The notes under the pieces: generated by a model | Databases searched by the model: none | Told to the model about the DNA's origin: nothing | The model's input: the letters and a program-made list of their open reading frames with translations, nothing else | Program-made: the position numbers and the translations under genes | Part shown: positions 1 through 64,000 of the stretch, one piece after another | Layout of the letters: each line of letters opens with the position of its first letter | How positions within the stretch are numbered: the stretch's first letter is position 1 | Sequence record: OM386667.1 | DNA from: Escherichia phage vB_EcoM_REC | Length of the DNA: 64,000 nucleotides | Direction: 5' to 3' (one strand)

Positions 1-27
1 ACATTACCGACAGAATAAGGGATCACT

Positions 28-363
28 ATGGAATTTCAAGAAGCATGGGGACTTGCAAAGGATGCAATAATCCCTTTAATCGGAGTCATCTGGTTCTTTT
101 TCAAACAAAAAATGGATAAATTCGGCTCTGATCTTGAGGAAATGGAGGAGAAAAGTCGAGAGCTAGAGAAGAAGTTGGTCTTTGTTGAATCAACTTATGC
201 AACTAAAGCCGAACTTACCCAGATGCTAAATCAAATTAACTCTACATTAATGGCAAATAATAACACTCTTGAGCAAAAAATTGAAAAGATTATGGACCTC
301 AAGAATGCGACTATCCAAATGATGCTAGATGACATAGTTAAACGTACACAGAATAAGGGGTAA
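28..363 (+). CDS. hypothetical protein, N-terminal hydrophobic segment plus coiled-coil
   Basis: 111 aa ORF ending 4 bp before the tail-fibre gene; hydrophobic N-terminus (IIPLIGVIWFFF) then charged heptad-like region. Confidence 0.4.
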   Translation: MEFQEAWGLAKDAIIPLIGVIWFFFKQKMDKFGSDLEEMEEKSRELEKKLVFVESTYATKAELTQMLNQINSTLMANNNTLEQKIEKIMDLKNATIQMMLDDIVKRTQNKG

Positions 364-366
364 TTA

Positions 367-3300
367 ATGGCAACATTCCCAACATATCCAGCAACGTCTC
401 TCGAACAGGGCGTAGACCTGGTTATTTTCTCATCTAACCAACTCCATGATGTTATTAATGGAAGTGCTACAGAGAGTATTGAAACAGAATCAGGGTTGAT
501 ACCAACCCTGAGAAAATCCCTTGTTGACAACTTTTTCTTTAAAAGCCCATTGGATTGGGCGCAAGGCACAAACGAAACAGTTTTTAACCAACTACGTTAT
601 TTTCAGAATGGGGTATTGAGCGGTTATTATTATGCTCCTAATGCTACATTGGTAAACCCAATTCCTATGCAAGGGACTCCAGTAGGAGATAACAACTGGG
701 TATTGTGGGGACTGAAGACAGAACAACTAGCAACAGAAGTCACCCCTTGGGTATATTCTGGTGCAACTGGTTATGAAACAGTAATCAGTCCTCCCTACAT
801 CTTTGATAGTGCTATTGTTACAATCAATGGTGTTATTCAGGTTCTGGGAGAAGCTTTCCGCATAGAAGATAGTAAAATCATTTTATCTGAACCTTTGGGA
901 CATGATCCTGCAACAGGACTGCCAAACAAGCTTTTTGCCTATATTGGTAAAATCGTAGCTTCCGCAGATACAGATCCTAACTTAGAAAACCGTCTTGTCA
1001 GTTTAGAAACAAAAACTGAAGAACTGACAGAAAACATGGATAAAGTACCTTTACAAACTATTGCTCGTAAATACGGTTTGTTGGATGACGAAGTAGCTTA
1101 CGCAACAGCGGGTCAATCATTAACAGGGATTAAAGCTCTGTATGATCCGGTAGCACAATCTTCCTACACATTGCCTCCTAACATCACAGGGACTTTAACA
1201 TCTTTGTCTGTTTCTGGAGTAATGACTTATTCTGGCGGATCTGTAGATCTTTCTGCATTAGCTGTTGAACGTGGACAGTTTGTTCATTTGCCTACAAGCT
1301 TTGGTAATAATGTAACTCTGACAGCTAAAAATCAGACGATTGGGCGTGGCGCTGGTCGCTATCGTTGGGCGGGAAGTTTACCAAAAAGTATTTTAGCTTC
1401 TGATACATTGGAAACAAGTGGTGGATTAGGTCCAAATGCATGGGTTCTAACTAATACAGAAGGACTGTTAACCCCTCGTGGTGGAACATACAACGATTTA
1501 TTCGATGTTGTCCGCTTATCAGAATTTGCTAACAATACAACTACCTATACCACACCAGAAGCAGCTTTCCAGGCGGCACTGTTAGCAGCAAAAGCTTCGA
1601 AAAGTAAGATTCTCGACGCTTACGGTTGTGATATGACTTTCACGACAAGCTCTTTTGATATTCAAGATATCACTTTGCGTGGGGGTGTGTTCCGTGGTCA
1701 ACGCGATTATCGTGTGCAAAATGCTACAGTAGAAGGCACAACTTTCCGTAACTCTCGTGTTATGTATTGGGGTGGTGCTGTGCGCATGTTCGATTGTTTG
1801 TGGGACGGTGCTCCTCGCGCAGGTCAAGTTGGTAGCTTGGTATTCCAAGGAAACCCAATATCAGGTACTTTTGAAATTGATAATTGTACTTTTAAAAACG
1901 GGTTATATGGCATCCTTCAACAAGGAACAGGGGAACCAGTAACACGCGGTGTCTTCCGTAACCTTACCTTCATGGACATGCAAGGTGATGCAATAGAACT
2001 GAACGTCATCAATAAACATTATGATGATGGTTGTGTGATTGAGAATATTTACCTGTCTAATATTGATGGGACTAACGCTCCTATTCCTCTGTCCAACTGG
2101 GGTATCGGTATTGGTGTGGCTGGTAAAGGACCATATGGTTACGGAATTCCTGATGATCAATATTGCAAGAATATTACAATTCGTAACGTTTTTGCAAAAC
2201 GTTGTCGTCAGATTGTCCACGTAGAAGTTGGTCGTAATATTTCTATCGAAAACATTCATGGCGATCCAGATCAAACTGTATCTGTTGGGACAGGTTTGGC
2301 AACTGGCGCAGTTGTAATGTATGGAAGTAAAGATTTTACGATTGATGGTGTTTACGGAGAGCCTAAAACAGACGGTAGCACACTTGCAAGTAATATCCGT
2401 ATGATTTATTTGGAGTGGGGAACTAACGCAGTTCTGGATGAAGAGGGCAATCCGGTAGTTCCGGCACAGGGCAGACCTTCAAACCCATGCTTTAACTATT
2501 CTGTTCGTAACATTCACACCAAAACTGGGCGTGTTTTTGCAGGAGTTTCCGCTGGGCCAGGTTATGAAAACAGAGTCAGCTTTGAGAATATCCATTGTGC
2601 TGCGTTGCAGTTGTTCGGTGTAGCTTCTTGGCTTTCAATGTCTAACATCACCTGTAATATCTTTGATTGTGTTGGTCAACCTGAATCTGGTCCAGGGACA
2701 TTTTATGATGGATTCTTCCGTAGAGAAAAATCTGTTCTTGAGATGGTTAACGTAAACTGTTACCCAGATGGCAAGACTATGGTTACTGGTCGCCCACAGT
2801 GGAGCCGTTGCCGTTACTCTGATATTCATCGTGTCAACTGTAATGTTGAAGCTAATATGTATACCAATATCGCAGGTGGTATTGGAGCTATTGTAGGGAC
2901 AACTGGCAAAGTTTATTACTTAGAGCCTAACCCTAGCCGAAACATTGATGGGATGCATTTCCCAACAGGGAAGGAGTTTGACAAAGGGGATATGATAGTC
3001 AAAGCGGATAATACGTTCTTCCTTGTAACAACAAGTGGGGCATACATTCCAGATATCCCAGCTTTCGGTATTCGAGCTACACAAGCAGGAGATACCTTCC
3101 TGACACAGAACTTGACTCCTAATGGGACAGCAACAAACGCTTCTTGGTTGTATCACTATCCTCTGTCAGCAGGAACACGTATCCGTATTCCTGGTGCTGG
3201 TGTAGGTGGAGCAGATTTGGACACAGTTATTACTCGTGCACCTTATCAAGATAATGATACGTGGACTAACCCAGTTAAAATAGACATTGCAGATCCAATT

Positions 3301-3420
3301 GTAACGCCTACGAGTGCTGGAGTTAGAATCAAAACCATACCTAACGATTCTAGTAATGTTTCTGTAGGTAATACTGCGGTTATTCGCCCAACACCAGTGG
3401 TAGATGTGCCAACAACCTAA
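367..3420 (+). CDS. tail fibre / tailspike-like protein with predicted parallel beta-helix domain
   Basis: 1017 aa ORF; central region rich in short N-x-T/S/I turns (NITIRNVF, NISIENIHG, NCTFKNG) typical of right-handed beta-helix depolymerase-type tailspikes; heads a fibre gene cluster. Confidence 0.5.
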   Translation: MATFPTYPATSLEQGVDLVIFSSNQLHDVINGSATESIETESGLIPTLRKSLVDNFFFKSPLDWAQGTNETVFNQLRYFQNGVLSGYYYAPNATLVNPIPMQGTPVGDNNWVLWGLKTEQLATEVTPWVYSGATGYETVISPPYIFDSAIVTINGVIQVLGEAFRIEDSKIILSEPLGHDPATGLPNKLFAYIGKIVASADTDPNLENRLVSLETKTEELTENMDKVPLQTIARKYGLLDDEVAYATAGQSLTGIKALYDPVAQSSYTLPPNITGTLTSLSVSGVMTYSGGSVDLSALAVERGQFVHLPTSFGNNVTLTAKNQTIGRGAGRYRWAGSLPKSILASDTLETSGGLGPNAWVLTNTEGLLTPRGGTYNDLFDVVRLSEFANNTTTYTTPEAAFQAALLAAKASKSKILDAYGCDMTFTTSSFDIQDITLRGGVFRGQRDYRVQNATVEGTTFRNSRVMYWGGAVRMFDCLWDGAPRAGQVGSLVFQGNPISGTFEIDNCTFKNGLYGILQQGTGEPVTRGVFRNLTFMDMQGDAIELNVINKHYDDGCVIENIYLSNIDGTNAPIPLSNWGIGIGVAGKGPYGYGIPDDQYCKNITIRNVFAKRCRQIVHVEVGRNISIENIHGDPDQTVSVGTGLATGAVVMYGSKDFTIDGVYGEPKTDGSTLASNIRMIYLEWGTNAVLDEEGNPVVPAQGRPSNPCFNYSVRNIHTKTGRVFAGVSAGPGYENRVSFENIHCAALQLFGVASWLSMSNITCNIFDCVGQPESGPGTFYDGFFRREKSVLEMVNVNCYPDGKTMVTGRPQWSRCRYSDIHRVNCNVEANMYTNIAGGIGAIVGTTGKVYYLEPNPSRNIDGMHFPTGKEFDKGDMIVKADNTFFLVTTSGAYIPDIPAFGIRATQAGDTFLTQNLTPNGTATNASWLYHYPLSAGTRIRIPGAGVGGADLDTVITRAPYQDNDTWTNPVKIDIADPIVTPTSAGVRIKTIPNDSSNVSVGNTAVIRPTPVVDVPTT

Positions 3421-3484
3421 TGGAAATAGAGAGGGGGATTCCCCCTCTTCTTCCAATAGAATGGTCTAATAATAGGAGAGATAA

Positions 3485-5509
3485 ATGAATTTAACAAGAC
3501 CTAATAGTGCGATAGCCGATCTAGTAGAAGCTACTTATCGAAAACGTCGCAGTTTTGAGGCAGGTTTTACATTACGTAATTCCCGTGAAGTTTTGCTGTT
3601 AGCGGCAGAAGGGAATTATTACCAATGGAAAGGAACTTTTCCTAAAGTAGTTCCAGCAAACTCTACGCCAGCCACCACAGGTGGTATTTCTTCCCTTGCA
3701 TGGCAAAGTGTTGGGACCGCTGATGATATAGCAATTATCAATGCCAAGTTTACGGCAATGCAGCAACAGATTGATGATCTGTCGGAAACAATACCTGAAG
3801 CTGGTAAATCGGCTTATCAGATCGCACTTGATAATGGTTTTGTTGGAACAGAAGCACAATGGCTTGCTTCTTTGAAAGGGGATACTGGTGCTCAACTTAA
3901 TATTAAAGGATCATTAGCAAGCACTAGTGAACTACCATCTACAGGTAACGTAGCAGGTGATGGTTATATTGTAGGAGATGTAATCTACGCTTGGGATGGG
4001 GCTGTTTGGAAACTTATCTCTTCTCTTGGGCCAGAAGGGAAATCAGCTTACGAGGTATGGTTAGCAGATGGTAATACAGGATCTGTTTATGACTTTCTTG
4101 CCTCTATAAAAGGTGATAAAGGAGACGTTGGTCCTACAGGTCCACAGGGTGCACCTGGTGTCAACGCTAATGGTTTTGATTACCGTGGAGATTTGCCTTC
4201 TACAAGTAACTTACCACAACCTAACTCTGAAAACGTAAGCCAAGCTTATTCTATTAATGGTAATCTTTATGTCTCTAATGGGACAGCTTGGGTCAACATG
4301 GGTAATATTGTTGGTCCTCAAGGTCCACAAGGTGAGGCAGGTAAAGACGGTCTAGATGGAACAGATGGAGACGAAGGGAAATCTGCATATCAAAGTTGGC
4401 TGGATGCTGGTAATGAAGGGACAGAAGTAGATTTTATTGCCTCACTTAAAGGTCCAAAAGGAGACAAGGGTGATCAAGGAGAGCGAGGTCCACAAGGTGA
4501 ACTAGGTCCACAAGGATCAGTGGGTGCAACAGGATCAGGTTTAGAGATTATCGGGGTTCTGAACAGCGAAGCTGAACTTCCTCCTACTGGAGAAGTAGGT
4601 GATGCATATAAAATTAATAATGATTTGTATGTTTGGGTTCAAGATGCTACAGAATGGATGAATGTAGGCAGTCTTGGAGGAACATCAATTACAGCTAAAG
4701 GTCATGTTCCGAACAGTGAAGCTCTCCCTGTTTATAATAACTACGGTGATGCCTATTTAACTGAAGACACTAGTAATCTTTACATCTATACCTACGATCA
4801 AGACACCAATTCCGCATCTTTTGTTGACATGGGAAGTATTAAAGGCGACAAAGGTGAAAAAGGGGATAAAGGAGATAAGGGTGATCCTGGAACAAACGGA
4901 ACCAACGGTACTGATGGGACCAACGGTAAGGACGGCGCACAGTGGTTTGTAGCAACAACTAATCCAGTCACAGGAGACGGTGTTATCAATGATTACGCCT
5001 TCAATACTACCACTGGAGCAGTATTTAAGAAAACAGATTCTTCTACGTGGACACTTATAGGAACTCTTCCTAGTATACCAGAAGCCCCTCAAGACGGCTT
5101 GACGTATGGTCGTTCTGATGGAAACTGGATCGAAATATCAGGATCAGATCCTACGGAAGCTATAACACCAACTAGAGTTACAGCAGGTTTCATGGAACTT
5201 GAAACAACTACTGCCAACTCTGGAGCATCTTGGACTCCTTCTGGAACTTCCAATATGTATGTTGTTACAGTAACTGACGCTCTGACAGTTGGAGCATGGC
5301 CTGGTGTCACTGGCTCTACAAAACCTAAAGCGTTTTCAGCAATGATTTATTTGATTCAAGATACAACGGGACACACGGTTACACTAGATGCGTCTTATGG
5401 AGCACTAAATGATACAGAAATAGCAACTACTGCTAACGCAGTAACAATTTTGCAATTAACGTATCCTGGTGTGGGTGATATCGTGGACATGGTTGTTGTA
5501 ACACGATAA
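3485..5509 (+). CDS. collagen-like tail fibre protein with phage-fibre repeats
   Basis: 674 aa; several G-X-Y runs (GPTGPQGAPG, GPQGPQGEAGKDGLDGTDGDEG, GDKGEKGDKGDKGDPGTNGTNGTDG); three copies of EGKSAYxxWLxxGNxGxxxDFxASxKG motif; terminator follows. Confidence 0.65.
   Translation: MNLTRPNSAIADLVEATYRKRRSFEAGFTLRNSREVLLLAAEGNYYQWKGTFPKVVPANSTPATTGGISSLAWQSVGTADDIAIINAKFTAMQQQIDDLSETIPEAGKSAYQIALDNGFVGTEAQWLASLKGDTGAQLNIKGSLASTSELPSTGNVAGDGYIVGDVIYAWDGAVWKLISSLGPEGKSAYEVWLADGNTGSVYDFLASIKGDKGDVGPTGPQGAPGVNANGFDYRGDLPSTSNLPQPNSENVSQAYSINGNLYVSNGTAWVNMGNIVGPQGPQGEAGKDGLDGTDGDEGKSAYQSWLDAGNEGTEVDFIASLKGPKGDKGDQGERGPQGELGPQGSVGATGSGLEIIGVLNSEAELPPTGEVGDAYKINNDLYVWVQDATEWMNVGSLGGTSITAKGHVPNSEALPVYNNYGDAYLTEDTSNLYIYTYDQDTNSASFVDMGSIKGDKGEKGDKGDKGDPGTNGTNGTDGTNGKDGAQWFVATTNPVTGDGVINDYAFNTTTGAVFKKTDSSTWTLIGTLPSIPEAPQDGLTYGRSDGNWIEISGSDPTEAITPTRVTAGFMELETTTANSGASWTPSGTSNMYVVTVTDALTVGAWPGVTGSTKPKAFSAMIYLIQDTTGHTVTLDASYGALNDTEIATTANAVTILQLTYPGVGDIVDMVVVTR
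3780..4480 (+). repeat. three in-frame protein repeats (GKSAY..WL..GN.G....F.AS.KG) inside the fibre gene
   Basis: AGKSAYQIALDNGFVGTEAQWLASLKGDTG / EGKSAYEVWLADGNTGSVYDFLASIKGDKGD / EGKSAYQSWLDAGNEGTEVDFIASLKGPKGDKGD read in the translation; coordinates approximate. Confidence 0.6.
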
Positions 5510-5512
5510 CAG

Positions 5513-5537
5513 AAGCCCCGAAAGGGGCTTTCTTTTT
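5513..5537 (+). terminator. rho-independent terminator
   Basis: AAGCCCC-gaaa-GGGGCTT hairpin followed by TCTTTTT, directly after the stop at 5509. Confidence 0.7.
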
Positions 5538-5550
5538 ATGGAGGGTTTAA

Positions 5551-8223
5551 ATGTTTCCAATTCCAATATTTACTATTATGACCAGCACTGGTGTCGTTCC
5601 TCTGCCAGCAGGTATTGTTAAAAAAGTAATCACTCTAGATTACCCAGATAATGCTGGCAATTCTAATAGCAGTTTAGCAATTTTGCTTAATGATGGTAGA
5701 TTGTTTACTCAAGGCGCAAACCTTTTTGGTGAGATTGCAGATGGAACTCGTAGTGCACGATTCAATAATTTCCACTTAGCTTCTACTGTAGTAGCGGATG
5801 TGTTTACCGCAGATCGTTGTTTTGTTATTAAAACTAACAGTGGGGGATGGCAATATTCAGGATTGACAGCAGGGTTGGTAGGATCTATAGCAGCAGGTGG
5901 TACGGATGCATGTGTAACTACTTGGACCAGCTTTCCATCTGTAATAACAGGGACTATCTCTTTAGCCAATCTTAAAGAGGTTAAGGGAGGATATAACAAC
6001 ACTCTCTGGTTGATGAATAGTGGTGTTCTTTATGGATCAGGTCAAAACACAGTAGGCAGTTTAGGTGCAAGTACTACTAACGAAGTTTCTACTCCTCGTC
6101 AGATAACAAGTGCAGCAGTTGCTTTTGATGCAGGTTACAACCAATGCTCTTATGTCAACAATGTGGGAACCTTGCGTGTTTGTGGGGCTAGTAAAGGTTT
6201 AGCAGGTAATAATAACACAACAACAGCTTTTGTCAATGCCAAGATATCCGCTACTGAAACAGTGTATGTCAAAGATTACATCAATACAGTTTCCCAGACA
6301 ATAGTTGTAGGAGATACCTCCGGTGGCACGGGTACAGTAAACTACTTATATGTTAGATCTAATACAGAAACAACCTACACTAAACTGGACACCTTTGCAG
6401 CAGGTTTCTCAACATGGAAATTTCCACCAAGCCGCCACTCTTTTTTCGTTGGGATCAATAATTCCTTGTGGGCTATTGGTAAGAACTACACTGCAAACTT
6501 AGGTTTGGGGTATGATTCTGCGAGCGGAGATCCACTCCAAGTGGGAAAACCAGTTAAACCTGAAGGAGTGGGTTCCTGGGATATAAACAAGCTCACAAGC
6601 GTTCATACACTGAATATGGATGTTACTAACCAATTAGGTTATCAAGGAACCTTTTTCGTTTATAATGGAGATATGTATTATTCAGGTATTTGGAAAGATG
6701 GGAAAGCCTCGTATCTGTTCAATAGTGGTCTAAACTATAATAAATTCACACCAATAGCAAGCTCCGTGATTACAGGGGATGTTCTGGCAACTGGCTTAAC
6801 TACAGATTCTTTAGGAATTTGTATTGTAGGTGGAACTAAACAGTTGACACATTCTGTTAGCCCAGAAGGAGGTAAACTTTTCAATATTAAATACACTTCT
6901 TCTGCCCCTGCAAACATGACAATATCATCTACTGGTTTAATGACTTTCCATGCAGAAGGTGGTTTTGATGCAGGTATGACAGCCTTAAACGCTGAAGGAA
7001 CAATTTTATCAGATACCTCTGGAGGATATGCTTCAACATTGAGTGTTTACACCCCTAGCTTATCTGCGATGGATGTAGGAACAACACAAACAATGGTAGC
7101 AGAAATAACACCAACAGGAGCAGCAAGCTTACCTGATATGGTTGTTGAGTATACAACTACAGATCCTAATGTTGCTACAGTAGATCCTACAACTGGTGTA
7201 ATAACTGGTGTTGGTGATGGTGGTTGTAGGATTGGTTGCACAGCTACGTATCAAGGTGTTGTTACCGCTTCTGATAGTTCTTATTTAACGGTGAATGCTG
7301 TTGCGGGAAAGGAGTTAGCTCCATCTCCGAGTAGTAGTTTAACGGTTCTAAACGGATATTTCAACCACTCGGCAGATGGGGCAATTACGTTCCCAACTTT
7401 ATCGGGTACTGTTACACCAGCTAACTTTGTAGTTAAGGTGGATGACGTTGTAGTTCCTTCAAGTAAAGTAATATTTAGAAACAAAGCTTTCTCTACAGTG
7501 GATAGTTATCCAGCAGGAGAATATAGACTGGCTATTGAATTTGCAAGTGCTTCAGTAGTTAATAGTGTGGAAGTGTCTATGGAAGCAAACCCAAGTCTTT
7601 TAGAACTTTGGGGCGGTAATAGAATCAGTTATTCTACAAGCCCAGCCTCACAATTCTTAAAAGGTTGTGCTAACTTAAGACGAATAACTTCTGATTGTTT
7701 TAGTAACACATCTTACACCGGAACATCTATAAGCGGTATCTTCTCTGGCTGCACAAGTTTGACAGCTATCCCTGAAGGATTATTCAGTGATGCTTTATTT
7801 CCTTCAATGACAACAATGTCAAGCACGTTTGAAGGTTGTACATCTTTAACATCTATTCCTTCAGATTTATTTAAGAATCTGTCAAAAGTTACAAGATATT
7901 CTTACACCTTTAAAGATTGCACCTCTCTTGCAGAAGTTCCAGCAGGAATGTTTGATAATATTCCAACGAAAGTGACCTCTTTAACAGCTACATTCCAAGG
8001 TTGTTTAGGACTTACAGATTTTAATAAGATCTTTAATGACAACCCAGGGTTAACTGTTTGTGGTAAACGTGGAGCATTATCTTCTTTCTTTAGTGGATGC
8101 ACAAATCTTACAGGAACAGGAACAACATTAACAAATACATTAGGCGGAGTAGCTAATAGTTACCTATTCAGGTATTGCACAAAACTTTCTGATTATAACA
8201 ACATTCCTTCCGGTTATAAATAA
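5551..8223 (+). CDS. tail fibre / adhesin-like protein with Ig-like (Big_2-type) segment and C-terminal BspA-type leucine-rich repeats
   Basis: 890 aa; segment DVGTTQTMVAEITPTGAASLPDMVVEYTTTDPNVATVDPTTGVITGVGDGG resembles bacterial Ig-like domains; C-terminus has repeated F.GCTSLT.IP..LF units. Confidence 0.5.
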   Translation: MFPIPIFTIMTSTGVVPLPAGIVKKVITLDYPDNAGNSNSSLAILLNDGRLFTQGANLFGEIADGTRSARFNNFHLASTVVADVFTADRCFVIKTNSGGWQYSGLTAGLVGSIAAGGTDACVTTWTSFPSVITGTISLANLKEVKGGYNNTLWLMNSGVLYGSGQNTVGSLGASTTNEVSTPRQITSAAVAFDAGYNQCSYVNNVGTLRVCGASKGLAGNNNTTTAFVNAKISATETVYVKDYINTVSQTIVVGDTSGGTGTVNYLYVRSNTETTYTKLDTFAAGFSTWKFPPSRHSFFVGINNSLWAIGKNYTANLGLGYDSASGDPLQVGKPVKPEGVGSWDINKLTSVHTLNMDVTNQLGYQGTFFVYNGDMYYSGIWKDGKASYLFNSGLNYNKFTPIASSVITGDVLATGLTTDSLGICIVGGTKQLTHSVSPEGGKLFNIKYTSSAPANMTISSTGLMTFHAEGGFDAGMTALNAEGTILSDTSGGYASTLSVYTPSLSAMDVGTTQTMVAEITPTGAASLPDMVVEYTTTDPNVATVDPTTGVITGVGDGGCRIGCTATYQGVVTASDSSYLTVNAVAGKELAPSPSSSLTVLNGYFNHSADGAITFPTLSGTVTPANFVVKVDDVVVPSSKVIFRNKAFSTVDSYPAGEYRLAIEFASASVVNSVEVSMEANPSLLELWGGNRISYSTSPASQFLKGCANLRRITSDCFSNTSYTGTSISGIFSGCTSLTAIPEGLFSDALFPSMTTMSSTFEGCTSLTSIPSDLFKNLSKVTRYSYTFKDCTSLAEVPAGMFDNIPTKVTSLTATFQGCLGLTDFNKIFNDNPGLTVCGKRGALSSFFSGCTNLTGTGTTLTNTLGGVANSYLFRYCTKLSDYNNIPSGYK

Positions 8224-8225
8224 GA

Positions 8226-8252
8226 AAAGGAGCCATTTGGCTCCTTTCTTTT
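8226..8252. terminator. bidirectional rho-independent terminator between convergent gene blocks
   Basis: AAAAGGAGCC-attt-GGCTCCTTTT, 9-bp stem flanked by A-run upstream and T-run downstream; lies between plus-strand stop (8223) and minus-strand stop (8280). Confidence 0.7.
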
Positions 8253-8279
8253 ATAAAAACTCTTTATAAATCAATAAGA

Positions 8280-9167
8280 TCAGAACGGAATATCATCATC
8301 GAAGTCCATCGGAGGTTCTTCTTGATTACTTGGAGTTGGTTCTGGTTGTGGTTCAGGCTTTTTAACTTCTTTCTTCTCTTCTTTCTTAGGTTGTTCTGCG
8401 GAACCACGAATGGCAGCAGCAACTTTATCAGACAGAGCCAGAACTTTACGAGCAGAATCAATCAGATCTTCTACAGATACAGTCTTAATGGTATGGTCTT
8501 TACAAGCATTAAGGATAGCGTGACCAACAGATGCCCCAAGATCATAATCATTAATATCAACGCCACGAGATTCAGCAATTTCAGATTTCAGCGTGACAGT
8601 TGCAGATTGAACAACCCCAGCGATATCGAAAGCATCGCCTTTAACACCATTACGAATCAGTTCCAGTGCACCATTTACTGCGTGACCAGTTTCCAGACCT
8701 ACAGTATCACGTTTTTTATAGGACTGTTTAGGAGCAGCATCGTTGGAACCTTTATTGCCAGAAGATTTGTTAGACTTCTGAACACCATCGGTAGACAATA
8801 CTGTAATACGAGATTTTTTAGTATTGTAGTAAGTTTTACCGCCTTTATTATCAACGCGATCAATATCAATACTTACTTCTACACCTTTTTCAATAGTGAT
8901 CCAGTTATCACCTTCTTTGACTTGCAGGTTTTCATAACCTTCTTTCAGTTCAATGTCACCAAGAGAAATCCAAACACCTTTCTCCTCTGGTTTAGCACCT
9001 TTCTCTTTCAGAACAAGAGAAGCTCGGTGAGTTGAAACAATCGTTTTTCCTTCCCAATGAAAAGTTTTAGGTTCAGCGAATTTATCCAGTTTAACGTAGT
9101 CTACGATACCAGTTGCATAAGTTACGGTTTTGCCTTTACGATCAGTTTCAGTATTAATTACGGACAT
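8280..9167 (-). CDS. single-stranded DNA-binding protein-like, with proline-rich linker and acidic C-terminal tip
   Basis: 295 aa; C-terminus ...KPEPQPEPTPSNQEEPPMDFDDDIPF is identical in its last residues to the E. coli SSB tip motif; N-terminal part is not a canonical E. coli-type OB sequence. Confidence 0.55.
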   Translation of the reverse strand: MSVINTETDRKGKTVTYATGIVDYVKLDKFAEPKTFHWEGKTIVSTHRASLVLKEKGAKPEEKGVWISLGDIELKEGYENLQVKEGDNWITIEKGVEVSIDIDRVDNKGGKTYYNTKKSRITVLSTDGVQKSNKSSGNKGSNDAAPKQSYKKRDTVGLETGHAVNGALELIRNGVKGDAFDIAGVVQSATVTLKSEIAESRGVDINDYDLGASVGHAILNACKDHTIKTVSVEDLIDSARKVLALSDKVAAAIRGSAEQPKKEEKKEVKKPEPQPEPTPSNQEEPPMDFDDDIPF

Positions 9168-9183
9168 TATTATCTCCTCTATA

Positions 9184-9576
9184 TTACATTAATTTTGCAC
9201 AGAAAGAGCGGAGTCTTTCCATATCATCTTGCTCTAACAGGTATTTACCTTTACCTATTCCAACTCCAATTTCACCGTTAGGGAAATGAACTATTTGCAC
9301 TGGAAAACCTCCGAGTTTAATTGTGGCAGCTTTGCCTTCTTCGTCTATAACGTTTCGGATTGTATCTTGCAGTGAAATGAATTCTTTGTTTGTAACAGTG
9401 GCTTCAATTATTTCAGAGGTTTCAACACGAGCCGTTAGCTTCTTGTCTCCACCTTGAATAATCAAAATTTGAAAATAAAAAGAGTTGTCAAGACCTACAA
9501 CATTTTTCTCAACTAGTGTCAAACTGGTATAATTTCCATAAACAGTTTCAACAGCTATTTTAGAACGTTCAGTCAT
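9184..9576 (-). CDS. hypothetical protein
   Basis: 130 aa ORF in the co-directional replication block, tight spacing to neighbours. Confidence 0.4.
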   Translation of the reverse strand: MTERSKIAVETVYGNYTSLTLVEKNVVGLDNSFYFQILIIQGGDKKLTARVETSEIIEATVTNKEFISLQDTIRNVIDEEGKAATIKLGGFPVQIVHFPNGEIGVGIGKGKYLLEQDDMERLRSFCAKLM

Positions 9577-9621
9577 TGAATGCTATCCTATCATAAAATG
9601 TTTAATATTGTCAAGCTTTAA

Positions 9622-10215
9622 TTACCAAGGAATATCTTCTTCTTCCAATTTGGTATCTACTTGAGGTGGACGTGGAACCTTAACCTCTTTAACAAAACGA
9701 AGATATGGAAAACGTGTAGCGATTTTAATAACATGTTTGGCATCTTCTCTAACATCTTTGTGCAAGAAGCAGATCCCTGTTTCCAAAGTTGTTTCAAAAT
9801 CTTTAGAGTAATAACAATCCTTTCCATCAAATGCAGCCTGGCAGATGGACAGATCAAACTCATTCAGAAAGGTTGTCATTACATTTGGGTCCATAATCAT
9901 AAGGTTGCAAAGCTGACCGTCACGTTCAAATTCAAAAACGTGTTTAAGACCAGTAACACCCTCGTAGTTATCAGAAGCCTCTTTGTTTCCTAGCTTACGA
10001 ACATTAGTTCCCATTAAAGCAGATGCAATTAGTTCTTGTATTTGCTCTTCTGATCGATGTGCAGGAAGTGACGTATAGAAATCCAGATCACGTCCAGCAA
10101 TATCAAGAATACGCCAATCACGAACAGCACCGCCAGCCAAGACAGAATTAGGATCAGCGATCTTTAAGACAGTAAGAATTTCTTTGGCAATGTTGATTTG
10201 TTTTGATTTAGTCAT
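9622..10215 (-). CDS. minimal nucleotidyltransferase (Pol-beta superfamily) with SSB-tip-like C-terminus
   Basis: 197 aa; GGAVRDWRILDIAGRDLDF resembles the GGxVRD...DxD head motif of CCA-adding/poly(A) polymerase-type nucleotidyltransferases; ends LEEEDIPW. Confidence 0.45.
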   Translation of the reverse strand: MTKSKQINIAKEILTVLKIADPNSVLAGGAVRDWRILDIAGRDLDFYTSLPAHRSEEQIQELIASALMGTNVRKLGNKEASDNYEGVTGLKHVFEFERDGQLCNLMIMDPNVMTTFLNEFDLSICQAAFDGKDCYYSKDFETTLETGICFLHKDVREDAKHVIKIATRFPYLRFVKEVKVPRPPQVDTKLEEEDIPW

Positions 10216-10426
10216 TGATACGCTCCACAGTTACTTTAACAATATCGTCCATATTAATCTCATCTCCCAAGACTTCAATAACACCTTCCTCATAAAGTCG
10301 AGCACATTCTTCCCATACTTCTGCTTCCGTCATTCCACCTTCAATCTTATTTGCAAGACCTTTAATAACATCTTCATTTTGTTCATCAATAAGAATTGAA
10401 ACATTAAAGCTCACTAGTTTACGCAT
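10208..10426 (-). CDS. hypothetical acidic protein
   Basis: 72 aa ORF overlapping the upstream stop by 8 bp. Confidence 0.35.
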   Translation of the reverse strand: MRKLVSFNVSILIDEQNEDVIKGLANKIEGGMTEAEVWEECARLYEEGVIEVLGDEINMDDIVKVTVERIND

Positions 10427-10603
10427 TGTTTTCTCCTTATACCTCTAAACGGAAAGTTTCTTTAGATACAAAATCGTATCCACCTTTTTCAAGCCAGTCA
10501 TTGTAAACCTCATCAGCTTGAGACTCTATCATAAAATACCGAGTGGTAATTTCGTCTCCGACAATACGCACAATTTTATAGCAAATCATGATACCATTTC
10601 CCA

Positions 10604-10795
10604 TTAATCTTCCTCCAGATCAATTTCATTATAGCAATGTATGCAGTAGCCATCGTTGTGCATATGTTGTTCATAAGACATATCTTTACCACAAGACCAA
10701 CAACGAATATCGCCATCGTCCCATTCACGTTCTTCTTCGCCTTCAAATGCATCTGGTAGGTAAGGCATACCAAGACAATCTAAATCGTAATGCAT
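10604..10795 (-). CDS. small Cys-rich (zinc-ribbon-like) protein
   Basis: start moved to the internal ATG at 10795 preceded by AGGAGGA; CWSCG...CIHC pairs; the longer track ORF would overlap the polymerase. Confidence 0.35.
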   Translation of the reverse strand: MHYDLDCLGMPYLPDAFEGEEEREWDDGDIRCWSCGKDMSYEQHMHNDGYCIHCYNEIDLEED

Positions 10796-10844
10796 ATCTC
10801 CTCCTATAAAGGGGCAGAAGCCCCTTATAAAACAATATGTTAGA

Positions 10845-13800
10845 TCAATGACAGGATGCCCAGGAATTACCCACGTCATATCCGGCAGTAAGCTGAACGT
10901 TAAGATTGTAAAATTCTCCAGCCTTAGTAACAGCTAAAGCAGCAAGTTCACCTGCCCGACTATAAGCTGTAAACCATCCACCTTTGGGAGATTCATGAAT
11001 GTTAGCCCAAATTTGCCCTGTCTCTTTTTCCTTATTATGCTTCCATTCTTCAACTTTAGCAAGGCATTCTTTATCAATTTTCTTTTGTTCTTCAGGATCG
11101 TCTACTTTCTTCCAACCTAATGATTCAGGTGAAAACCATTTGAATTCTACAAGGTTACGAGAAACTTCAAGCTGGGCTTCATCGTGGTATGCAATCATTT
11201 GTTGCACGAAGTCTTTATTCTTCCAGTCATCTTTAAAGAAGTCAACACTTAGTCCTTCTTCTTCGATCATATCGTCATAAATAACCATTGCACGTTTAGC
11301 ACAGATAACCCCACCACTTTGGAACAGAGAGTTAAGAATCGCGTGAGCAGAACGAGTAGGAACCTTACGACCGTCAATACCCAAAACATACTGTTTACCA
11401 GTCTTAACCCAGAAATCGTTTAAACGTTCTTTAAGACGCGCCAGTGGGAATGCAGCTTCCCAGAAAGCATCGAACACCAGTTGCCCTGTAAACTTATCGC
11501 TACCAATTGTTTTAGCAACCTTGTCGGCTTGTGCACCATAGGTAATACCATACTTAACAGATTTAGCAGGACTACGTTCAAATTTACGTCCAATAGTTTC
11601 AGTGATACGTTTTGCCATCATGGTATGAACATCGTTAGGCTTCTCTAACAAGAGAGCGTTACAGTATTCATGAGGCTCCGGTTCGTAGCGCCAACAGTTT
11701 CCTGTGATGGTAATGCAGTCTTTCTGACGCATGACCCACGTACCAAGTTCTGTTTGTGGACACCAAACATCCTCTACACCCCACTCTTCAATAGTCAAAC
11801 TTTGAACAGGAATGTGAGAGCGGTTAGCCAATGTTACCACTTTTACTTTCTGCTCTTTTGTATTGAAAGCTACAGAGATATTGCCTCCATGCACCAGGTA
11901 CGAGGCAGTTAAAGCTGCTTCAAAAAGTTCACCTGGGTTCTGCGCCCAACGCCAAACAGGTTTTTGTTTATGTTCATGCCAGTAACCATCTGCAATCAAG
12001 AAACCTTCCAAGAAAGCTACACGCTCGGCATGAGACATATTAACTACACGCTCTACCCACGGAACATCCCATTTACCTTGTTGAACAGAAGTTAAACTAT
12101 TTACCTGATCTTGTTCCATGTTAAATGGAGCATTACAAATAATATTATCTCCTGTGCAAAGCTCGGCAGTTGTTCTGACTTTAGGCACATAAGTATTCCC
12201 TTTACTACGGGTATTAACATACCAACGGTGATCTGCTGTTGCACGGTAAGTGTGTGATTTCCCTTTAATCTCAAACGTCTTACTATTTTTATAGAAGACC
12301 TTACCTTTTACTTTAGTCCATTCTTTCAGACCTGTTTCAGCATTGTACCCTAAAATCTCATCCCCTTCCTTCAGGTCGTGATATCCTACCCAACCTTTAC
12401 GAGTCAAAGCTTGAGCATCCATCGGCACACAGTAATGTGATTCAATTTTTGCTTCCAAAGAGTCGAAGTCGTAGCCGATCTGGAAGTATTTAGGAACCTC
12501 TACACCAAACAAGTTACGCATCTCCCATCCAAACAAAGATGTGACACGAGGAATATTAGCTACAGATCTATGTTTCATACGAGAGGTTGCAGCATCACAT
12601 GTAGCGGCTGGTGTAGGAATACGCCCATCCGCCCTTACTGCGGCTAAGAAACCTTTATCGTATTCTTGATCTTCTTCATCTTCTTCCCAATCAGCACCGC
12701 CACCTAAAATAGAGTTCCTACGATGCTTATACGTTAAGTATTCTACAATCTGTGTAGCATAAGGAAATTTCTCACCCAAAGCTTGCAGGTTAGGACAAAT
12801 TTCTTTTTCCTGACCTTTGGTAAAACATGGGTTAGTCAATACTTTAAGACCGCGACCTTTACCTTTTGCTATACGCTCTTGAATCTTCCTTTCCAAAGTT
12901 TCCGGTGTGCACTCCAGATGATCACAACGATCCTGACAAAAATTAGAAGATAGAGTTTGCTCAACGTAAGCTCTAATACCTTTCTGAAGTTCTTCCTCGC
13001 TCTTTTTAATTTTGGTGCCAGATTTAAGCGTCAAGTCTTTATCTTTATATTCAGACGGTACCCAACCTAATCCTACGAGCCAGTTTTTAATATGGGTTGT
13101 ATCGTTCAATGTTGCAGGGATGTTAGGATCACATAGAGGCTCATCTGCTGCAACTGGCAGTTTCCACTCTTTCCCCCACATAACTAACCACCAATCGCCA
13201 TCCCTCTCTTCCAAATGACCATCATGTTTCTTAGCAAAATTGATCATATGGTTAGTTGGCTCTAAGTTCTTTTTAATTTGCAACTTAGGTGGAATAAAAG
13301 CCTTAAGATAACCTTTTGTTGCTGGTTTAGGTGGCAAAATAGGCTCAACGAGTAAACGAAGACGCTCCATTTCTGCATCCAAAAAAGCAAGGTTCTCTTC
13401 TGCTTGCTTCATGTTAAAAGCAAACCCACGGTGTTCCTGGCGTGTAATAATGTCTGCTACACGTTGTTCAAGTTCAAATGGACCTTCCCATTTATCATAA
13501 TCGCCCCATTCTTCCATAAGGTAATTATATACGCTCGTATTGGCTTTGTTGTCATAGATACAGTAATAAAGCATATCCGCAGCAAAAGTCTTAAATCGAT
13601 CTTCTTCTGGAATCTCTTTACGGAAATCTATTTTTACATCACCACCTGCTTTTCGAGAAAGTGCTGCCAAGCTATGTCCTGATTTGCCCTCAATCTTTCG
13701 ATCTGGGTTTAACACTTTACTCAAAATCAAGGAGTCAATAAGTTTTACCTTATTTTTGCCCCACGTATTATATTTAACACTGTAATCTAATCCATAAAAC

Positions 13801-14177
13801 AGTTTTGTAGCCAACCAGTCGTAGTTGATACCGTTGTGAGCCACAGCCATTTCAACCAGATATTCAGGCTTGTCTTTAAAATAACCTTCATGATTAATAA
13901 AATCTGGGAAATCTTTTAGTTGAAAATGTGTGTAATCTTGCGCCACATACTCTTTAAGAACATATGTGTATTTACCATCTGACTCTTCATAAGGACGCCC
14001 ATCAAAGATGTATTTAGGGCCATCGTGGAAAGCTACTATTTCTCCTGTTTCATGGTTCTCTAAGACAATACAGTGCATTTGAAATGTGTCTTTGAGACGA
14101 TAAGGACTAGCTAAATAATCAATAGTGTCATTATTCAACAATCCGTTTGCTTCAATATCCCATGTAAACTTACTCAC
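10845..14177 (-). CDS. family A DNA polymerase (T7 gp5-like) with 3-prime to 5-prime exonuclease domain, interrupted by an intein
   Basis: 1110 aa; N-terminal FTWDIEANGLL (exo I, cf. T7 MIVSDIEANALL), DFDSLEAKI (motif A), KYGITYGAQADKVAK (motif B), C-terminal GNSWASCH (cf. T7 GPNWAICH). Confidence 0.9.
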   Translation of the reverse strand: MSKFTWDIEANGLLNNDTIDYLASPYRLKDTFQMHCIVLENHETGEIVAFHDGPKYIFDGRPYEESDGKYTYVLKEYVAQDYTHFQLKDFPDFINHEGYFKDKPEYLVEMAVAHNGINYDWLATKLFYGLDYSVKYNTWGKNKVKLIDSLILSKVLNPDRKIEGKSGHSLAALSRKAGGDVKIDFRKEIPEEDRFKTFAADMLYYCIYDNKANTSVYNYLMEEWGDYDKWEGPFELEQRVADIITRQEHRGFAFNMKQAEENLAFLDAEMERLRLLVEPILPPKPATKGYLKAFIPPKLQIKKNLEPTNHMINFAKKHDGHLEERDGDWWLVMWGKEWKLPVAADEPLCDPNIPATLNDTTHIKNWLVGLGWVPSEYKDKDLTLKSGTKIKKSEEELQKGIRAYVEQTLSSNFCQDRCDHLECTPETLERKIQERIAKGKGRGLKVLTNPCFTKGQEKEICPNLQALGEKFPYATQIVEYLTYKHRRNSILGGGADWEEDEEDQEYDKGFLAAVRADGRIPTPAATCDAATSRMKHRSVANIPRVTSLFGWEMRNLFGVEVPKYFQIGYDFDSLEAKIESHYCVPMDAQALTRKGWVGYHDLKEGDEILGYNAETGLKEWTKVKGKVFYKNSKTFEIKGKSHTYRATADHRWYVNTRSKGNTYVPKVRTTAELCTGDNIICNAPFNMEQDQVNSLTSVQQGKWDVPWVERVVNMSHAERVAFLEGFLIADGYWHEHKQKPVWRWAQNPGELFEAALTASYLVHGGNISVAFNTKEQKVKVVTLANRSHIPVQSLTIEEWGVEDVWCPQTELGTWVMRQKDCITITGNCWRYEPEPHEYCNALLLEKPNDVHTMMAKRITETIGRKFERSPAKSVKYGITYGAQADKVAKTIGSDKFTGQLVFDAFWEAAFPLARLKERLNDFWVKTGKQYVLGIDGRKVPTRSAHAILNSLFQSGGVICAKRAMVIYDDMIEEEGLSVDFFKDDWKNKDFVQQMIAYHDEAQLEVSRNLVEFKWFSPESLGWKKVDDPEEQKKIDKECLAKVEEWKHNKEKETGQIWANIHESPKGGWFTAYSRAGELAALAVTKAGEFYNLNVQLTAGYDVGNSWASCH
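11697..12431 (-). mobile_element. intein with LAGLIDADG homing-endonuclease domain inserted between polymerase motifs A and B
   Basis: residues 583-827: begins CVPMDAQAL, contains TADHRWYV (block B T..H), FLEGFLIADGYW (LAGLIDADG), ends ...CITITGN followed by Cys +1; flanking extein sequence aligns with T7 polymerase. Confidence 0.6.
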
Positions 14178-14971
14178 TATTCCTCCTTTCTAATGTTCTC
14201 CAGAACCCACTGAAGTTCTTTTAAACTTAAACTTCTTACTCCCGCAGTTTTACTAGCTTCAGCTTTAAGTAACGGGTAAGCCTCAATGATACGCGTTTTA
14301 AGATCAGAAGTCAAGGCTTTTAAAAAATAGGTAGATGCTTCAGATAAAGAATCTTCTTCTGATAACACTCTACCTGCACTTGCTCCCGCTCTCCTAACAG
14401 CTATATCGTAGTCTTTACTGTTACCTAATACGAATAGTCGATTCTCTCCTAAAACAACGGGAGAACGCTTCTCGTTGCGTTTAATCCATACCTGGAATAC
14501 ACAAGGAACATCCCAAGGTTCTCCATGAAGAATAAAAGATCCTTTTGGACATTCTTCTTCGTAAAGAAGATGCATATGGGGATTTAGTTTGTGTGCAAAA
14601 AAGATTTTTTGAAATGTGCGAGGCAAGATAAAACAAATACCACCTTCGTTATCCAGCATTTCAGCACAATGGTTAAAGAATTTAATGGCAAGACTAGCAT
14701 TTTTTCCAAATGGAGGATTACCGACAAAAGCAGTTACACTACCAACAGACTCAACAGATTGAGCTAAAAAATCTGCCTCAATACAATCTTCAAACTTAGG
14801 GTCAATATCAAAAGAAGTTATGTTTTTAAAACAAGAAGAGAAAGCTCCTTCTCCCGCAGATGGTTCTACGTAGTTAGCTTCCTCTCCAAAAATTTCTTTG
14901 ATCTTATCACATAAGAACCCCGCATAAGCGGGGTTAGTGTAATATTGATCAAGTGTGTTCAACTTGCTCAA
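14177..14971 (-). CDS. DNA methyltransferase, N6-adenine (or N4-cytosine) amino-methyltransferase type
   Basis: 264 aa; EPSAGEGAF (SAM-binding motif I-like) and GNPPFG (catalytic motif IV, NPPF variant); start overlaps polymerase stop (ATGA). Confidence 0.6.
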   Translation of the reverse strand: MSKLNTLDQYYTNPAYAGFLCDKIKEIFGEEANYVEPSAGEGAFSSCFKNITSFDIDPKFEDCIEADFLAQSVESVGSVTAFVGNPPFGKNASLAIKFFNHCAEMLDNEGGICFILPRTFQKIFFAHKLNPHMHLLYEEECPKGSFILHGEPWDVPCVFQVWIKRNEKRSPVVLGENRLFVLGNSKDYDIAVRRAGASAGRVLSEEDSLSEASTYFLKALTSDLKTRIIEAYPLLKAEASKTAGVRSLSLKELQWVLENIRKEE

Positions 14972-14980
14972 TAGTCCTCC

Positions 14981-15412
14981 TTAGTTGTTAGCGAACTCAA
15001 TAGTGAGGTCAACTTTACCATCATCAGAAATAACCATGTTTTTAGTATTTTTAAAGATGATATCTACTTTACCTTCACTTACACGACAGAATGCAACACC
15101 ATCTGCAACTTTATCGATATAATATTTGTAAGAAAGAATACCCACTTTACTACGACCAGCACCTTTTGTGAAAGAAGGGCTTACATCGAAACGGAAACCT
15201 TTAGAAGAAACAACACGGTAAGAACGTCCAGTTGGGATATGTTCAATAACAGAAACATTGTTCTCAACAACTTTTACAGCAAACTCTTCAGGATGATCCT
15301 CAACAATCATATGTGGGATGGCAAATGCCAACGCTTGTTTGTGTTTAATAACACCAGCACCCAGAGCACCAGCAGCTTTAACTTTTGCATTCAGATCGAT
15401 TGTCATACGCAT
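14981..15412 (-). CDS. hypothetical protein
   Basis: 143 aa ORF with its own near-consensus promoter upstream. Confidence 0.45.
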   Translation of the reverse strand: MRMTIDLNAKVKAAGALGAGVIKHKQALAFAIPHMIVEDHPEEFAVKVVENNVSVIEHIPTGRSYRVVSSKGFRFDVSPSFTKGAGRSKVGILSYKYYIDKVADGVAFCRVSEGKVDIIFKNTKNMVISDDGKVDLTIEFANN

Positions 15413-15446
15413 TTTTTACTTCTCCTCTTGTTTGGTTGATGAGACA

Positions 15447-15475
15447 AGTATAAGCCTCTGCCGTAAAGTTGTCAA
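15447..15475 (-). promoter_or_regulatory. sigma70-like promoter (TTGACA-17-TATACT) for the 14981-15412 gene
   Basis: minus-strand TTGACA at 15475-15470, 17-nt spacer, TATACT at 15452-15447, then AGAGGAG RBS and ATG. Confidence 0.55.
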
Positions 15476-15477
15476 CA

Positions 15478-15507
15478 GGTATTTTTAATAAAAGGGCCGA
15501 AGCCCTT
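15478..15507 (-). terminator. putative terminator after primase-helicase
   Basis: AAGGGC-cgaa-GCCCTT hairpin overlapping the stop codon, followed on the minus strand by UUAUUAAAAAU. Confidence 0.45.
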
Positions 15508-17284
15508 AATAGTTGCTATCCGTAGGCAAATTAGCAGGATTGTTGAAATACTGCTCTTTGTCATGCAGAGTTGCAGTTCTAATGTCATAGTAAAACTGCC
15601 CTGCCGGACCAGTTTCCGAGAACTCACGGTTTTTTAGGATAAAGCAATGAGTCGTATTGCGTTCTACAGGGTCTTCAGCGGCTTTATCTCGTTCCAAAGC
15701 CAAGGTAATACCAGCACCTTTAGCCAAGAAACTACTACCCATTGCATCGTCCTCTGTTAAGTGTTCATTGCCACCATTAGCCGATTTCTTAACGTGTGAG
15801 ATGACGATAATAGTTATAGCATACTCTTTCATAATGCGCTTCAACCATGTTGCTAACTCTTCTTGGGCTTGAACATCCATACCAGAAAGCAAATCAGAAT
15901 AAGGGTCGATAACAAGAATTGTTACTCCAAAATAGATGATCATCTCCAAAACTTTTTCTTTGATAGACTCCACATCTGCTCCACGATCATCACATACATA
16001 AAAACGTGGTGATCCATCTTCTCTTTCGTAAAAATCTAGGATTTTTTCTTTATTCTCTTCCAAGATTTGAAATTTCTCTTCCGGTGTTTTCCTGTGTAGA
16101 GGAATATGCAGGAACGAGGACAACAGGTTACGAGAATATTTCTTATAAGTTGCTTCCAAGGACAGGATACCTAGGGTATGTTCTGGGTGCGCAACAATAA
16201 TATGTTTGGTGATCTCGTTCACCATCAAAGTTTTACCGATACTGGTCTTTGCCAGGATGACTGTAATCTCTTCCTCTACTAAACCACCACCCAGCATGTT
16301 TGCAGCTACACGCATAAAAGGAGGCAAGGTAATCATCTTGGATTCCAAGCATTCTAATGCAGCTTCATACAAGACATTAGAAGCATAAACACCTGCTGGG
16401 GTGTATAGACGAGCACTCCAAAAAGCTTTTACGAAATCTTTTGCACGACCTTCTTCCAGATACTGATTGGCATCCTTAAGATCCATCTGCATACGGTAGA
16501 CTTTGTTACGAGGCAGCACCTTAACAATATTTTCAAATGCCTCATTACCTGCTTTATCATTATCCATGCAAACAATAATCTTCTTAAATTTTTCAAAGAA
16601 AGGATATTGTGCCTGAACTTGTTTATACATACTGGTTTCACCAGTTGTGCCACTAACTACTGCTGGAAGTTCATACTTGTTGTCCAAGTTTTCAGATAGC
16701 ATTTGATAAGCTGCCAGAGCATCGTGTTCACCACCTGTAATTACCACAGTATGAGAACGGTCTGCAAAACGAATTTGTCCAAAAAGATCTACATCTTTAC
16801 CTACTTGACCAATAGGTTTACTGAAATCTTTAGGATGAATACGACGCTTAAAACCAACCAATTCTTTACCGATAGTAGTCGGATATAAACAACTTTCTAC
16901 TACCATCTGATCCCCTTCCTGACGGTATTCATAACGAACACCATAGAAAGATGAAACTTTTTCTTTAATGCCTCGATAACCACGTGGGTTGGTTGATGTT
17001 TCTTGAACAATTTTACGATGAATCTGTTTATTAAATTCCGAACCCACAATCTCCTCCTCTTCTTCTAAAACTTCACCATTTTCTCGTAACCATTCTACGC
17101 TAGGAATAGTGTATTCACACGCAAAGCACTTAGCACCTTTATGCTCTCCATTAGAATCTAATCCATAAACCATCAGGTTATTACGAGAGCGATCCTTGCC
17201 ATTTTTCATGCAGCGCGGACAACCTGTATGCCCTTCCTTGCTAAGATCAACATCAAATCCATATTTAGTTATAATGTGCGACAC
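15506..17284 (-). CDS. bifunctional primase-helicase (T7 gp4-like)
   Basis: 592 aa; N-terminal Cys4 zinc ribbon (CPRC...CFAC), central TOPRIM-like region (VVITGGEHDALAAY), C-terminal P-loop helicase region (ILAKTSIGKTLMVNE). Confidence 0.8.
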   Translation of the reverse strand: MSHIITKYGFDVDLSKEGHTGCPRCMKNGKDRSRNNLMVYGLDSNGEHKGAKCFACEYTIPSVEWLRENGEVLEEEEEIVGSEFNKQIHRKIVQETSTNPRGYRGIKEKVSSFYGVRYEYRQEGDQMVVESCLYPTTIGKELVGFKRRIHPKDFSKPIGQVGKDVDLFGQIRFADRSHTVVITGGEHDALAAYQMLSENLDNKYELPAVVSGTTGETSMYKQVQAQYPFFEKFKKIIVCMDNDKAGNEAFENIVKVLPRNKVYRMQMDLKDANQYLEEGRAKDFVKAFWSARLYTPAGVYASNVLYEAALECLESKMITLPPFMRVAANMLGGGLVEEEITVILAKTSIGKTLMVNEITKHIIVAHPEHTLGILSLEATYKKYSRNLLSSFLHIPLHRKTPEEKFQILEENKEKILDFYEREDGSPRFYVCDDRGADVESIKEKVLEMIIYFGVTILVIDPYSDLLSGMDVQAQEELATWLKRIMKEYAITIIVISHVKKSANGGNEHLTEDDAMGSSFLAKGAGITLALERDKAAEDPVERNTTHCFILKNREFSETGPAGQFYYDIRTATLHDKEQYFNNPANLPTDSNY

Positions 17285-17296
17285 TTTGTTCTCCTG

Positions 17297-17575
17297 TTAA
17301 AATGGTTCGTTAGTCTCCATCATATATTCTGCTTCTAGTTCTTCCATATGCTTTCTAAATTGGAAAGCAATTTCTGCTACAGTTACATTTAAATCTTTTT
17401 CAAAAACTTCTGTAGAGCCTTCATAAAAACGAATACCGTCAATTAAAAGCCCTCCGTGGTAATCCCAATCACTTTCACGAGAAAGCGGGTTAGGCTCTTC
17501 ATAATAGTAATCCACCTCCACAACTAAGGCTTTCCCGTTACGAGTGATGTATTCAAAATCAAAAGTGTTAATCAT
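17297..17575 (-). CDS. hypothetical protein
   Basis: 92 aa ORF. Confidence 0.4.
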   Translation of the reverse strand: MINTFDFEYITRNGKALVVEVDYYYEEPNPLSRESDWDYHGGLLIDGIRFYEGSTEVFEKDLNVTVAEIAFQFRKHMEELEAEYMMETNEPF

Positions 17576-18519
17576 TATAGCTCCTCAAATAAAAGTCTAC
17601 GACGCTCATTCAACACATCAATGTGATAATGAGTCCTGACATACTTAGCTAATGCTAATCCTTTCTCCATGCAAACATCGGGAGCACTTAATAAGTATTC
17701 CGTAATATCTTTCCACTCGGAAGGTGTTTCAGCAAAGAATAACAAATCTTTAAACTCTTGTGTATGATAATTCTCACGAGGAGAACAGATCAAAGGTAAA
17801 CCCTTAGCACCTGCCTCAAGAATTTTAAGATTGCTTTTTGCATTATTAAACACGTTATCAATCAATGGCGCAAGACTGATTTGATGACCATCGTAAGATT
17901 CCATGTAGTTGGCATATGGTCTTACACCTTCATAAACACAAGTTGGTGCTACATTTTCTCTGATTACAGACCATTCACGACTACTTAAAACTTCAGAATC
18001 CCTACGAAAACCACATATTGTAAGATCTTTACCAAAATCGGGCAAGATAGCCAAATCTTGTTTATGTGTTTCACTTCCAGCCCAGACTAATGGAGTTTTG
18101 GAGTAGCGATCACGGGTCAACACAAATTGACCTTCATCATAAGGAAGTCCATTAGGGATTATGTGCACATTATCATTGTATTGTGAAAGTTCAACTTGCA
18201 AGGCAGGTGTCGTAGTTGTAACAAGATCACTGTGCTCTAAAAACCATTTTAAATGTTCACGAATACCTGATTCAAAAATACCTTCTAACATGTGTCCTTT
18301 TGGAATAACTAAAGAGTCATCCAAATCCATAACCATTTTAAAGCCTAGGTTTTTAAGGGCTAAAAAGCCCTCTTTACCTTTTGTTGGCACTCCGTTAAAA
18401 ACGAAAACGTTGTATTTAGGTTGTGAAGAGAACTGCCTTGAGTAAGGCAGCACTACCCTATGGAAATCGCAGACACTATAATTGATTCCGTTACGATTGT
18501 CAAGAATTATTTGTCCCAT
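17575..18519 (-). CDS. putative glycosyltransferase (GT-B-like), paralog 1
   Basis: 314 aa; KSNLKILEAGAKGLPLICS resembles the E..EA.A.G.P.I.S donor-binding motif of GT-B glycosyltransferases; paralogous to the next gene (DFHRVVLPY / DYHRIVMPF, VMDLDD / VVDLDD). Confidence 0.45.
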   Translation of the reverse strand: MGQIILDNRNGINYSVCDFHRVVLPYSRQFSSQPKYNVFVFNGVPTKGKEGFLALKNLGFKMVMDLDDSLVIPKGHMLEGIFESGIREHLKWFLEHSDLVTTTTPALQVELSQYNDNVHIIPNGLPYDEGQFVLTRDRYSKTPLVWAGSETHKQDLAILPDFGKDLTICGFRRDSEVLSSREWSVIRENVAPTCVYEGVRPYANYMESYDGHQISLAPLIDNVFNNAKSNLKILEAGAKGLPLICSPRENYHTQEFKDLLFFAETPSEWKDITEYLLSAPDVCMEKGLALAKYVRTHYHIDVLNERRRLLFEEL

Positions 18520-18526
18520 ACTTCAC

Positions 18527-19474
18527 CTACAAACTTTCAATAACCTGGCGTCGCAACTCGTTTGCATCTGCCAGATTATAATGTGTTCGAACATGTTCAG
18601 CCAAGAACAAGCCACGATCTTCCCGATAGTTTGGATTGCGAAGAAGCTTAACAATTTCGTAATGCCATTCTGCTTTATTCTCTGCGTAAGCAACAGCGCG
18701 AGCATCTACAGGGTTAAAATAAGGTAATACCTTAGAACAAACAATCGGAATACCTTTTGCTCCAGCTTCCAGGATTTTGAGATTACTTTTACAATTATTA
18801 AAATCATTGTCTACCAAAGGAGCTATAGCAATAGCATGACTTTCGTAAACACTCATGTAATTATCTAAATCTTTTACAGCAGCTTTATATTTGGCATTTG
18901 GTAAATTTCTGCGAATCTTAATCCACTCTTGTCCCGTGATGCTTTGTGATGCTTCATATCCCGCAATAGTAAGAAGTTCATCATCGAAAGTATTAGAGAC
19001 TAGTCGTAAATCTGGTTCGTGACTAGCACCGCCAGCCCATACAACAGGGGTACCGGATGAACGATCATTTGACAAAGTGAATTGTCCGCTATCAAAAGGA
19101 AGTGCATTTCGGATCACAACGACATTTCTATTTAAGTGACGGATCTTATATGCCAAATATTCTGTAGTCACAATAACCACATCAGCAAGCTTAACCATAG
19201 CTACAATAGCATGAGTGTTTGACTCGTATAGACTTGCTAAATAATGCTCTGGATTAAGTTGGTAAAAATCATCTAAATCTACAACAACCTTAACACCTTG
19301 ACGTTTCAAAGATAAAACGTATTCTGCACCTTTAGAGTGGATACGGTTAAACACAACAATATCTTTCTTAGGTTGAAAATTATTGTTGTTAAATGGCATA
19401 ACAATACGATGATAGTCACAACCGCTATGAGGTTTTGCATCAATTTTTAGTTTAGACCATTTTTTATTTGACAT
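18527..19474 (-). CDS. putative glycosyltransferase (GT-B-like), paralog 2
   Basis: shares KSNLKILEAGAKGIPIVCS and other blocks with paralog 1; start moved to the internal ATG (19474) that aligns with paralog 1 and avoids a 50-bp overlap; longest ORF would start at 19513. Confidence 0.45.
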   Translation of the reverse strand: MSNKKWSKLKIDAKPHSGCDYHRIVMPFNNNNFQPKKDIVVFNRIHSKGAEYVLSLKRQGVKVVVDLDDFYQLNPEHYLASLYESNTHAIVAMVKLADVVIVTTEYLAYKIRHLNRNVVVIRNALPFDSGQFTLSNDRSSGTPVVWAGGASHEPDLRLVSNTFDDELLTIAGYEASQSITGQEWIKIRRNLPNAKYKAAVKDLDNYMSVYESHAIAIAPLVDNDFNNCKSNLKILEAGAKGIPIVCSKVLPYFNPVDARAVAYAENKAEWHYEIVKLLRNPNYREDRGLFLAEHVRTHYNLADANELRRQVIESL

Positions 19475-20147
19475 GTGCCAGTGCCTCCTCATAGGAAATT
19501 CGGATTTTCCCATTTTTAATATCCTCTAAAGATGCTTTATATTCTTCCCAGTTAATCCCGATAGCAGCTTCTTTCTCTTCTTTTGTCAGATTAGCAAAAG
19601 GCATAGGGTTGTTTCCAAAAACATCGTCTGGGTGGATATAAGCCATGATACGAAGTGGACAAGGTGTTGCCTGAATACCATGATTCAAACCAGCAGCTTG
19701 CAAACGGTGTCCCCATTCAGCATCTTCAAAACCATAGCCGTGAGTGTAAGGACGGAAATAACCCATCTTCTCAACAACGGCACGAGAATACATTGCAAAT
19801 TGACACATTGCAAGTTCCCAGAGAATAACTTCTCCTTTGCTTCCAACAACTTTATCTTTGAAATACTCCGGCATACCAAAGAAATCCCATCCTCCAGAGA
19901 CAGCTTGATCTACAAAGTATGTTTCCCATCCCTCCATGACTGGGTAGCAATCGTCGTCAAAAATAAACCAATAATCATAACCTTCTTCATAAAACTGGTG
20001 CATAAGTTCATTCCTGGCATAAGCTACACCTTTACGATCTGGATCGTTGAATACTCGAAAATCTGCACGTGGATCTGTTACAAGGTAGTCTTTAAGTGGA
20101 CGGACACCTACAGTGATAACACCCACTCCAATTTTAATATTTTCCAT
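19464..20147 (-). CDS. putative glycosyltransferase, GT-A fold (family 2-like)
   Basis: 227 aa; N-terminal GVGVITVGVRP, KGVAYARNELM, and FIFDDDCYP (DxD-type metal/nucleotide-sugar motif). Confidence 0.45.
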   Translation of the reverse strand: MENIKIGVGVITVGVRPLKDYLVTDPRADFRVFNDPDRKGVAYARNELMHQFYEEGYDYWFIFDDDCYPVMEGWETYFVDQAVSGGWDFFGMPEYFKDKVVGSKGEVILWELAMCQFAMYSRAVVEKMGYFRPYTHGYGFEDAEWGHRLQAAGLNHGIQATPCPLRIMAYIHPDDVFGNNPMPFANLTKEEKEAAIGINWEEYKASLEDIKNGKIRISYEEALAHVK

Positions 20148-20155
20148 TTTCTCTC

Positions 20156-20719
20156 CTAAATAGTTTTACTGTGATCATGACAGTGTAATAAATGATGTAT
20201 AGACCGTTGAGGATTTGTTTGACCTAATCTGTAAATGTGAAACAGATACATTCCCCGCATCAATCCTAACCTCTTTCCTTTTTCATGTAAAGTGCGAGAG
20301 AAAATTAAGTCGAATTGGATAGATTTTTCTTCGAAAGGAATTTCATTCCACAATGATTTTCTAAAAAGCAAGAAGAAACCTGCCAGAGGTGTTCCGAAAG
20401 GAACTTCTTCAACACTCACTTTATGATATTCTCTTGCAATCTTAGCATATTCTATATGGTTTAGAATATCTGGATCATCGTTAATTTGGTTAGAGAAAAG
20501 CTGATAACCACTGCCTAACCTGTTACAAGTTGCACCTATTACATCAAAAGGCGGGTTTGACATAACAAGCTCTTCAAGCATAGATGGTTGATCAGGTAGG
20601 AGGAACATTGTATCGGTATCTCTTAAACACACCCAACTATCATCTGGAAGAACGGCAATGGCTTTATTGATAGCCTTGCCGATATTTCCTGTCAGATAGG
20701 GAGTAATATAATAAATCAT
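20156..20719 (-). CDS. putative nucleotide-sugar transferase-like protein (GT-A-like, weak)
   Basis: 187 aa; IYYITPY...LPDDSWVCLRDTDTMF with acidic DTD motif. Confidence 0.3.
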   Translation of the reverse strand: MIYYITPYLTGNIGKAINKAIAVLPDDSWVCLRDTDTMFLLPDQPSMLEELVMSNPPFDVIGATCNRLGSGYQLFSNQINDDPDILNHIEYAKIAREYHKVSVEEVPFGTPLAGFFLLFRKSLWNEIPFEEKSIQFDLIFSRTLHEKGKRLGLMRGMYLFHIYRLGQTNPQRSIHHLLHCHDHSKTI

Positions 20720-20735
20720 TCTCCCCTCCGTTATA

Positions 20736-20927
20736 TTAACTGTCAGCTACAATCCCACGTTTAATCATTTCTTGTTGAATCTGGATCACACGATCTCGTG
20801 CTTCCATATATTCTTTAAAAGATTCTTGGAGATGGTCACGAGCTACATCCCGTAGTTTAATCAGCTTGTCGTTTGTCACTTCTTGAAGAGAGATTTCGCC
20901 AGTTTCATTGGTCCCAAGCGTTTTCAT
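20736..20927 (-). CDS. hypothetical protein
   Basis: 63 aa ORF. Confidence 0.3.
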   Translation of the reverse strand: MKTLGTNETGEISLQEVTNDKLIKLRDVARDHLQESFKEYMEARDRVIQIQQEMIKRGIVADS

Positions 20928-21183
20928 TTACAACCTCCTTAATAGCTACTGCACAGTTCTTACAAATACATTGACCTTTGTTCTTAGAAATTTCAATGTA
21001 AGGTTCATTTTCGTTTTCTCCGCGTCGTGAGTCGTATATTACTGTATTGAAGCAGACAACGCAAATGTTTTTAATAACGACATATTTTTGCACTTTCTGT
21101 TTAGTGCGAAAATTGACTTCAATGACTTCTCCCATCAATGAATCTCCCCTAAAATGTTGTTTTGAGACATTACTGCGGAGCAT
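20905..21183 (-). CDS. small zinc-ribbon-like protein
   Basis: 92 aa; CVVCFN...CICKNC Cys pairs. Confidence 0.3.
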   Translation of the reverse strand: MLRSNVSKQHFRGDSLMGEVIEVNFRTKQKVQKYVVIKNICVVCFNTVIYDSRRGENENEPYIEISKNKGQCICKNCAVAIKEVVNENAWDQ

Positions 21184-21419
21184 TCTACAGCATCATGAGT
21201 CCTTGCAAAACGCTCCCACAACACAGCATCTACTTTAAGAACCATACAAGGATAAATACTGTCGTTGATCATATCAATGCTATATTTATCTACATCCTTT
21301 TCATCTTCCATAAACAAAGTAGCGTATGCTTCCAAATGCTTACGGGTGTAGTATACGTCCTCTTCGGTAAGACCGACAACCAGGTAACTTGCTACAACAA
21401 CAGTATTATCTTCTTGCAT
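21135..21419 (-). CDS. hypothetical protein
   Basis: start moved to the internal ATG at 21419 (RBS AAGGGGAG) abutting the downstream gene. Confidence 0.3.
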   Translation of the reverse strand: MQEDNTVVVASYLVVGLTEEDVYYTRKHLEAYATLFMEDEKDVDKYSIDMINDSIYPCMVLKVDAVLWERFARTHDAVECSAVMSQNNILGEIH

Positions 21420-21420
21420 T

Positions 21421-21942
21421 TTAACTCCCCTTTGGTAGATAGAAACCATGCACTTTATCTCGATAAACAAGACGCATATCACGTTCCCAGTGTGTCCTTA
21501 TATTCCGTTTCTTGAAGTATAGAGCACCTTTAGTAACATCTAAAACAGACCGCAATTCAGGAAAATGTTTCTCTAAATAAAGTAAACGCTCCGCTATTGC
21601 TTTTGCTTCCTGCCACTTATCTTTCTCTGTTACGTTAAAAGTTTTCGCATATGAGAATTGTCCTTTCTGGAACAAGACTCCTCTGACTGTGTTAGGGAAG
21701 TAGGTATCATTTCTTCTGTTGATTACCACATTCCCAACGGCATTCATTCCTTTTTTACCCAGACCGCGACCTTCTGCGTAAATTGCACAAGCTAATAGAA
21801 TTTTATCATTATATTGCTTTGTACATTTGTGAACTACTTTAGCGGTTTTTACGTTTGCAGCTTCGGCTTTCGCCACAACAGGTGTAAATGTAAAAGCAGT
21901 TAAGGATAGTAACGCAACTGTTACAAAGTTTTTTATCAGCAA
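21421..21942 (-). CDS. secreted cell-wall hydrolase, SleB-like
   Basis: 173 aa; N-terminal signal peptide (LLSLTAFTFTPVVAKA); core LLACAIYAEGRGLGKKGMNAVGNVVINRRNDTYFPNTVRGVLFQKGQFS resembles the SleB-type hydrolase signature. Confidence 0.55.
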   Translation of the reverse strand: MLIKNFVTVALLSLTAFTFTPVVAKAEAANVKTAKVVHKCTKQYNDKILLACAIYAEGRGLGKKGMNAVGNVVINRRNDTYFPNTVRGVLFQKGQFSYAKTFNVTEKDKWQEAKAIAERLLYLEKHFPELRSVLDVTKGALYFKKRNIRTHWERDMRLVYRDKVHGFYLPKGS

Positions 21943-22041
21943 ATTTTGCCTCCTTTTTAAGTTAACGAATTTCTAGTATAACACGATAGAGGCTTTATTG
22001 CAAGAGGGGGATTTCTCCCCCTCAAAATCATTTGTTAATTA

Positions 22042-22644
22042 TTATGGACATTCATACCATTCTTTTTTACCACCGAAGGCCATCACCACATCACAAATAT
22101 CCAGACCAGCTTTACCTACACCATATGCTTTCAGCTTCCATTCCCCATCTTCACGAACCAAGGAAGCCACGTGGCAGATTGTGTTGCCAGCTACTTCAGG
22201 AGCCAGGAAGTCAAAATCCAGAATTTCCACATTGCGCTCGGAGTCGAAGATTTTAAGCATACCTTCAGAAGCATGACCAAAACGTTTCAGACCTGTATCA
22301 TCATCAATGGTCAGAACAAAGGCAATCTCTTGTGCATCAGGAGAGATTTTAGCCAAAGTAATATCAATCTGCTCCATGCTGCCAGTTCCATCACGAACAT
22401 CGTCACCAGCGAAGGTAGAACGTTCAGGATCAAACTTGTTAGCATAGCAAACCAGATGACGTGCAGACAGCATTTCAGGATTACCAGCGGCATTGTGACG
22501 ACAAACCAGTGCACTTACATCCAGATCCAGTTTAGAATCAGATTTCCAAGAGAATTCCAGGCGCAGTTCTTTCAGAGCCGGAGCAACTTTCTTCAGGGAA
22601 ATTTTTTCGCTAGAGCCTTTTTTCAGGGAAATTTTATCAGTCAT
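22042..22644 (-). CDS. terD: TerD-family protein (tellurite-resistance TerD domain)
   Basis: 200 aa; N-terminal doubled ISLKKG/ISLKKV strand, DLDVSAL, GDDVRDGTGSMEQI, IAFVLTIDD, GEWKLKAYGVGKAG follow the bacterial TerD pattern closely. Confidence 0.85.
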   Translation of the reverse strand: MTDKISLKKGSSEKISLKKVAPALKELRLEFSWKSDSKLDLDVSALVCRHNAAGNPEMLSARHLVCYANKFDPERSTFAGDDVRDGTGSMEQIDITLAKISPDAQEIAFVLTIDDDTGLKRFGHASEGMLKIFDSERNVEILDFDFLAPEVAGNTICHVASLVREDGEWKLKAYGVGKAGLDICDVVMAFGGKKEWYECP

Positions 22645-22659
22645 CTTTTGTCTCCTCTA

Positions 22660-22929
22660 TTATTTAAGTGTAATACCAGTTACAGTCAATTCTACTTCCA
22701 AAAGCTTAGATGTGTTTTGGATTGATACTAATTGTGCATGATGGTTTAGTTCTACAGCAGAATAATCATTTTCCCCATCATCTACTTTTAAATAAACAAT
22801 GATTTCACTAAGGTCTAAACCATTTTCGTCAAATGCATTTTCATAGACGAAAGTATCTCCTACATCCAAATCTTTAATGGTAAGGCATCGTTTATTTACT
22901 TTTTGCTCATCAATTTCGAAGTTTAACAC
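22660..22929 (-). CDS. small protein, paralog of 23951-24229
   Basis: 89 aa; shares DLDVG.TF.Y..A..E.GLD ... E.TVT.ITLK with the ORF upstream of the vWA gene. Confidence 0.4.
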   Translation of the reverse strand: MLNFEIDEQKVNKRCLTIKDLDVGDTFVYENAFDENGLDLSEIIVYLKVDDGENDYSAVELNHHAQLVSIQNTSKLLEVELTVTGITLK

Positions 22930-23158
22930 TTCTTCCTCCTAATGTTATCTCCGGTTTGTATATACGAAGAATTATAGCATTTTCATTTTCTTTGTCAACC
23001 CATTCTTCATAATCGGGCCATACATGAATCTCCACTCTACTTACAATATCTTCCATTCGCACAGTCCCAATGAAATACTCTTTGAGACTGCGCATAATGA
23101 AAGCTTCTCTCTCGCGCCAATAATTTTCTATGACTTGAGAGGCAAGCTCGTCGATCAT
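22910..23158 (-). CDS. hypothetical protein
   Basis: 82 aa ORF. Confidence 0.35.
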   Translation of the reverse strand: MIDELASQVIENYWREREAFIMRSLKEYFIGTVRMEDIVSRVEIHVWPDYEEWVDKENENAIILRIYKPEITLGGRSVKLRN

Positions 23159-23949
23159 TTTTTAGCACCTACTTTAACAACCCACTCTCCGAACTCTTCA
23201 GATAAGAGTTTGTCATAAAGCTCTGAATCTGTCAAGTCTAAATCTTTAATGCCAATAAAACCAACATTATCATAAGCATTTGCCAGTTCTTTCAGGAACC
23301 CAAACTTCTCATTACCAACGCCAACCATGAACCAATAAATAGGTTTATTCTTATTCTCTTCAATAAGACGACGAACAGCACTAGGATCACCATTCTCACC
23401 ATCCGTCTGGAAGAATACAACACCAGGGGTAACGTCAGCACCTGGTTCAGATACAGCTACAACTTTTTCACGCTCTACAGACACTGTTTCAGTTTTACCA
23501 AGCAGACGATTAAAGAAGCCTTTCTTTGGAGCCTCCTCTTGTACCACTTGTTTAGTGGTAATATATTTGGTAACAGTGCCAAAATACTCACCGTAGATAT
23601 CTGCCATTACAGGGGCGTAATTTGTTCCACCTCCGATACGAACATTACGCATACATTTACCAACATAGTCATCGTAAACGTCTGCTGTTGCTGGAGTAAG
23701 CTCTTGGGAACTCGTATTGAAGGCCCACATATCAATTTGTTGATTATCGTCGAACAGCATACCAAAAGGAAGCAGTTTACCTACAAAATCACTCACTACC
23801 CCACTAGAATATAGACCATGCATACTACCAGAAATATCTAGAGCACATGCTACACGAAGAACAATCTTACCTTCATTCAGGTTCTTATTCTTTTTCAGAG
23901 AGAAAGCAAGGTTTTCTTGACGTTTTTTCAGGCTGATTTTCTCGGACAT
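23155..23949 (-). CDS. von Willebrand factor A (vWA) domain protein with TerD-like N-terminal strand
   Basis: 264 aa; MIDAS motif DISGSM, later FFQTDGENGD; N-terminus MSEKISLKK...AFSLKK echoes the TerD N-terminal motif. Confidence 0.65.
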   Translation of the reverse strand: MSEKISLKKRQENLAFSLKKNKNLNEGKIVLRVACALDISGSMHGLYSSGVVSDFVGKLLPFGMLFDDNQQIDMWAFNTSSQELTPATADVYDDYVGKCMRNVRIGGGTNYAPVMADIYGEYFGTVTKYITTKQVVQEEAPKKGFFNRLLGKTETVSVEREKVVAVSEPGADVTPGVVFFQTDGENGDPSAVRRLIEENKNKPIYWFMVGVGNEKFGFLKELANAYDNVGFIGIKDLDLTDSELYDKLLSEEFGEWVVKVGAKK

Positions 23950-23950
23950 A

Positions 23951-24229
23951 TTATTTCTCCTTCTTAAGTGTAATATTGGTAACTTCTAAATCTACTTCCA
24001 CCATATTTGTATCTGGTGGGATGCAATGAGTATAGCCTCGTTGTGCTAGTGATCCATTAATACAAATCGCACTGTTTGTGGAATTTTTAATGAACACCAA
24101 GTTACGGTAGGTATCCAACCCTGCGTCTTCATAGGCATCATAATACATGAATGTTGCCCCTACGTCAAGATCTTCGAAAGCAATAGGTAAATCTTGACTT
24201 TTTTCTTCTTGAATATTGAATCTAAACAC
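23951..24229 (-). CDS. small protein, paralog of 22660-22929
   Basis: start placed at the GTG (24229) preceded by AGGAGG at 6-nt spacing, which removes a 74-bp overlap of the longest ORF. Confidence 0.4.
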   Translation of the reverse strand: MFRFNIQEEKSQDLPIAFEDLDVGATFMYYDAYEDAGLDTYRNLVFIKNSTNSAICINGSLAQRGYTHCIPPDTNMVEVDLEVTNITLKKEK

Positions 24230-24785
24230 GCATACCTCCTCTACCAATTTTGAAGCCCAAATCGTAAGCTTCCTTAGTGATCTTTTGTAACTCACTTATA
24301 GGAAGTGTTACAAGAGGATCATCTTCTTCAATTTCCATCTTGTCATCTTCTGTTTCAATGAGAGTATTATGCACTTTGTGATAAGGGTTGTCAACACGTT
24401 TAAACTTATTCTTTTCTGTGCTGAAAAAACAATCTGGATCTTCTTCACCATCACCCCAACCTTGGTTAGGATCTCCGTCAGATTGTTCTGTAGGGATTTC
24501 ACCTGTAAAGTACTCTTCCAGCACCATAGCGATACCGTCCCTTGGATTTGAGGAATGCATCAAATCACAAACCTTACTCCAATCCATAGCCCATTCAAAT
24601 CGTTCACGAACACCATTTTCATCCTCCTTTCCAGAGAAAACACAACCATAACTATCATAGTTCCCATACATCTCTTCAATAACAACACCGTCCTTCAAAA
24701 GAAAGAGGTAGCAAGGTGATCCGTCGAAAGAAGTAGAAAGGGCAGCTTTGCCCGATTCTTTGCACAAAAAGCTAAAACAACCCAT
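24222..24785 (-). CDS. hypothetical acidic protein
   Basis: 187 aa ORF. Confidence 0.4.
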   Translation of the reverse strand: MGCFSFLCKESGKAALSTSFDGSPCYLFLLKDGVVIEEMYGNYDSYGCVFSGKEDENGVRERFEWAMDWSKVCDLMHSSNPRDGIAMVLEEYFTGEIPTEQSDGDPNQGWGDGEEDPDCFFSTEKNKFKRVDNPYHKVHNTLIETEDDKMEIEEDDPLVTLPISELQKITKEAYDLGFKIGRGGMRV

Positions 24786-25183
24786 TACAAACCCTCCTTC
24801 AGATTATCAAGAGCTACAGTGGTTTCACAAAATTCTCCATAAGCTTTATGATGTTCCAGAAAAGCTTCGGGTCCACCCCAGTCATTATCTTGTGTATTCC
24901 AGCCATCAATAAAAGCATCTTCAATGATTGTGATCAGTTCCTGTCGAGTCAGCGTAATGGTATCAGGTTTCTGCGTAGTTTCCACACGGAACCCTGGTTC
25001 TTCATAAAAACCTTTAGTTACAATGGACTCTAACTCTTCTGCATCACAGAGGAAGTAGCCACAAAGATAACACCAACCGTCACCATCTTTCATTACTTCA
25101 TAAACTTCACCACTTGCTAACTTAGTGAAAAGAGTAGGGTCTGTTACTGTAAGTTTTAAAAGAATACCTGTTGGATTATACAT
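24785..25183 (-). CDS. hypothetical protein
   Basis: 132 aa ORF. Confidence 0.4.
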   Translation of the reverse strand: MYNPTGILLKLTVTDPTLFTKLASGEVYEVMKDGDGWCYLCGYFLCDAEELESIVTKGFYEEPGFRVETTQKPDTITLTRQELITIIEDAFIDGWNTQDNDWGGPEAFLEHHKAYGEFCETTVALDNLKEGL

Positions 25184-25349
25184 CTTCTTCCTCCTCTAAA
25201 ATATGGAACCCGTAATTACAATAATCCTGAAAGGTTTCGTGTGCAAGATCTTCTATATCCTCTTGAGACATATCATCTTCAATTTCGATATCCACAACCT
25301 CATTGCATCCACACCAAGCAGTTTCAATATTCACTCGTAATATTTTCAT
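25176..25349 (-). CDS. small acidic Cys-containing protein (57 aa), not in ORF track
   Basis: ATG overlaps upstream stop (TAATG); fills an otherwise empty 165-bp gap. Confidence 0.25.
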   Translation of the reverse strand: MKILRVNIETAWCGCNEVVDIEIEDDMSQEDIEDLAHETFQDYCNYGFHILEEEEDV

Positions 25350-25549
25350 TACTCCTCCTCCTCCTCATTGAAGTCAATATCTGCAAGGAGTTCGAATTTA
25401 CGGAAGTTACGACAACCTTCATAAATATAACAATCACGACAAACTGCTAGAACACTTGGGGGATATATGCCTCCCATCGGTGCGAATCGTTTTTCGTCAT
25501 CATAACGGACACCAATGTCTTCATCAATTATATAGATACGGATTCTCAT
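25349..25549 (-). CDS. hypothetical small protein with acidic tail
   Basis: 66 aa ORF ending EEEEE. Confidence 0.3.
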   Translation of the reverse strand: MRIRIYIIDEDIGVRYDDEKRFAPMGGIYPPSVLAVCRDCYIYEGCRNFRKFELLADIDFNEEEEE

Positions 25550-26658
25550 TTACCAAGCCCTCGTTTCACAGCAGCTACCATCCCGTCTTCCAGAGATTGA
25601 ACTTCATTAATATAATCAACACGAGCAGCACGGGCTTCCGTATTGATGCGGTTAGTTTCTTCCAACATCTTAACCAAGTTTTCCTGATCGTGACGCAGAG
25701 TTTCAATATCCAACACTTGACGGTTAGCCAGTGCTGCTGCTTCGATCTGATTCTGTGTGGCAAGATCGCTACCCAGTTTAATTGCCAGGTTAAATTCATC
25801 AAGAACGTTATTCTGCGTCTCTGCTGCTTTCATTTGACGTAAGCTCTCGATATACATTGAGAAGTTAGCAGAGTAAGCAGGAATAACATTATTTACTATG
25901 TTACGCGCAGATCGCATTAAGCTTGCAGAAACTTTTTGCATACCTTGTACACGCGGTCCCATTTGGACACACAGTAGGCGCAATGCTTTTAAATCTGCAA
26001 TACGAATCTCCAGAAGATCCAAAGTATCTCGGATCACTTGTCGCTGTTCTACTGCATCTTCTGGAAGAGCAGCCAAAGCTTGTTCTTCTTTTTCATAGGT
26101 TGCTGTTAGAAGCTGCATATCTCGGTTCAAACTTGCAGCATATTGTCCAATAGCTTGATGTAGCTTTTCAAGATATACCAAGGAATCTTCTTCTTTGCGA
26201 ATATCCATTTGAAGGTTCTTTACCAACTCTTCAATACGGTTATTAACATTATCAAACTCCCCGAACAGGTCTTCTTTCATACCCATAACTTTTTTAATGA
26301 GTTTAGTAATACCCTTACTTTGTTTAATAGAGTTTGGATCAAGTTGTTTTGCCTGTTTAATCAAAGCTGTGAGTCGTTCACTCATCTGATCGCCTTGATT
26401 ACTACGTTGATGTTTTAACACCTCGGCATTCAAGGAACGCAAGGTTGTTCCTGCCTCTGCCCCAATCTCTTCAATCTCTTGTCGGGTCATAGAAGGCAAA
26501 ACTGGAACTTCTTGCGGTGCCGCTGGTGCATAAACAGGACTGGCATCTAACACGCTTGGAGCGAATACAGATTTACTTGCATCTGTTGTTGCAGCAAATA
26601 CGCTCATTTCAGGCTTCTTCTGACCACCAGTAGCTGCTTTTAAAAATGGACTTGTCAT
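25546..26658 (-). CDS. TelA/KlaA-like coiled-coil protein (toxic-anion-resistance family), tentative
   Basis: 370 aa, predominantly helical/coiled-coil; size and composition fit TelA; the call rests largely on the Ter-gene neighbourhood. Confidence 0.35.
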   Translation of the reverse strand: MTSPFLKAATGGQKKPEMSVFAATTDASKSVFAPSVLDASPVYAPAAPQEVPVLPSMTRQEIEEIGAEAGTTLRSLNAEVLKHQRSNQGDQMSERLTALIKQAKQLDPNSIKQSKGITKLIKKVMGMKEDLFGEFDNVNNRIEELVKNLQMDIRKEEDSLVYLEKLHQAIGQYAASLNRDMQLLTATYEKEEQALAALPEDAVEQRQVIRDTLDLLEIRIADLKALRLLCVQMGPRVQGMQKVSASLMRSARNIVNNVIPAYSANFSMYIESLRQMKAAETQNNVLDEFNLAIKLGSDLATQNQIEAAALANRQVLDIETLRHDQENLVKMLEETNRINTEARAARVDYINEVQSLEDGMVAAVKRGLGK

Positions 26659-27245
26659 TCTTCATTCTCCTCTTCTGCATCTCTTATATATGGTGAAACA
26701 CCGTACTCTTTAGCTACTTTAACCCAATCGTCCCATTTATACAACCATAATTTTCCTTCGGTCCCTTCTTTATCTGATTTCAACCACATATTAGGTTGCT
26801 TACCTGGGTACATGCGATTAGGTTTACGATTATAACCTCTAACACATCTTGTCGCAAACCTATCTACCAGAACAAGAACATATTTATATTCGTGGTTCAA
26901 CGGCTCTTTGGAAGTGGCTTTAGGATTAGCCCCTAATTCTGCTGCCAGTTTTTGCCAATGAGCACCGTGCCTACTAAACTTACCCATACAACCATCAATA
27001 GCATGAGCAATTTCGTGCTTCATTGTATCCACGATCATATCTCTTGTGGAGTTCTTATGCAAGTGCCAATTTACAACAACAATTTTATCTCGGTAGTTGC
27101 ACCAACCGAAAGAGTTATTCACTTTGTTTCTAACACAAGCTTTATATCCTGCTTCACGTAACATGTTGTAGTAAACAGGAAAATCTTCTTTTATTTCCTG
27201 CATCACTTCCCACCACAAGAGTTGCAAGTCTCTCTCGGTATGCAT
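26655..27245 (-). CDS. SprT-like zinc metalloprotease domain protein
   Basis: 196 aa; HEIAHAIDGCMGKFSRHGAHW contains HExxH followed by GHxxxW as in SprT-like domains. Confidence 0.5.
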   Translation of the reverse strand: MHTERDLQLLWWEVMQEIKEDFPVYYNMLREAGYKACVRNKVNNSFGWCNYRDKIVVVNWHLHKNSTRDMIVDTMKHEIAHAIDGCMGKFSRHGAHWQKLAAELGANPKATSKEPLNHEYKYVLVLVDRFATRCVRGYNRKPNRMYPGKQPNMWLKSDKEGTEGKLWLYKWDDWVKVAKEYGVSPYIRDAEEENEE

Positions 27246-27248
27246 AAC

Positions 27249-27842
27249 TTACACCTTAAAAGCGAAATGCGTGGTCGTGGCTTCAAAATCAGGGCCAGAT
27301 AAACTTGCACTGAAATCTGAAATATTTGTAATTAAAAAGCTTTTATGCATACCTAACACAGCCACGCTTTCAATATCTTCTACTAACATTTCAATCATGT
27401 TAGAAACATGGCTGAACGTATAGTTTTGTTTTTTGATGGTGTAGAAAGAAAGACTCCCACCTGCTGTATAAGATACCTCTTCAAAATCTTTAATCGTATA
27501 TTGTGTGCCATCAGTAAAGAAAATGGTAGCTTTATTAGTAGCACGTTTCTTGTTTTTTGGTCCTTTTTTACGTTTACTGCGAGTAGGCAAACCGTTTGGG
27601 AACACCATAGCTACAAATTCTTCAGGAGAAACCTCCTTACCGAAATCATAACCGTAAGAAACAGCGTCTATAAACTCGTCGTCTTCATTTTTAAAATAAT
27701 GAAAATAGGGCCAATTTGAGAGATTATCGAGCATCTTATGCTCATCCACAGCAGAGAACGTATCCCTCAAAGCACGTGTGATTTGCAAAGCATTAGGCAA
27801 ACTTTTAACACCTGTAATGGAAGTACGAATAGAAATTGTCAT
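27249..27842 (-). CDS. hypothetical protein
   Basis: 197 aa ORF. Confidence 0.4.
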   Translation of the reverse strand: MTISIRTSITGVKSLPNALQITRALRDTFSAVDEHKMLDNLSNWPYFHYFKNEDDEFIDAVSYGYDFGKEVSPEEFVAMVFPNGLPTRSKRKKGPKNKKRATNKATIFFTDGTQYTIKDFEEVSYTAGGSLSFYTIKKQNYTFSHVSNMIEMLVEDIESVAVLGMHKSFLITNISDFSASLSGPDFEATTTHFAFKV

Positions 27843-27856
27843 TGTTTTTCTCCTTA

Positions 27857-28294
27857 TTAACGTCGCTTGCTACGAGATGAACTCTTTTTACTTAAAGGGC
27901 TATTGTAAGATTTACGAGTTGTATAGCTACTATTTGTTTTAAAAGTTTGTCTCGGCTTTTCATAAGTTTTTATCTCTTGTTTAGGCTTACCATAAAAATT
28001 AGTTTTCGGTTTAGGTGTATTATAATGCTTATTAATAATCGTTCTGTTATCGTTATAATCCCCACTGCTACGATTACTACCGCCACTCATCATATGCCCT
28101 AACAACATACCTGTAGCAAACTCACCAACACCGCTACTACTAGAACCGCCACCATTGTTGATAATAGTTGTATCTCCGTCAGATCCTTGTTGAGCGTATT
28201 GTTGAGGAGGTTGTTGGTATTGTGCAGGATTTGTTTCATCCTCGCAAGCTGTTAAAAAGATACAACCAATTAAAATCAGGGCTAGTTTTTTCAT
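27857..28294 (-). CDS. lipoprotein, Gly/Ser-rich with basic C-terminus
   Basis: start placed at MKKLALILIGCIFLTAC (lipobox LTAC) preceded by GAGGAAA RBS; C-terminus SKKSSSRSKRR. Confidence 0.5.
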   Translation of the reverse strand: MKKLALILIGCIFLTACEDETNPAQYQQPPQQYAQQGSDGDTTIINNGGGSSSSGVGEFATGMLLGHMMSGGSNRSSGDYNDNRTIINKHYNTPKPKTNFYGKPKQEIKTYEKPRQTFKTNSSYTTRKSYNSPLSKKSSSRSKRR

Positions 28295-28481
28295 ATTTGC
28301 TTTCCTCGTTTTGGCTATTAATACATCTGTGTTTGAAATCTCCAGAGAAGCAATAAAGTTGCTCTCCATCTCGGTATAAACTCACTTTACTGCCGTTGAT
28401 TACGCTTGTCAATACAAAAATTACAACAAACAACCCTATTGCAAAACAGATATTTTCAAACACAACCAACAAGTATTTCAT
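28236..28481 (-). CDS. small membrane protein (uncertain)
   Basis: 81 aa with hydrophobic N-terminus; overlaps the lipoprotein start region, so one of the two calls may be wrong. Confidence 0.25.
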   Translation of the reverse strand: MKYLLVVFENICFAIGLFVVIFVLTSVINGSKVSLYRDGEQLYCFSGDFKHRCINSQNEESKYEKTSPDFNWLYLFNSLRG

Positions 28482-28828
28482 TTTAAAAACACCTCATCAT
28501 CAGTCTCATTATCCCAGAAGAACAAATCCCAACCATTTGGATCATTCCATTTGGCTGCTGGAGAAGTCCATATTTGCTCAATATCAATATTCAAAACTTC
28601 ACCGTTTCGTTTTGAAACAGCTTTAGTTAATTCCCAACGAGATACAGGCTCTACTTCTCCTGAACCACTTCCACAACAAGCTACAACATTAGGAGGCAAA
28701 TTAATTGGATCTTTGGTCACAATCATAACGCTTACCCCAGGGTAAACTTTTGAAAGATAATCTGAAATGTAATCCACATCACCAGATAAATCCCAAACAA
28801 GTTCTTGAATTTCATCAAAATTACTCAT
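28478..28828 (-). CDS. hypothetical protein
   Basis: 116 aa ORF with AGGAGAG RBS. Confidence 0.4.
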   Translation of the reverse strand: MSNFDEIQELVWDLSGDVDYISDYLSKVYPGVSVMIVTKDPINLPPNVVACCGSGSGEVEPVSRWELTKAVSKRNGEVLNIDIEQIWTSPAAKWNDPNGWDLFFWDNETDDEVFLK

Positions 28829-28870
28829 AAGTCTCTCCTATAAAATAGCCTCCCGAAGGAGGCTCATTTA

Positions 28871-29845
28871 TTAAACAGTAGCTTCTTCTTTTTCAGGGAA
28901 GATAAAGCTTGCAATAACACCAAGAGCTAATGTGCCCAGGACAATATACATACTAATAGTTGGATCAATGTGCGCTGGCAGGAAGCTCATTTTTTCATGT
29001 AACGTTTCTGCAAACGGGTGATACATTAGTTTAACACCTACAAACACCAGAACCACAATAACTGCTTTCTCCAAGTGAACCAGATACTTCAGTGCAACAC
29101 TAAGAACAAAGAACAGAGCACGTAGACCTAAGATTGCACATAACATCGAAGAGAATACAAGCAGAGGTTCTTGTGTTACTGCGATCACTGCCGGAACAGA
29201 ATCTACTGCAAAGATTACATCAACCATTTCCATCACGAATACGCAAACCAAAGCTGGAGTTGCTACACGAACACCATTTTCGATTGTGAAGAACTTCTCC
29301 CCATCCATTTTATTAGATACAGGGAACAGTTTACGAACAATACGGGTAGCCCAGTGTTTAGAGTAATCAACTTCTGCGTCATTATTTCCAGCAAATACCA
29401 TTTTAGCTGCACAGAAAAGGATGACCGCACCGAAGAAGATATTAACATACCAGCCCAAACTTAACAAGTAAGTGCCTACTGCTACAAACACACCTCGGAA
29501 GACAATCGCACCTGCAATACCCCAAAGTAGAATCTTGTGCTGCAAGTGTGTGCTTTTAATACCAAAACTTGCGAATACTGCTACAAATACTACCAAGTTA
29601 TCTACCGACAAAGATTTTTCCAACACATATCCACTTAAAAACAAGTTAGCAAAATCGGCACCATGTTGGAAGTATACAAAACCATAATAAGCTAATGATA
29701 CACCAATCCAAAAGATCGACCAACCAACTGCGGATTTGAATGAAATTTCTTTATTTTCTTTGTGACCAAAGAAATCAATACCAATAGACAATGCTAAAAT
29801 ACCAACTAAAACAACTACATCAATAATTGGGAAACCAAGTTGCAT
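28871..29845 (-). CDS. terC: TerC-family integral membrane protein
   Basis: 324 aa, multiple TM helices; FGHKENKEISFKSAVGWSIFWIGVSLAY and LEKSLSVDNLVVFVAVF match the TerC/Alx signature. Confidence 0.85.
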   Translation of the reverse strand: MQLGFPIIDVVVLVGILALSIGIDFFGHKENKEISFKSAVGWSIFWIGVSLAYYGFVYFQHGADFANLFLSGYVLEKSLSVDNLVVFVAVFASFGIKSTHLQHKILLWGIAGAIVFRGVFVAVGTYLLSLGWYVNIFFGAVILFCAAKMVFAGNNDAEVDYSKHWATRIVRKLFPVSNKMDGEKFFTIENGVRVATPALVCVFVMEMVDVIFAVDSVPAVIAVTQEPLLVFSSMLCAILGLRALFFVLSVALKYLVHLEKAVIVVLVFVGVKLMYHPFAETLHEKMSFLPAHIDPTISMYIVLGTLALGVIASFIFPEKEEATV

Positions 29846-29924
29846 TCTTTTCTCCTCTCTTTGCGGGGAACTATTCCCCGCTTCATGTGATATATCTTAC
29901 TCTTTTTAAGAACTATGTCAACAC

Positions 29925-30146
29925 TTATTTTGTTGAATGAGAGGAAAAGATTCCTCGTAATACAGCCAGAATAAACGAAACACAAACCACGGTCCAGAAG
30001 GTTACTGGGACAGTGATATCTGCATGACCCATAACTTCAGCAACATAGTTGTAAGCCAGCAACAGTAACCAAGCTGGAATCAAACTAAGCATAAAAGCAA
30101 TAACAAAAAAGCTTACCACTGCAACAATACCTGCAAAAACACCCAT
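29925..30146 (-). CDS. small membrane protein (two predicted TM helices)
   Basis: 73 aa hydrophobic ORF. Confidence 0.4.
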   Translation of the reverse strand: MGVFAGIVAVVSFFVIAFMLSLIPAWLLLLAYNYVAEVMGHADITVPVTFWTVVCVSFILAVLRGIFSSHSTK

Positions 30147-30158
30147 ACTAATCTCCTC

Positions 30159-30632
30159 TTAAAGTTTATAAATAGTCACATCGTGACCTGTTTTTACTAA
30201 AGTTTCTTCAATCATCACTTGGATGATAGCCCAATTACCTCCAGCATATCCAGCGCCAATCATAGGTAAGCCGATCTTACATTTTTGGTCACGGAGAAGC
30301 AAATCGTTAGCCATAGCTATTAGTGCATCGTAAAGTGCATCATAGTCCAACTGACGACCTTTAGCATTGTATCCGTAACGGTATTGCCCGTATAGATTAT
30401 ATACCAAAGGGTCTGATTGTTCGTCTGGCACCCCTAAACTAAAACAACCTAGTTTACTTTGATCACCAGCCGTTGTGTCTAAGTCTGCTGCATATGCGTA
30501 AGGAAATGCTTGTTTGATTTGTGGGGCAATACCTGCCCCCATATTACACATACAGTTGCAACAATGAGCAATAACAGTTACTTCACCTGCTTTAGCGGCA
30601 TCAATAAGATTACCTGTTTTCATTTTAAGCAT
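30159..30632 (-). CDS. macro-domain-like protein (ADP-ribose / Appr-1-p processing family), tentative
   Basis: start placed at the internal ATG (30632) with AAGGAG RBS just after the upstream stop; VTVIAHCCNCMCNMGAGIAPQIKQAF and IGLPMIGAGYAGGNW resemble macro-domain nucleotide-binding loops. Confidence 0.4.
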   Translation of the reverse strand: MLKMKTGNLIDAAKAGEVTVIAHCCNCMCNMGAGIAPQIKQAFPYAYAADLDTTAGDQSKLGCFSLGVPDEQSDPLVYNLYGQYRYGYNAKGRQLDYDALYDALIAMANDLLLRDQKCKIGLPMIGAGYAGGNWAIIQVMIEETLVKTGHDVTIYKL

Positions 30633-30645
30633 TTTTAGCTCCTTA

Positions 30646-31473
30646 TTACAGAATGTGTTGTTTTGTGTAACGATCCAAGAATTCAAAGTTTTCAGCATAC
30701 TTTGAAATTCGGTTGTAACCTTCTCCCAAGCATCCAAAGAAAAGTTGCTCTACATAGTAATGTGGCAATTGGCTAAGAATGATTTTGAAGTCTTCATGAT
30801 TTTGGCCCATAAGATACTTAATAGGACGAACAAGACACTGTGCATCACGTTCTTCACTAATCATTTTAACAAACGCTTCTGGTGTATTAATGTAGTTAAA
30901 ATTCAGTTTAGCTTCGGTATCTGCTTGATTACCTTCGTATTTTGCAAAATACAAGAAGTAAACATCATTTTTAACTTGATTTTCATCAAGGATCTCAATC
31001 AGTTTGTCTTCATGCGTTCCAGTGATATTTACATCATCAATGAATACAAGCTTCTTATCACCCCAGAATTCTTTGTTGCAGTAGAATGTATCACCATCAA
31101 TAAGTTTCTTACGACTAGCTTTATCCAAGAAACCATAATCGTTGATATAGCTAACTTTACGATGAATAATGTCCAGTTCTGCTGAACGACCTTGATCATA
31201 TTGTGATTGCAACATATTAAAATAATTAATAAAATGATCTGTCATCATTGTTGCAGCATTATGCACATGGTTATAAGGAGAAGGAATGATAACAAATTGT
31301 TCCCCAATATGTTTCATTGCCACTTGAGCAAAAAACTGAAGTGCCAATTCTTTACCCATACGACGCGCAGCTTGGTTACTACCAAATTTCAATTTTGAAT
31401 AATCTTGGATATCAAAAGTAGCAGTTTCCAGGTCATCAAATTTATTTGCAAAAATTTGAGTTTGATTACGCAT
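30646..31473 (-). CDS. phosphoribosyltransferase (PRTase type I)-like protein
   Basis: 275 aa; KLVFIDDVNITGTHEDKL matches the PRPP-binding loop pattern (hydrophobic run, DD, then TG-T). Confidence 0.5.
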   Translation of the reverse strand: MRNQTQIFANKFDDLETATFDIQDYSKLKFGSNQAARRMGKELALQFFAQVAMKHIGEQFVIIPSPYNHVHNAATMMTDHFINYFNMLQSQYDQGRSAELDIIHRKVSYINDYGFLDKASRKKLIDGDTFYCNKEFWGDKKLVFIDDVNITGTHEDKLIEILDENQVKNDVYFLYFAKYEGNQADTEAKLNFNYINTPEAFVKMISEERDAQCLVRPIKYLMGQNHEDFKIILSQLPHYYVEQLFFGCLGEGYNRISKYAENFEFLDRYTKQHIL

Positions 31474-32122
31474 TTACAATTTCTCCTCTTTTAAGTTTCT
31501 CTAGTAAGTCGTTAGGGTTCTTAATATGACAGAAGTTAAATCCTAAGTCAACACATTTTCCATCATATTCTTCACTATCGCCTACGTGCAACACTTCGTG
31601 CCCTAACAGAGGGATCGGAGAATACGTGAGCGTGCGAGCAAAGAATCGCGGATCTGGTTTACAAAGTAAAGCTTCATCCGAGAAATGGGTGAACTCAAAA
31701 CAATTCCAACTATCAAACTTACAAGCACGACGCAGGATATCCCCTGATATGAAGTTGGTATTGCTCTTAATACTCAAATCATAACGCCCCGAAAGATACA
31801 GCAAGTACATCGGCAGATCCACGGCTACGTGTGGTGGAAACTTAAGGAACCACTGTTCACACTCGAAACGAAGCTTTGCAGACTTCCAAGGCGTTATCCC
31901 AAGTTCAGAACCAAGTCTTTCCCAGGCGTATGCTGCACACTCGGCTTTGCCTTGAAGTGCTGCATTATCCAGTTCCTTTTTGATCTTCTTATAAGCTGCT
32001 CTTGCTTCCACTTCCGTAATATCTCCATATTTTGCGATAGTCCAGGCTCGCATGTCTGCGTAATTGGAGTTTGCTGTGATCAGTGTGTTCCATACATCAA
32101 AAGAGATATGTTTAATAGTCAT
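31466..32122 (-). CDS. HAD-superfamily hydrolase (phosphatase)
   Basis: 218 aa; motif I ISFDVWNTL (D-x-W-x-T variant), motif III LCKPDP, motif IV HVGDSEEYD. Confidence 0.6.
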   Translation of the reverse strand: MTIKHISFDVWNTLITANSNYADMRAWTIAKYGDITEVEARAAYKKIKKELDNAALQGKAECAAYAWERLGSELGITPWKSAKLRFECEQWFLKFPPHVAVDLPMYLLYLSGRYDLSIKSNTNFISGDILRRACKFDSWNCFEFTHFSDEALLCKPDPRFFARTLTYSPIPLLGHEVLHVGDSEEYDGKCVDLGFNFCHIKNPNDLLEKLKRGEIVNA

Positions 32123-32123
32123 A

Positions 32124-32729
32124 TTAAGCCCACCATGCGTCTAAGTTAAGATTACTGTCTACCACAACTTGTTCTATGTGGTAGCCTTTTATCTGTATCC
32201 CACTGTTCAAGAGCATATCATACGCTTCATTGAAACGCAACTTATCTTCTGCGGAATATAAGCGAGCATTATAAAATCGGTAATCAATTTCTTCAGCATT
32301 AGAAGAAATACGGAAGAAGTTTGTTTCTACTTCGGGATCACTTGCTGAAGTCTTAATGTGAACTTCTCCATAATTTTCTTTACTTAGATCCATGAAAAGA
32401 ACACAGGCAACATGTTTAAACATTCGTTCCAGTTTGTAACGAACAACATTGAAACCTGCATTCTCAAGTTTTTCTACACACTGCAACATTAAAGTAGTGT
32501 CGAGATCGCTTTGATACTTTGTTAACATACGATCACGTTGAGACTTTGTATCCCGATGTAAATCAATTGTTGTGCATTTGGCACCAATAATCTTAGCTGC
32601 TTTCATCAACTCTTCAGAACTAACGTTAGATAAAGTAAGATGAAAATGGGCTTTCCACACTTTTTTAGCAGGGACACCAAAAGATTTATCCCCACTATTC
32701 GGCATGTTGACTACTACACTATGTTGCAT
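32124..32729 (-). CDS. hypothetical protein (one H-x-T-x motif; possible 2H-phosphoesterase relative, unproven)
   Basis: 201 aa; KAHFHLTLSN contains a single H-x-T-x tetrapeptide; a second clear motif was not found. Confidence 0.35.
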   Translation of the reverse strand: MQHSVVVNMPNSGDKSFGVPAKKVWKAHFHLTLSNVSSEELMKAAKIIGAKCTTIDLHRDTKSQRDRMLTKYQSDLDTTLMLQCVEKLENAGFNVVRYKLERMFKHVACVLFMDLSKENYGEVHIKTSASDPEVETNFFRISSNAEEIDYRFYNARLYSAEDKLRFNEAYDMLLNSGIQIKGYHIEQVVVDSNLNLDAWWA

Positions 32730-32744
32730 TACTTATCTCCTCAC

Positions 32745-32936
32745 TTAAAATGGAAGTCTTTGAAGTTCATCTCCTCCGATATCAAGTAATTTAGCAACAT
32801 CTCGATCAGAAAGCAACTCTTTTCTTTGTAAAATATCCACAAGGGTTGCAAGAATGTCCTTAACGTCCCGATCACTGTTCTTCAAAAGTTCTCCTGCCGT
32901 CCCTACTCTATCTCCTACAGCAAAATATGTAACCAT
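32745..32936 (-). CDS. hypothetical small protein
   Basis: start moved to the internal ATG at 32936 with AGGAGG RBS overlapping the end of nrdG. Confidence 0.35.
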   Translation of the reverse strand: MVTYFAVGDRVGTAGELLKNSDRDVKDILATLVDILQRKELLSDRDVAKLLDIGGDELQRLPF

Positions 32937-32949
32937 GAAACCTCCTAAG

Positions 32950-33420
32950 TTAATCTGATTGCCAACCACTTGCCGTTTTGGTCCATAATCTTTGATTATC
33001 TGACCCTCTGAAAGGTTTTGTAGTTGGATTGTTTATTTCATACTTTCCGTCTACAATAATGTCAACAAGATTTTTAATATACAAAGGCACTTCCTCAAAA
33101 GTATATCCTGTATACACCATTATATCTTTGCTTGACCCATAAACGTCTCTAACCTTTTCTATAAGGTTTTTAACATTGTAAATATTCTGCGGATCTAATG
33201 GCTCTCCTCCTAAAATTGTTAAACCTTTTACAAACGGTCTTGACAAATCTTTTAAAACTTGCTCTACATTTTCGTGAGTAAACGGTTTCCCATAAGAATA
33301 AGACCAGGCTTTTTGGTTAAAACAGCCACGACAACCGTGGCTACAACCACTAACCCAGAGGGAGCACCTAACTCCCTCACCATTAATAAGATCTACAGGT
33401 TCATATCCTGCAAAATTCAA
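32950..33420 (-). CDS. nrdG: anaerobic ribonucleotide reductase activating protein (radical SAM)
   Basis: 156 aa; CSHGCRGC cluster near the N-terminus; directly downstream of and overlapping nrdD. Confidence 0.85.
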   Translation of the reverse strand: MNFAGYEPVDLINGEGVRCSLWVSGCSHGCRGCFNQKAWSYSYGKPFTHENVEQVLKDLSRPFVKGLTILGGEPLDPQNIYNVKNLIEKVRDVYGSSKDIMVYTGYTFEEVPLYIKNLVDIIVDGKYEINNPTTKPFRGSDNQRLWTKTASGWQSD

Positions 33421-35282
33421 AGATGTTTCTCCCTTTGCAAAACTTCCTGCATTTTACCTTTGTTGTAAGGCCGTGAATTAGGGGCAGAAAGATACCCTGA
33501 TACACGTCTAACTACAGAAATAGTTTCTTCTTCATGGTTGCCACAATCAGGACACTCAAACCCTTTAGCCGTTGCCTTAAATTCTCCATGAAAACCACAC
33601 TTAAAGCATTGATCCACGGGCTGATTAATACCAAAATAGTGAATATGTTCATAAGCGTAGTCTACTAAAGTCTCCAAAGCTTCTAAGTTATTCTTTAAGT
33701 TTGGTGTTTCGACATAACTTATGTTACCACCATTACTAATCTGTGCAAAACCTGCTTCATAATCCCATTTTTCAAAAGGATTTGTTACCAACCATACAGG
33801 TTGATGAAAAGAGTTAGTAAGATAGTCTCTTTCTACCAAACTTGGGTATTTTTCATTTAAAGCTGTTGCAAACTTATAGCACAAAGATTCTGCTGGAGTT
33901 CCATAGAGACTAAACGCCAGCTTAGATCGTTCTTTAAACACAGCACACACATCTTTCATATGTTGCAGAATGCTTTTACCAAGTTCCTTTTTATCTTTTT
34001 CTTCTGGATAAAGGATTTCCAAAGCTTCGGCAAGACCTACATAACCAATACTAATAGAAGCATAACCACCTTCAAACAAAACACCAATTTCATCATTGGC
34101 ATTTAAACGCGCTAAAGCCCCTTCCATGAAAAGAATAGGGTTTTCAGATGCTTTGGTATGTCTGATACGGTTTACACGTAGCATGTGAGCATCGTAGGCT
34201 ATCTCCATATGTTTATTAAGAAGATCGGTGAAAGATTCTCCTTTACTTCTCGCTTCCGCAGCGATCAGAGGTAAGTTGATAGAAACTACTCCAAGGTTGA
34301 ATCGTCCATCGTATTTTTCTCCTTGTTCGGTGGCATAGTACGACAAAAAGGAACGACAACCCATACTCGTAACAGTACCATCTGCTGATCCCGTAACTTC
34401 TTTGTTCAAAGGAACAGAAATAAAATCTGGATAAATACGATCAGCACAACATGCCAAAGCTTGTTGCTTAAGGTCATAGTTAGGATCACTAGGTTTCATG
34501 TTAACACCTTCTTGTAAAAAGAAAATAACTTTAGGGAATACAGGCGTTACATGATCTTTGCCTAGACCGTTACTATGCACTTTAAGATAGTTAGCTGTAA
34601 TCATTCTGCCAAAAACAGAGGTATCCAGACCCATACTGATTGTAATAAAAGGAGATTGTCCATTAACACTCATTAAAGTATTAACCTGATACAAGAGAGT
34701 TTGCATAGCATCGTATACATCTTGTTCGGTCATTTCTAGGGCTTCTTTCCTTGCATAACAACCGTAGCGACGTTTGGTTATCTCCATGTTTTTAAGGAAA
34801 CTAGCTTCAACATAAGGACTAAGACCTTTATCAATGTGCGCACACGTGAAACTAGCTTCAACATAAGGACTAAGACCTTTATCAATGTGCGCACACGTCT
34901 GACCTCCATACTGACTGGAGGCAACAGCTTGGATAATTTGAGTTAGCACTGTGGTAGCTACCCCAATAGATTTTGGTTTTTCTATCTGTGCGGCTCCGAT
35001 CTTAAAACCATTCTCTAACATATCTTGATAATTAACAAGACAACAGTTTGTAAGAGGAGAGAGTAGATAATCCAAGTCGTGAATATGTCCAAAACCTTCT
35101 GTATGCCACTCTGACAAGTTTTTTGGCAGTATCTGTGTCATTGCCATATGTTTGCTTAAAATCCCCGCCAAGAGATCCCTATGCGTGTTAACGAGGTGGG
35201 AAGGTTTGTTTGCATTCTCTCTAGTGTATGTTTCTGAAGTGCGATCTAAAAAAGAAAAAACATCTTGGTACAAATCTTTCAT
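33417..35282 (-). CDS. nrdD: anaerobic ribonucleoside-triphosphate reductase
   Basis: 621 aa; C-terminal zinc ribbon CFKCG...CPDCG followed by glycyl-radical motif RVSGYL; carries a 17-aa in-frame tandem duplication. Confidence 0.9.
   Translation of the reverse strand: MKDLYQDVFSFLDRTSETYTRENANKPSHLVNTHRDLLAGILSKHMAMTQILPKNLSEWHTEGFGHIHDLDYLLSPLTNCCLVNYQDMLENGFKIGAAQIEKPKSIGVATTVLTQIIQAVASSQYGGQTCAHIDKGLSPYVEASFTCAHIDKGLSPYVEASFLKNMEITKRRYGCYARKEALEMTEQDVYDAMQTLLYQVNTLMSVNGQSPFITISMGLDTSVFGRMITANYLKVHSNGLGKDHVTPVFPKVIFFLQEGVNMKPSDPNYDLKQQALACCADRIYPDFISVPLNKEVTGSADGTVTSMGCRSFLSYYATEQGEKYDGRFNLGVVSINLPLIAAEARSKGESFTDLLNKHMEIAYDAHMLRVNRIRHTKASENPILFMEGALARLNANDEIGVLFEGGYASISIGYVGLAEALEILYPEEKDKKELGKSILQHMKDVCAVFKERSKLAFSLYGTPAESLCYKFATALNEKYPSLVERDYLTNSFHQPVWLVTNPFEKWDYEAGFAQISNGGNISYVETPNLKNNLEALETLVDYAYEHIHYFGINQPVDQCFKCGFHGEFKATAKGFECPDCGNHEEETISVVRRVSGYLSAPNSRPYNKGKMQEVLQREKHL
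34797..34898. repeat. perfect 51-bp tandem duplication (2 copies) inside nrdD
   Basis: GAAACTAGCTTCAACATAAGGACTAAGACCTTTATCAATGTGCGCACACGT at 34797-34847 and again at 34848-34898; encodes TCAHIDKGLSPYVEASF twice. Confidence 0.9.
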
Positions 35283-35349
35283 TATTAATCCTTATTTTGT
35301 GAGTAGAACTATTATTCTACCTCTTCCAACCGAAAAAAGCTTTGAGGAA

Positions 35350-35378
35350 AATCAAAAAAAGGCGCAAAGTGCGCCTTT
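35350..35378 (-). terminator. rho-independent terminator downstream of the 448-aa gene
   Basis: GGCGC-aaagt-GCGCC hairpin with flanking A7 on plus strand (U-run on minus transcript). Confidence 0.6.
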
Positions 35379-35383
35379 AAGTT

Positions 35384-36730
35384 TTATCGTTTGGAGAGGA
35401 ATTGTCTTCCCATGATCTTACCGTTCTTTACAGCGGTCCCATCGTGTCCATTATAATCCCAAGTTCCATCAATATTACGCAAGAAGCTATCACGAACAGT
35501 GTAGGCTTTACCGTTCTCTACTTTACTTTCTTCCACAATGATTGCCATAACAAGCTTATTTTCAATTTCGGTAGTAACCGATTCTTTGATACCCTCTGTA
35601 ACTTCACGGTCATATTGGATATAAACTCGCTCCTCGGTTACTTGCACGTCTACCACATTTTTAAATGTGTAGGTCTGTTGTGTAGTGTAGAGGACACGAA
35701 CGACACTCTTCTTACCTACTGGCGGCTTCTGACGACGTTTGCGGTAACGTGGAGATGGGTTAAGTTTAATATAACCTACAATATCTGATCCATCTCCAGA
35801 GTGGCTCCAATAAAATGTCTCTGCCAAACCTTTTCCTTGGTCCCCATTTCGAAAAAGAACATTAACAGGACCATCACAAGGGCGTCTACCTCCGATGTGT
35901 GCTTGGTATTTTGCTGTTCTTGGGAGAACAAAATATTCTTCAATCTGCCATTCACTATCGTATTTCTCCCATTCGAAGTGGTTGGCTTTACATACTTCTA
36001 AAACACCATTTTTGTAACGGACTTGAACAAAGTCTTCACAAGGTTGAATACCTGTATTAGGAATATAGGTAGGCTCTGTGTCTTCTGGTTCAAAAGTCTC
36101 TTTTTGTTGTTCCACATCTTCCACTTTTCTTACATGCTTAGTATAAAACATATCTTTAAACTCCTGCGCTTCAACCTCAACTGCAAATTCATGTTCTCTG
36201 ACAGCCGGAGGCACAAGGCTTCCACACTCAAGATGCAGCGCATCCAGACCTGCCATTTTATCGTAAAAGATAACTTTTCGATACTTCTTACCGTCTTCTG
36301 GAATAGCAGGGTCTACTCGTTTAAGACGGGAAGCATCGCTTTTAGTCCAAAAACTCTTCCCTGTTGTATTATTGAAAGTAGTAATCATTTCTTCAATTTC
36401 TTCTTCAGAAAGGTTACTAGTGTCTGTGTAAACATCTTCAATTTTTAGCATTTTAGTTTTCTTAAGAATTAAATCTAGCATTGCATCTCCTGTAAAACGT
36501 AGCTCATTATCTCCTACTGTCGGCTCTCCAGAAAATTCATTGGTCCCGACTGTATGACAGATGTATGGAAAATTTGTGCAACCGTGTAAAAGAGCATATT
36601 GTCCTGTAAGTTTAGGATCTGTCTCTTTAGTCCAACCATATGCAATTTCAATAGCTTTGCAAAGCCTATCGAACAAGCCCCGATTGTTTGCCGCTGTTAC
36701 CAAATCTTGCTTATGTGTATATACATTCAT
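35384..36730 (-). CDS. hypothetical protein (448 aa)
   Basis: long ORF with RBS; no motif recognised by eye. Confidence 0.5.
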   Translation of the reverse strand: MNVYTHKQDLVTAANNRGLFDRLCKAIEIAYGWTKETDPKLTGQYALLHGCTNFPYICHTVGTNEFSGEPTVGDNELRFTGDAMLDLILKKTKMLKIEDVYTDTSNLSEEEIEEMITTFNNTTGKSFWTKSDASRLKRVDPAIPEDGKKYRKVIFYDKMAGLDALHLECGSLVPPAVREHEFAVEVEAQEFKDMFYTKHVRKVEDVEQQKETFEPEDTEPTYIPNTGIQPCEDFVQVRYKNGVLEVCKANHFEWEKYDSEWQIEEYFVLPRTAKYQAHIGGRRPCDGPVNVLFRNGDQGKGLAETFYWSHSGDGSDIVGYIKLNPSPRYRKRRQKPPVGKKSVVRVLYTTQQTYTFKNVVDVQVTEERVYIQYDREVTEGIKESVTTEIENKLVMAIIVEESKVENGKAYTVRDSFLRNIDGTWDYNGHDGTAVKNGKIMGRQFLSKR

Positions 36731-37281
36731 AATAACCCTCCTCGTTTTATTGCAATAGATGCCCTAGGCTCTGCGATACCAGTGGCGTATAAATACGGAT
36801 GACCTTGTGGAGAAGTTCTCATCCCAAACGAACCTAATTCTAACCCATACATATCTTCCACGTCAAGACCAATATCTGTCTCTATGATTTGAGTTTGAAC
36901 TTTGTAATACGTCCAAAAGAAATAGCGCATAGTTTCGGCATATTCTTTGATGGATGCTCCTGGATAAAACTCAATAATTTCCAACTTCAAGAAAATGTTA
37001 AAATGAACATCATCTAACTCTTCTTCTGTTCGGTAGCAAGGTGTTAGAGCCATATAAGGATGATCTGTTGAAAATTCAAACCCGTCTTTCTCCATCTGGA
37101 GGAAAGACTGCTCTGCACTGGCTACGTAGAACTTACCATTAGGATGCCCCAAGGGGCAATCCTCTTTACCTTCTGGTAATGTATATGCAAGGATATCCGC
37201 ATCTACAAGATAAGGGACTTCCAACATCTCCGCAAATCGCCCATAGTAATCAATAGCTTGAGCAATAACAGCTACGTTCAT
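36727..37281 (-). CDS. hypothetical protein
   Basis: 184 aa ORF. Confidence 0.45.
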   Translation of the reverse strand: MNVAVIAQAIDYYGRFAEMLEVPYLVDADILAYTLPEGKEDCPLGHPNGKFYVASAEQSFLQMEKDGFEFSTDHPYMALTPCYRTEEELDDVHFNIFLKLEIIEFYPGASIKEYAETMRYFFWTYYKVQTQIIETDIGLDVEDMYGLELGSFGMRTSPQGHPYLYATGIAEPRASIAIKRGGLL

Positions 37282-37529
37282 GATCTTCCTCCTGTGCGGA
37301 AAGCACGTTTAGTAATGTTGGACATAACGATTAAATCTTGTAAAGTCATGTCTGGGAACTGTTGTTCTAAAACTCCCTCAACAGCACCTATAATATCTGA
37401 CAATTCAACAAGTTGCATTATTTTGCAATCCTGCTCAACAGCATCAAAAAGTTCTTCTACTTCCTCTTTAATCTTTTCTATGCTGCCATAAGGTTGTTTC
37501 TTAATGTCTGTTATGTGATACCCTGCCAT
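37278..37529 (-). CDS. MazG/HisE-like all-alpha nucleotide pyrophosphohydrolase, tentative
   Basis: 83 aa; KIKEEVEELFDAV (EExxE) and ELSDIIGAVEGVLEQ (ExxD) resemble the metal-binding helices of small MazG-like NTP pyrophosphatases. Confidence 0.35.
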   Translation of the reverse strand: MAGYHITDIKKQPYGSIEKIKEEVEELFDAVEQDCKIMQLVELSDIIGAVEGVLEQQFPDMTLQDLIVMSNITKRAFRTGGRS

Positions 37530-39122
37530 TTAACGATCCTCTCTGATTTGATTAATCTTACGAGCAAGGGCAGCTATAAGCTTATCTTCTTCAGATACAG
37601 GAGCCGTGCTCTTACCTAAACGATGCATGTCTAGAATCTCTTGAACAGTCCGGTTCCATTGTAGACATTTAATACAACGTGTATGTGCAACATACAGAAG
37701 ATTTCGTTCTGATTCTTCAAGACCTACCCACTCACCCTTCTTATCATAATTAGAAGGAAAGTCATTTGCAACAATAACCTGATCCCATTCCAAACCTTTT
37801 GATTTGTGGGCTGTAGTTAAAGTAACTTTAGCCGTTGGAGAGTTACGGTGCATACGTAAAGTGTATGCAATATTATTAGCTTTACCAGAAACAACGATGT
37901 TTAAAAGTCGTTTTGCATCAGGATCTGATTCTGCACACTCTACAAATTCTTCCCAAGAAGTGTAAGGTAGGACTGTCTCATGCTTAACTTTGTCCAAATC
38001 ACCTCTACGTAAAGCATTAACACTATCCACCATAGAAATGAAATCTTTGGTATCTACGTTAATAATAATCTCTTCTCCGTTAGCGATTCGGTCCATAGCT
38101 TCGAGCAACAGAGTCAAATTCTTACGGAAAATAATGGTGTAAGGTTTACTATAATCTACCACATCAGAATGAAAACTTCCAGTGACAGTATCATAACCTT
38201 TGCCTACCAGCGGATGCTTCAGAGGTGAGCGATCAGAAAGGATCGCATTAGCAATGTCCGCAACTTTAGGACCAAAGCGAAAACAAGCTGTCAGAGGCAA
38301 CTCAACCCCATATGTAGCCGTTTGCTTCATCATGTTCTGGCTTCCACGGAACTGATAAATACTCTGAAATTCATCACCCACAACAACAATACGTTTAGCC
38401 GATTTAGCATTGCGAAGGATAGACAGGAATGCAGGGTTAACATCCTGGAATTCATCTCCAAAAATAATATCATATCCTAAGTCTTCTTTGCTCAATTCAA
38501 AGAGTTTCACATAGGTGTCATGAGTCATAATGGTTTCTGATTTAGGATCAATACGCTCACGCCAAAGTTGCTTCGCATATTTAACAACTTCGTTAATAAG
38601 TTTTTGTTCGTTGATGTTCTTACGTTTAAGATCTGACATATGCACTTTAGGAAAATGTTTATGTCCAATATGTTCATCGTCAGAAAACTCATATTTAGCT
38701 AAAGTTTGTTTTACCATTAACCCGATCATTGCACGAGTCAGTAGCACTTTACCATTCTTATCAATCAAATTCTGAATCTTGAATTTTTTGGCAATCTCAC
38801 TACCAGTTCCAGCTACGTTAACATATTGACCTTCTGGACGAGACAATTTGTGTCGAAGGTTTTGTGGAAGACGCTGGTAACAGATTGAATGTAGCGTTCG
38901 GCACATAACGTTAGGCGGCATTTTACGTCGAGCTTCCTCTGCCATACTTTTGTTAAACGCCAAATATAGAATACTATCATTTGTGCCATTAGCCAACATA
39001 TACAGTGTTGACGTTTTACCTGATCCAGATTTAGCTTGAATTGTAACGAAACGATTTTCTTGATACCCACTTTCAATAGCGTATTGTTCGTCGGTAGGTG
39101 TAAAACTCAATTGTGTAGACAC
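37530..39122 (-). CDS. superfamily 1 DNA helicase (UvrD/Rep-like)
   Basis: 530 aa; AKSGSGKTST (Walker A), RTLHSICYQ, IIFGDEFQDVN (motif II), VVVGDEFQSIYQFRG (motif III), LTTAHKSKGLEWDQV, LLYVAHTRCIKCL. Confidence 0.8.
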   Translation of the reverse strand: MSTQLSFTPTDEQYAIESGYQENRFVTIQAKSGSGKTSTLYMLANGTNDSILYLAFNKSMAEEARRKMPPNVMCRTLHSICYQRLPQNLRHKLSRPEGQYVNVAGTGSEIAKKFKIQNLIDKNGKVLLTRAMIGLMVKQTLAKYEFSDDEHIGHKHFPKVHMSDLKRKNINEQKLINEVVKYAKQLWRERIDPKSETIMTHDTYVKLFELSKEDLGYDIIFGDEFQDVNPAFLSILRNAKSAKRIVVVGDEFQSIYQFRGSQNMMKQTATYGVELPLTACFRFGPKVADIANAILSDRSPLKHPLVGKGYDTVTGSFHSDVVDYSKPYTIIFRKNLTLLLEAMDRIANGEEIIINVDTKDFISMVDSVNALRRGDLDKVKHETVLPYTSWEEFVECAESDPDAKRLLNIVVSGKANNIAYTLRMHRNSPTAKVTLTTAHKSKGLEWDQVIVANDFPSNYDKKGEWVGLEESERNLLYVAHTRCIKCLQWNRTVQEILDMHRLGKSTAPVSEEDKLIAALARKINQIREDR

Positions 39123-39136
39123 GTATTTCTCCTCTC

Positions 39137-39652
39137 TTAATAAAAACTCTTGACAATCCTCATCATTTCCTTAGCTCTGCTGGCATAAGGTTCTTTTAGA
39201 TTAGGTGGCAAATGTGCATTAATGTATCCCATTTGTTTTTCCCATGTCCACTTATCTTTAAATCTTGGCATGGTATCTCCTGCTAAACTGTTTTCTTTTC
39301 GTGTTTGAATAATCCAATTACATGGAAAATGCACACCACCTTTACGGAAGGGAATATAATGTCCCAATGTGAATGCCTTATTGTTCTTTAAACGTCCAGC
39401 TAAATTAAGATTAACAATAAGACTACGAAACACATAGTATTGATAAAGATTGTCAACAGTATATACAGAGTAGTATGCTCTAAGTGCATTATCTCTACTA
39501 AGATTACCAACATCCAAACTGCACCAGTTTAAATTACTTGGATCATAGTTGTGATTATCAATCCATTCTTCTCTTTCCTCAAATTCTGCATTAACAGCAG
39601 ATTGCCCTGCTGTAGATACAAAAAGAGAATTTGCATCAAAGAACATACACAC
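39137..39652 (-). CDS. hypothetical protein
   Basis: 171 aa ORF. Confidence 0.4.
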   Translation of the reverse strand: MCMFFDANSLFVSTAGQSAVNAEFEEREEWIDNHNYDPSNLNWCSLDVGNLSRDNALRAYYSVYTVDNLYQYYVFRSLIVNLNLAGRLKNNKAFTLGHYIPFRKGGVHFPCNWIIQTRKENSLAGDTMPRFKDKWTWEKQMGYINAHLPPNLKEPYASRAKEMMRIVKSFY

Positions 39653-39660
39653 TCCCTCCT

Positions 39661-40014
39661 TTAGTTTACATCGTTTAGAGCATTACCAATCTTTAAGATA
39701 ATAACATCGTTAAGGGCTTCTTCTCCATTAAGGCCAGAGAAAGCAGGAGTAACGAAAGTTACCATATAATAATGGTCTTCTTGTAGGATTGCGATAACGC
39801 CGTCTAGTTTAACATCTCCTGTGAAACGAAAAACTTTCAACTTTTGTTCTAAAGGAAGATCTCCTTCAACATTTAAAACCATATCTCCAACACCAAACTT
39901 TTCTGCCCCGATGTAGATGTAAGCTTGGTCCTCTTTTTTATGATAATACAGTGTTGCTTGTTTGTCTTGTAGTGTTGTGATACCAAACACATCTACATCA
40001 ATAATATTTTTCAA
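39661..40014 (-). CDS. hypothetical protein
   Basis: start placed at a TTG 5-6 nt after GGAGGAG to avoid a 61-bp overlap; start uncertain. Confidence 0.3.
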   Translation of the reverse strand: MKNIIDVDVFGITTLQDKQATLYYHKKEDQAYIYIGAEKFGVGDMVLNVEGDLPLEQKLKVFRFTGDVKLDGVIAILQEDHYYMVTFVTPAFSGLNGEEALNDVIILKIGNALNDVN

Positions 40015-40379
40015 AAATTCTCCTCCCAAATCCAATAATTGTCTACATAAGTAGGATGCCTTTTGTCCCACTCTTTTCTAGCCCAAGCCACGGCTGCTAT
40101 CAATACATCTCCATGACAAGGTTGAGGGGAGCAGAAGCAAACTAAATCTTTCCCTTCTAGCTCTAATAAATCTTCAAGAGTGATCTTACCACAACGAATT
40201 TGCTCCCACAACCACTCTTTATACCTTTGTATAGTTGATCCTCGTGGTTCATCATCTTTTAACTTAAAAGGGTTTGCAAACTTGGAGGCTTTTAGTCCCA
40301 TGTGTGGCATTGCTCTACCAATATAAACAGCACCTTCTGGGATTGTTTTGCCTAAATGGTAAAAGTTTAATACCTTCAT
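40011..40379 (-). CDS. DUF4326-like phage protein
   Basis: 122 aa; GRAMPHMGLKASKFANPF...YKEWL...GKDLVCFCSPQPCHGDVL follows the conserved pattern of this phage/plasmid family. Confidence 0.5.
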   Translation of the reverse strand: MKVLNFYHLGKTIPEGAVYIGRAMPHMGLKASKFANPFKLKDDEPRGSTIQRYKEWLWEQIRCGKITLEDLLELEGKDLVCFCSPQPCHGDVLIAAVAWARKEWDKRHPTYVDNYWIWEENF

Positions 40380-40380
40380 A

Positions 40381-40743
40381 TTAACCTAAACACATACGTG
40401 CGATCAGACCTTGAATTAGTTTATCTGCTTCTTCTCGATCATAGTCGGTATCTTCTATACCACCATCTTCGTCACGATAAACTTTACCTTCCAAGTACCC
40501 AGCATCGATCAAACCAATAATCAAATCGAACTGCCAACAAGAATTACCGAAAGGACGTTTTCCACTGAAACTGTCTTCTTCTTCCCAAAGTGTAGAGAGC
40601 AGTCGTCTGAAATATTCACGCACAGTAACAGTGCCAAGATCATCGTCTTCAAAAACAACATCTAAAGCATCTGGTTCAGCTTTATCTACAACAGGCACAT
40701 AACGTTGACCATTAATAACAACATCTACAATCGTTTCTCTCAT
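40381..40743 (-). CDS. hypothetical protein
   Basis: 120 aa ORF. Confidence 0.4.
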   Translation of the reverse strand: MRETIVDVVINGQRYVPVVDKAEPDALDVVFEDDDLGTVTVREYFRRLLSTLWEEEDSFSGKRPFGNSCWQFDLIIGLIDAGYLEGKVYRDEDGGIEDTDYDREEADKLIQGLIARMCLG

Positions 40744-41102
40744 TTTTCCTCCTTCTTGTATTCTAAGAACATGTCAACTTCATAAGCTGCCCGTTCATTA
40801 AATTTACTAGGATCTACTAAAATAAAAAGTTGTTTATTTATATCTTGAAACTCTTTTACTACAATGTAAAGGTGTTTCTTACAAGAGAAGCCTGTTGCTT
40901 GATAAGCATCGCCCCAATCATCCACACCTTTTAATGTTTCTACATACTTACATTTTATTTTATCTTTACCGTCTTGGTAAAGTGCTTCACCTCCGAACCA
41001 TGTGAAGAATTTAGTGCGATCTGCCCCAACCTTAAAGCCGTCACGAGCAAAAACACCAGTAGAGGCTAATAACAGCAAGGCAAACAGCACTTTTCTCATC
41101 AC
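40740..41102 (-). CDS. secreted hypothetical protein
   Basis: 120 aa; N-terminal signal peptide MMRKVLFALLLLASTGVFA. Confidence 0.4.
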   Translation of the reverse strand: MMRKVLFALLLLASTGVFARDGFKVGADRTKFFTWFGGEALYQDGKDKIKCKYVETLKGVDDWGDAYQATGFSCKKHLYIVVKEFQDINKQLFILVDPSKFNERAAYEVDMFLEYKKEEK

Positions 41103-41407
41103 ATCTCCTCGTCGGACTTCAAGGCTTTAGAGAATACTACATTAAACATTTCACCGCAACCATTATTAACATAATACATGATGTAATTATCATCTTCGTC
41201 TACAGGCGCACGATACTCCAATTCATAACTATACAGATTAGAATTACTTGTGCAACCTTGTGGATACCAAAAGTAAAGTTCACCACAAGATTCTACCCAT
41301 TTAAGACCAGTCCGATCTTCAAACACCAATGTAGAAGGGTTTTCTGAATCTTTCACAGCTTCTTCATACTGTTGATGTACCATAACTGCTAATGATAATG
41401 TACTCAT
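41099..41407 (-). CDS. hypothetical protein
   Basis: ORF with ATG at 41407 (track start 41410 is the in-frame GTG). Confidence 0.4.
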   Translation of the reverse strand: MSTLSLAVMVHQQYEEAVKDSENPSTLVFEDRTGLKWVESCGELYFWYPQGCTSNSNLYSYELEYRAPVDEDDNYIMYYVNNGCGEMFNVVFSKALKSDEEM

Positions 41408-41580
41408 CACGCCTCCAAATAGTGTTTACAAATGACAAAACGCCATGTTTGTTTATAATAGTCTCTTTTTTCAAGAGCCTCTTTGTAAGAGGGTATACGT
41501 TGCGACAGAAGCATCCATTCACAATCTGCACCCATTCTTCCATAAAGCGCGTAACGGATGTTACTTTGTTTATCTCCCAT
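41407..41580 (-). CDS. small hypothetical protein (about 58 aa), not in ORF track
   Basis: ATG at 41580 preceded by AAGGAGGCA; stop overlaps next start (TGATG). Confidence 0.3.
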   Translation of the reverse strand: MGDKQSNIRYALYGRMGADCEWMLLSQRIPSYKEALEKRDYYKQTWRFVICKHYLEA

Positions 41581-41623
41581 AAATGCCTCCTTAATCTTGT
41601 TTACAAGTATACCCTCTAATTAG

Positions 41624-41821
41624 TTACACTTTTTCCCAAGTACCAAAAGCACAGGAAGGGTAGATTCCAACTTGAGGGTTTCCGTTATCATCTTTGAAAG
41701 TAAAACTGTTGTTGTCTTTATCAAGAACTGTAGAATAAATCTTACCAACAGTAACGCAGTTGGAAGCTTGACCCAGTTCAGTAAGAGTAAGACATTTCAT
41801 TTTCTGTTTCTTTGTAGCCAT
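41624..41821 (-). CDS. hypothetical protein
   Basis: 65 aa ORF. Confidence 0.3.
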   Translation of the reverse strand: MATKKQKMKCLTLTELGQASNCVTVGKIYSTVLDKDNNSFTFKDDNGNPQVGIYPSCAFGTWEKV

Positions 41822-41903
41822 TTATAAAGTCTCCTTAGTAAGTGAATCTTTATTCTACACAAAGAGCTTTGCACATGTCAAGTAACTCTTTGTGAGATTA
41901 ATC

Positions 41904-42173
41904 TTAATGATTGATGATGTTGATGACGATCTTAGTTTCAACCTTAGCCCAACAGGAATCTGCTTCATTAAAACGACTATTTGCAATGTATTCTCCTGCA
42001 CGAGAACCTGTTAAGCAAACTGCACCTGTATCTGTAGCTAAGTAGTAGTCCCGTTCTTGTTCATTTACTTCTGAGTTGTAGTAATAGAAAACAGACATAG
42101 GTTCAATTTCAGATAAACGGTATAACTTTGGAACAGGGGATTTCTCGATAAACTCAACAGAAGTTTTACTCAT
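41904..42173 (-). CDS. hypothetical protein
   Basis: 89 aa ORF. Confidence 0.35.
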   Translation of the reverse strand: MSKTSVEFIEKSPVPKLYRLSEIEPMSVFYYYNSEVNEQERDYYLATDTGAVCLTGSRAGEYIANSRFNEADSCWAKVETKIVINIINH

Positions 42174-42406
42174 TTGTTTTCTCCTAGATCTAAACTAATT
42201 AAGAAGTCACGAAGGATGATCATTTGTTCTGTAGACAATGATAATACACCTTCTCCATAAATATCACCAGACCATTCAGCAGTTAGATCTAGTGTACCAG
42301 TACCAGGAAACCAATCAATAGTGATCTGATTACCATTAGAGTCAGGTAGTATTTCACTGACTAACATAACACACTCTCCTATTATTGTTCTTGATCTTAC
42401 GATCAT
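42170..42406 (-). CDS. hypothetical protein
   Basis: 78 aa ORF. Confidence 0.35.
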   Translation of the reverse strand: MIVRSRTIIGECVMLVSEILPDSNGNQITIDWFPGTGTLDLTAEWSGDIYGEGVLSLSTEQMIILRDFLISLDLGENK

Positions 42407-42536
42407 CTACCGATAAGAACAAGTACTTAAATCTCTGTTCTTCGAACATCTAACGATAGAGATTAATCTATTACATAATCTATACTCGCTATCGCTCGAC
42501 CCTTCGGGGTTAGGGTAGCATATTTTTTGAAAAAAG

Positions 42537-42893
42537 TCAACACTTATTTTTGGTAAGTAGATAAATCAATTGTTCACCTGCTTCTGGTGCATATAGTGCT
42601 TTAGTATCGAAGTCAAAGAAGTGAGTGACTCCTGTTACTTTGGATGCCTGAATAGATAATCGTGCAAGCTTAAGCAGATTATCCATTTCTGCAATCTTTG
42701 CACGAAACACTGCACGTGTAGCGTCAAAAGCTGCATGTGGCATGTATTTACGATTTAGACTACTACGTTTAAATTTACGATAATCTGCAATGATCTTGTT
42801 ACGTTCTTTGTTCAAGTGCTTTACCAGTGCAGTGTATACATGTGGTTCTTTGTTAGCCATTGTTAATCTCCTCTTCATATGTTGGTAGTGCAT
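42537..42893 (-). CDS. hypothetical protein
   Basis: 118 aa ORF. Confidence 0.4.
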   Translation of the reverse strand: MHYQHMKRRLTMANKEPHVYTALVKHLNKERNKIIADYRKFKRSSLNRKYMPHAAFDATRAVFRAKIAEMDNLLKLARLSIQASKVTGVTHFFDFDTKALYAPEAGEQLIYLLTKNKC

Positions 42894-43065
42894 GGTATGC
42901 GATCACAGGTGCCAAGTCAAAATAAAAATGACCATTGATAACAGCTATCGTGCCATTGCGTGTTTTGTTAACTTCACAGAATCCCTTCTTGCCGTTTGCC
43001 ATGATTACAAGCCACTCTCCGATAGGAACATCCTCGGTACCAGATACTTTAATCCATCCACTCAC
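42853..43065 (-). CDS. hypothetical protein
   Basis: 70 aa ORF, GTG start, overlaps upstream gene by 41 bp; start uncertain. Confidence 0.3.
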   Translation of the reverse strand: MSGWIKVSGTEDVPIGEWLVIMANGKKGFCEVNKTRNGTIAVINGHFYFDLAPVIAYHALPTYEEEINNG

Positions 43066-43319
43066 TTTACTTCCCCTTTGTAATCGGACACTATACCAGG
43101 TCTTACTTTTGCCTTAAGATGTTTCAACTCTACCATAGGAGTTGCCACTTGTATAGGGCTAACTTCAACCTTGTAGATAGTATATTCATAAGTCGCATAT
43201 TTACCGATGGAATGCAAATACTTAATTGCGTGTTCAGGGGAATCTGCTTCAACATACCCTAAATCTTTCGTAGTACGACCTTCGGTATCGCCTTCAGTGG
43301 TTACGTGATAAAGTGTCAT
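43062..43319 (-). CDS. hypothetical protein
   Basis: 85 aa ORF. Confidence 0.35.
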   Translation of the reverse strand: MTLYHVTTEGDTEGRTTKDLGYVEADSPEHAIKYLHSIGKYATYEYTIYKVEVSPIQVATPMVELKHLKAKVRPGIVSDYKGEVK

Positions 43320-43639
43320 AAAACCTCCTTCTGGTTGGCTGCTTCAATCATAACGTTAAGAGTCTCCATACCGCTTTCAACTGCTTGAGCAATCTCTTGG
43401 AACACTGTTTTCTTAAAGATGTATAAAGATCCTGCCTGTAAGCGTTGCACACAGCATAAGAGGGTTTGGTGATCCATAACAAAGTCTCCATAAGCACAAT
43501 CAATTTTCCCTGTGATTGGGTTGTCTCGTGAGCGAGGATCGTATTCTAATGTGATATGCGTTACACCAGGTAAAGTAACAAACTGACAACGGATGTTGAC
43601 ACGTGGTGCAATTGACACGCTAAACAAACTGTTTGACAT
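43316..43639 (-). CDS. hypothetical protein
   Basis: 107 aa ORF. Confidence 0.35.
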   Translation of the reverse strand: MSNSLFSVSIAPRVNIRCQFVTLPGVTHITLEYDPRSRDNPITGKIDCAYGDFVMDHQTLLCCVQRLQAGSLYIFKKTVFQEIAQAVESGMETLNVMIEAANQKEVL

Positions 43640-43782
43640 TTAAACCTCCTCGTAGTAAGGCAAAGCTTTGATCAGCTGTTCTGAAGTGCCATTCTCTGTC
43701 CATGTAACCCCGTTGTCAAGAGAAACATACCCTTTCTTATCGATAAATTTACGGAGACAACCAGTGAACTTGTTTTTGTAGA

Positions 43783-44217
43783 TCATTTCTTCTTTCCTTT
43801 CTTTAATTTGTTGTGACCTTTACCCTTATAAAGCTTGTGATTACGAGCAGATGGGTTATTTTGGTTCTCCAGTCGGCTAACAGGTGTATTCCAAAGATTT
43901 CCTGCTACAAAAGATGCTGCCACAAGTTCTTCCAGGTATACAAAATCCAAAGCAGGTATCTTTGTTTCCCTCATCTTGCGTTCTACATTAGACAACACGC
44001 CTTCTTCCTTACTGTCTTCTTTTTCAATTACAGACCAACCCTCTTCCTGCCAAGCTTCCCCTCTGAACCAAGTTTCCATGTTATAACCTTGTTCGTCGAG
44101 AATAACACCATCTCGCATCTCAAACCATTCACCACCGCAAAAATAACTGTGCTCAACACGTCTACCTTCCTTCATTGCTTCTTTAGCTTCGGTCCAAGTC
44201 AGTTTGATGTTTTGCAT
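43783..44217 (-). CDS. hypothetical protein with basic C-terminus, first gene of the leftward transcription unit
   Basis: 144 aa; RBS AAGAGGAGAAAA; promoter immediately upstream. Confidence 0.4.
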   Translation of the reverse strand: MQNIKLTWTEAKEAMKEGRRVEHSYFCGGEWFEMRDGVILDEQGYNMETWFRGEAWQEEGWSVIEKEDSKEEGVLSNVERKMRETKIPALDFVYLEELVAASFVAGNLWNTPVSRLENQNNPSARNHKLYKGKGHNKLKKGKKK

Positions 44218-44247
44218 TTGTTTTCTCCTCTTGTTTTGTATGAGTTG

Positions 44248-44275
44248 ATCTTAACAGGACTAAAAAGCATGTCAA
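44248..44275 (-). promoter_or_regulatory. sigma70-like promoter (TTGACA-16-TAAGAT), leftward
   Basis: minus-strand TTGACA 44275-44270 and TAAGAT 44253-44248; same -10 variant as the early-region promoters. Confidence 0.5.
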
Positions 44276-44278
44276 TAC

Positions 44279-44306
44279 TTGATCTGAAATTATTTTCAGG
44301 TATCAT
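44279..44306 (+). promoter_or_regulatory. sigma70-like promoter (TTGATC-16-TATCAT), rightward
   Basis: TTGATC 44279-44284 and TATCAT 44301-44306, then AAGAGAGG RBS and ATG at 44332. Confidence 0.4.
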
Positions 44307-44331
44307 ATATGAACATTAACAAGAGAGGTAG

Positions 44332-44625
44332 ATGATGAACATTACTTTAGCAACTAAGAATATTTCTGAGACAATTAACGGTTTTGGTGTCATTGTAGCC
44401 TTACACGGTAACAACGAGAAATGGTTGGCTTCTTTTGAAGAGGATCGTCAGCACAACATTATTTTAGATGCTCCTATAAAAGTTATGCATATCGTTGGTG
44501 AAAGCAAAGTGCTCACTTCCTCCCGTTCAAAAGAACAAATTACAAATGAATTAGTAAAACTGCTTGACAATGTTCTTAACATGTTTGATAATGCACCCAT
44601 CGATACAAAACGTGTCTTAATGTGA
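44332..44625 (+). CDS. hypothetical protein
   Basis: 97 aa ORF with RBS. Confidence 0.4.
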   Translation: MMNITLATKNISETINGFGVIVALHGNNEKWLASFEEDRQHNIILDAPIKVMHIVGESKVLTSSRSKEQITNELVKLLDNVLNMFDNAPIDTKRVLM

Positions 44626-44637
44626 GAGGAGAACCAA

Positions 44638-44925
44638 ATGTATTATTCACAAAATGAAGTAGCAAACATTAAACTGGCAGTTGGCGATCTTATTGTGTCA
44701 CCTAACTACCATTGGGATAACACAGACTTGGTTGAAGTAGTAACTCATGTTGGGTTTGAGGGTGTTGTGCTCTACACCCTGGGTGGAGGTGTTGTTGGGG
44801 AAATGGAACGTTATACAACGACCAAGAAACTGGTAAGTTCTTATCGTATGTTCTTGCATCAAGGCTCAGAAGAGTATGCAACCTTCTTGTTGAAATTGGA
44901 CGCAGATCGGGAGAAGGCACGATGA
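44638..44925 (+). CDS. hypothetical protein
   Basis: 95 aa ORF, RBS GAGAGGAG. Confidence 0.4.
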   Translation: MYYSQNEVANIKLAVGDLIVSPNYHWDNTDLVEVVTHVGFEGVVLYTLGGGVVGEMERYTTTKKLVSSYRMFLHQGSEEYATFLLKLDADREKAR

Positions 44926-45278
44926 AAATTGTACACGATGAAATTCAAATAGAAGAAAGTGACCTGATGGATTTGGATGCAGCTCTGGGGAAGGTAATCT
45001 ATGCAGGAATTAAAGCCTTCCGTGAGAAGGCAAACAATAGCACGTTTGTCATGATCCCCACTAAACTGATGCGTGTTTTGTATCCAAATAGAAGTGCGCC
45101 GTATACAGATGAAGAAGAGGAGACAGGTAGAAGAGAGTGGTTAAATATTTTAGAAAAGATGGAGAATGCTTTTATTGATAGTGGTAATCCAGAAATCGTG
45201 TATGCTGAAGATCAAAGGAAGGCACGGTTAGAGGGCCGTCTTTTATTCGCTAGTTATTTTGATAATCTTTGGAGCTAA
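44922..45278 (+). CDS. hypothetical protein
   Basis: 118 aa ORF. Confidence 0.4.
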   Translation: MKIVHDEIQIEESDLMDLDAALGKVIYAGIKAFREKANNSTFVMIPTKLMRVLYPNRSAPYTDEEEETGRREWLNILEKMENAFIDSGNPEIVYAEDQRKARLEGRLLFASYFDNLWS

Positions 45279-45457
45279 ATATGTCTGAATTCTTCACAAT
45301 GGCTTTCTTAGGGATCTATCTGATTATTAGTGCTGTTGGCTTAATCATGTCTCTAATAGAGGAAATGGGAATTAAGTGGAATTGTGCATTCGGTATAGCT
45401 CTTATGCTCACTCCGGTTTGGATCTACATCTGCAAAGCAGTTGAACTCATTGGTTAA
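45269..45457 (+). CDS. small membrane protein
   Basis: 62 aa, hydrophobic. Confidence 0.35.
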   Translation: MELNMSEFFTMAFLGIYLIISAVGLIMSLIEEMGIKWNCAFGIALMLTPVWIYICKAVELIG

Positions 45458-45467
45458 TGGAGGTAAT

Positions 45468-45806
45468 ATGTTTAGTAAAGAAATGAGAGAGGTGATCGCT
45501 ACTCTGGTAGTAGATCATGGTGTTGAAGTTGAGCGTCACGTTTGGAAAGATGAGCCTCCTTTCTTTGATTTGGCATCACGGGCTAAAAGTCACATGTATC
45601 TCCTTGAAGATGATAAGGATTTTATTCTGCGTATGCGTTATGATCGAGAGTTTAGAATTCCTCTTGACACAGATCCTGATGATGTAGTATTGTGGTTGGC
45701 AGAGCATTTCGCATTTAACGCTCTACATGGAAGAAGTTTTGGTAATGAACGTTGGGATACCATTTGTCGTAAACATAATATTGAACCAGAATACGGGAGT
45801 ATGTAA
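45468..45806 (+). CDS. hypothetical protein
   Basis: ATG at 45468 preceded by GGAGGTAAT; track ORF begins upstream at a TTG. Confidence 0.4.
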   Translation: MFSKEMREVIATLVVDHGVEVERHVWKDEPPFFDLASRAKSHMYLLEDDKDFILRMRYDREFRIPLDTDPDDVVLWLAEHFAFNALHGRSFGNERWDTICRKHNIEPEYGSM

Positions 45807-46057
45807 TGTTAAGTATCAAACCTAAAATGATTACTGAAGATCAAAAAGATTACATTTATAAATGTGGTCGGGTGTGGAAAGAATACACTAAAGGTAATGA
45901 AGTTATTGTAGTTACGGAACATGCTATTTCTTTATCAGATCTTTTTGGTGATTATTTGCAAGTCATTAAAATTGGTATTGACAGAGGTTTGGTGCAGGTG
46001 TTAACATTATCCCAAGTTGAAGCAGAACACTTAGACAAAATCATTGTCGAGTTCTAA
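45806..46057 (+). CDS. hypothetical protein
   Basis: 83 aa ORF. Confidence 0.4.
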   Translation: MLSIKPKMITEDQKDYIYKCGRVWKEYTKGNEVIVVTEHAISLSDLFGDYLQVIKIGIDRGLVQVLTLSQVEAEHLDKIIVEF

Positions 46058-46070
46058 GAGGAGAAAGAAT

Positions 46071-46235
46071 ATGATCTCTTTAGAATCAATAGCTTTTAAG
46101 AAGGGGTATACCGCAGGGTTCAAGTTTGGTATGTTTAATAAAGTAAATCCATATTGTCCAATGACACACAAAAAGGAATTCGAAGAATGGGAAGATGGAT
46201 TTTCTAAAGGCTATCAGGCAAAAGGTTGGTTGTAA
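46071..46235 (+). CDS. hypothetical small protein
   Basis: ATG at 46071 preceded by AAGAGGAGAAAG. Confidence 0.35.
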   Translation: MISLESIAFKKGYTAGFKFGMFNKVNPYCPMTHKKEFEEWEDGFSKGYQAKGWL

Positions 46236-46244
46236 GGAGAGAAT

Positions 46245-46409
46245 ATGATTTTAAACTTCATCATCAACTTGTGTTTGACATTGGGGTTACTCTGTGCAAT
46301 AGTATCCCCTTTGGTTGGTGAATATTGTTCTGAACTGGCGATGTTTATAGTTCTTGGTGCGGCTATTGCTAATATGTTTGTCGCTGCGATTTGTATGTTG
46401 TGGGAATAG
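46245..46409 (+). CDS. small membrane protein (54 aa), not in ORF track
   Basis: ATG after AAGGAGAGA RBS; hydrophobic. Confidence 0.3.
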   Translation: MILNFIINLCLTLGLLCAIVSPLVGEYCSELAMFIVLGAAIANMFVAAICMLWE

Positions 46410-46420
46410 GAGGGAAGTTT

Positions 46421-46777
46421 ATGAAAAAACTAATCTTAGCCACATTGCTGGCTACCGTAAGCTTCACCACTTACGCTCAAAAATTTGTAGCAGTTAAAAC
46501 AGATATTGGTAAAGATGTTGTGATCACAGGCAACAAGTTTTACTATACACCTGGGAATGGTGTTCTAGAAGAGTGTAAAGATGTTGAGGCATATACGGGA
46601 AAAGAAGATAACACGGAACGTCCTTTTTATTCGATTATAGCTACTTGCAAAAATGAAATAGTAGCTATTAAACAATACAAAGATGCCCCTGGAGGAGAAT
46701 ACTTATTAGTCAAGAATATTAAGAGTGAAAAAACTGCAAAGTTTACAGTAATTATTTTAAAAGGAGAAACGTTCTAA
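46421..46777 (+). CDS. secreted hypothetical protein
   Basis: start at MKKLILATLLATVSFTTYA (signal peptide) preceded by GGAGGGAAG. Confidence 0.45.
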   Translation: MKKLILATLLATVSFTTYAQKFVAVKTDIGKDVVITGNKFYYTPGNGVLEECKDVEAYTGKEDNTERPFYSIIATCKNEIVAIKQYKDAPGGEYLLVKNIKSEKTAKFTVIILKGETF

Positions 46778-47916
46778 TGAAATACACTATTTTTGGAGAT
46801 GTAGCTGTTGTAAATAAGGAATATGGCGTTGAAGCTAATAAACTTCCTGCTGGAGTTTGGGTTGTCAACTGCGATCCGCACGGTAACTACTCTTTAGTGC
46901 GTGGTGAAAGTTTCTCTCTTCCGAACACTCTTTATGGGGAAACTAAAGATCGCGCCGCACATGTTATTAAAACATTTGCTCGTCGTAGTAAAGAAGGTAA
47001 AAATACTGGGGTGTTACTGACAGGGACAAAAGGCAGTGGTAAGACGATGTTAGCTAAACTAATTAGCATGTCTCTAATGTCCACAGAAGGTTTAGGTATT
47101 CCAACCATTTTGGTTACACAGCCTTACACAGATGCTGGCTTCTTAGAATTTATGAGTAAAATTACAGATCGTGCTGTTGTTTTATTTGACGAATTTGATA
47201 AAGTGTACGCTAAGAAAGAAGATCAGGAAGCACTGTTGACCTTGTTGGATGGAACAGGAAGTGGGAATAAACTTTACATCCTCACTAAAAATAGTGGTTA
47301 TATCTCGGAATATTTTGTAAACCGTCCTAGTCGTATCTACTACAGTTTCAATTACGATAAACTGTCTAGTGAAACTATGTTAGATTACTTGGATAAGAAC
47401 TTGGTAAATAAAAAGCACGTAGATAACTTCCAACGTTTATGGGATGTTAGCACAGAGTTGTCTTTCGATGTTATTCAAGGCATTGTAGAAGAATTGAATT
47501 TCTATCCAAAAATGACTTTTAAAGAATGTCTTGAAATGATGGGTATTTCTTTAGGGAACGATGCTAAATGGAATGTGGCTTCTATCGTAGCTAATGGCAA
47601 AACCTTGAAGGTGAATTGGATCAATAACTGGCACGACTTCACCCCTACTAAGTTTTTGTCGGGTGCTTGTTCCCTGAACATCTATCTACAAAGTTTGAAA
47701 GATGATGAAGTGGAAGCAATGGAAACCAACAGTTATGTTATCCTGGATGAAGATGGTGATCCACATATTGATCTATGTGCAACGGCTGATGGTCTAACTT
47801 GTGATCTGATTGAAGGTGGTAAGATTCTGGTTATGAGCACTACACCAGGAAACACTTTGCGAGTGGTGCTGGAGCCTGTAACACAACGTTCCACTACACT
47901 TGGTAGCGTGTTCTAA
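46777..47916 (+). CDS. P-loop ATPase (AAA-like)
   Basis: 379 aa; GVLLTGTKGSGKTMLAK (Walker A) and AVVLFDEFDKV (Walker B). Confidence 0.55.
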   Translation: MKYTIFGDVAVVNKEYGVEANKLPAGVWVVNCDPHGNYSLVRGESFSLPNTLYGETKDRAAHVIKTFARRSKEGKNTGVLLTGTKGSGKTMLAKLISMSLMSTEGLGIPTILVTQPYTDAGFLEFMSKITDRAVVLFDEFDKVYAKKEDQEALLTLLDGTGSGNKLYILTKNSGYISEYFVNRPSRIYYSFNYDKLSSETMLDYLDKNLVNKKHVDNFQRLWDVSTELSFDVIQGIVEELNFYPKMTFKECLEMMGISLGNDAKWNVASIVANGKTLKVNWINNWHDFTPTKFLSGACSLNIYLQSLKDDEVEAMETNSYVILDEDGDPHIDLCATADGLTCDLIEGGKILVMSTTPGNTLRVVLEPVTQRSTTLGSVF

Positions 47917-47921
47917 TAAAG

Positions 47922-47944
47922 ATGCCCCGCAAGGGGCATTTGTT
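47922..47944 (+). terminator. rho-independent terminator
   Basis: ATGCCCC-gcaa-GGGGCAT then TTGTT, right after the stop at 47916. Confidence 0.65.
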
Positions 47945-48004
47945 ATGGAGGGATTTTAGTTATTCTTTTGTTGTAGGCTCGCACTAATAGCTAAAGGGGG
48001 AGGT

Positions 48005-49465
48005 GTGCCAAAAATAGTCACTTGGGAACAATATAAAACAGATATAAAACAAGCTTATCAAGGTAAGTCTTGGACTGTTGTAGATTATATTGAGCCGTGG
48101 AACGGCAATAAAACTAAACTTAGATGCATCTGTGCTCTGCATGGAGAATGGAAAACAACAAGCATAAATACCGCTAAACTAGGGAGGGGTTGTCCAGAAT
48201 GCGGTAGGGAGATTATAAGTAAAGCAGTATCTATAAACAAATCAAAAACCTGGGAGCAATATAAAGAAGAAGTGCAAACCACTTACAATCAGGCAGGTAA
48301 GTTTTGGACTGTTACAGGATGGCACGGAGAATGGAAAGGATGGAATACTAAACTGGTTTGTTGTTGTGCTTTACATGGGGAGTGGAGGTCTACTTCTATA
48401 TCTTCTGCGAAAAACGGGAGTGGATGCAGGAAGTGTATGGGAGAAGCAAACAGAGAAAGAACATCGATTGCATGGGAGAAACATAAAGAAGAAGTAGAAG
48501 AAGCTTATAAAGAAAAACCCTGGATTGTTAGAGGCTATGTGGAACCGTGGAACGGTTCCCGCACTAAGTTGATTTGTGAGTGTAAGGTTCATGGTCAATG
48601 GTGCACTACCACTGTAAACAGTGCTAAACAAGGGACTGGATGCTACAGTTGTCAAAGAGAAATGACGAAACAAAGGAATACAATGGAGGATAAACAACAT
48701 GTTGAAGATTTTATAAAAGCTTGTCCTGATAATGTAGAGCGTAAATATTATCGTAGCGATAGAGTAGATAGATTAGGTCGTCAGGTTTACTGGATTGTAG
48801 AATGTCCTATATGTGCAGAGGATGATTATTGTAAAGAAGGCTTATGCGATAATAAATTTGAGATGAAGATGAGTCATTTGAAAAGGGGTGGCCTTCCTTG
48901 CCGTTGTTCTAAATATTATCATTACACTCCTGAACAATGGGCCTACCGTATGACCAAAGCTTGCCAGGAACGAGGGGATCAATTTATAGGATTCATTGAT
49001 AAGGTAAGCAATAACAGCAAGTTTAAATATCTATGTAGGGAGCATGGAGAGCAAACGATCACACCTACCGATTATCTCAATGGGAAAGGTTGTCCAGGCT
49101 GTAAGAACAGAAATATGCAAGAATTTTACATCAATATTATTCTTGATGAGTACGGAGAAGACACGGGAGCTTACAAGTTGGGGATTGCAAAGGACAGTGA
49201 TATCAGGATCAAAGGGCAGAATGCAAACAACAATTACTCTATGCGCCGTATAGCATTGTTCGATCTGCCGTCCTACCAAGCTTGCAGGGCGTTAGAGAGT
49301 AAGCTAAAGTCTAAGACTGATCAGATTCTACCGTCTATTGGCTGTGTAGAACGCTTGCACATGAAAGATGGTCATAGTGAAACCTTCCTGCGCGAGGATT
49401 TGGCTATCGTCTTAAGTGCTATCAACCAAGCAGGTGGAATAATGAGAGAGGAGGAAACATGTTAG
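48005..49465 (+). CDS. zinc-ribbon-repeat protein with C-terminal T5orf172 (GIY-YIG-like) domain, possible homing-endonuclease-type element
   Basis: 486 aa, GTG start; three tandem units of W.G..TKL.C.C..HG.W..T.I..AK.G.GC..C plus a fourth Cys-rich unit; C-terminus FYINIILDEYGEDTGAYKLGIAKDSDIR...FDLPSYQACRALESKLK resembles T5orf172. Confidence 0.45.
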   Translation: MPKIVTWEQYKTDIKQAYQGKSWTVVDYIEPWNGNKTKLRCICALHGEWKTTSINTAKLGRGCPECGREIISKAVSINKSKTWEQYKEEVQTTYNQAGKFWTVTGWHGEWKGWNTKLVCCCALHGEWRSTSISSAKNGSGCRKCMGEANRERTSIAWEKHKEEVEEAYKEKPWIVRGYVEPWNGSRTKLICECKVHGQWCTTTVNSAKQGTGCYSCQREMTKQRNTMEDKQHVEDFIKACPDNVERKYYRSDRVDRLGRQVYWIVECPICAEDDYCKEGLCDNKFEMKMSHLKRGGLPCRCSKYYHYTPEQWAYRMTKACQERGDQFIGFIDKVSNNSKFKYLCREHGEQTITPTDYLNGKGCPGCKNRNMQEFYINIILDEYGEDTGAYKLGIAKDSDIRIKGQNANNNYSMRRIALFDLPSYQACRALESKLKSKTDQILPSIGCVERLHMKDGHSETFLREDLAIVLSAINQAGGIMREEETC

Positions 49466-49824
49466 TTGACGTTCAAATTATGCGCAACGAAAGAATGGAC
49501 TTCTTTGAAGCAGTAGAGAAACATCTGATCAGATGGGACTATGAATTTGTTCCTGCTGGATGTGGACCAGTAGAGCATTTAGCGGAAGACGACGATGTAT
49601 ACATGATCATTCGTCAAGTGTACCAGACAGACCAGTGTGAAGAAACTCCCGAACTGATTTTGTTTGAGTGTAAAGATCTTGCAAAATATTTTGACTATGG
49701 CGGAAAAGAGGGTCATAATCTCTCCAGATACAATAAACGTCTACTTATCTTAGACTACATGCGGAACAACAAACACAAACTCATCGACGCAGACGCAGTT
49801 TATGGCTACTGGTGGATGGACTAA
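49459..49824 (+). CDS. hypothetical protein
   Basis: 121 aa ORF, RBS GAGAGGAGG. Confidence 0.4.
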   Translation: MLVDVQIMRNERMDFFEAVEKHLIRWDYEFVPAGCGPVEHLAEDDDVYMIIRQVYQTDQCEETPELILFECKDLAKYFDYGGKEGHNLSRYNKRLLILDYMRNNKHKLIDADAVYGYWWMD

Positions 49825-49837
49825 CAAAGGAGAAACT

Positions 49838-50017
49838 ATGGCACGTTTAGCAGATCATGAAATCTTTAAACCTATTCTGAACCACTATGATGAACTTAAA
49901 GCAGTGTTGGATTGTTATAGAGAGGATGAAGAACGTTTGGAAGTCAATCTTAAGATAGTTCTGATGAAAGCTTTTCAAGACGGGCAAGCTAAAGTTTTAG
50001 AAGGCATGAAAAAATGA
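49838..50017 (+). CDS. hypothetical small protein
   Basis: ATG at 49838 preceded by AAAGGAGAAACT. Confidence 0.35.
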   Translation: MARLADHEIFKPILNHYDELKAVLDCYREDEERLEVNLKIVLMKAFQDGQAKVLEGMKK

Positions 50018-50556
50018 GAATAACTGATGAATATGTATTCTTCTTTTCACATAAAGATGTGTTTAGTAATTGGTATATTGCACCCTTTACAGAAACTGAA
50101 CCAGGTTACAATGAGACTTTCTGTTGTGTTGAGCAATATATGATGTGGCGTAAGGCTTTGCTGTTCAAGGATCATGCGATTGCAGCAGCTATCCTTGATC
50201 ACTCAACTATACGTGACAACGAGAGGAAACAAGCATACTACAAACGTATGGGTCGAGCGGTATCTGGTTTTAATAATGATATGTGGGAAGAGAACCGTGA
50301 GCGTATTGTTATGCGAGGCTTATGCTTGAAATATGTACAGAATCCAGATTTGTATGCAGACTTACACCTTTACCAATACAAAACGTTTGTTGAAGCAAGT
50401 CCTTACGATAAGGTTTACGGTATTGGAATGGGAATGTATGAACCAGGGGTGCTAAACCCTGCTACCTGGAAAGGGCAGAATCTTTTAGGCAAATATCATA
50501 ATAAACTGATCGAAATACTTTTCCCAGACAAAATACCGCAAAGACGATATTTGTGA
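50014..50556 (+). CDS. NADAR-domain protein (YbiA/DUF1768 family)
   Basis: 180 aa; FSNWYIAPFT, CVEQYMMWRKALLF, KYVQNPDLYADL, YDKVYGIGMG and GQNLLGKYHNKL follow the conserved NADAR blocks. Confidence 0.7.
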   Translation: MRITDEYVFFFSHKDVFSNWYIAPFTETEPGYNETFCCVEQYMMWRKALLFKDHAIAAAILDHSTIRDNERKQAYYKRMGRAVSGFNNDMWEENRERIVMRGLCLKYVQNPDLYADLHLYQYKTFVEASPYDKVYGIGMGMYEPGVLNPATWKGQNLLGKYHNKLIEILFPDKIPQRRYL

Positions 50557-50611
50557 TATTTTAACTTTTTTCATTTTTAGAACAAAGGCGTCACTTTGTA
50601 GCACAGAAATA

Positions 50612-50650
50612 AGGCTCCTACAGCACCGTAGAGAGCCTGTTATTTTGTCC
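50612..50650 (+). terminator. rho-independent terminator ending the 44.3-50.6 kb unit
   Basis: AGGCTCCTAC-agcacc-GTAGAGAGCCT (one bulge) followed by GTTATTTTG. Confidence 0.6.
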
Positions 50651-50798
50651 TATACAAACCCTTGTCTTTTTCAGTTTGCATCACTAGGATTCGATCTGAG
50701 TGGGTTCCTGAAGGTTTACCAATAAGATTAAAGGTTATATCAAATTCCCACTATCTTTTATCTCAAAAATCCCTCAAATTATTTAAACTTTTTAAGAA

Positions 50799-50984
50799 TT
50801 TACAAAAGTGAAAGTTGAAAACCAAAATTTAAAGTTTAGGAAAATTATCTTAAAATGTTAGATACAAAACAAAACTCAAAAGTCAAGGAAAATTTTAAAA
50901 ATTTTGCGCGCCCACAGTATTTAAAGTTTTTTTGCTTTTACAAAAATGAAAGTACAAAAGCAAAATTTAAAGTTTACAAAAATT
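50799..50984. repeat. AT-rich region with two 48-bp imperfect direct repeats and AAAGTT-type submotifs
   Basis: 50799-50846 TTTACAAAAGTGAAAGTTGAAAACCAAAATTTAAAGTTTAGGAAAATT versus 50937-50984 TTTACAAAAATGAAAGTACAAAAGCAAAATTTAAAGTTTACAAAAATT. Confidence 0.7.
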
Positions 50985-51000
50985 TTTATGCAGGTGAAAA

Positions 51001-51114
51001 TGAGAAGAGTTCTCATATGGAAATGCAAATGATAATGATTCGCATTTAAGTTTATAAATGAGATTGATTCTTATTTAATAAGGTAAATGACAATCATTCT
51101 CATTTAGAGAATGA
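51001..51114. promoter_or_regulatory. two palindromes (candidate protein-binding sites)
   Basis: TGAGAA-gag-TTCTCA at 51001-51015 and TCATTCTC-attta-GAGAATGA at 51094-51114. Confidence 0.4.
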
Positions 51115-51364
51115 CGCGCAGGGGTGGTGTTTGTCTCGCGCTCCCGTGTCCCCTCGCCATGTAATAAGAATAACAGATCCAACCAGGAAAGCAAGCGATT
51201 ATTTTATCTTTACATTTCTTTACAAATATATAGCACCCAGCCTACCGGCGATCAACCTTCCAACCAGTGCCCCCTGGTATGTTAGCCCCGCCTTTACGCC
51301 GTGGGGTGGCGCTTCCTCTTCTGTATGTAAAACAGTATAAGCCCGATCCCTGGGCTTGTCAAGA

Positions 51365-51631
51365 TTATTTTTTGTTTTCTTGCCAGGATAGGACACCTAA
51401 CCAAAAATACATATCGCCCCGCGCCCCTGGTGGTATCTTGCTTTCCCCGCCGCCACTGCAAGCCCATAGATAACCATTTGCGAACGTATCAAAATGATCT
51501 ATCTCTTCCACCTTATGATCGCCCAGGTTGAGAACGGTTTCAACCTTTAAGCCTGTTGCGCTTGCTACCTGGTGGACCGTGCCGCCTTGCCAGCCCAATG
51601 AGTGCATAAGGTGTAATGTAGTATTTGTCAT
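51365..51631 (-). CDS. hypothetical protein encoded in a GC-rich island, opposite orientation to the early genes
   Basis: 88 aa ORF with ATG at 51631 preceded by AAAGGG; local GC content clearly higher than flanks; weak support. Confidence 0.25.
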   Translation of the reverse strand: MTNTTLHLMHSLGWQGGTVHQVASATGLKVETVLNLGDHKVEEIDHFDTFANGYLWACSGGGESKIPPGARGDMYFWLGVLSWQENKK

Positions 51632-51739
51632 GATATCGCCCTTTCTTTGTTGTGCGCCCTGGTTGGCGCGGTAGAAAGATAATAGCCCTTTTCTTTATAT
51701 ATAGCAAGCAAAAAGAAAATAAAAAAGATTGAAAAATGG

Positions 51740-51796
51740 TTGACGTTAACCAGGCGGCGGCGTAGTATTCATCTTGTAGGGCGGCAATGGTGCCGC
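51740..51796 (+). promoter_or_regulatory. early promoter-leader module (TTGACG-17-TAGTAT plus hairpin GCGGCA-atgg-TGCCGC)
   Basis: -35 51740-51745, -10 51763-51768, hairpin 51781-51796, ATG at 51818. Confidence 0.6.
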
Positions 51797-51817
51797 TCAC
51801 TATTTGGAGTTAAGATC

Positions 51818-52015
51818 ATGGCAACATTGCACATTGTGGCGAAAGCTGGACAAATCAACGTAGTGGTAAACGGTTTTACTGAGTTCAGTCACCCCCAGGA
51901 TGATCATGAAACGGTTTTATCTTTCATTGATTCCCTGTTAGAAATGGGAGTCATTACAGAAGACCAGCACGCTACAAAATGCAAGCGCGTTAATCAAATC
52001 GCAGGAATAGAATAA
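51818..52015 (+). CDS. early small protein
   Basis: 66 aa from ATG 51818 after RBS GGAG; the track ORF starts at a TTG that is the -35 box. Confidence 0.5.
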   Translation: MATLHIVAKAGQINVVVNGFTEFSHPQDDHETVLSFIDSLLEMGVITEDQHATKCKRVNQIAGIE

Positions 52016-52021
52016 AAACTA

Positions 52022-52080
52022 TTGACAACAAACAACAACCTGATAAGATGTATCACATAGGGCGGGAAGTGGTTTCCCGC
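52022..52080 (+). promoter_or_regulatory. early promoter-leader module (TTGACA-16-TAAGAT plus hairpin GCGGGAA...TTCCCGC)
   Basis: -35 52022-52027, -10 52044-52049, hairpin 52062-52080. Confidence 0.6.
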
Positions 52081-52105
52081 TCGTAACAGAAGAGAGATTA
52101 TCATC

Positions 52106-52378
52106 ATGGCATCATATAGCGCAACAATGATCGTAGCTGGCACAACTGGTAAACCTATGAGCGGTGGCGGATCTTTCGCTAATATCAATATTGACGGGCG
52201 TTTATCCCTGGACGCAGCGATCGCTATTGCACGGGAAACATTTAAGAAAGAATGTAATTTCAACAAGCAAGATTATCTCGGTTTCGCTATTGAAAAAACC
52301 GCGCGCTTTGTTGATTATAAAAGCCCGAAAATGGTTGATACTACACTAAAAGCGCAAGATGTAGCGTTTTTGCTTTAA
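52106..52378 (+). CDS. early small protein
   Basis: 90 aa; RBS AGAGAGA. Confidence 0.5.
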   Translation: MASYSATMIVAGTTGKPMSGGGSFANINIDGRLSLDAAIAIARETFKKECNFNKQDYLGFAIEKTARFVDYKSPKMVDTTLKAQDVAFLL

Positions 52379-52381
52379 GGC

Positions 52382-52436
52382 TTGACATTAACGAATAATT
52401 TGTTAATATGTTACATAAAGCGGGAATAGTTCCCGC
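52382..52436 (+). promoter_or_regulatory. early promoter-leader module (TTGACA-16-TAATAT plus hairpin GCGGGAA-tag-TTCCCGC)
   Basis: -35 52382-52387, -10 52404-52409, hairpin 52420-52436. Confidence 0.6.
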
Positions 52437-52454
52437 TATTTGTAAGGTGGTAGA

Positions 52455-52712
52455 ATGTTTTACATCAAATTAAAAGGTCACGTGATCGCGTTCAAAGATA
52501 ACGCTTTTTACAGATTAGCAAAATATGCGTTAATACATCCCCACTATGTTTATATAAGGGGGCGTGATGAAATAAATATCTTTGATCAAACAACATGCGA
52601 GAACATCGAGATCCGCAAGGTTGGCGTACGTGATTATCGTACATCTTTCTACCCTTGCAAGGATTCAGCAAGTCTTTTTAAAGTATGCCAATTGTTGAAA
52701 AAAGGTGGTTAA
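52455..52712 (+). CDS. early small protein
   Basis: 85 aa; RBS AAGGTGG. Confidence 0.5.
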   Translation: MFYIKLKGHVIAFKDNAFYRLAKYALIHPHYVYIRGRDEINIFDQTTCENIEIRKVGVRDYRTSFYPCKDSASLFKVCQLLKKGG

Positions 52713-52713
52713 T

Positions 52714-53271
52714 ATGGGCCGCGAATATGTGATCCAGTCTTGGGTAAAACATGAAGCAGATGATCCGCGCATCATTCCCGATCATCTTATCGATGAATCC
52801 ACGGGATATAGCGGTGAGCAAATAGGTAACAGATTAGCACGTAGTAACGGCAACGTAAAAGCGCGTTATGTGCGCCCTGGCTGGCTGGCAAATGGTAACG
52901 CTGATTTATCCAGTGCGGAAGATGCGAGCGACGGCGCGAAAGATAATCCTTTGTACAAAGTTGATCCGGCTTTTCGTGTCCTGGATGAATACCCCAGCAA
53001 GATAGCGGCGCTCGATCAGGCCCTGGAAAGTAAGCGCATCACCTGGACCGCTTACAACATGGCAAAAAACGTACTTGATGGTAAATTGATTCAAGCTGAA
53101 AGAAAATTAGCCAAAATTGCAGCCATAGCCCAGGAGGAAGACGAGGAGACAACGGAAGAGGAAGAGTACGAAGAGATCCCGCCGTTGTTGTGTGTTGATG
53201 CTTTTCCTGATTATCAGCCGACAGAGGAAGAAAAAAGGATCGCACTAGAAAACTTTGAAAATAGTCTTTGA
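52714..53271 (+). CDS. early protein with acidic C-terminal region
   Basis: ATG 52714 after AAAGGTGG; acidic stretch EEDEETTEEEEYEE. Confidence 0.5.
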   Translation: MGREYVIQSWVKHEADDPRIIPDHLIDESTGYSGEQIGNRLARSNGNVKARYVRPGWLANGNADLSSAEDASDGAKDNPLYKVDPAFRVLDEYPSKIAALDQALESKRITWTAYNMAKNVLDGKLIQAERKLAKIAAIAQEEDEETTEEEEYEEIPPLLCVDAFPDYQPTEEEKRIALENFENSL

Positions 53272-53324
53272 CATATCGCCGCCACTGGCATAATATTTAC
53301 CACGTAGGGCGGCAATGGTGCCGC
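53268..53324 (+). promoter_or_regulatory. early promoter-leader module (TTGACA-17-TAATAT plus hairpin GCGGCA-atgg-TGCCGC)
   Basis: -35 53268-53273 overlapping the upstream stop, -10 53291-53296, hairpin 53309-53324. Confidence 0.6.
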
Positions 53325-53353
53325 TCATAGTGAAATTATGCAAGAGGCTTACA

Positions 53354-53449
53354 ATGATTAATAAAGAAAATAGCTTGACGGTTGGAACGATTAACGCTAT
53401 CATTCTAGCCGTTCCATTTTGGATTGTAGTAGCGGCTATTATTTTCTAA
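53354..53449 (+). CDS. 31-aa hydrophobic peptide (putative)
   Basis: ATG 53354 after CAAGAGGCT; sits between two promoter modules. Confidence 0.25.
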   Translation: MINKENSLTVGTINAIILAVPFWIVVAAIIF

Positions 53450-53457
53450 AAATATTC

Positions 53458-53517
53458 TTGACAACGTTTTTTAATCTGATAAGATGTATCACATAGGGCG
53501 GCGGAATACTTCCCCGC
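53458..53517 (+). promoter_or_regulatory. early promoter-leader module (TTGACA-16-TAAGAT plus bulged hairpin GCGGCGGAA-tac-TTCCCCGC)
   Basis: -35 53458-53463, -10 53480-53485, hairpin 53498-53517. Confidence 0.55.
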
Positions 53518-53539
53518 CAAAACAAAAAAGGGTAACACA

Positions 53540-53902
53540 ATGAGCAAGCAAATCAATACTATCATGTTAAACCTGGTATCCTTCCGTGATGATATGAAAA
53601 ATTTACCACGTGAAACGGTTGATATTCATGTTTCAGCTTATCGCGCCCTTATTGACATGTTACCGCTAAAACGTGATCAACATGCCGCTAACATGATGCT
53701 TAATGCTATGCTTAAAAAGATGATTCAAACGGATCTCATCCTGGCGTATGAGTATCAAGGGCGCTTATATGCTACTTACAACAAGGCGGTACCTGGTCTG
53801 GGAAGTACCGAAGAGTTGCACGGCTTAAACCTGGATCAGAACACTTGGGATAGTATGCGCCGCGTTATGGTATGGGCCGAAAGCGGTAAAATTTACGAAT
53901 AA
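53540..53902 (+). CDS. early small protein
   Basis: 120 aa. Confidence 0.5.
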   Translation: MSKQINTIMLNLVSFRDDMKNLPRETVDIHVSAYRALIDMLPLKRDQHAANMMLNAMLKKMIQTDLILAYEYQGRLYATYNKAVPGLGSTEELHGLNLDQNTWDSMRRVMVWAESGKIYE

Positions 53903-53907
53903 AACGG

Positions 53908-53963
53908 TTGACACTGTTTAAAATTCTGGTATAGTTTATCACGTAGGGCGGCAATGGTGCCGC
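53908..53963 (+). promoter_or_regulatory. early promoter-leader module (TTGACA-16-TATAGT plus hairpin GCGGCA-atgg-TGCCGC)
   Basis: -35 53908-53913, -10 53930-53935, hairpin 53948-53963. Confidence 0.6.
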
Positions 53964-53984
53964 CAACAATAAAAGGTTAACATC

Positions 53985-54164
53985 ATGACTATCATTGCAA
54001 AAACTGAGATTATAGGTTTAGATTCGATCCTCCTGGTTTATGAGGAAACTTTAAAAATGTATGTAGTGACCTATGGTGATTATGTGCGTGAATACGAATA
54101 CATTGATCTTGCTTTCGAATGTTACATTCGCCAGGTCAATAAAGCTTATAACGATTATCGTTAA
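53985..54164 (+). CDS. early small protein (59 aa), not in ORF track
   Basis: ATG 53985 after AAAAGGTTAA; follows a promoter module. Confidence 0.4.
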   Translation: MTIIAKTEIIGLDSILLVYEETLKMYVVTYGDYVREYEYIDLAFECYIRQVNKAYNDYR

Positions 54165-54183
54165 AAGTTTTAGTCTTATACTA

Positions 54184-54235
54184 TTGACAATGAGTGATAG
54201 TATAAGCATAATAACTTTTATCGGGAATACTTCCC
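54184..54235 (+). promoter_or_regulatory. early promoter-leader module, diverged (TTGACA, hairpin GGGAA-tac-TTCCC)
   Basis: -35 54184-54189, hairpin 54223-54235; -10 less clear. Confidence 0.45.
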
Positions 54236-54261
54236 ACTAACCAAAAAAAGAGAGTAATATC

Positions 54262-54627
54262 ATGGCTATTAATATCAATGTTTCCTCTTATGCTACCCTG
54301 GCTGACACGGCTAAAATTGAATTATCCAGCATTGAGGCGGTGCATATTAGCGCCCGTCGTTGGTTTCAACAGTCCTACGGTAACACATATTTTTCTTTAA
54401 TGGTTGACGTTGAGATCGGCGGTAAACTGATCGAGGTGGTTAACGTTCCGTTTCAATATGGTTATGGTGATCATTTTGATACCGTCGCCCTGGAAGAATT
54501 TAGCAAGGTTATTAATATGGAAGGTAAAGAGTTTTCACGCGGCGCGTATCTTTCCCGTTTTTGCCGTGACAATGGGATCACTGTATACAGTCATGCAAGC
54601 GATGTTAAACGTAAAAAAGATTTATAA
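54262..54627 (+). CDS. early small protein
   Basis: 121 aa; RBS AAGAGAG. Confidence 0.5.
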   Translation: MAININVSSYATLADTAKIELSSIEAVHISARRWFQQSYGNTYFSLMVDVEIGGKLIEVVNVPFQYGYGDHFDTVALEEFSKVINMEGKEFSRGAYLSRFCRDNGITVYSHASDVKRKKDL

Positions 54628-54633
54628 AAAGCA

Positions 54634-54692
54634 TTGACAGCACGAATAAAAAGAGTAAACTGTATTACATAGAGAGCGGGAACACTTCCCGC
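54634..54692 (+). promoter_or_regulatory. early promoter-leader module (TTGACA-16-TAAACT plus hairpin GCGGGAA-cac-TTCCCGC)
   Basis: -35 54634-54639, -10 54656-54661, hairpin 54676-54692. Confidence 0.6.
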
Positions 54693-54716
54693 CTCACTGA
54701 AAAAGAGATTAACATC

Positions 54717-54956
54717 ATGGCTAAATCAAAAATGTTCTTAGGTCACAAAAATAAAACTCATTGGAATGTAAGCCTTTGGATTAATAACGACGAATCATTA
54801 TATCGGTTGGCGAAAGAATTTATCGCCGCTAATACTAATCGTAATGATGCTGCCCGTGATATGATGTTATTCCTGGAACAAACTGGACAAGATAAAACTC
54901 CAGACGGTTTCAAGTATAGTAAAACTGCAATCCGTGCCGCGATGGTTGGAATGTAA
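54717..54956 (+). CDS. early small protein
   Basis: 79 aa. Confidence 0.5.
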   Translation: MAKSKMFLGHKNKTHWNVSLWINNDESLYRLAKEFIAANTNRNDAARDMMLFLEQTGQDKTPDGFKYSKTAIRAAMVGM

Positions 54957-54965
54957 TAAAAACAG

Positions 54966-55024
54966 TTGACAACGTTTAAAATTAGTGTAAGATGTATCAC
55001 ATAGGGCGGGAAATGGTTTCCCGC
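54966..55024 (+). promoter_or_regulatory. early promoter-leader module (TTGACA-16-TAAGAT plus hairpin GCGGGAA...TTCCCGC)
   Basis: -35 54966-54971, -10 54988-54993, hairpin 55006-55024. Confidence 0.6.
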
Positions 55025-55047
55025 TCACAACAGAGAGATTAAAGATT

Positions 55048-55275
55048 ATGGCTATCAATATTGTTCGCGTATCCGGCACCGTTGGCTATTCCCAGGTTGT
55101 AGCAGTTGTAACAAACAAAAAGATTAATGATGTATGTGAGATCTTGAATAAGTGGGCTATTGCTAATTTTGGAGAATATGCAAGCGTCGAGTACATCGAA
55201 TCCTACCAGGTGCCGACCATCAGCCTAACCGATCTCAACGTTGATCGCCTGTTATGCCTGGATGAATTAAACTAA
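55048..55275 (+). CDS. early small protein
   Basis: 75 aa. Confidence 0.5.
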   Translation: MAINIVRVSGTVGYSQVVAVVTNKKINDVCEILNKWAIANFGEYASVEYIESYQVPTISLTDLNVDRLLCLDELN

Positions 55276-55283
55276 AAATAATA

Positions 55284-55339
55284 TTGACAAGATAACTAAA
55301 ATCAGTAAAATGTAATGCATAGGGCGGCAATAGTGCCGC
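55284..55339 (+). promoter_or_regulatory. early promoter-leader module (TTGACA-16-TAAAAT plus hairpin GCGGCA-atag-TGCCGC)
   Basis: -35 55284-55289, -10 55306-55311, hairpin 55324-55339. Confidence 0.6.
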
Positions 55340-55362
55340 TCATAGTAAGAGGGATTATCAAA

Positions 55363-55578
55363 ATGGCTAATATCCGCACACTGTTAAAAAATGCAAGTCA
55401 AGTTTTATTTTCAGATGACGAGTATTTCAATAAAGACATTACAGGCGTGAAAAATTTAAAAGACGTTAAGGATGTAATAGGTATTCGAGGATCTTTACGT
55501 AAAGGTGACTACTACGGCAATAAAGTACAATATAAATTAAATCAGTCTTATGATTTTACTTTGACAATTATTTCATAA
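55363..55578 (+). CDS. early small protein
   Basis: 71 aa from ATG 55363 after AGAGGGA; track ORF starts upstream inside the hairpin. Confidence 0.5.
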   Translation: MANIRTLLKNASQVLFSDDEYFNKDITGVKNLKDVKDVIGIRGSLRKGDYYGNKVQYKLNQSYDFTLTIIS

Positions 55579-55584
55579 AACCGC

Positions 55585-55646
55585 TTGCAATCTTAATAAA
55601 ATAAAGTAAACTGTATTACATCAAGGCGGCGGAATGGTCCACCGCC
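55585..55646 (+). promoter_or_regulatory. early promoter-leader module (TTGCAA-16-TAAACT plus hairpin GGCGGCGGA-atgg-TCCACCGCC)
   Basis: -35 55585-55590, -10 55607-55612, hairpin 55625-55646. Confidence 0.55.
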
Positions 55647-55670
55647 TAACAAAGAGAAGAGGAAAACATC

Positions 55671-55838
55671 ATGATCACTTTCGCTACCCGTGAAGCCGCT
55701 CGCAACGTTGCCCGTAAAGTTAACGCCGCCAACCTGGGCGCTACGCTTAAAGCCCCTGTAAAAGATGAATCAGGAAAATGGATCTTCCCTGGTCTGCGTC
55801 ATGCTGACAAGTTAGGTACTTTAAGCCTTAAAAAATAA
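55671..55838 (+). CDS. early small protein (55 aa), not in ORF track
   Basis: ATG 55671 after AGAGGAAAAC; N-terminus MITFA shared with the next gene. Confidence 0.4.
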   Translation: MITFATREAARNVARKVNAANLGATLKAPVKDESGKWIFPGLRHADKLGTLSLKK

Positions 55839-55841
55839 TCG

Positions 55842-55879
55842 TTGACTTTTCGTTATAGCGCCTTATAATGGGCGCTATA
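55842..55879 (+). promoter_or_regulatory. early promoter (TTGACT-16-TATAAT) with the -10 box inside the loop of hairpin TATAGCGCC...GGCGCTATA
   Basis: -35 55842-55847, -10 55864-55869, inverted repeat 55854-55879. Confidence 0.55.
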
Positions 55880-55912
55880 GAGAAGAGAAACCACTACTAA
55901 CAAGGAAACATC

Positions 55913-56134
55913 ATGATCACTTTCGCTATTGTCGCCGTTGTCGCTGGTCAGGTTTACATAAACGATACATTCACCACAGAAGACAAGGCCGCAGGAGACA
56001 TAACCGCCGTTTACAATGAGTGCAAGGCAGTAGAAAGGATGTTAGCGCCTTGTATGCTAATGAGTGAACGCCAGGACGGGATAACAGTATTTACTAACAT
56101 TGAAACAGGGTACCAAATGGTAGTAACAAAATAA
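55913..56134 (+). CDS. early small protein
   Basis: 73 aa; N-terminus MITFAIVAVVAG. Confidence 0.5.
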   Translation: MITFAIVAVVAGQVYINDTFTTEDKAAGDITAVYNECKAVERMLAPCMLMSERQDGITVFTNIETGYQMVVTK

Positions 56135-56137
56135 AGC

Positions 56138-56194
56138 TTGACACGGATTTAATTTTTAGTAAACTGTTACACGTAGGGCGGGAATAGTTCCCGC
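56138..56194 (+). promoter_or_regulatory. early promoter-leader module (TTGACA-16-TAAACT plus hairpin GCGGGAA-tag-TTCCCGC)
   Basis: -35 56138-56143, -10 56160-56165, hairpin 56178-56194. Confidence 0.6.
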
Positions 56195-56213
56195 TCAAAA
56201 AGAGAGAAAGACC

Positions 56214-56567
56214 ATGAAAGCACAAAATGCAATTAAAGAGTACATCCTTGCCGCTATCGATTTTAATGATTACGGTATTACAACCGAAAAAGAGAAGATC
56301 GCGGAATTGATGCGCCGTTTTAATTCCGAGTACTGGTACCCTGATAACCAATCACGTTTTAATTATAGTATTGTTAAAGCACTTGCATCATGGTTACAAG
56401 GCTTGCCATCAGATATCAATATCGCTTTCGAATATTGGGAAATTGATCGCCTGTTAACATCCTGGGGATACATTAAAGAGAATAGCAGCGATGATAAAAT
56501 CCAACGAGAAAGGGAAAATTATTGGCTTTATATTGCAGGCGTGATCCTTGCTTGCTCTTATGAATGA
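56214..56567 (+). CDS. early small protein
   Basis: 117 aa. Confidence 0.5.
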   Translation: MKAQNAIKEYILAAIDFNDYGITTEKEKIAELMRRFNSEYWYPDNQSRFNYSIVKALASWLQGLPSDINIAFEYWEIDRLLTSWGYIKENSSDDKIQRERENYWLYIAGVILACSYE

Positions 56568-56573
56568 TAAACC

Positions 56574-56626
56574 TTGACAATTTTACAAAACAGTTTAAAT
56601 TAACAATATAGCGGCAATGGTGCCGC
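56574..56626 (+). promoter_or_regulatory. early promoter-leader module (TTGACA, hairpin GCGGCA-atgg-TGCCGC)
   Basis: -35 56574-56579, hairpin 56611-56626; -10 probably TTAAAT around 56595. Confidence 0.5.
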
Positions 56627-56646
56627 TCATATGAAGAGGAAACAAA

Positions 56647-56793
56647 ATGAATACATCTAATCGCGCAGAAAAAATTCAATCTTCCAAGATCCGCAAGGCC
56701 TGGAACGAGGAAGTGATCCGCAAAGGCGACAAGCGCAATAAAACAAAGCGCGGGAAGAGTGACAAATATAATTGGATGGATTTAGAGGATTAA
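56647..56793 (+). CDS. early small basic protein (48 aa), not in ORF track
   Basis: ATG 56647 after GAAGAGGAAAC; Lys/Arg-rich. Confidence 0.4.
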   Translation: MNTSNRAEKIQSSKIRKAWNEEVIRKGDKRNKTKRGKSDKYNWMDLED

Positions 56794-56799
56794 CATAAC

Positions 56800-56829
56800 A
56801 AGGGGCGCACCAAGCGCCCTTTCTTTTTA
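56800..56829 (+). terminator. rho-independent terminator
   Basis: GGGCGC-accaa-GCGCCC followed by TTTCTTTTT. Confidence 0.7.
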
Positions 56830-56849
56830 CATGTAGAGGATAAACAAAG

Positions 56850-57035
56850 ATGACTTTAAGCGAGCTTAAAACAGCCTACAACGCAACGTTAAAAATAGCC
56901 GTGCGTTACCGTGACGAATACGGTTTTATTGCGCAGGGCGTGATCCTGGGCTTTTCTGACGATGGTTTGATCTATGTTGATGCACATCACAATAAGGTTA
57001 AACCTGAAAACGTCATTAGCATAAAATATCTTTAA
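56850..57035 (+). CDS. early small protein
   Basis: 61 aa; no promoter module of its own, lies just after a terminator. Confidence 0.45.
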   Translation: MTLSELKTAYNATLKIAVRYRDEYGFIAQGVILGFSDDGLIYVDAHHNKVKPENVISIKYL

Positions 57036-57041
57036 AAGTGG

Positions 57042-57097
57042 TTGACACCATAACCGGACCTGTTAAACTGTATTACATCAGGCGGGGAATAGTTCCC
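57042..57097 (+). promoter_or_regulatory. early promoter-leader module (TTGACA-16-TAAACT plus hairpin GGGAA-tag-TTCCC)
   Basis: -35 57042-57047, -10 57064-57069, hairpin 57085-57097. Confidence 0.55.
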
Positions 57098-57119
57098 ACC
57101 ATACAAAAAGGTAAATATT

Positions 57120-57326
57120 ATGATCACCGCAAAACAAGAAAAAATCATTATCGACGTTGCAGCCGTTGCCGCTATTGCTATTATTGGATCTTATTATGAC
57201 ACCGCGCGTCCTTCCTCCTTGCATGAGGTCGCCGCCGTTGCATCAGTTGGCGTACTGTTTTACGTTGGTAAACGCTATTTATCACCAATGATTAACAAGC
57301 TGACACCGTGGAAAAATAAAGGTTGA
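57120..57326 (+). CDS. early small membrane protein
   Basis: 68 aa; hydrophobic AAVAAIAIIGS. Confidence 0.5.
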   Translation: MITAKQEKIIIDVAAVAAIAIIGSYYDTARPSSLHEVAAVASVGVLFYVGKRYLSPMINKLTPWKNKG

Positions 57327-57377
57327 TCCTGTTTTATATTGTGTTATAGTTATCGTGTAGGGCGGCAATGGTGCCGC
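57323..57377 (+). promoter_or_regulatory. early promoter-leader module (TTGATC-16-TATAGT plus hairpin GCGGCA-atgg-TGCCGC)
   Basis: -35 57323-57328 overlapping the upstream stop, -10 57345-57350, hairpin 57362-57377. Confidence 0.55.
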
Positions 57378-57397
57378 GCCCTTTTGAGGATGCAATC

Positions 57398-57682
57398 ATG
57401 AGTAAAGCTAACACCGTGCTAATGTTTTCCCTGATTAATGATTCCGCTTACTTGTCCAACATGACGCAGGAGGGTAACACATTAACGGCAACATTCACCA
57501 ATAAGCTTGACCGGGTGATCATCGTCTCACTGAAAACAGTTAGTAAAGGCTTTTACTCGTTAGCTTATCATTGGATCACCGATACCGATGAGACAAGCCA
57601 GGACTATAGCACCCCTTTCCCTGAATCAATGGCACGGGAGGTCATCGCCGCCGTTGTAAATGATGGTTTGTTTACTGCATAA
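57398..57682 (+). CDS. early small protein
   Basis: 94 aa from ATG 57398; track ORF starts at the ATG inside the hairpin loop. Confidence 0.5.
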   Translation: MSKANTVLMFSLINDSAYLSNMTQEGNTLTATFTNKLDRVIIVSLKTVSKGFYSLAYHWITDTDETSQDYSTPFPESMAREVIAAVVNDGLFTA

Positions 57683-57700
57683 AATAATTTAGAAAAAGGC

Positions 57701-57757
57701 TTGCAATCATTTTGAGATAGTGTATATTTAATTCATAGGGCGGCGGGAATAGTTCCC
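57701..57757 (+). promoter_or_regulatory. early promoter-leader module (TTGCAA-16-TATATT plus hairpin GGGAA-tag-TTCCC)
   Basis: -35 57701-57706, -10 57723-57728, hairpin 57745-57757. Confidence 0.5.
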
Positions 57758-57780
57758 AAAGCAAACGAGAGGATTACACG

Positions 57781-57900
57781 ATGAGCAAGTACACAGTAGA
57801 ATACACGGTAGAGAATCCGGCAGTATCCGAAGGTAAAAAGATGACATTTGCCATCAGTATAATCGCTTTCGTTGTCACTATCTTATCAATCATCTTATAA
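57781..57900 (+). CDS. early small membrane peptide (39 aa), not in ORF track
   Basis: ATG 57781 after ACGAGAGGA; hydrophobic C-terminal half. Confidence 0.35.
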   Translation: MSKYTVEYTVENPAVSEGKKMTFAISIIAFVVTILSIIL

Positions 57901-57910
57901 GGTGCACACC

Positions 57911-58072
57911 ATGAAAACAACAGATATTATCAAAGAGATCGCCCTTGCCGCTGACGTTGAGATCGAGGAAGTGATCGCGCTCAATCTTACAGAAAACGAT
58001 CTGCGCAACTATGAAGCGGAAAGCGTGAAAGCAAGTGGCGCGGTCCTGGCATATAATCCGGCTAACAAATAG
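57911..58072 (+). CDS. early small protein
   Basis: 53 aa from ATG 57911; longer track ORF overlaps the previous peptide. Confidence 0.4.
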   Translation: MKTTDIIKEIALAADVEIEEVIALNLTENDLRNYEAESVKASGAVLAYNPANK

Positions 58073-58073
58073 T

Positions 58074-58128
58074 TTGACAAGCTGAATCAACCTGATAAGA
58101 TGTATCACATAGGGGCGACAAGCGCCCC
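58074..58128 (+). promoter_or_regulatory. early promoter-leader module (TTGACA-16-TAAGAT plus hairpin GGGGCG-acaag-CGCCCC)
   Basis: -35 58074-58079, -10 58096-58101, hairpin 58112-58128. Confidence 0.6.
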
Positions 58129-58152
58129 GCCTAACAGAAGAGAGAAAAAATC

Positions 58153-58431
58153 ATGACCATCGTTAAATTAACAACCGAAGAAATGAAAACAATGTTAACC
58201 ACTAATTTACAAAATTGGAAAATTGGTGTTGACGTTGAAACAGTGTGCAAATTGAACGACAAACTAACACCGGACGACATTGAAACGATCATCCGTGCAG
58301 ATTTCTATGATGCTTTATACGATGATTCCACAGTCCTTGAAACGATGTTGGATAACGCTTGGATCAATCCCGATTTGGCGGCTTATGGTCATCTTGCCTT
58401 TGAAGCCATCCATAATGTTTATAATCGTTAA
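58153..58431 (+). CDS. early small protein
   Basis: 92 aa. Confidence 0.5.
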   Translation: MTIVKLTTEEMKTMLTTNLQNWKIGVDVETVCKLNDKLTPDDIETIIRADFYDALYDDSTVLETMLDNAWINPDLAAYGHLAFEAIHNVYNR

Positions 58432-58441
58432 GGGGGATAAC

Positions 58442-58558
58442 ATGAATCCGAAAGATATGCAAGCATGGAAAGGGTACGACGATCTAAGCGCCTTGCGCAA
58501 TAAGTCAAGCCGTAACCTTAGACGGTTGGAAGCAAAGAAAAAGAAAAAAATAGTTTGA
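58442..58558 (+). CDS. early small basic peptide (38 aa)
   Basis: ATG 58442 after AAGGGGGATAAC. Confidence 0.35.
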   Translation: MNPKDMQAWKGYDDLSALRNKSSRNLRRLEAKKKKKIV

Positions 58559-58610
58559 CAAGTCCGCCTAGTCTGATAATATGTATCTTGTAGGGCGGCA
58601 ATGGTGCCGC
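58555..58610 (+). promoter_or_regulatory. early promoter-leader module (TTGACA-16-TAATAT plus hairpin GCGGCA-atgg-TGCCGC)
   Basis: -35 58555-58560 overlapping the upstream stop, -10 58577-58582, hairpin 58595-58610. Confidence 0.6.
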
Positions 58611-58631
58611 TCACAAGAAGAGAGAAAAATC

Positions 58632-58916
58632 ATGAAAATCACAAAAAGCCTGACTAATTATGCAGCACGTCGCGGATTATGTTTAACCGTTGAAAACTTA
58701 GGGAAAGAAGACTTTTTGTGTTTTTGGGAGCTTGAAAATGATTGCGAGTGGATGTTTTCTTATTCTATCTGCGAAGATCAAAACGGTTGTTTGTTAACCT
58801 GGCGCGGTAATATCTATTTACCGGAAGAAATTAAAGAAGAGTTACCAGGTACGATCATGACAGAGAGACAGCTTAAGGAAGTGATCAATTTTGTAGGGCA
58901 AAACATTAAAAAATAA
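58632..58916 (+). CDS. early small Cys-containing protein
   Basis: 94 aa from ATG 58632; track ORF starts inside the promoter. Confidence 0.5.
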   Translation: MKITKSLTNYAARRGLCLTVENLGKEDFLCFWELENDCEWMFSYSICEDQNGCLLTWRGNIYLPEEIKEELPGTIMTERQLKEVINFVGQNIKK

Positions 58917-58917
58917 T

Positions 58918-58978
58918 TTGACAGTAGGCAAACAACGTAGTAAAGTTTATTACATAGGGCGGCGGAATGGTCCACCGC
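58918..58978 (+). promoter_or_regulatory. early promoter-leader module (TTGACA-17-TAAAGT plus hairpin GCGGCGGA-atgg-TCCACCGC)
   Basis: -35 58918-58923, -10 58941-58946, hairpin 58959-58978. Confidence 0.55.
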
Positions 58979-59001
58979 TCACAACAGAAGAGAAACAAAT
59001 C

Positions 59002-59172
59002 ATGATCCCGACTATGTTTTATGTATCGCGCAAAGGTCACAATATTTTTTGGTCTGAAGATTTAAATGAAGCCATGACGTTTGCCCGTGATCGTGTCGCT
59101 ATCGGTGGCGTTAACATCACCGTAACCGATGAAAACGGCATTGAATACTATAACGGCAACGATGAAGAGTAA
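59002..59172 (+). CDS. early small protein
   Basis: 56 aa from ATG 59002; track ORF starts at the TTG of the -35 box. Confidence 0.45.
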   Translation: MIPTMFYVSRKGHNIFWSEDLNEAMTFARDRVAIGGVNITVTDENGIEYYNGNDEE

Positions 59173-59178
59173 TCAACA

Positions 59179-59198
59179 AGGCGGGATTAATCCCGCCT
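59179..59198 (+). other. intergenic stem-loop without U-tract (candidate RNA processing or stability element)
   Basis: AGGCGGGA-ttaa-TCCCGCCT, 8-bp perfect stem, not followed by a T-run; similar U-less GC hairpins at about 60541-60558 and 60823-60842. Confidence 0.4.
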
Positions 59199-59216
59199 GT
59201 ATTAAAGGGTAATATA

Positions 59217-59363
59217 ATGAAAACTTTCAACGCAACAGCCTCGACAATTGGTTATATTATTACAGTGCAAGCCGTGGATCTGGTAGCAGCAACAAACAAG
59301 ATTAAAAGAATGATCCCGATAGGCAGTGAATTTTCCGTTTGGGAAGTAAAAAATAAATCTTGA
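59217..59363 (+). CDS. early small protein (48 aa)
   Basis: ATG 59217 after AAAGGGTAAT; stop overlaps the next -35 box. Confidence 0.35.
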   Translation: MKTFNATASTIGYIITVQAVDLVAATNKIKRMIPIGSEFSVWEVKNKS

Positions 59364-59421
59364 CGATAATTTGTTATCTGATAGAATGTATTTCGTAGGG
59401 CGGGGCAATAAGGCAACGCCC
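59360..59421 (+). promoter_or_regulatory. early promoter-leader module (TTGACG-16-TAGAAT plus imperfect hairpin GGGCG...CGCCC)
   Basis: -35 59360-59365, -10 59382-59387, hairpin about 59398-59421. Confidence 0.5.
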
Positions 59422-59439
59422 ATTAATGAGGGTAGAATC

Positions 59440-59544
59440 ATGTTAGAGAAAATTTTCACGGTTGTAGTAGTTGGCCTGGCGTTATCGGTTGGAGTGGTTG
59501 CAACTATGGCTAACATGATCCTATCTTCCCACGGTATCGGTTAA
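59440..59544 (+). CDS. early small membrane peptide (34 aa)
   Basis: ATG 59440 after GAGGGTAGAATC; hydrophobic. Confidence 0.3.
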   Translation: MLEKIFTVVVVGLALSVGVVATMANMILSSHGIG

Positions 59545-59554
59545 GGTGAAACAA

Positions 59555-59770
59555 ATGATCACGAACAAAACAGGCAAAACGGAATTTTTACGCGGCTTAC
59601 AAGTTGGTAAGCCTGAGATCTGGCATTGCACGAAGTCCGCGCATAATGAAATGAAAGATTTCACCGCTACTTTACAACGTGTTAAAATATCTATCACACA
59701 GAAAAAAGCCTTGTTGGTAGTAGAAAACGAGATCCCGCAAACTATTATTATTGTCGAGCGTACAGCATGA
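59555..59770 (+). CDS. early small protein
   Basis: 71 aa from ATG 59555 after AAGGTGA. Confidence 0.45.
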   Translation: MITNKTGKTEFLRGLQVGKPEIWHCTKSAHNEMKDFTATLQRVKISITQKKALLVVENEIPQTIIIVERTA

Positions 59771-60153
59771 AAACAGAAATCATTATTGAAATCATCAACG
59801 GCTATAAAGAAGCCTTTATTTTTGCTGAATCAGCAAGGGATCATGAAGGTAATTTTATTGATAACTTAGACGATTATGATTTTTCTCCTAGCGCGGACGA
59901 ACGGATCGCCCAGGATGTAACAGCCTTTATTAATGCTAATCTTGCCGCTATCTCTGAGGCAATGAGCGACGGCGCAACAGCCAACCAGATCGGGAATGAT
60001 TTACATTTTACCCGTAACAGTCACGGCGTAGGCTTTTGGGATCGCCCTGAAATATACACCACTAACACGGCGAACCGCCTAACCAATGCAGCTAAGTTTA
60101 TGCCGAACGTGTCGGCTTACATTGGTGAAGATAATTTGATTTATATTGAATAA
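59767..60153 (+). CDS. early protein
   Basis: 128 aa, start overlaps the upstream stop. Confidence 0.5.
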   Translation: MKTEIIIEIINGYKEAFIFAESARDHEGNFIDNLDDYDFSPSADERIAQDVTAFINANLAAISEAMSDGATANQIGNDLHFTRNSHGVGFWDRPEIYTTNTANRLTNAAKFMPNVSAYIGEDNLIYIE

Positions 60154-60159
60154 AAAGTA

Positions 60160-60215
60160 TTGACACAGATCGCCAGTGTGCTAATATTTACCACGTAGGG
60201 CGGCAATGGTGCCGC
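60160..60215 (+). promoter_or_regulatory. early promoter-leader module (TTGACA-16-TAATAT plus hairpin GCGGCA-atgg-TGCCGC)
   Basis: -35 60160-60165, -10 60182-60187, hairpin 60200-60215. Confidence 0.6.
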
Positions 60216-60234
60216 CGATAATGAGGAAAGTAAA

Positions 60235-60534
60235 ATGGAAACTATCGCTATTGTTACCGTAGAAAAACTGGTTGTTGGTGATGTATTCGCGTTAATGGTG
60301 CCTAACAGCAGCAAACTGGGTGCTTATGAAGTAATGGATCATAAAAATGAATCATTTGGCGACGGTTGCACAATGGCGGTAAAATCTTTAAAGGATGGAA
60401 TCATCCGCCAGGCTAACTGGCACAAAGGGAATCAAGTCGGTTTAATATCAGCTAATTTCTTGCCAGAAGAGCAAACGTTAGACCAACTATCAGGCGGTAA
60501 GACGTTAGCCGAACTACTGGAAACAGCGATCTAA
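60235..60534 (+). CDS. early small protein
   Basis: 99 aa. Confidence 0.5.
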   Translation: METIAIVTVEKLVVGDVFALMVPNSSKLGAYEVMDHKNESFGDGCTMAVKSLKDGIIRQANWHKGNQVGLISANFLPEEQTLDQLSGGKTLAELLETAI

Positions 60535-60578
60535 TCAACAAAGGGGCGGCAACGCCCCACATCAGAAAGGAAAAGATT

Positions 60579-60815
60579 ATGAGTATTGCAACAGTATTAA
60601 ACGCCGTTAAAACCGCTGAATCATCCGGCTTGCATGTTGAGCTTATAGATCAACCAGGTGGCGATCTCCTTGTCCAGGTTTACCCGCCGAAAGTAGGGGA
60701 TGATTATTATTGGGCTTATTCTGATACGTTCGAACAAGTAGACACGAAAGCGATCACGGCTTTTATTTTAAAAGCTATTGAAGAAAATAACTTTCATCAT
60801 AACATCAATCAATAA
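60579..60815 (+). CDS. early small protein
   Basis: 78 aa; preceded by a U-less GC hairpin. Confidence 0.5.
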   Translation: MSIATVLNAVKTAESSGLHVELIDQPGGDLLVQVYPPKVGDDYYWAYSDTFEQVDTKAITAFILKAIEENNFHHNINQ

Positions 60816-60869
60816 ACCATAAGCGGGGCGGTAACGCCCCATTAAACGCAATAGGAAGAGGATAGACGC

Positions 60870-61154
60870 ATGAAAAAGATGATCGCAGTAGTTGCCCTGG
60901 TTGTTGGTATTAACGCGCCTGTAATGGCGAAAGAGTTGCCAGAATCCATCACGTTAACCGATATTAACGCAGTGAACCGGATCGGCGTTAATTATCGCCT
61001 ATGCCTTGCCGCTAAAACTTTCCAGGACGGCACAACAGAGTACTACGGATTCGAGGGTGTCCGGTGCGGTGAGCTTGCACGCGACCTTAAGGAAGATCCA
61101 GACCTTGAGGCCATACCGATGACCGTAAACGGTAAAGCCCAGGTAAACCGCTAA
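60870..61154 (+). CDS. early secreted small protein
   Basis: 94 aa; signal peptide MKKMIAVVALVVGINAPVMA. Confidence 0.5.
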   Translation: MKKMIAVVALVVGINAPVMAKELPESITLTDINAVNRIGVNYRLCLAAKTFQDGTTEYYGFEGVRCGELARDLKEDPDLEAIPMTVNGKAQVNR

Positions 61155-61156
61155 CC

Positions 61157-61291
61157 ATGAGAAAGGTAATCATCACAATGGGGATCGTAGTAGCAACGCT
61201 GGCGCTTATCCCCTTCATGGTTGAATATGTGCTGATTAATGTTGTCCTGGTAGTCAGTGACCTATTGGAAACGGTTGGCACCTGGTTTTAA
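61157..61291 (+). CDS. early small membrane peptide (44 aa)
   Basis: ATG 61157 immediately after the upstream stop; hydrophobic. Confidence 0.3.
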   Translation: MRKVIITMGIVVATLALIPFMVEYVLINVVLVVSDLLETVGTWF

Positions 61292-61303
61292 GGAGTAATA
61301 AAA

Positions 61304-61423
61304 ATGAATGCAGAACAAGTTAGAAAGGTATTAGCAGCGTTGCGGTATCACAACCATAGCAAGGTAAAAAATGATCCTGATTATGTGGATCAAGCCTGGA
61401 AGAAGACACATTGCAAGCTATAA
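61304..61423 (+). CDS. early small peptide (39 aa)
   Basis: ATG 61304 after AAGGAGTAATAA. Confidence 0.3.
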   Translation: MNAEQVRKVLAALRYHNHSKVKNDPDYVDQAWKKTHCKL

Positions 61424-61504
61424 GCCATATGCAAGAATTGTTTAAGCGTATGACAGAGAAAAACAGATCTGATTATATAGGTGACGAGATCTAATCTTTA
61501 CAAA

Positions 61505-61535
61505 AACAGGGCTTGCTTTTGTCCTGTTTTTTGTT
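61505..61535 (+). terminator. possible terminator
   Basis: AAACAGG-gcttgcttttgt-CCTGTTTTTTG; long loop, low confidence. Confidence 0.3.
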
Positions 61536-61671
61536 ATGCTTATTGAACGGGCGGCACTTGGGAGCAGGGGAAGATAATCACCGGAAGACCCCGCTATATA
61601 TTGATAGCTAATACCTATCAAACAACAAAACATCAAAGAGATAAACTATCAAATCTTTACAATCCCACCTA

Positions 61672-61729
61672 TTGACACCGGATCACGCTTACATTATTAT
61701 TTATCACGTAGGGCGGGAATGTTTCCCAC
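61672..61729 (+). promoter_or_regulatory. early promoter-leader module (TTGACA-17-TATTAT plus hairpin GCGGGAA-tgt-TTCCCAC)
   Basis: -35 61672-61677, -10 61695-61700, hairpin 61713-61729. Confidence 0.55.
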
Positions 61730-61748
61730 CTGATTTAGGAGTCATATC

Positions 61749-61982
61749 ATGATCGAACAAATTAAAAGCACTACACCAAATGTTAACGGTAATGTTTCTC
61801 ACTTTATCGGGGATAATGAAAGAGGTACACCGTACGCCGCCGTAACCGTTCAACCTAACGGGGATTATTGGTTTACCGTGTACGGATCTTACTCTTTTGG
61901 ACGTTCGGCACATGATAAGATCTTGCAAGTGGTTAAGCCTACTGGGAAGAATATCACAGCAGAAAAATTTTATAAAAAATAA
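61749..61982 (+). CDS. early small protein
   Basis: 77 aa; RBS TTAGGAG. Confidence 0.5.
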   Translation: MIEQIKSTTPNVNGNVSHFIGDNERGTPYAAVTVQPNGDYWFTVYGSYSFGRSAHDKILQVVKPTGKNITAEKFYKK

Positions 61983-61983
61983 C

Positions 61984-62012
61984 TTGCTTTATAGCTCCTG
62001 TTAACTTATAGT
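61984..62012 (+). promoter_or_regulatory. weak promoter candidate (TTGCTT-17-TATAGT)
   Basis: -35 61984-61989, -10 62007-62012; followed by a different GC element rather than the canonical hairpin. Confidence 0.35.
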
Positions 62013-62060
62013 TATTGCGTAGGGCGAGCAATACAGCAAGCCCACAAAGAGGAAAATAAA

Positions 62061-62429
62061 ATGAGCAAATCAGCAATTAAAGCACTTGAAAAAGCACAAG
62101 AAGTGATCGCAACGTCAACCACTGGCGCAAAGGTTAATCTCGTTGGTTATCTGACAGATGAAACTATCCGTAAAAATTGGCGTAATGCTGATTTACTCGC
62201 TTGCTTATTGATTAATAGTGTCGCTAATGCTTTCCAGTGTGAAACAGCCGAGAGCCTGGAGGAAAACTTGTTTGATAATATGGATCAAGCCATTGAAACC
62301 TATATACAATCAAACCTGGATAGCTGGAACAGTAAAACATGGCCCGACAATTTACGCGATACAACTGATCAACTGATCCGCCTTGCCCTGATGGTTGAAC
62401 GCGATAACGTTCACAACCGCACAAAGTAA
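62061..62429 (+). CDS. early protein
   Basis: 122 aa; RBS AAGAGGAAAA. Confidence 0.5.
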   Translation: MSKSAIKALEKAQEVIATSTTGAKVNLVGYLTDETIRKNWRNADLLACLLINSVANAFQCETAESLEENLFDNMDQAIETYIQSNLDSWNSKTWPDNLRDTTDQLIRLALMVERDNVHNRTK

Positions 62430-62439
62430 GATTATACAA

Positions 62440-62460
62440 GGGGCGCACTAAGCGCCCTTT
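62440..62460 (+). terminator. weak terminator or stem-loop
   Basis: GGGCGC-actaa-GCGCCC followed by TTT only. Confidence 0.4.
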
Positions 62461-62495
62461 AACGTAAAGAAATGTAAATAATGCGCTATCCCCTA

Positions 62496-62524
62496 TTGAC
62501 AGGGGATCGGCGTTATATTATATT
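62496..62524 (+). promoter_or_regulatory. promoter (TTGACA-17-TATATT), no leader hairpin
   Basis: -35 62496-62501 embedded in palindrome CCCCT-attgac-AGGGG, -10 62519-62524. Confidence 0.45.
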
Positions 62525-62564
62525 TAACTCACTGGCAGCAAACAACGAAACAAAGGACAACACC

Positions 62565-62984
62565 ATGAACATTAAATCAAATAATCCAGCTTACTCCTTC
62601 GATAACGCTTTTTGTCACGGTAGCGCCGCCAAAGGCTTCGAAATCGATGGTAAATTGGTTATCGTGAACGTTGACGGGGAAGAGGTTGCAGTATATCCGG
62701 TAAACGATGTTAAAAGCCGTTTACAATGCCGCATGGATGTTACCGCATATCAGCTTGATCCGATCCGTGTAGTTGCCCTGGTATTAGAGGAAGAGATCAA
62801 AGCAATGCATCACAGTAATAAGTTTATTGGTGACGCGCAGGATAATATGAACGTTTGCCGCCATAAAGTTAATGAAGCACTGAAAGAATGCGGTTTTAAG
62901 GATCTGATGATCAAACGTGATGAAAAATTCCGCTTTCGTAATGACCTGGCAAACCGGATCTACTCAATCTATGAAGCGTTATAA
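62565..62984 (+). CDS. early protein
   Basis: 139 aa from ATG 62565; track ORF starts at an ATG upstream of the promoter. Confidence 0.5.
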   Translation: MNIKSNNPAYSFDNAFCHGSAAKGFEIDGKLVIVNVDGEEVAVYPVNDVKSRLQCRMDVTAYQLDPIRVVALVLEEEIKAMHHSNKFIGDAQDNMNVCRHKVNEALKECGFKDLMIKRDEKFRFRNDLANRIYSIYEAL

Positions 62985-62999
62985 TTGACAACAAAACAA

Positions 63000-63026
63000 G
63001 GGGCGCACCAAGCGCCCTTTCTTTTT
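63000..63026 (+). terminator. rho-independent terminator closing the early array
   Basis: GGGCGC-accaa-GCGCCC followed by TTTCTTTTTG. Confidence 0.7.
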
Positions 63027-63119
63027 GCCCGAACAATGTTGATAGCTTTCGCCTATGAAAAACCGACACAGAACAAAATTGAATAAATCGCGGTATCGAG
63101 CTAATCAACCATTAAACGA

Positions 63120-63560
63120 ATAACCATACCTCCCAGGGTAACAGGCTGTTAGAGAGCCATTTATAACGGTTAAAATCGATCAACAACCAACAACAAACCA
63201 TCAAAAACACCCTTTTACCTCCTTTCTAGTGCAATGATAACCATTATCATCTATACATGATTATATATGCAATATAAGCGCATAACTATAATGTTGATAA
63301 CAGTTCGCAACAACTAACTAACCAACAACCTAAAACAATAAGCAAACTAATCATAATCAAAGGAATAATAGCAAGATGATTGATAACGACAAACAATCAA
63401 ACCATGATGAATACTAAGCAAGATAACGATAACACGACAAAACAACCAACTAACGAACAATAACAAACGAAACCATTAAAATAATAACTATTGCCATAAT
63501 AGTGACTGAATGAAATCATTACAAAACGAATCATTCCCAGGATCATCATTAGCACGCTAT
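63120..63560. other. non-coding A/C-rich, G-depleted tract (CAA/AAC-rich on the plus strand)
   Basis: runs such as AACAACCAACAACAAACCATCAAAAACACC and AAACAACCAACTAACGAACAATAACAAACGAAACC; no ORF of 60 aa or more on the plus strand from 62985 to the window end. Confidence 0.6.
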
Positions 63561-64000
63561 GCCGGACACATAGCGAGCTAATAATAAGCCAACTACACCC
63601 CAACAATCATAACCATCGGTGATGGTTATTTCTTGTTACTGCGTAGCTTGCAATAATTGCAAGCGTAATGACGCTTACACTTATTGCGCTGGCTTATTAT
63701 TAGCATTATATGTAATTACCAAGATCATAACATTAGCGCAATAACAATAATCATTGTAATAATTACAATATGAAATCATTAGCAAGATGAATAATTGCAC
63801 GTAGCAACATGAGCGAATAGCGACAGGTTGCATAGTGTGCACATAGATGTACACGTAGTGTATAAACATACAAGAAAATAAAGGCTAATCTTTTGGGGGC
63901 GAATACTATCGCGTAGCGATATGTTGAGCACCTTCTCTTAAACGTAAATAAAATCAGAAAATTCTTGATTTATTTTAGTTTTTATGTTAATAAACGTTTA

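Follow-up and report, generated by a model that had tools for sequence, protein, structure and literature searches.

Fur boxes are textbook elements, and among temperate coliphages one is found at the stx1 promoter. Natural Fur operators are contiguous hexamer arrays, unlike the discrete boxes 29 bp apart that are considered here. In the lambda origin of replication four palindromic iterons stand beside an AT-rich segment, and origins of the T7/T4 type combine a promoter with an AT-rich unwinding element. A temperate coliphage Fur box is also described at sitABCD of lambdoid phages (PMC6969025). In these two cases a single box stands before an identifiable cargo operon in a prophage. The elements of 'Repeat Region 3' in the virulent phage T5 (direct repeat C copies 1-4 and palindromes E, G and I), which adjoins the injection stop signal, appear in the literature as repeats and palindromes without an assigned function, a description in which Fur is unmentioned. 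To our knowledge direct repeat C and palindrome E-I have been catalogued beside that signal since the 1980s without a function.

The locus described here lies within 64,000 nucleotides of Escherichia phage vB_EcoM_REC (OM386667.1), the whole of which we call the window. The phage belongs to Phapecoctavirus, and across 2 kb it shows 100% identity with Escherichia phage vB_EcoM_ESCO37. An earlier interpretation (the sequence-only reading) had pointed to AT-rich direct repeats and two palindromes between a terminator and the early genes and had proposed either a replication origin or a regulator-binding control region. Judged by the matrix comparisons given below, the palindromes belong to an array with the sequence specificity of the host Fur repressor.

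Layout of the control region

The array is part of a non-coding control region of 1.2 kb that borders the early-gene block on its left (Table 1). The terminator hairpin on its left, which the sequence-only reading had named, is real: it gives strong RNA folds on both strands and the phAPEC8 record annotates the same hairpin. It closes the upstream plus strand operon, in which a NADAR-domain gene ends at 50556, and leftward transcripts would also be stopped there. On the right the first early promoter, which we read from the sequence, corresponds to the PHIRE promoter annotated in phAPEC8.

Table 1 Features of the control region and of a lone box near the end of the window (positions in the window).
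Feature	Position	Strand	Remarks
Intrinsic terminator hairpin, bidirectional	50612-50650	both	z = -4.0 (+), -3.7 (-); U-rich tail on each
AT-rich direct repeat copy 1	50775-50846	+	contains TATTTAAACTTTTT ... TTTACAAAAGTGAAAGT ... CAAAATTTAAAGTTTA
Degenerate middle copy	50863-50896	+	matches the equivalent stretches of copies 1 and 2 at 74%
AT-rich direct repeat copy 2	50913-50984	+	59/72 identical to copy 1
Weak sigma-70-like promoter match TTTACA-17-GAAAAT	50973-51001	+	9/12 match; -10 overlaps Fur-like box 1
Fur-like box 1, AAATGAGAAGAGTTCTCATAT	50998-51018		22.9 bits with phage matrix; rank 2 in window with E. coli-only matrix
Fur-like box 2, AAATGATAATGATTCGCATTT	51027-51047		30.7 bits; rank 1 with E. 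coli-only matrix; 14/19 of classical 19-mer
Fur-like box 3, AAATGAGATTGATTCTTATTT	51056-51076		28.4 bits; rank 3 in window with E. coli-only matrix
Fur-like box 4, AAATGACAATCATTCTCATTT	51085-51105		31.3 bits; 15/19 of classical 19-mer
Hairpin UCAUUCUCU/AGAGAAUGA, then UUGUCAUUU tail	51093-51115	-	second palindrome; terminator-like
Block A, G+C-rich hairpin	51116-51157	-	just downstream of weak P(-)1; z = -2.35 (-) vs +1.43 (+)
P(-)1, sigma-70-like TTGCTT-16-TATTCT	51167-51194	-	weak, 7/12 in window
Block B, most conserved non-coding block	51233-51320	-	minus-strand fold z = -2.22 vs 0.01 for plus
P(-)2, strong promoter match TTGACA-17-TATACT	51334-51362	-	11/12 match
88-aa gene, phrog_19316	51365-51631	-	sole minus-strand gene in the neighbourhood
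First rightward early promoter TTGACG-17-TAGTAT	51740-51768	+	start of plus strand early-gene block
Lone extra Fur-like box, CAATGATAACCATTATCATCT	63232-63252		terminal non-coding region; 20.5 bits; rank 4 with E. coli-only matrix

The AT-rich context is as had been claimed, 23.4% G+C at 50740-50995 (256 bp) versus 39.4% for the whole window, and AAAGTT submotifs do recur (four occurrences in 300 nt). The direct repeat itself has 72-nt copies in a single register at a spacing of 138, and its 59 identities exceed anything seen in 500 shuffles of 50700-51000, where best 72-nt self-matches had a mean of 36.2 and never exceeded 44. The two 48-bp repeats said to lie about 140 bp apart are the best block of this longer repeat (50799-50846 and 50937-50984); they are real, but matching at 42 of 48 positions (87.5%) they fall short of "near-identical". 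Owing to the degenerate copy between them, the structure is a decayed triple tandem repeat with a unit of about 69 nt. The repeat of the relatives has three units at spacings of 67 and 75 nt, and it is the triple-repeat architecture that is conserved, its sequence being genus-specific. Together the AT-rich repeats and the boxes make up one conserved module. The 14-mer TATTTAAASTTTTT of the repeats was considered as a general late-promoter motif and rejected, because it has only three copies in the window, all within 50557-50931.

Both palindromes are present, TGAGAAgagTTCTCA at 51001-51015 and TCATTCTCatttaGAGAATGA at 51095-51115. What had been overlooked is that they are not isolated elements but parts of an array of four 21-bp boxes (AAATGAGAATnATTCTCATTT) that start at 50998, 51027, 51056 and 51085, a spacing of exactly 29, 29 and 29. 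Box 1 contains the first palindrome, and the hairpin of the second is made of the right half of box 4 and an extra GAGAAT half-site. Matches to the box matrix of at least 20 bits numbered five in the window versus a mean of 0.025 in 200 dinucleotide shuffles, and four in the local region versus 0.001 in 2000 local shuffles. When the non-coding regions 50560-51740 and 62900-64000 were compared, the Fur-like box was all they had in common.

Two boxes overlap predicted transcription signals, box 1 the -10 of a non-conserved 9/12 promoter match and box 4 the terminator-like hairpin of the minus strand. This -10 reads GGGAAT in phAPEC8 but GAGAAT in tuntematon, and the match is hence not a robustly conserved promoter and its function is putative. 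Around the last box the Vequintavirinae have TTGAAT-18-nnGAAT, which could simply be Fur half-sites.

To the right of the boxes lies a leftward unit. The P(-)2 hexamers are kept at 9-12/12 in 17 loci with a spacer that varies, and the counterpart of P(-)1 in Vequintavirinae is TTGCAA-17-TATATT (9/12). Block B, with about 79% mean column identity over 20 sequences and loop indels that are not multiples of three, could form the body of a minus-strand RNA that would begin near 51327, end near 51090 and measure about 240 nt. It had no match in Rfam and no tRNA match. The minus-strand sequences of blocks A and B fold better than their shuffled versions, which is not so for the plus strand. RNAalifold gave one compensatory pair (AU in 13 sequences, GC in 7) and similar energies for both strands, and thus it is mainly the single-sequence z-scores, not covariation, that suggest a structured RNA. 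A G+C-rich block A hairpin is found in all relatives with lineage-specific pairing. The hairpin at 51093-51115 is the second hairpin of the minus-strand fold (z = -2.35), and by eye the relatives have equivalent stems of 5-6 bp. As an intrinsic terminator on the minus strand it has a stem of nine pairs, the UUGUCAUUU tail and conserved promoters upstream, although the stem is AU-rich and the efficiency of termination is uncertain.

Several annotations of this region were set aside. The plus strand ORF given for phAPEC8 over 51129-51470 was rejected since it is called frameshifted in Schickermooser, since the minus-strand gene of other records (51365-51631) overlaps its 3' part and since the indels of the block are not multiples of three. 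A tRNA search with ARAGORN was negative both for the window and for a Klebsiella-phage locus having tRNAs annotated over the boxes, and we treat the latter annotations as misplaced. An Rfam scan of 50300-52200 (E<=1) returned just one match, a chance miRNA match over the palindromes, and a comparison of the box region with 5,426 E. coli genomes by blastn gave no useful information. There is no obvious iron-linked gene placed under the array. The 88-aa protein is predicted by AlphaFold to have five helices (pLDDT 93); comparison with PDB structures gave no significant match and no match to a DNA-binding fold. It is found in 151 phage records, none of them T5-like.

Specificity and conservation of the boxes

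We ran a matrix made from 18 distinct phage boxes only across 4 x 50 kb of E. coli MG1655. Of the 12 matches above 10 bits in these 200 kb, ten fell in Fur-regulon promoter regions, those of ryhB, fhuA, fepB-entC (three matches), cirA, fepA-fes, fepD-entS, ryhB-yhhY and feoA, the Fur-regulon membership of which we take to be established. In the reverse test, palindromic EM on seven of the matched E. coli intergenic regions alone gave TGATAATGATAATCATTATCA, and scanning the window with this E. coli-only matrix placed boxes 2, 1 and 3 at ranks 1-3 and box 4 at ranks 8-9. Each of the four boxes has one or two mismatches to the 7-1-7 core TGATAATnATTATCA (TGAKAATnATTMTCA) and matches 12-15 of the 19 positions of the Fur 19-mer GATAATGATAATCATTATC. 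The right half of box 4, AATCATTCTCATT, is the same as in the ryhB site and one base off the fhuA site (AATCATTCTCGTT). In reciprocal matrix tests the E. coli Fur operators (ryhB, fhuA, fepB-entC, fepA-fes) and the phage array show the same specificity, and both are clusters of multiple sites in AT-rich non-coding DNA. They differ in that the phage is virulent, that its boxes are discrete with a 29-bp period rather than overlapping hexamers and that no iron gene follows. The temperate coliphages would be alike in having phage DNA wired into the host Fur regulon, but there a single box serves a cargo operon whereas here a multi-box array stands in a strictly lytic phage without a cargo gene.

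Of 21 homologous loci of the Stephanstirmvirinae and Vequintavirinae, 19 carry one to five boxes in the corresponding place, often at a 29-bp spacing. This spacing recurs in phiTE-like phages, Mydovirus, 4MG and Justusliebigvirus, where overall identity is only about 70%. Box 4 is the best conserved across relatives, and the last box lies at -150 to -161 from a conserved anchor with the exception of Av-05 (-202). Schickermooser has 4 + 1 + 2x2 strong boxes per genome; its cluster is 14.0-14.1 kb (9%) away from the right physical end, with more boxes inside its 329-bp terminal repeat. In Schickermooser and T5, boxes of at least 15 bits are confined to non-coding or terminal early regions, and Mydovirus loci have a second box group 9.3-10.4 kb to the right. 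The box motif is common to three unrelated phage lineages, all with Enterobacterales hosts. The idea of a regulator-binding control region is borne out insofar as the boxes have a specificity of the Fur type and the position and spacing of the array are conserved across two subfamilies.

Relation to T5 and alternative roles of the boxes

T5 is unrelated to the window phage, and its Repeat Region 3 carries the same 21-bp motif as a cluster of four to five (9472, 9507, 9530, 9576, 9611), which the same matrix scores at 17-34 bits. By these scores the motif is what had been named direct repeat C and palindromes E, G and I. BLAST aligned about 55 nt of the window (51021-51075) with T5-like phages at 84-87%. 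Each cluster is located in a large non-coding zone that converging transcription units flank, its distance from a physical end being about 8-9% of the genome, and each is followed by a G+C-rich hairpin. However, the T5 spacing is irregular (35, 23, 46, 35) rather than a regular 29, and the T5 cluster lies within a 10-kb terminal repeat, whereas the terminal repeat of a close relative of the window phage is 329 bp long and 14 kb away. The T5 cluster also adjoins DnaA boxes and a perfect LexA box. Neither is found in the window region, where DnaA (50500-51800) and LexA consensus scans gave no match, and the array does not lie, as the T5 cluster does, within a long terminal repeat together with DnaA boxes and the IRD'/IRC' inverted repeats. 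As the motif also occurs in T5-like siphoviruses that lack the 88-aa protein, this sharing points to a host factor rather than to the local protein.

The replication origin proposed by the sequence-only reading would have the AT-rich repeats as an unwinding element or iterons and the boxes as initiator sites, as in lambda ori, or else leftward transcripts that prime or activate, as at the T7/T4 origins. In its favour, four palindromes lie beside direct repeats (a 72-nt repeat twice and a degenerate third) in 256 bp of 23% G+C, the triple-repeat architecture is conserved although its sequence is genus-specific, and strong conserved promoters are aimed into the AT-rich DNA. Nevertheless, we consider an origin unlikely. 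No DnaA or IHF consensus was found in 50500-51800, and the adjoining genes, which encode the NADAR-domain protein and the 88-aa protein, include no initiator, helicase loader or primase, so that, by comparison with the lambda, T7 and T4 systems, neither a cognate initiator gene nor host origin-factor sites were found. The only switch in GC skew is that of the small minus-strand unit, and the palindromes have the specificity of host Fur, for which we know of no origin role. Moreover, T5, which has the same motif cluster, has its origins mapped near the genome centre and not in the terminal repeat, according to bioRxiv 10.1101/866236. The boxes might alternatively be operators of a phage-encoded DNA-binding protein that is merely Fur-like in specificity, making the region an autonomous phage switch. 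The regular 29-bp spacing, unusual for host Fur sites, and the small conserved gene of unknown function that adjoins the region on the opposite strand would fit this reading. We find it very doubtful, as the motif is linked to genuine Fur sites by two reciprocal matrix tests, three unrelated lineages with Enterobacterales hosts have it in common, and the 88-aa protein, for which no DNA-binding fold was matched, does not occur in T5-like phages having the same boxes.

Two other readings keep the Fur boxes but give them another use. The FURTA assay exploits the fact that multicopy Fur boxes titrate Fur, and replicated genomes carrying about nine strong boxes each (4 + 1 + 2x2 in the relative) could act as a Fur decoy, thereby de-repressing host iron uptake for iron-dependent phage enzymes such as class Ia ribonucleotide reductase; NrdAB is encoded by the phage. 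A decoy has no need of fixed position and spacing, yet both are conserved, and instead of being spread over the genome the boxes are limited to two non-coding regions. In addition, de-repression of the host would be pointless in T5, as host DNA is destroyed early (bioRxiv 10.64898/2026.04.02.716235). A decoy thus seems to us very improbable. Alternatively, the cluster could be the inner boundary mark of a terminal segment with a separate handling during infection, an analogue of the T5 region beside the injection stop signal, and bound host proteins would help to define or hold that segment. Directly to the right of the T5 cluster (9472-9637) come the 7.9% nick and the first-step-transfer shear point, the Schickermooser cluster is 9% from the right end with more boxes in the terminal repeat, neither phage has strong boxes elsewhere and the second Mydovirus group lies to the right of the first. 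However, we found no report of two-step DNA entry for Stephanstirmvirinae or Vequintavirinae, a cytoplasmic protein on DNA that has entered cannot easily halt DNA still outside, early genes that run towards the right end are a misfit with transcription-driven entry from that end, and the 8-9% agreement could be coincidence. We hold an entry device of this kind to be highly improbable. Its general form, to which we give equally little credence, is that Fur-box clusters (plus LexA and DnaA boxes in T5) would be a device common to unrelated virulent enterobacterial phages (T5-like, rV5-like and phAPEC8-like) at the inner boundary of the terminal 8-9% that holds the first-expressed genes. Host DNA-binding proteins would then define or hold the segment, the T5 injection-stop palindromes would be Fur sites and phAPEC8-like phages would have an analogous staged handling.

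Proposed Fur gating and its meaning for phage biology

The explanation we prefer, at about an even chance, is that 50998-51115 comprises four operator sites for host Fur plus one extra half-site that gate transcription at the boundary of the early region. The array stands between the AT-rich triple repeat, which has only weak rightward promoter matches, one overlapping box 1, and the 3' end of the conserved leftward non-coding RNA unit, which would be driven by the strong promoter at 51362-51334 and of whose terminator hairpin box 4 is half. When iron is sufficient, Fe2+-Fur dimers would fill the boxes cooperatively and form a nucleoprotein block. With box 1 over a promoter match and box 4 in the terminator hairpin, filled boxes would repress rightward initiation and reinforce the leftward transcription stop. 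Upon iron starvation Fur would be released and the region opened. Against the Fur reading, no promoter overlapping the boxes is robustly conserved in the window, discrete boxes with a 29-bp period are unlike natural Fur operators, and the array has no obvious iron-linked gene under it. Moreover, T5 degrades host DNA early (bioRxiv 10.64898/2026.04.02.716235) and retains its boxes at the first-step-transfer boundary, so that the motif may serve something other than classical repression. The sequence analysis shows the boxes, their spacing, their Fur-type specificity and their conservation, whereas binding by Fur itself and the choice of transcripts that it would affect are inferred. The array suggests that these phages may link the edge of the early block to the iron status of the host rather than start replication here.

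A literature search on Fur together with T5, lytic phages, Stephanstirmvirinae or Vequintavirinae gave nothing relevant, and no transcriptome of these phages was found in the literature. Nor did the literature searched contain a description of such a Fur-box array. A conserved, evenly spaced array of predicted Fur boxes in strictly lytic phages without an iron cargo gene is unusual. The Fur-site reading would give T5 direct repeat C and palindrome E-I a concrete, testable identity. If Fur binds, large virulent coliphages (phAPEC8-like and rV5-like) would read host iron status at the edge of the early region. As phages of both groups are therapy candidates, the outcome of infection could then depend on the iron in the gut or in infected tissue.

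Motif and specificity of the four-box array

The two palindromes recognized by the sequence-only reading are both present at their positions, and both belong to a family of four 21-bp boxes of consensus AAATGAGAATnATTCTCATTT, an array which that reading had not noticed. The box starts give a spacing of exactly 29 bp, and box 4 is followed by an additional GAGAAT half-site. When the whole window was searched with the 15-bp core, allowing up to two mismatches, the four boxes were the only matches. A position matrix gave five matches of at least 20 bits in the window (0.025 expected) and four in the local region (0.001 expected).

The established consensus of Fur, the host iron-sensing repressor, is the 7-1-7 motif TGATAATnATTATCA, and the box core is this motif with G tolerated at position 4. 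Specificity was tested in both directions. For the forward test, 18 distinct phage boxes alone supplied the matrix, which was run on four 50-kb segments of E. coli MG1655; 10 of the 12 matches above 10 bits fell in promoter regions of genes known to be under Fur control. These regions had been listed in advance and make up ~1% of the scanned sequence. The matches were ryhB (23.2 bits), fhuA (20.4), fepB-entC (16.0, 12.9 and 11.8), cirA (15.5), fepA-fes (13.4), fepD-entS (13.0), ryhB-yhhY (11.2) and feoA (10.6). The only two high-scoring matches outside the listed regions, in the map-tff/rpsB (L011 44581, 20.4 bits) and yeiS-preT (L013 13861, 16.5 bits) intergenic regions, could be Fur sites missing from the list, or else false positives. 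In the reverse test palindromic expectation-maximization on seven E. coli Fur-regulated intergenic regions alone returned the classical Fur box, TGATAATGATAATCATTATCA. In a scan of the 64-kb window with this E. coli-only matrix, boxes 2, 1 and 3 took ranks 1, 2 and 3, rank 5 was box 2 in another register (51030), and ranks 8 and 9 were box 4. From the forward and reverse tests we conclude that the boxes have Fur-type specificity; Fur probably binds them in vivo.

Rank 4 with the E. coli-only matrix went to an isolated strong Fur-like box (CAATGATAACCATTATCATCT, 63232-63252), which scores 20.5 bits with the phage matrix. It lies upstream of an ATG at 63377, within ~1 kb of non-coding DNA close to the right-hand end of the window. 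A different element surfaced as three-mismatch matches to the Fur core. This is a recurring early-promoter family (52041, 53477, 58093 and 58574) composed of TTGACA, a 15-nt spacer and the extended -10 cTGATAAGATGTATCAcatagggcgg (type TGnTAAGAT); position 62273 has the 15-mer only. The family is the counterpart of the 'host dependent promoters' annotated in phAPEC8.

Conservation and genomic placement of the boxes

Positions 50000-52000 match Escherichia phage vB_EcoM_ESCO37 at 100% and other genomes of Phapecoctavirus (Stephanstirmvirinae) at 95-99.8% identity; these phages are lytic myoviruses with genomes of ~150 kb. Among close relatives the array persists while single boxes gain or lose quality. 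A distant search aligned 51019-51330 at ~70% identity far beyond the genus, with Vequintavirinae of Salmonella, Klebsiella, Cronobacter, Pectobacterium, Erwinia and Enterobacter. When 21 loci were anchored on a conserved block and boxes of at least 15 bits were counted, 19 had one to five boxes at the same place, the last lying upstream of the anchor by 150-161 nt, or by 202 nt in Av-05. A 29-nt spacing is widespread: Phapecoctavirus has 29, 29 and 29, phiTE-like phages have 37/38, 29 and 29, Mydovirus and 4MG have 29, and Justusliebigvirus has 23, 29 and 24. The record of Klebsiella phage vB_Kpn_K45PH128C2 (L003) places tRNA-Met and tRNA-Ile over Fur-like boxes and the next hairpin (1504-1657); these features look misplaced, as ARAGORN detects no tRNA there.

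In the close relative Schickermooser (MK373788) boxes reaching 15 bits are restricted to three places, namely the cluster, one single site and the terminal repeat. None lies at 3-92 kb of that genome or at 1-50997 of the window. The Schickermooser record has an exact 329-bp direct terminal repeat (1-329 and 150866-151194), given as 328 bp in PMC6563267, and between the cluster and the right physical end there are 14.0-14.1 kb (9% of the genome). The window stops ~10 nt short of the equivalent of the first terminal-repeat box. A second box group follows the main cluster in Klebsiella Mydovirus loci at a distance of 9.3-10.4 kb to the right, and hence bracketing of the early-gene block is common to both subfamilies. 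Among the boxes of this second group are near-copies of two others, the one at 63232 of the window and the one in the terminal repeat of Schickermooser; one contig, L033, has two further boxes ~7.5 kb right of the main cluster.

Features of the locus and box positions in related phages (window positions unless a phage or contig is named)
Feature	Position	Strand	Remarks
NADAR-domain gene	stop at 50556	+	last gene of left-hand operon
Hairpin	50612-50650		both strands fold strongly (z = -4.0 and -3.7); terminator in phAPEC8 annotation
Direct repeat, outer copies	50775-50846; 50913-50984		
Direct repeat, degenerate middle copy	50863-50896		
Boxes 1-4, starts	50998; 51027; 51056; 51085		
Half-site	51107-51112		
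Second hairpin	51115-51093	-	directly after G+C-rich hairpin, then UUGUCAUUU
G+C-rich hairpin	51157-51116	-	3' part of predicted RNA
Second promoter	51194-51167	-	9/12 in Vequintavirinae, 7/12 in window
Block B	51233-51320		
Promoter TTGACA-17-TATACT	51362-51334	-	11/12 match
88-aa gene	51365-51631	-	single minus-strand gene between left operon and early block
Early-block promoter	51740-51768	+	long series of small early-type genes starts behind it
Schickermooser four-box cluster	137107-137214		
Schickermooser single box	150185		equivalent of window 63232
Schickermooser terminal-repeat boxes	repeat positions 74 and 253		27.5 and 26.9 bits
Second box group, Klebsiella Mydovirus contigs	L027 12622-13386; L022 10119-10866; L033 9941-12366		

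Repeats and the predicted minus-strand transcription unit

The locus is a ~1.2-kb gap in which gene annotation is inconsistent between records. The coding calls at 51129-51631 conflict: phAPEC8 has a plus-strand ORF, which is split as a 'frameshift' in the Schickermooser record, and the ESCO37, tuntematon and VEcB records have the minus-strand 88-aa gene in its place. The conserved gene of this region is the minus-strand gene (phrog_19316).

The direct repeats and AT-rich context claimed from the sequence were borne out, as was the terminator, given its strong folds. The outer repeat copies agree at 59 of 72 bases with a spacing of 138 (42/48 in the best 48-nt block), shuffles of the local sequence never gave a self-match above 44/72, and the G+C content of the stretch is 23.4% versus 39.4% window-wide. 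Owing to the degenerate middle copy, we regard the structure as a decayed triple repeat of ~69 nt. In VEcB, PVP-SE1 and Av-05 this architecture recurs with a different sequence: each locus has three units, 63-79 nt in length, at spacings of 67 and 75 nt. Plus-strand promoter matches within the repeats are all weak; the one at 50973-51001, which overlaps box 1, is poorly conserved.

The best promoter evidence comes from the minus strand, where the hexamers of the TTGACA-17-TATACT promoter are kept at 9-12 of 12 positions in 17 loci with a variable spacer. The predicted RNA of the two minus-strand promoters gave z = -2.22 (51330-51200) and -2.35 (51162-51075) against shuffles, and the plus strand folded no better than shuffles (z = 0.01 and +1.43, respectively). 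The second hairpin is the second palindrome of the sequence-only reading and is built of the right half of box 4 plus the extra half-site. The conserved block B (~79% over 20 sequences) is non-coding, as its loop indels are not multiples of three; it had no Rfam or tRNA match, and its covariation support was limited to one compensatory pair. A near-consensus promoter precedes minus-strand 51233-51330, a conserved segment that is a candidate non-coding RNA; at the 5' end of this candidate is a purine-rich stretch, AGAAGAGGAAG, which is also conserved and has no start codon after it.

The T5 parallel and possible roles of the array

The distant search also matched T5-like siphoviruses over ~55 nt at 84-87% identity, inside the left terminal repeat. 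In T5 the matrix scores 25.7, 17.1, 11.2, 33.9 and 29.2 bits at 9472, 9507, 9530, 9576 and 9611; in the T5 annotation these are 'direct repeat C copies 1-4' and 'palindromes E, G, I', situated directly left of the 7.9% nick. All T5 boxes that reach 15 bits are confined to the terminal repeat, with none in ~101 kb of unique sequence. The sites also lie directly left of the calculated first-step-transfer shear point, and the most recent treatment describes the elements as repeats and palindromes of unknown function and mentions neither Fur nor iron (bioRxiv 10.1101/866236). In the literature searched, no publication combines first step transfer and Fur, none gives the Fur-type identity of these T5 elements, and none describes lytic phages that lack an iron-related cargo gene yet carry a conserved Fur-box array of regular spacing. 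Fur boxes before cargo operons of temperate phages are already known, and sitABCD is one described case (PMC6969025).

T5 (AY587007) 'palindrome D' (TACTGTATAAATATACAGTA, 9330-9349) and its inverted-repeat-D copy (6135-6154) fit the LexA/SOS-box consensus CTGT-N8-ACAG perfectly, as does chee24 (L004) at 1255-1274. Hence, LexA-, DnaA- and Fur-type sites lie side by side near the T5 injection stop signal. Neither LexA nor SOS appears in the text of the 2020 T5 preprint, and no such box occurs in the window.

T5-like phages lack the 88-aa protein, which therefore cannot explain a motif common to them; a host factor can. Binding of the boxes by any phage-encoded protein is unlikely owing to the reciprocal Fur tests and the presence of the motif in unrelated phages. 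Origins of the T7/T4 type have AT-rich DNA downstream of promoters, and lambda ori joins four palindromes to AT-rich DNA. The present locus resembles both layouts, its AT-rich repeats lying downstream of strong promoters and its four palindromes adjoining AT-rich DNA. However, a scan of 50500-51800 gave neither DnaA nor IHF consensus matches, no adjacent gene is initiator-like, and T5 origins were mapped away from the counterpart cluster (bioRxiv 10.1101/866236); a replication origin here is currently unsupported and rather unlikely. A decoy that titrates Fur seems very improbable, as the fixed position and spacing of the boxes would be left unexplained. In T5 and in Schickermooser the box clusters lie about 8-9% of the genome from a physical end; that they might mark the inner boundary of a terminal 8-9% early segment in both T5 and these myoviruses, a reading drawn only from positional parallels, strikes us as highly doubtful.

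The reading of this stretch as a control region is supported, and the two-way matrix tests and the conserved array sharpen it to Fur. Beyond the motif, spacing, specificity and conservation of the boxes, we infer Fur binding and its consequences for transcription. Host Fur operators would be placed where the AT-rich repeats meet the end of a leftward non-coding RNA unit, at the left edge of the early-gene block. We give about even weight to the proposal that the array gates this junction by iron. When iron is present, Fur would coat the four boxes; rightward transcripts would then be kept from starting in the repeats, and the leftward stop would be strengthened, whereas upon iron starvation the junction would open.

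Follow-up and report, generated by a model that had tools for sequence, protein, structure and literature searches.

A GC-rich locus opposite the early-gene array of a phAPEC8-like coliphage appears to comprise two leftward transcription units, one of them with a near-invariant non-coding core

Phage-encoded small RNAs include the species 1 and species 2 RNAs of T4 and the prophage sRNAs DicF and IpeX. Here we describe a locus of Escherichia phage vB_EcoM_REC (sequence record OM386667.1), a phAPEC8-like coliphage (Phapecoctavirus), of which one stretch of 64,000 nucleotides, hereafter the window, was analysed. The locus includes a GC-rich island (51100-51720) and resembles those RNAs in its predicted short non-coding transcript, which would be made from its own host-type promoter among early genes. 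It differs in that its core has no match among the 4,227 families of Rfam, and in that this core is conserved far more highly than is usual for base-pairing sRNAs.

The lambda origin has dyad iterons and an AT-rich tract and depends on transcription, and the T7 primary origin, T4 oriF and oriG and ColE1 RNA II are transcription-activated or RNA-primed origins. The present locus is similar in having one or more predicted promoters directed towards dyad or iteron sites and an AT-rich tract, and in the G-rich character of the predicted transcript, whereas it has no initiator gene close by and its AT-rich tract is shared by only some clades.

T4-like myoviruses carry promoter-early stem-loop (PeSL) cassettes (Arbiol et al. 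2010, PMC2839356; Comeau et al. 2014, PMC4122927), composite promoter-terminator motifs that join an early promoter of host type to a stem-loop and flank small hypothetical ORFs in a plastic early region. The same design recurs in this phage: about 20 uniform cassettes (TTGACA-16-TAAGAT, then a GGGCGGCAATGGTGCCGC-type hairpin), all on the plus strand, run rightward from 51740 on, and the units of the island also pair a promoter with a hairpin. The combination of an early sigma-70 promoter and a stem-loop beside a small ORF is seen in the elements at 51707..51679 and 51654-51669 and the ORF behind them. Unlike the PeSL systems, the locus belongs to another phage lineage, its promoter P1 would drive a conserved non-coding core and not an ORF, and its three minus-strand units share no sequence with the plus-strand cassette or with each other.

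Repeat Region 3 of T5-like phages, the injection-stop-signal region (bioRxiv 10.1101/866236), shares with the present locus an array of near-identical 21-bp palindromes (AAATGAGAATCATTCTCATTT), followed by GAGAAT and a GC hairpin, within a large ORF-free, repeat-rich region. The T5 region, in contrast, lies in the terminal repeat and carries paired DnaA boxes, which the phage REC locus does not have; T5-like DNA has no invariant core; and the homologous element of phage BME3 lies ~11 kb from the genome end, a distance that assumes that the record begins at the terminal repeats.

The palindromes also resemble the Fur box, which is described by a 19-bp consensus (GATAATGATAATCATTATC) and by a 7-1-7 model (TGATAATnATTATCA), the latter discussed in PMC2189734. 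They are dyads of the 7-1-7 type, and their symmetrised profile equals the Fur consensus except at position 4 on either side of the centre, where 65% of copies have G/C and Fur prefers T/A. Two copies here match the 7-1-7 consensus at 12/14 positions, which is the best score in this array, and the 19-mer is matched at up to 15/19; one copy in the divergent homologue L052 reaches 14/14. Two of the four best 7-1-7 matches in the 64 kb sit in the palindrome array. In contrast to a Fur box placed over a promoter, these candidate sites lie ~60 nt and more downstream of the putative promoter P2.

Layout of the island and the leftward protein gene

A preliminary description of this DNA had reported a GC-rich island in AT-rich surroundings, and a sliding-window computation upheld the difference: G+C is 47.5% in 51100-51720 versus 39.4% in the whole 64-kb window, only 0.14% of 621-bp windows reach the island value, and the maximum (48.5%) is at 51231. 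The flanks have 28.5% (left, 50560-51099) and 42.6% G+C (right), and the lowest-GC stretch of the whole window (50700-51110, ~24-25% G+C) adjoins the island. Two sources account for the richness, namely the ORF (47.9%) and the non-coding core (62%). Taken alone, the ORF stands only at z = 1.7 above 45 neighbouring plus-strand ORFs (at least 55 aa, mechanical ORF call), several of which reach 47-50%. GC-rich inverted repeats had also been described, and they were found at 51113-51158, 51261-51281, 51297-51311, 51339-51357 and 51654-51669.

To judge from its sequence, the island is a pair of leftward transcription units facing the rightward early-gene array (Table 1), and both would be early, read by the host sigma-70 RNA polymerase. 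The earlier statement that the island lacks the promoter-hairpin module holds for the plus-strand cassette, which is missing from 50556-51740; it does not hold for the island as such, which has minus-strand promoters of its own at 51707..51679 (followed by a hairpin), at 51362..51334 (with a hairpin in the spacer) and, weaker, at 51194..51167 (followed by a hairpin). The neighbours of the locus are a NADAR gene and small hypothetical ORFs, and no tRNA or tmRNA genes were found in the window.

Table 1. Features of the locus, in order of position in the window
Feature	Positions	Strand	Remarks
AT-rich region	50700..50995	.	24-25% G+C; 72-nt direct repeats at 50775-50846 and 50913-50984
Four 21-bp palindromes	50998..51105	.	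consensus AAATGAGAATnATTCTCATTT; 29-bp spacing; Fur-box-like
GC-rich hairpin region	51113..51158	-	conserved motif GAGACAAACACC (51126-51137)
Candidate second promoter P2	51167..51194	-	TTGCTT-16-TATTCT; only 7/12 in this phage
Direct repeat	51207..51224	-	TGTAAAGA-AA-TGTAAAGA; nearly invariant; immediately upstream of P2
Core, ~70 nt	51242..51311	-	62% G+C; nearly invariant; non-coding
Covarying hairpin	51261-51281	-	within core
Hairpin a	51297-51311	-	CGCC/GGCG; within core
Purine-rich RBS-like 5' leader	51312..51324	-	ACAGAAGAGGAAG; conserved in alignments
Promoter P1	51334..51362	-	TTGACA-17-TATACT; 11/12 consensus match
Gene of 88-aa all-helical protein	51365..51631	-	phrog_19316; phi92 gp224 homologue
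5'-UTR hairpin	51654..51669	-	GCGCCAACCAGGGCGC; read from sequence; identical in phi92 and tuntematon
Gene promoter	51679..51707	-	TTGCTA-17-TATTAT; 9/12 in consensus scan

The first unit would run from its promoter (51707..51679) through a 5' stem-loop, a Shine-Dalgarno sequence and the gene (51631..51365) to an intrinsic terminator hairpin. The promoter stands back to back with the first rightward early promoter (51740-51768) and is kept in phi92 and tuntematon, and relatives infecting Klebsiella have TTGCAC-17-TATACT at the equivalent place. Downstream of the GCGCCAACCAGGGCGC hairpin follow the Shine-Dalgarno sequence AAAGGG and the ATG at 51631. The minus-strand ORF had been located exactly in the preliminary description (51365-51631; 88 aa, ATG start), and in relatives it is annotated as a hypothetical protein. 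Homology searches with both the island and the ORF returned homologues in related phages. For the protein there are 21 close homologues and, by profile search, ~220 cluster representatives; its AlphaFold2 model consists of five helices with a mean pLDDT of 95.4, and in searches it matched no Pfam family, PDB sequence or known fold. Because of this homologue family and the confident model, the ORF is a real gene and belongs to a conserved small-protein family. A syntenic small ORF of the Vequintavirinae was considered as a member of the same family and rejected, as it belongs to DUF7170.

The non-coding unit and its conservation

The spacer of P1 is at the same time the predicted intrinsic-terminator hairpin of the upstream 88-aa gene (AAGCCC-AGGGATC-GGGCTT, 51339-51357); its sequence varies among homologues, yet all of them have a GC hairpin there, in many cases with a GNRA loop. 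A promoter scoring at least 9/12 (mean 10.1) stands at a fixed distance from the core in 42/42 distinct homologues, against a background in which 9/12 is reached by only 7.8% of random 30-nt windows. With a predicted start at ~51326-51328, the second unit would begin inside the terminator of the 88-aa gene and run leftward from ~51327, its transcript comprising first the purine-rich leader and then the 70-nt G-rich core with at least two hairpins. The leader ACAGAAGAGGAAG looks like a ribosome-binding site of the early genes that run rightward, and no ATG, GTG or TTG start codon lies within reach behind it. An RBS-like leader with no ORF has no account under an RNA reading of the unit.

The core is carried by 226 phage records, one copy each, from the Stephanstirmvirinae and three genera of the Vequintavirinae, in phages of Escherichia, Salmonella, Klebsiella, Cronobacter, Pectobacterium, Enterobacter and Serratia. 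Alignment columns of the core are on average 88% identical (A1 and A5), and the linkers are variable. A covariance model scores 99.7 bits on the core, its single match in the window, and the divergent homologue L052 (58 bits) has the same order of parts. The core is retained in CR3 despite different downstream repeats, and in Ro1 it is kept although a homing-endonuclease-like ORF lies between it and the downstream parts. The element is unannotated, being blank in most of the GenBank records listed and overlaid by spurious plus-strand ORFs in others.

Loop indels of 1, 2, 4, 5 and 6 nt occur in the core hairpin, even between close relatives, and because they break the reading frame among relatives the core is non-coding. 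A minus-strand open frame at 51220-51396 was rejected as a coding sequence, since indels in relatives break it, and so were the plus-strand ORFs annotated over the core in some records, which overlap the same frame-breaking indels.

Base pairing was examined through covariation. At pair 48:70, 20 sequences have A-U and 16 have G-C, with no broken cell, and pair 53:66 changes from A-U to U-A in one sequence; 96.9% of cells are paired, versus 19-46% with the partners slid. Two of the 20 predicted pairs changed on both sides and 13 never vary. Invariant pairs carry no weight for or against structure, and the covariation rests on two pairs. A predicted long-range helix (36-40:81-85) loses two of its pairs in L052, and the fold may include a CCCC:GGGG pseudoknot. 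Structure prediction gave a strand-dependent answer, the minus strand folding better than shuffled sequence (-76.5 kcal/mol, z = -2.0) and the plus strand at the shuffled level (-56.7 kcal/mol, z = 0.0). For the left half of the island (51100-51362) the evidence favours the earlier proposal of a structured non-coding RNA locus; the right half is an ordinary small protein gene.

A search of 49500-53000 against Rfam 15 (4,227 families) returned nothing at E<=1, and 51000-51400 at E<=10 gave chance-level matches only, all in palindromes. Likenesses to the 16S 3' end, 4.5S RNA and tmRNA, seen by eye, were treated as chance because no Rfam model supports them. A search for more distant homologues of the core with a second anchor pattern yielded the same viral contigs and no others, and the covariance model found no match in rV5-like and T5-like loci. 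No convincing intrinsic terminator was seen after the core. Complementarity of the core to the repeated early 5'-UTR hairpins was no better than for shuffled sequence (z = +0.37), and a role of the core RNA as an antisense regulator of these hairpins was rejected, as duplex energies did not surpass the shuffled level.

Past the core, the leftward unit would continue with the weaker promoter P2 and its conserved upstream repeat, the GC hairpin and then the palindrome array and the AT-rich repeats. The TGTAAAGA repeat next to P2 may serve as an UP element or as a site for an activator, and the subfamilies differ by an indel of 10-11 bp between this repeat and the -35 hexamer of P2. At the aligned position most Vequintavirinae homologues reach 9/12 for P2 (TTGCAA-17-TATATT or TTGATC-16-TATTAT) and L052, by hand count, 10/12 (TTGACC-16-TATTAT), the P2 spacer being variable among homologues. 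The rV5-like phage EmilHeitz likewise has the GAGACAAACACC motif of the hairpin region, in two tandem modules, and in T5-like phages a similar GC hairpin adjoins the palindromes. Further copies of the P2 loop motif, as potential targets, were not found in the window.

The palindrome pattern has four matches in the window versus 0.08 expected, and the innermost copy also forms a hairpin (51095-51113) with GAGAATG. Relatives carry 1-5 copies, 29 bp being the distance in 66 of 91 spacings, and comparison with E. coli genomes at E<=10 gave chance matches only. The 72-nt repeats look like iterons or bent DNA in their sequence; their units are ~72-75% conserved in L052, which has repeated units of its own, and certreviruses have different repeats at this position. 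The AT-rich region lies outside the island proper, yet within the same ORF-free control region.

Candidate functions of the non-coding unit

Our first choice for the non-coding unit, to which we give about an even chance, is a structured small RNA that is produced early in infection and acts in trans, with an origin-associated transcript as the main rival. We infer that the core works as an RNA; its anatomy, the conservation of its promoter, its non-coding status, its single copy and its phyletic spread are observed. The core RNA would have as its partner a host or phage factor that is conserved in every host of these phages, and such a factor would explain why the core bases are nearly fixed while the flanking spacers drift. 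Literature searches for transcriptome, TSS, RNA-seq or non-coding RNA data on these phages gave no usable material. Given the symmetry of a helix, the hairpin could equally well be a DNA feature, and the position of the core beside palindromes and iterons would seem to fit a cis-acting DNA role at least as naturally. As a single-copy, near-invariant non-coding element with a strong host-type promoter, it is a candidate for a new phage small RNA or origin region in a group in which phAPEC8, phi92, PVP-SE1, CR3 and the Klebsiella Mydoviruses are widely used therapy or biocontrol candidates.

It is possible, although we consider it the less probable reading, that the whole span 50557-51362, which holds no ORF, acts in cis as a DNA control region, most likely as the replication origin. 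The palindromes would then be sites for an initiator or host protein, the AT-rich repeats an unwinding element, P1 and P2 a means of transcriptional activation or the source of a G-rich R-loop primer, and the core a block needed for the RNA-DNA transition or for the loading of replication proteins. The element is unique in the genome, and 4-5 dyad sites at a fixed 29-bp spacing lie by a 24-25% G+C region with conserved repeat units; the AT-rich tract, however, is clade-specific, certreviruses having 40-55% G+C there. Two promoters are directed into the span and the RNA, or non-template, strand is G-rich (plus-strand GC skew -0.12 to -0.25), but GC skew in the window tracks transcription direction only. 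CR3 and the rV5-like EmilHeitz have repeat-laden, ORF-poor DNA at the same place, whereas annotated ORFs of PVP-SE1 reach within 45 bp of its single palindrome and Ro1 tolerates ~750 bp inserted between the core and the remainder. No origin has been defined for rV5-type phages, and the rV5 genome map has an ORF-free 'non-coding' box. Finally, the homologous T5 palindromes stand beside DnaA boxes that were called 'reminiscent of oriC', yet the T5 origins were mapped elsewhere (both Davison, bioRxiv 10.1101/866236), and the REC locus has neither a DnaA or IHF consensus site nor an evident initiator gene alongside.

The palindrome array common to this locus and the T5 injection-stop region points to a shared DNA-binding factor, which may be host Fur, a candidate not considered before for either phage group. 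A rather improbable extension would have the core, as a structured RNA or RNA-DNA hybrid, license or prime the unmapped origin of the rV5/phAPEC8/PVP-SE1 group, with a Fur-type metalloregulator on the palindromes gating that origin and the T5 module sharing the host-protein-dependent mechanism. A packaging site or genome terminus was considered separately and rejected: in Justusliebigvirus BME3, the terminal repeats of which are 342 bp (PMC12210895), the element is at 11.2-12.0 kb, ~11 kb from the end if the record begins at these repeats.

It is improbable that the non-coding half is a decayed early cassette, with promoter and RBS kept and the ORF lost, that now serves as a convergent-transcription or terminator insulator and would shield the rightward early array from upstream read-through. 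The leader is like an early-gene RBS and has no ORF behind it, a terminator inside a promoter is a compact composite design of a kind known from the promoter-terminator cassettes of T4-like phages (PMC2839356, PMC4122927), and the unit sits exactly at the boundary of two gene blocks. However, neither near base-for-base identity over ~70 nt across two subfamilies, with diverged spacers and linkers, nor a compensatory base-pair change would be expected of an insulator or pseudogene.

Horizontal acquisition of the island as foreign DNA, the main reading of the preliminary description on account of the jump in composition and the orientation opposite to the neighbouring genes, is very improbable: 146 related phage records have the entire segment in collinear order (megablast level), the non-coding half is syntenic across two subfamilies (226 records), no bacterial donor emerged from 5,426 E. 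coli genomes (nothing similar) or 185,579 bacterial species genomes (one match, on a 4-kb MAG contig), the G+C of the ORF (z = 1.7) is no outlier and lies within the range of its neighbours, and the ORF and repeat listings contain neither mobility genes nor bounding repeats. Host-derived or host-mimicking DNA was likewise ruled out by the lack of E. coli similarity. As far as these comparisons of sequence go, the GC-rich patch is ancestral and not foreign, and its G+C richness would stem from RNA and terminator structure together with a moderately GC-rich gene.

Composition, ancestry and gene content of the island

The stretch 51100-51720 is a GC-rich island, as the preliminary description had claimed, with 47.5% G+C where the whole window averages 39.4%; just 0.14% of same-size windows reach this value (window maximum at 51231), and the lowest-GC stretch of the window (50700-51110, 24-25%) lies immediately to its left. 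The minus-strand ORF has exactly the boundaries proposed for it, and the GC-rich inverted repeats are present. The supposed lack of a promoter-hairpin module holds for the canonical plus-strand cassette that precedes early ORFs, but the island has leftward promoters of its own. The accompanying interpretation was half right: horizontal acquisition is not supported, the island being ancestral, kept in synteny and lacking relatives outside phages (E. coli genomes searched with it gave no similarity), while the reading as a structured non-coding RNA locus is supported for one half, the other being a small gene. A small gene and a structured non-coding unit with promoters make up the island (Table).

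A megablast search with 50600-52100 matched 146 phage records, the closest being Phapecoctavirus (ESCO37, 100%; phAPEC8, 96%), followed by Justusliebigvirus (phi92) at ~90% identity. Sensitive blastn with 51086-51330 showed that conservation extends far past the 88-aa ORF (ORF88), at ~70-76% overall identity, into Seunavirus (PVP-SE1), Certrevirus (CR3, Pectobacterium and Enterobacter phages), Mydovirus (KpS8, Ro1) and Klebsiella Stephanstirmvirinae; this element is without annotation in nearly all records. The order NADAR-domain gene, non-coding region, small ORF is kept even in a divergent relative, L052. NADAR-family proteins reverse ADP-ribosylation, and the one encoded here could have an anti-defence function. 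Further left, 48005-49465 (plus strand) encodes a 486-aa protein with at least three repeats of a ~60-aa module with paired-cysteine motifs (W..W.G..TKL.C.C..HGEW...S.....G.GC..C), which looks like a zinc-ribbon repeat protein.

Gene direction is rightward from ~43.5 kb to the window end. About 20 plus-strand cassettes, each 5' of a small early ORF, occupy 51740-61700 in a uniform format: TTGACA-16-TAAGAT(-like), ~10 nt, then a hairpin of GGGCGGCAATGGTGCCGC or GGGCGGGAAnnGGTTTCCCGC type. They resemble the PeSL cassettes of T4-like phages (PMC2839356, PMC4122927). In the ASO2A record, other annotators labelled the cassette hairpins as terminators directly 3' of promoters.

ORF88 is a genuine, conserved small early gene, annotated in many relatives as a hypothetical protein (e.g. 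phi92 gp224) and assigned to phrog_19316. It has 21 close homologues, and its versions in Klebsiella phages show 44% identity. When 1.8 billion representatives were searched with a profile, ~220 small proteins of 60-150 aa were returned, besides a few giant proteins dismissed as LRR artefacts; family members occur in small-gene arrays on a 350-kb contig and beside a T4-family gene (PF26821, Phage_T4_Y16F). The AlphaFold2 model has five helices and is very confident (pLDDT 95.4); searches of Pfam, PDB sequences and folds gave nothing informative. At 47.9%, its G+C is only 1.7 sd above that of 45 neighbouring plus-strand ORFs (mechanical call, at least 55 aa), several of which reach 47-50%.

Features of the island, its flanks and loci of other phages (the latter denoted by L-numbers)
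Feature	Sequence	Position	Strand	Remark
NADAR-domain gene	window	50014-50556	+	PF08719, E = 3e-35; directly left of non-coding region
Terminator of NADAR-domain gene	window	50612-50638	+	AT-rich direct repeats end there
AT-rich direct repeats	window	left of palindromes, up to terminator		
Four 21-bp palindromes, AAATGAGAATnATTCTCATTT type	window	51105..50998		29-bp spacing
GC hairpin region	window	51158..51113	-	contains GAGACAAACACC
P2, TTGCTT-16-TATTCT	window	51194..51167	-	weaker promoter
Direct repeat, 2x TGTAAAGA	window	51224..51207	-	upstream of P2
70-nt core	window	51311..51242	-	variable linker follows
RBS-like leader ACAGAAGAGGAAG	window	between P1 and core	-	no start codon
P1, TTGACA-17-TATACT	window	51362..51334	-	11/12 consensus; starts two bases past ORF88 stop codon
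ORF88	window	51631..51365	-	88 aa
5' hairpin of ORF88	window	51654-51669	-	Shine-Dalgarno sequence follows
ORF88 promoter, TTGCTA-17-TATTAT	window	51707..51679	-	back to back with next feature
First rightward early promoter	window	51740-51768	+	
AAATGAGAATnATTCTCATTT-type palindromes	L035	2380-2925		T5-like chee24, left terminal repeat
AAATGAGAATnATTCTCATTT-type palindromes	L034	2040-2290		EmilHeitz
DUF7170 ORF	L007	1791-1973	-	
DUF7170 ORF	L010	1820-2011	-	
DUF7170 ORF	L012	1642-1827	-	
DUF7170 ORF	L011	2178-2354	-	
Spurious 'hypothetical protein'	L001	3530-3871	+	over element
Spurious 'hypothetical protein'	L003	2532-2741	+	over element
Spurious 'hypothetical protein'	L015	1495-1944	+	over element
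Spurious 'hypothetical protein'	L013	1502-1798	+	over element

Predicted leftward promoters flanking the core

The core, a nearly invariant non-coding block, lies between two predicted leftward promoters, P1 and P2. All 42 distinct homologues have a sigma-70-type P1 equivalent scoring 9/12 or better (mean 10.1, maximum 12/12; 9/12 is reached by only 7.8% of random 30-nt windows), placed 59-63 nt upstream of the anchor. The 17-nt spacer of P1 is itself a hairpin (AAGCCC-AGGGATC-GGGCTT), followed on the ORF88 mRNA by a U-rich stretch and hence called terminator-like. At all 42 loci the spacer is a GC hairpin whose loop is often a GNRA tetraloop; it carries compensatory and G-U changes, the signature of a true terminator lying inside a true promoter. 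With a terminator hairpin inside a 17-18-nt promoter spacer, one 29-bp element (51334-51362) ends one transcript and starts the next. Klebsiella phages have the same hairpin-in-spacer design (TTGCAC-17-TATACT) upstream of the ORF88 homologue.

P2 likewise has conserved hexamers and a variable spacer; it scores 9/12 in most Vequintavirinae homologues, 7/12 in vB_EcoM_REC and, by hand count, 10/12 in the divergent relative. No further copy of the P2 loop motif was found within the window. The conserved promoter direction at the core is leftward, and no conserved plus-strand promoter was found upstream of it.

The small leftward ORF upstream of P1 in Vequintavirinae belongs to a different family, DUF7170 (PF23776), and in Klebsiella Stephanstirmvirinae a DUF7170 gene stands in tandem with the ORF88 homologue. 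The slot upstream of P1 is thus a conserved one that different genes can fill.

Conservation and folding of the core

A 101-nt core query matched 226 records, at exactly one place in each. Exact-pattern scans found the core on 16 viral and 14 metagenome contigs and, in 185,579 genomes of bacterial species, on a single stray MAG contig, so that it is phage-specific; a second anchor pattern returned only loci known from the first viral-contig scan. In the alignments the core has 88% mean column identity; its flanks are a variable linker and promoter spacers, the latter entirely different from genus to genus. ORF88 has already been annotated as hypothetical. The conserved non-coding unit appears to be undescribed so far, and we file it as a putative phage-encoded non-coding transcription unit.

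The loop of the core hairpin differs in length by 1, 2, 4, 5 or 6 nt between sequences, and by 1 nt even between vB_EcoM_REC and phAPEC8, which leaves no frame on either strand that could be conserved. The plus-strand ORFs that the phAPEC8, Ro121lw, KE22 and F1M1E records place over the element are, given these frame-breaking indels, best taken as spurious.

Folded as RNA, the minus strand of 51090-51328 reaches -76.5 kcal/mol (z = -2.0 versus shuffles) and the plus strand -56.7 kcal/mol (z = 0.0). RNAalifold predicted three elements: a 4-bp hairpin (CGCC/GGCG), a long-range GGCGG/UCGCC helix and an apical hairpin. Across 36 distinct sequences, 96.9% of cells are paired, versus 19-46% with slid partners. 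Alignment columns 48:70 are A-U in 20 and G-C in 16 sequences, with no exception, and 53:66 changes from A-U to U-A; 13 of the 20 predicted pairs are uninformative because they never vary. A divergent homologue found with a covariance model (58 bits) keeps both hairpins and has a second U-A at 53:66, with two pairs of the long-range helix lost. A CCCC:GGGG pairing, perhaps a pseudoknot, is a possible alternative. No Rfam family matches. Taken together, the evidence that a structured RNA is transcribed is reasonable, not conclusive.

Possible roles: a small RNA acting in trans or a replication origin

We favour a role for the non-coding unit as a small structured RNA that would act in trans, since the core is self-contained and invariant while all its surroundings change, the downstream repeats vary between genera, and in Raoultella phage Ro1 an insertion of ~750 bp parts the core from the downstream elements. 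At L012 880-1500, this insertion holds a 197-aa ORF with its own RBS, which by eye looks like a homing endonuclease (Pfam detected no domain in it); the ORF is inserted at the 3' edge of the core, after GGATCGC, with the target partly duplicated. Pectobacterium phage P7_Pc (L009, 1690-1890) keeps a ~190-bp remnant of a comparable insertion at the same site (GATCGCC), bearing a further promoter with a hairpin in its spacer. The core is almost wholly invariant in phages from seven host genera, which suggests that the partner is itself conserved. When complementarity to the repeated early 5'-UTR hairpins was measured, the core RNA did not stand out (z = +0.37).

The main rival reading takes all of the ORF-free span as a cis-acting region and, most plausibly, as the replication origin, with the palindromes as binding sites, the AT-rich repeats as unwinding element and P1/P2 as the source of activation or of a G-rich primer. 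The layout fits, but no initiator is evident and the AT-rich part is not universal. In vB_EcoM_REC, 50700-50995 has 24-25% G+C, A/T tracts, several weak promoter-like sites on the plus strand and direct repeats of 72 nt, 138 bp apart. These units are ~72-75% conserved in L052, which also has repeated units of its own; Certreviruses have other repeats there (CGATCGAGACCC and similar, 40-55% G+C), and PVP-SE1 has almost no spacer. The vB_EcoM_REC locus has no DnaA or IHF consensus sites. As to the origin, the rV5 paper only mentions an ORF-free "non-coding" box and changes in skew that are linked to transcription. Terminal repeats of 342 bp were reported for Justusliebigvirus BME3 (PMC12210895); if its record begins at these repeats, the element lies ~11 kb from the genome end and hence not at a terminus.

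The palindromes occur nowhere else in the window (4 matches versus 0.08 expected), and the palindrome stretch gave only chance-level matches in E. coli genomes at E<=10. Relatives have 1-5 copies, successive ones lying 29 bp apart in most multi-copy phages (exactly so in 66/91 spacings). The AAATGAGAATnATTCTCATTT palindrome is common to unrelated groups: phAPEC8/PVP-SE1-type myoviruses, rV5-like phages and T5-like siphoviruses. T5-like phages have almost identical palindromes, likewise followed by GAGAAT and a GC hairpin, in the ORF-free "Repeat Region 3" (injection-stop region), adjoining DnaA boxes; in rV5-like EmilHeitz, promoter, hairpin and palindrome form two modules in tandem, a repeat-laden stretch of 600 bp is present and the core is absent. 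A host DNA-binding protein common to these groups would be the simplest explanation. The symmetrised profile, AATGA(G/T)AATnATT(C/A)TCATT, departs from the Fur-box consensus only at position 4 on each side of the centre, where G/C is favoured ~2:1. Copies at 51030 and 51088 match 12/14 of the 7-1-7 Fur consensus, which makes them half of the four such sites that the 64 kb contain, and one L052 copy is perfect (14/14).

Elsewhere, 63160-63500 is a second ORF-poor stretch, of odd A/C-rich composition (caacaaccaacaacaaacc...), and within it lies the window's best Fur-box match, TGATAACCATTATCA (~63233-63249; 13/14 of the 7-1-7, 15/19 of the 19-mer).
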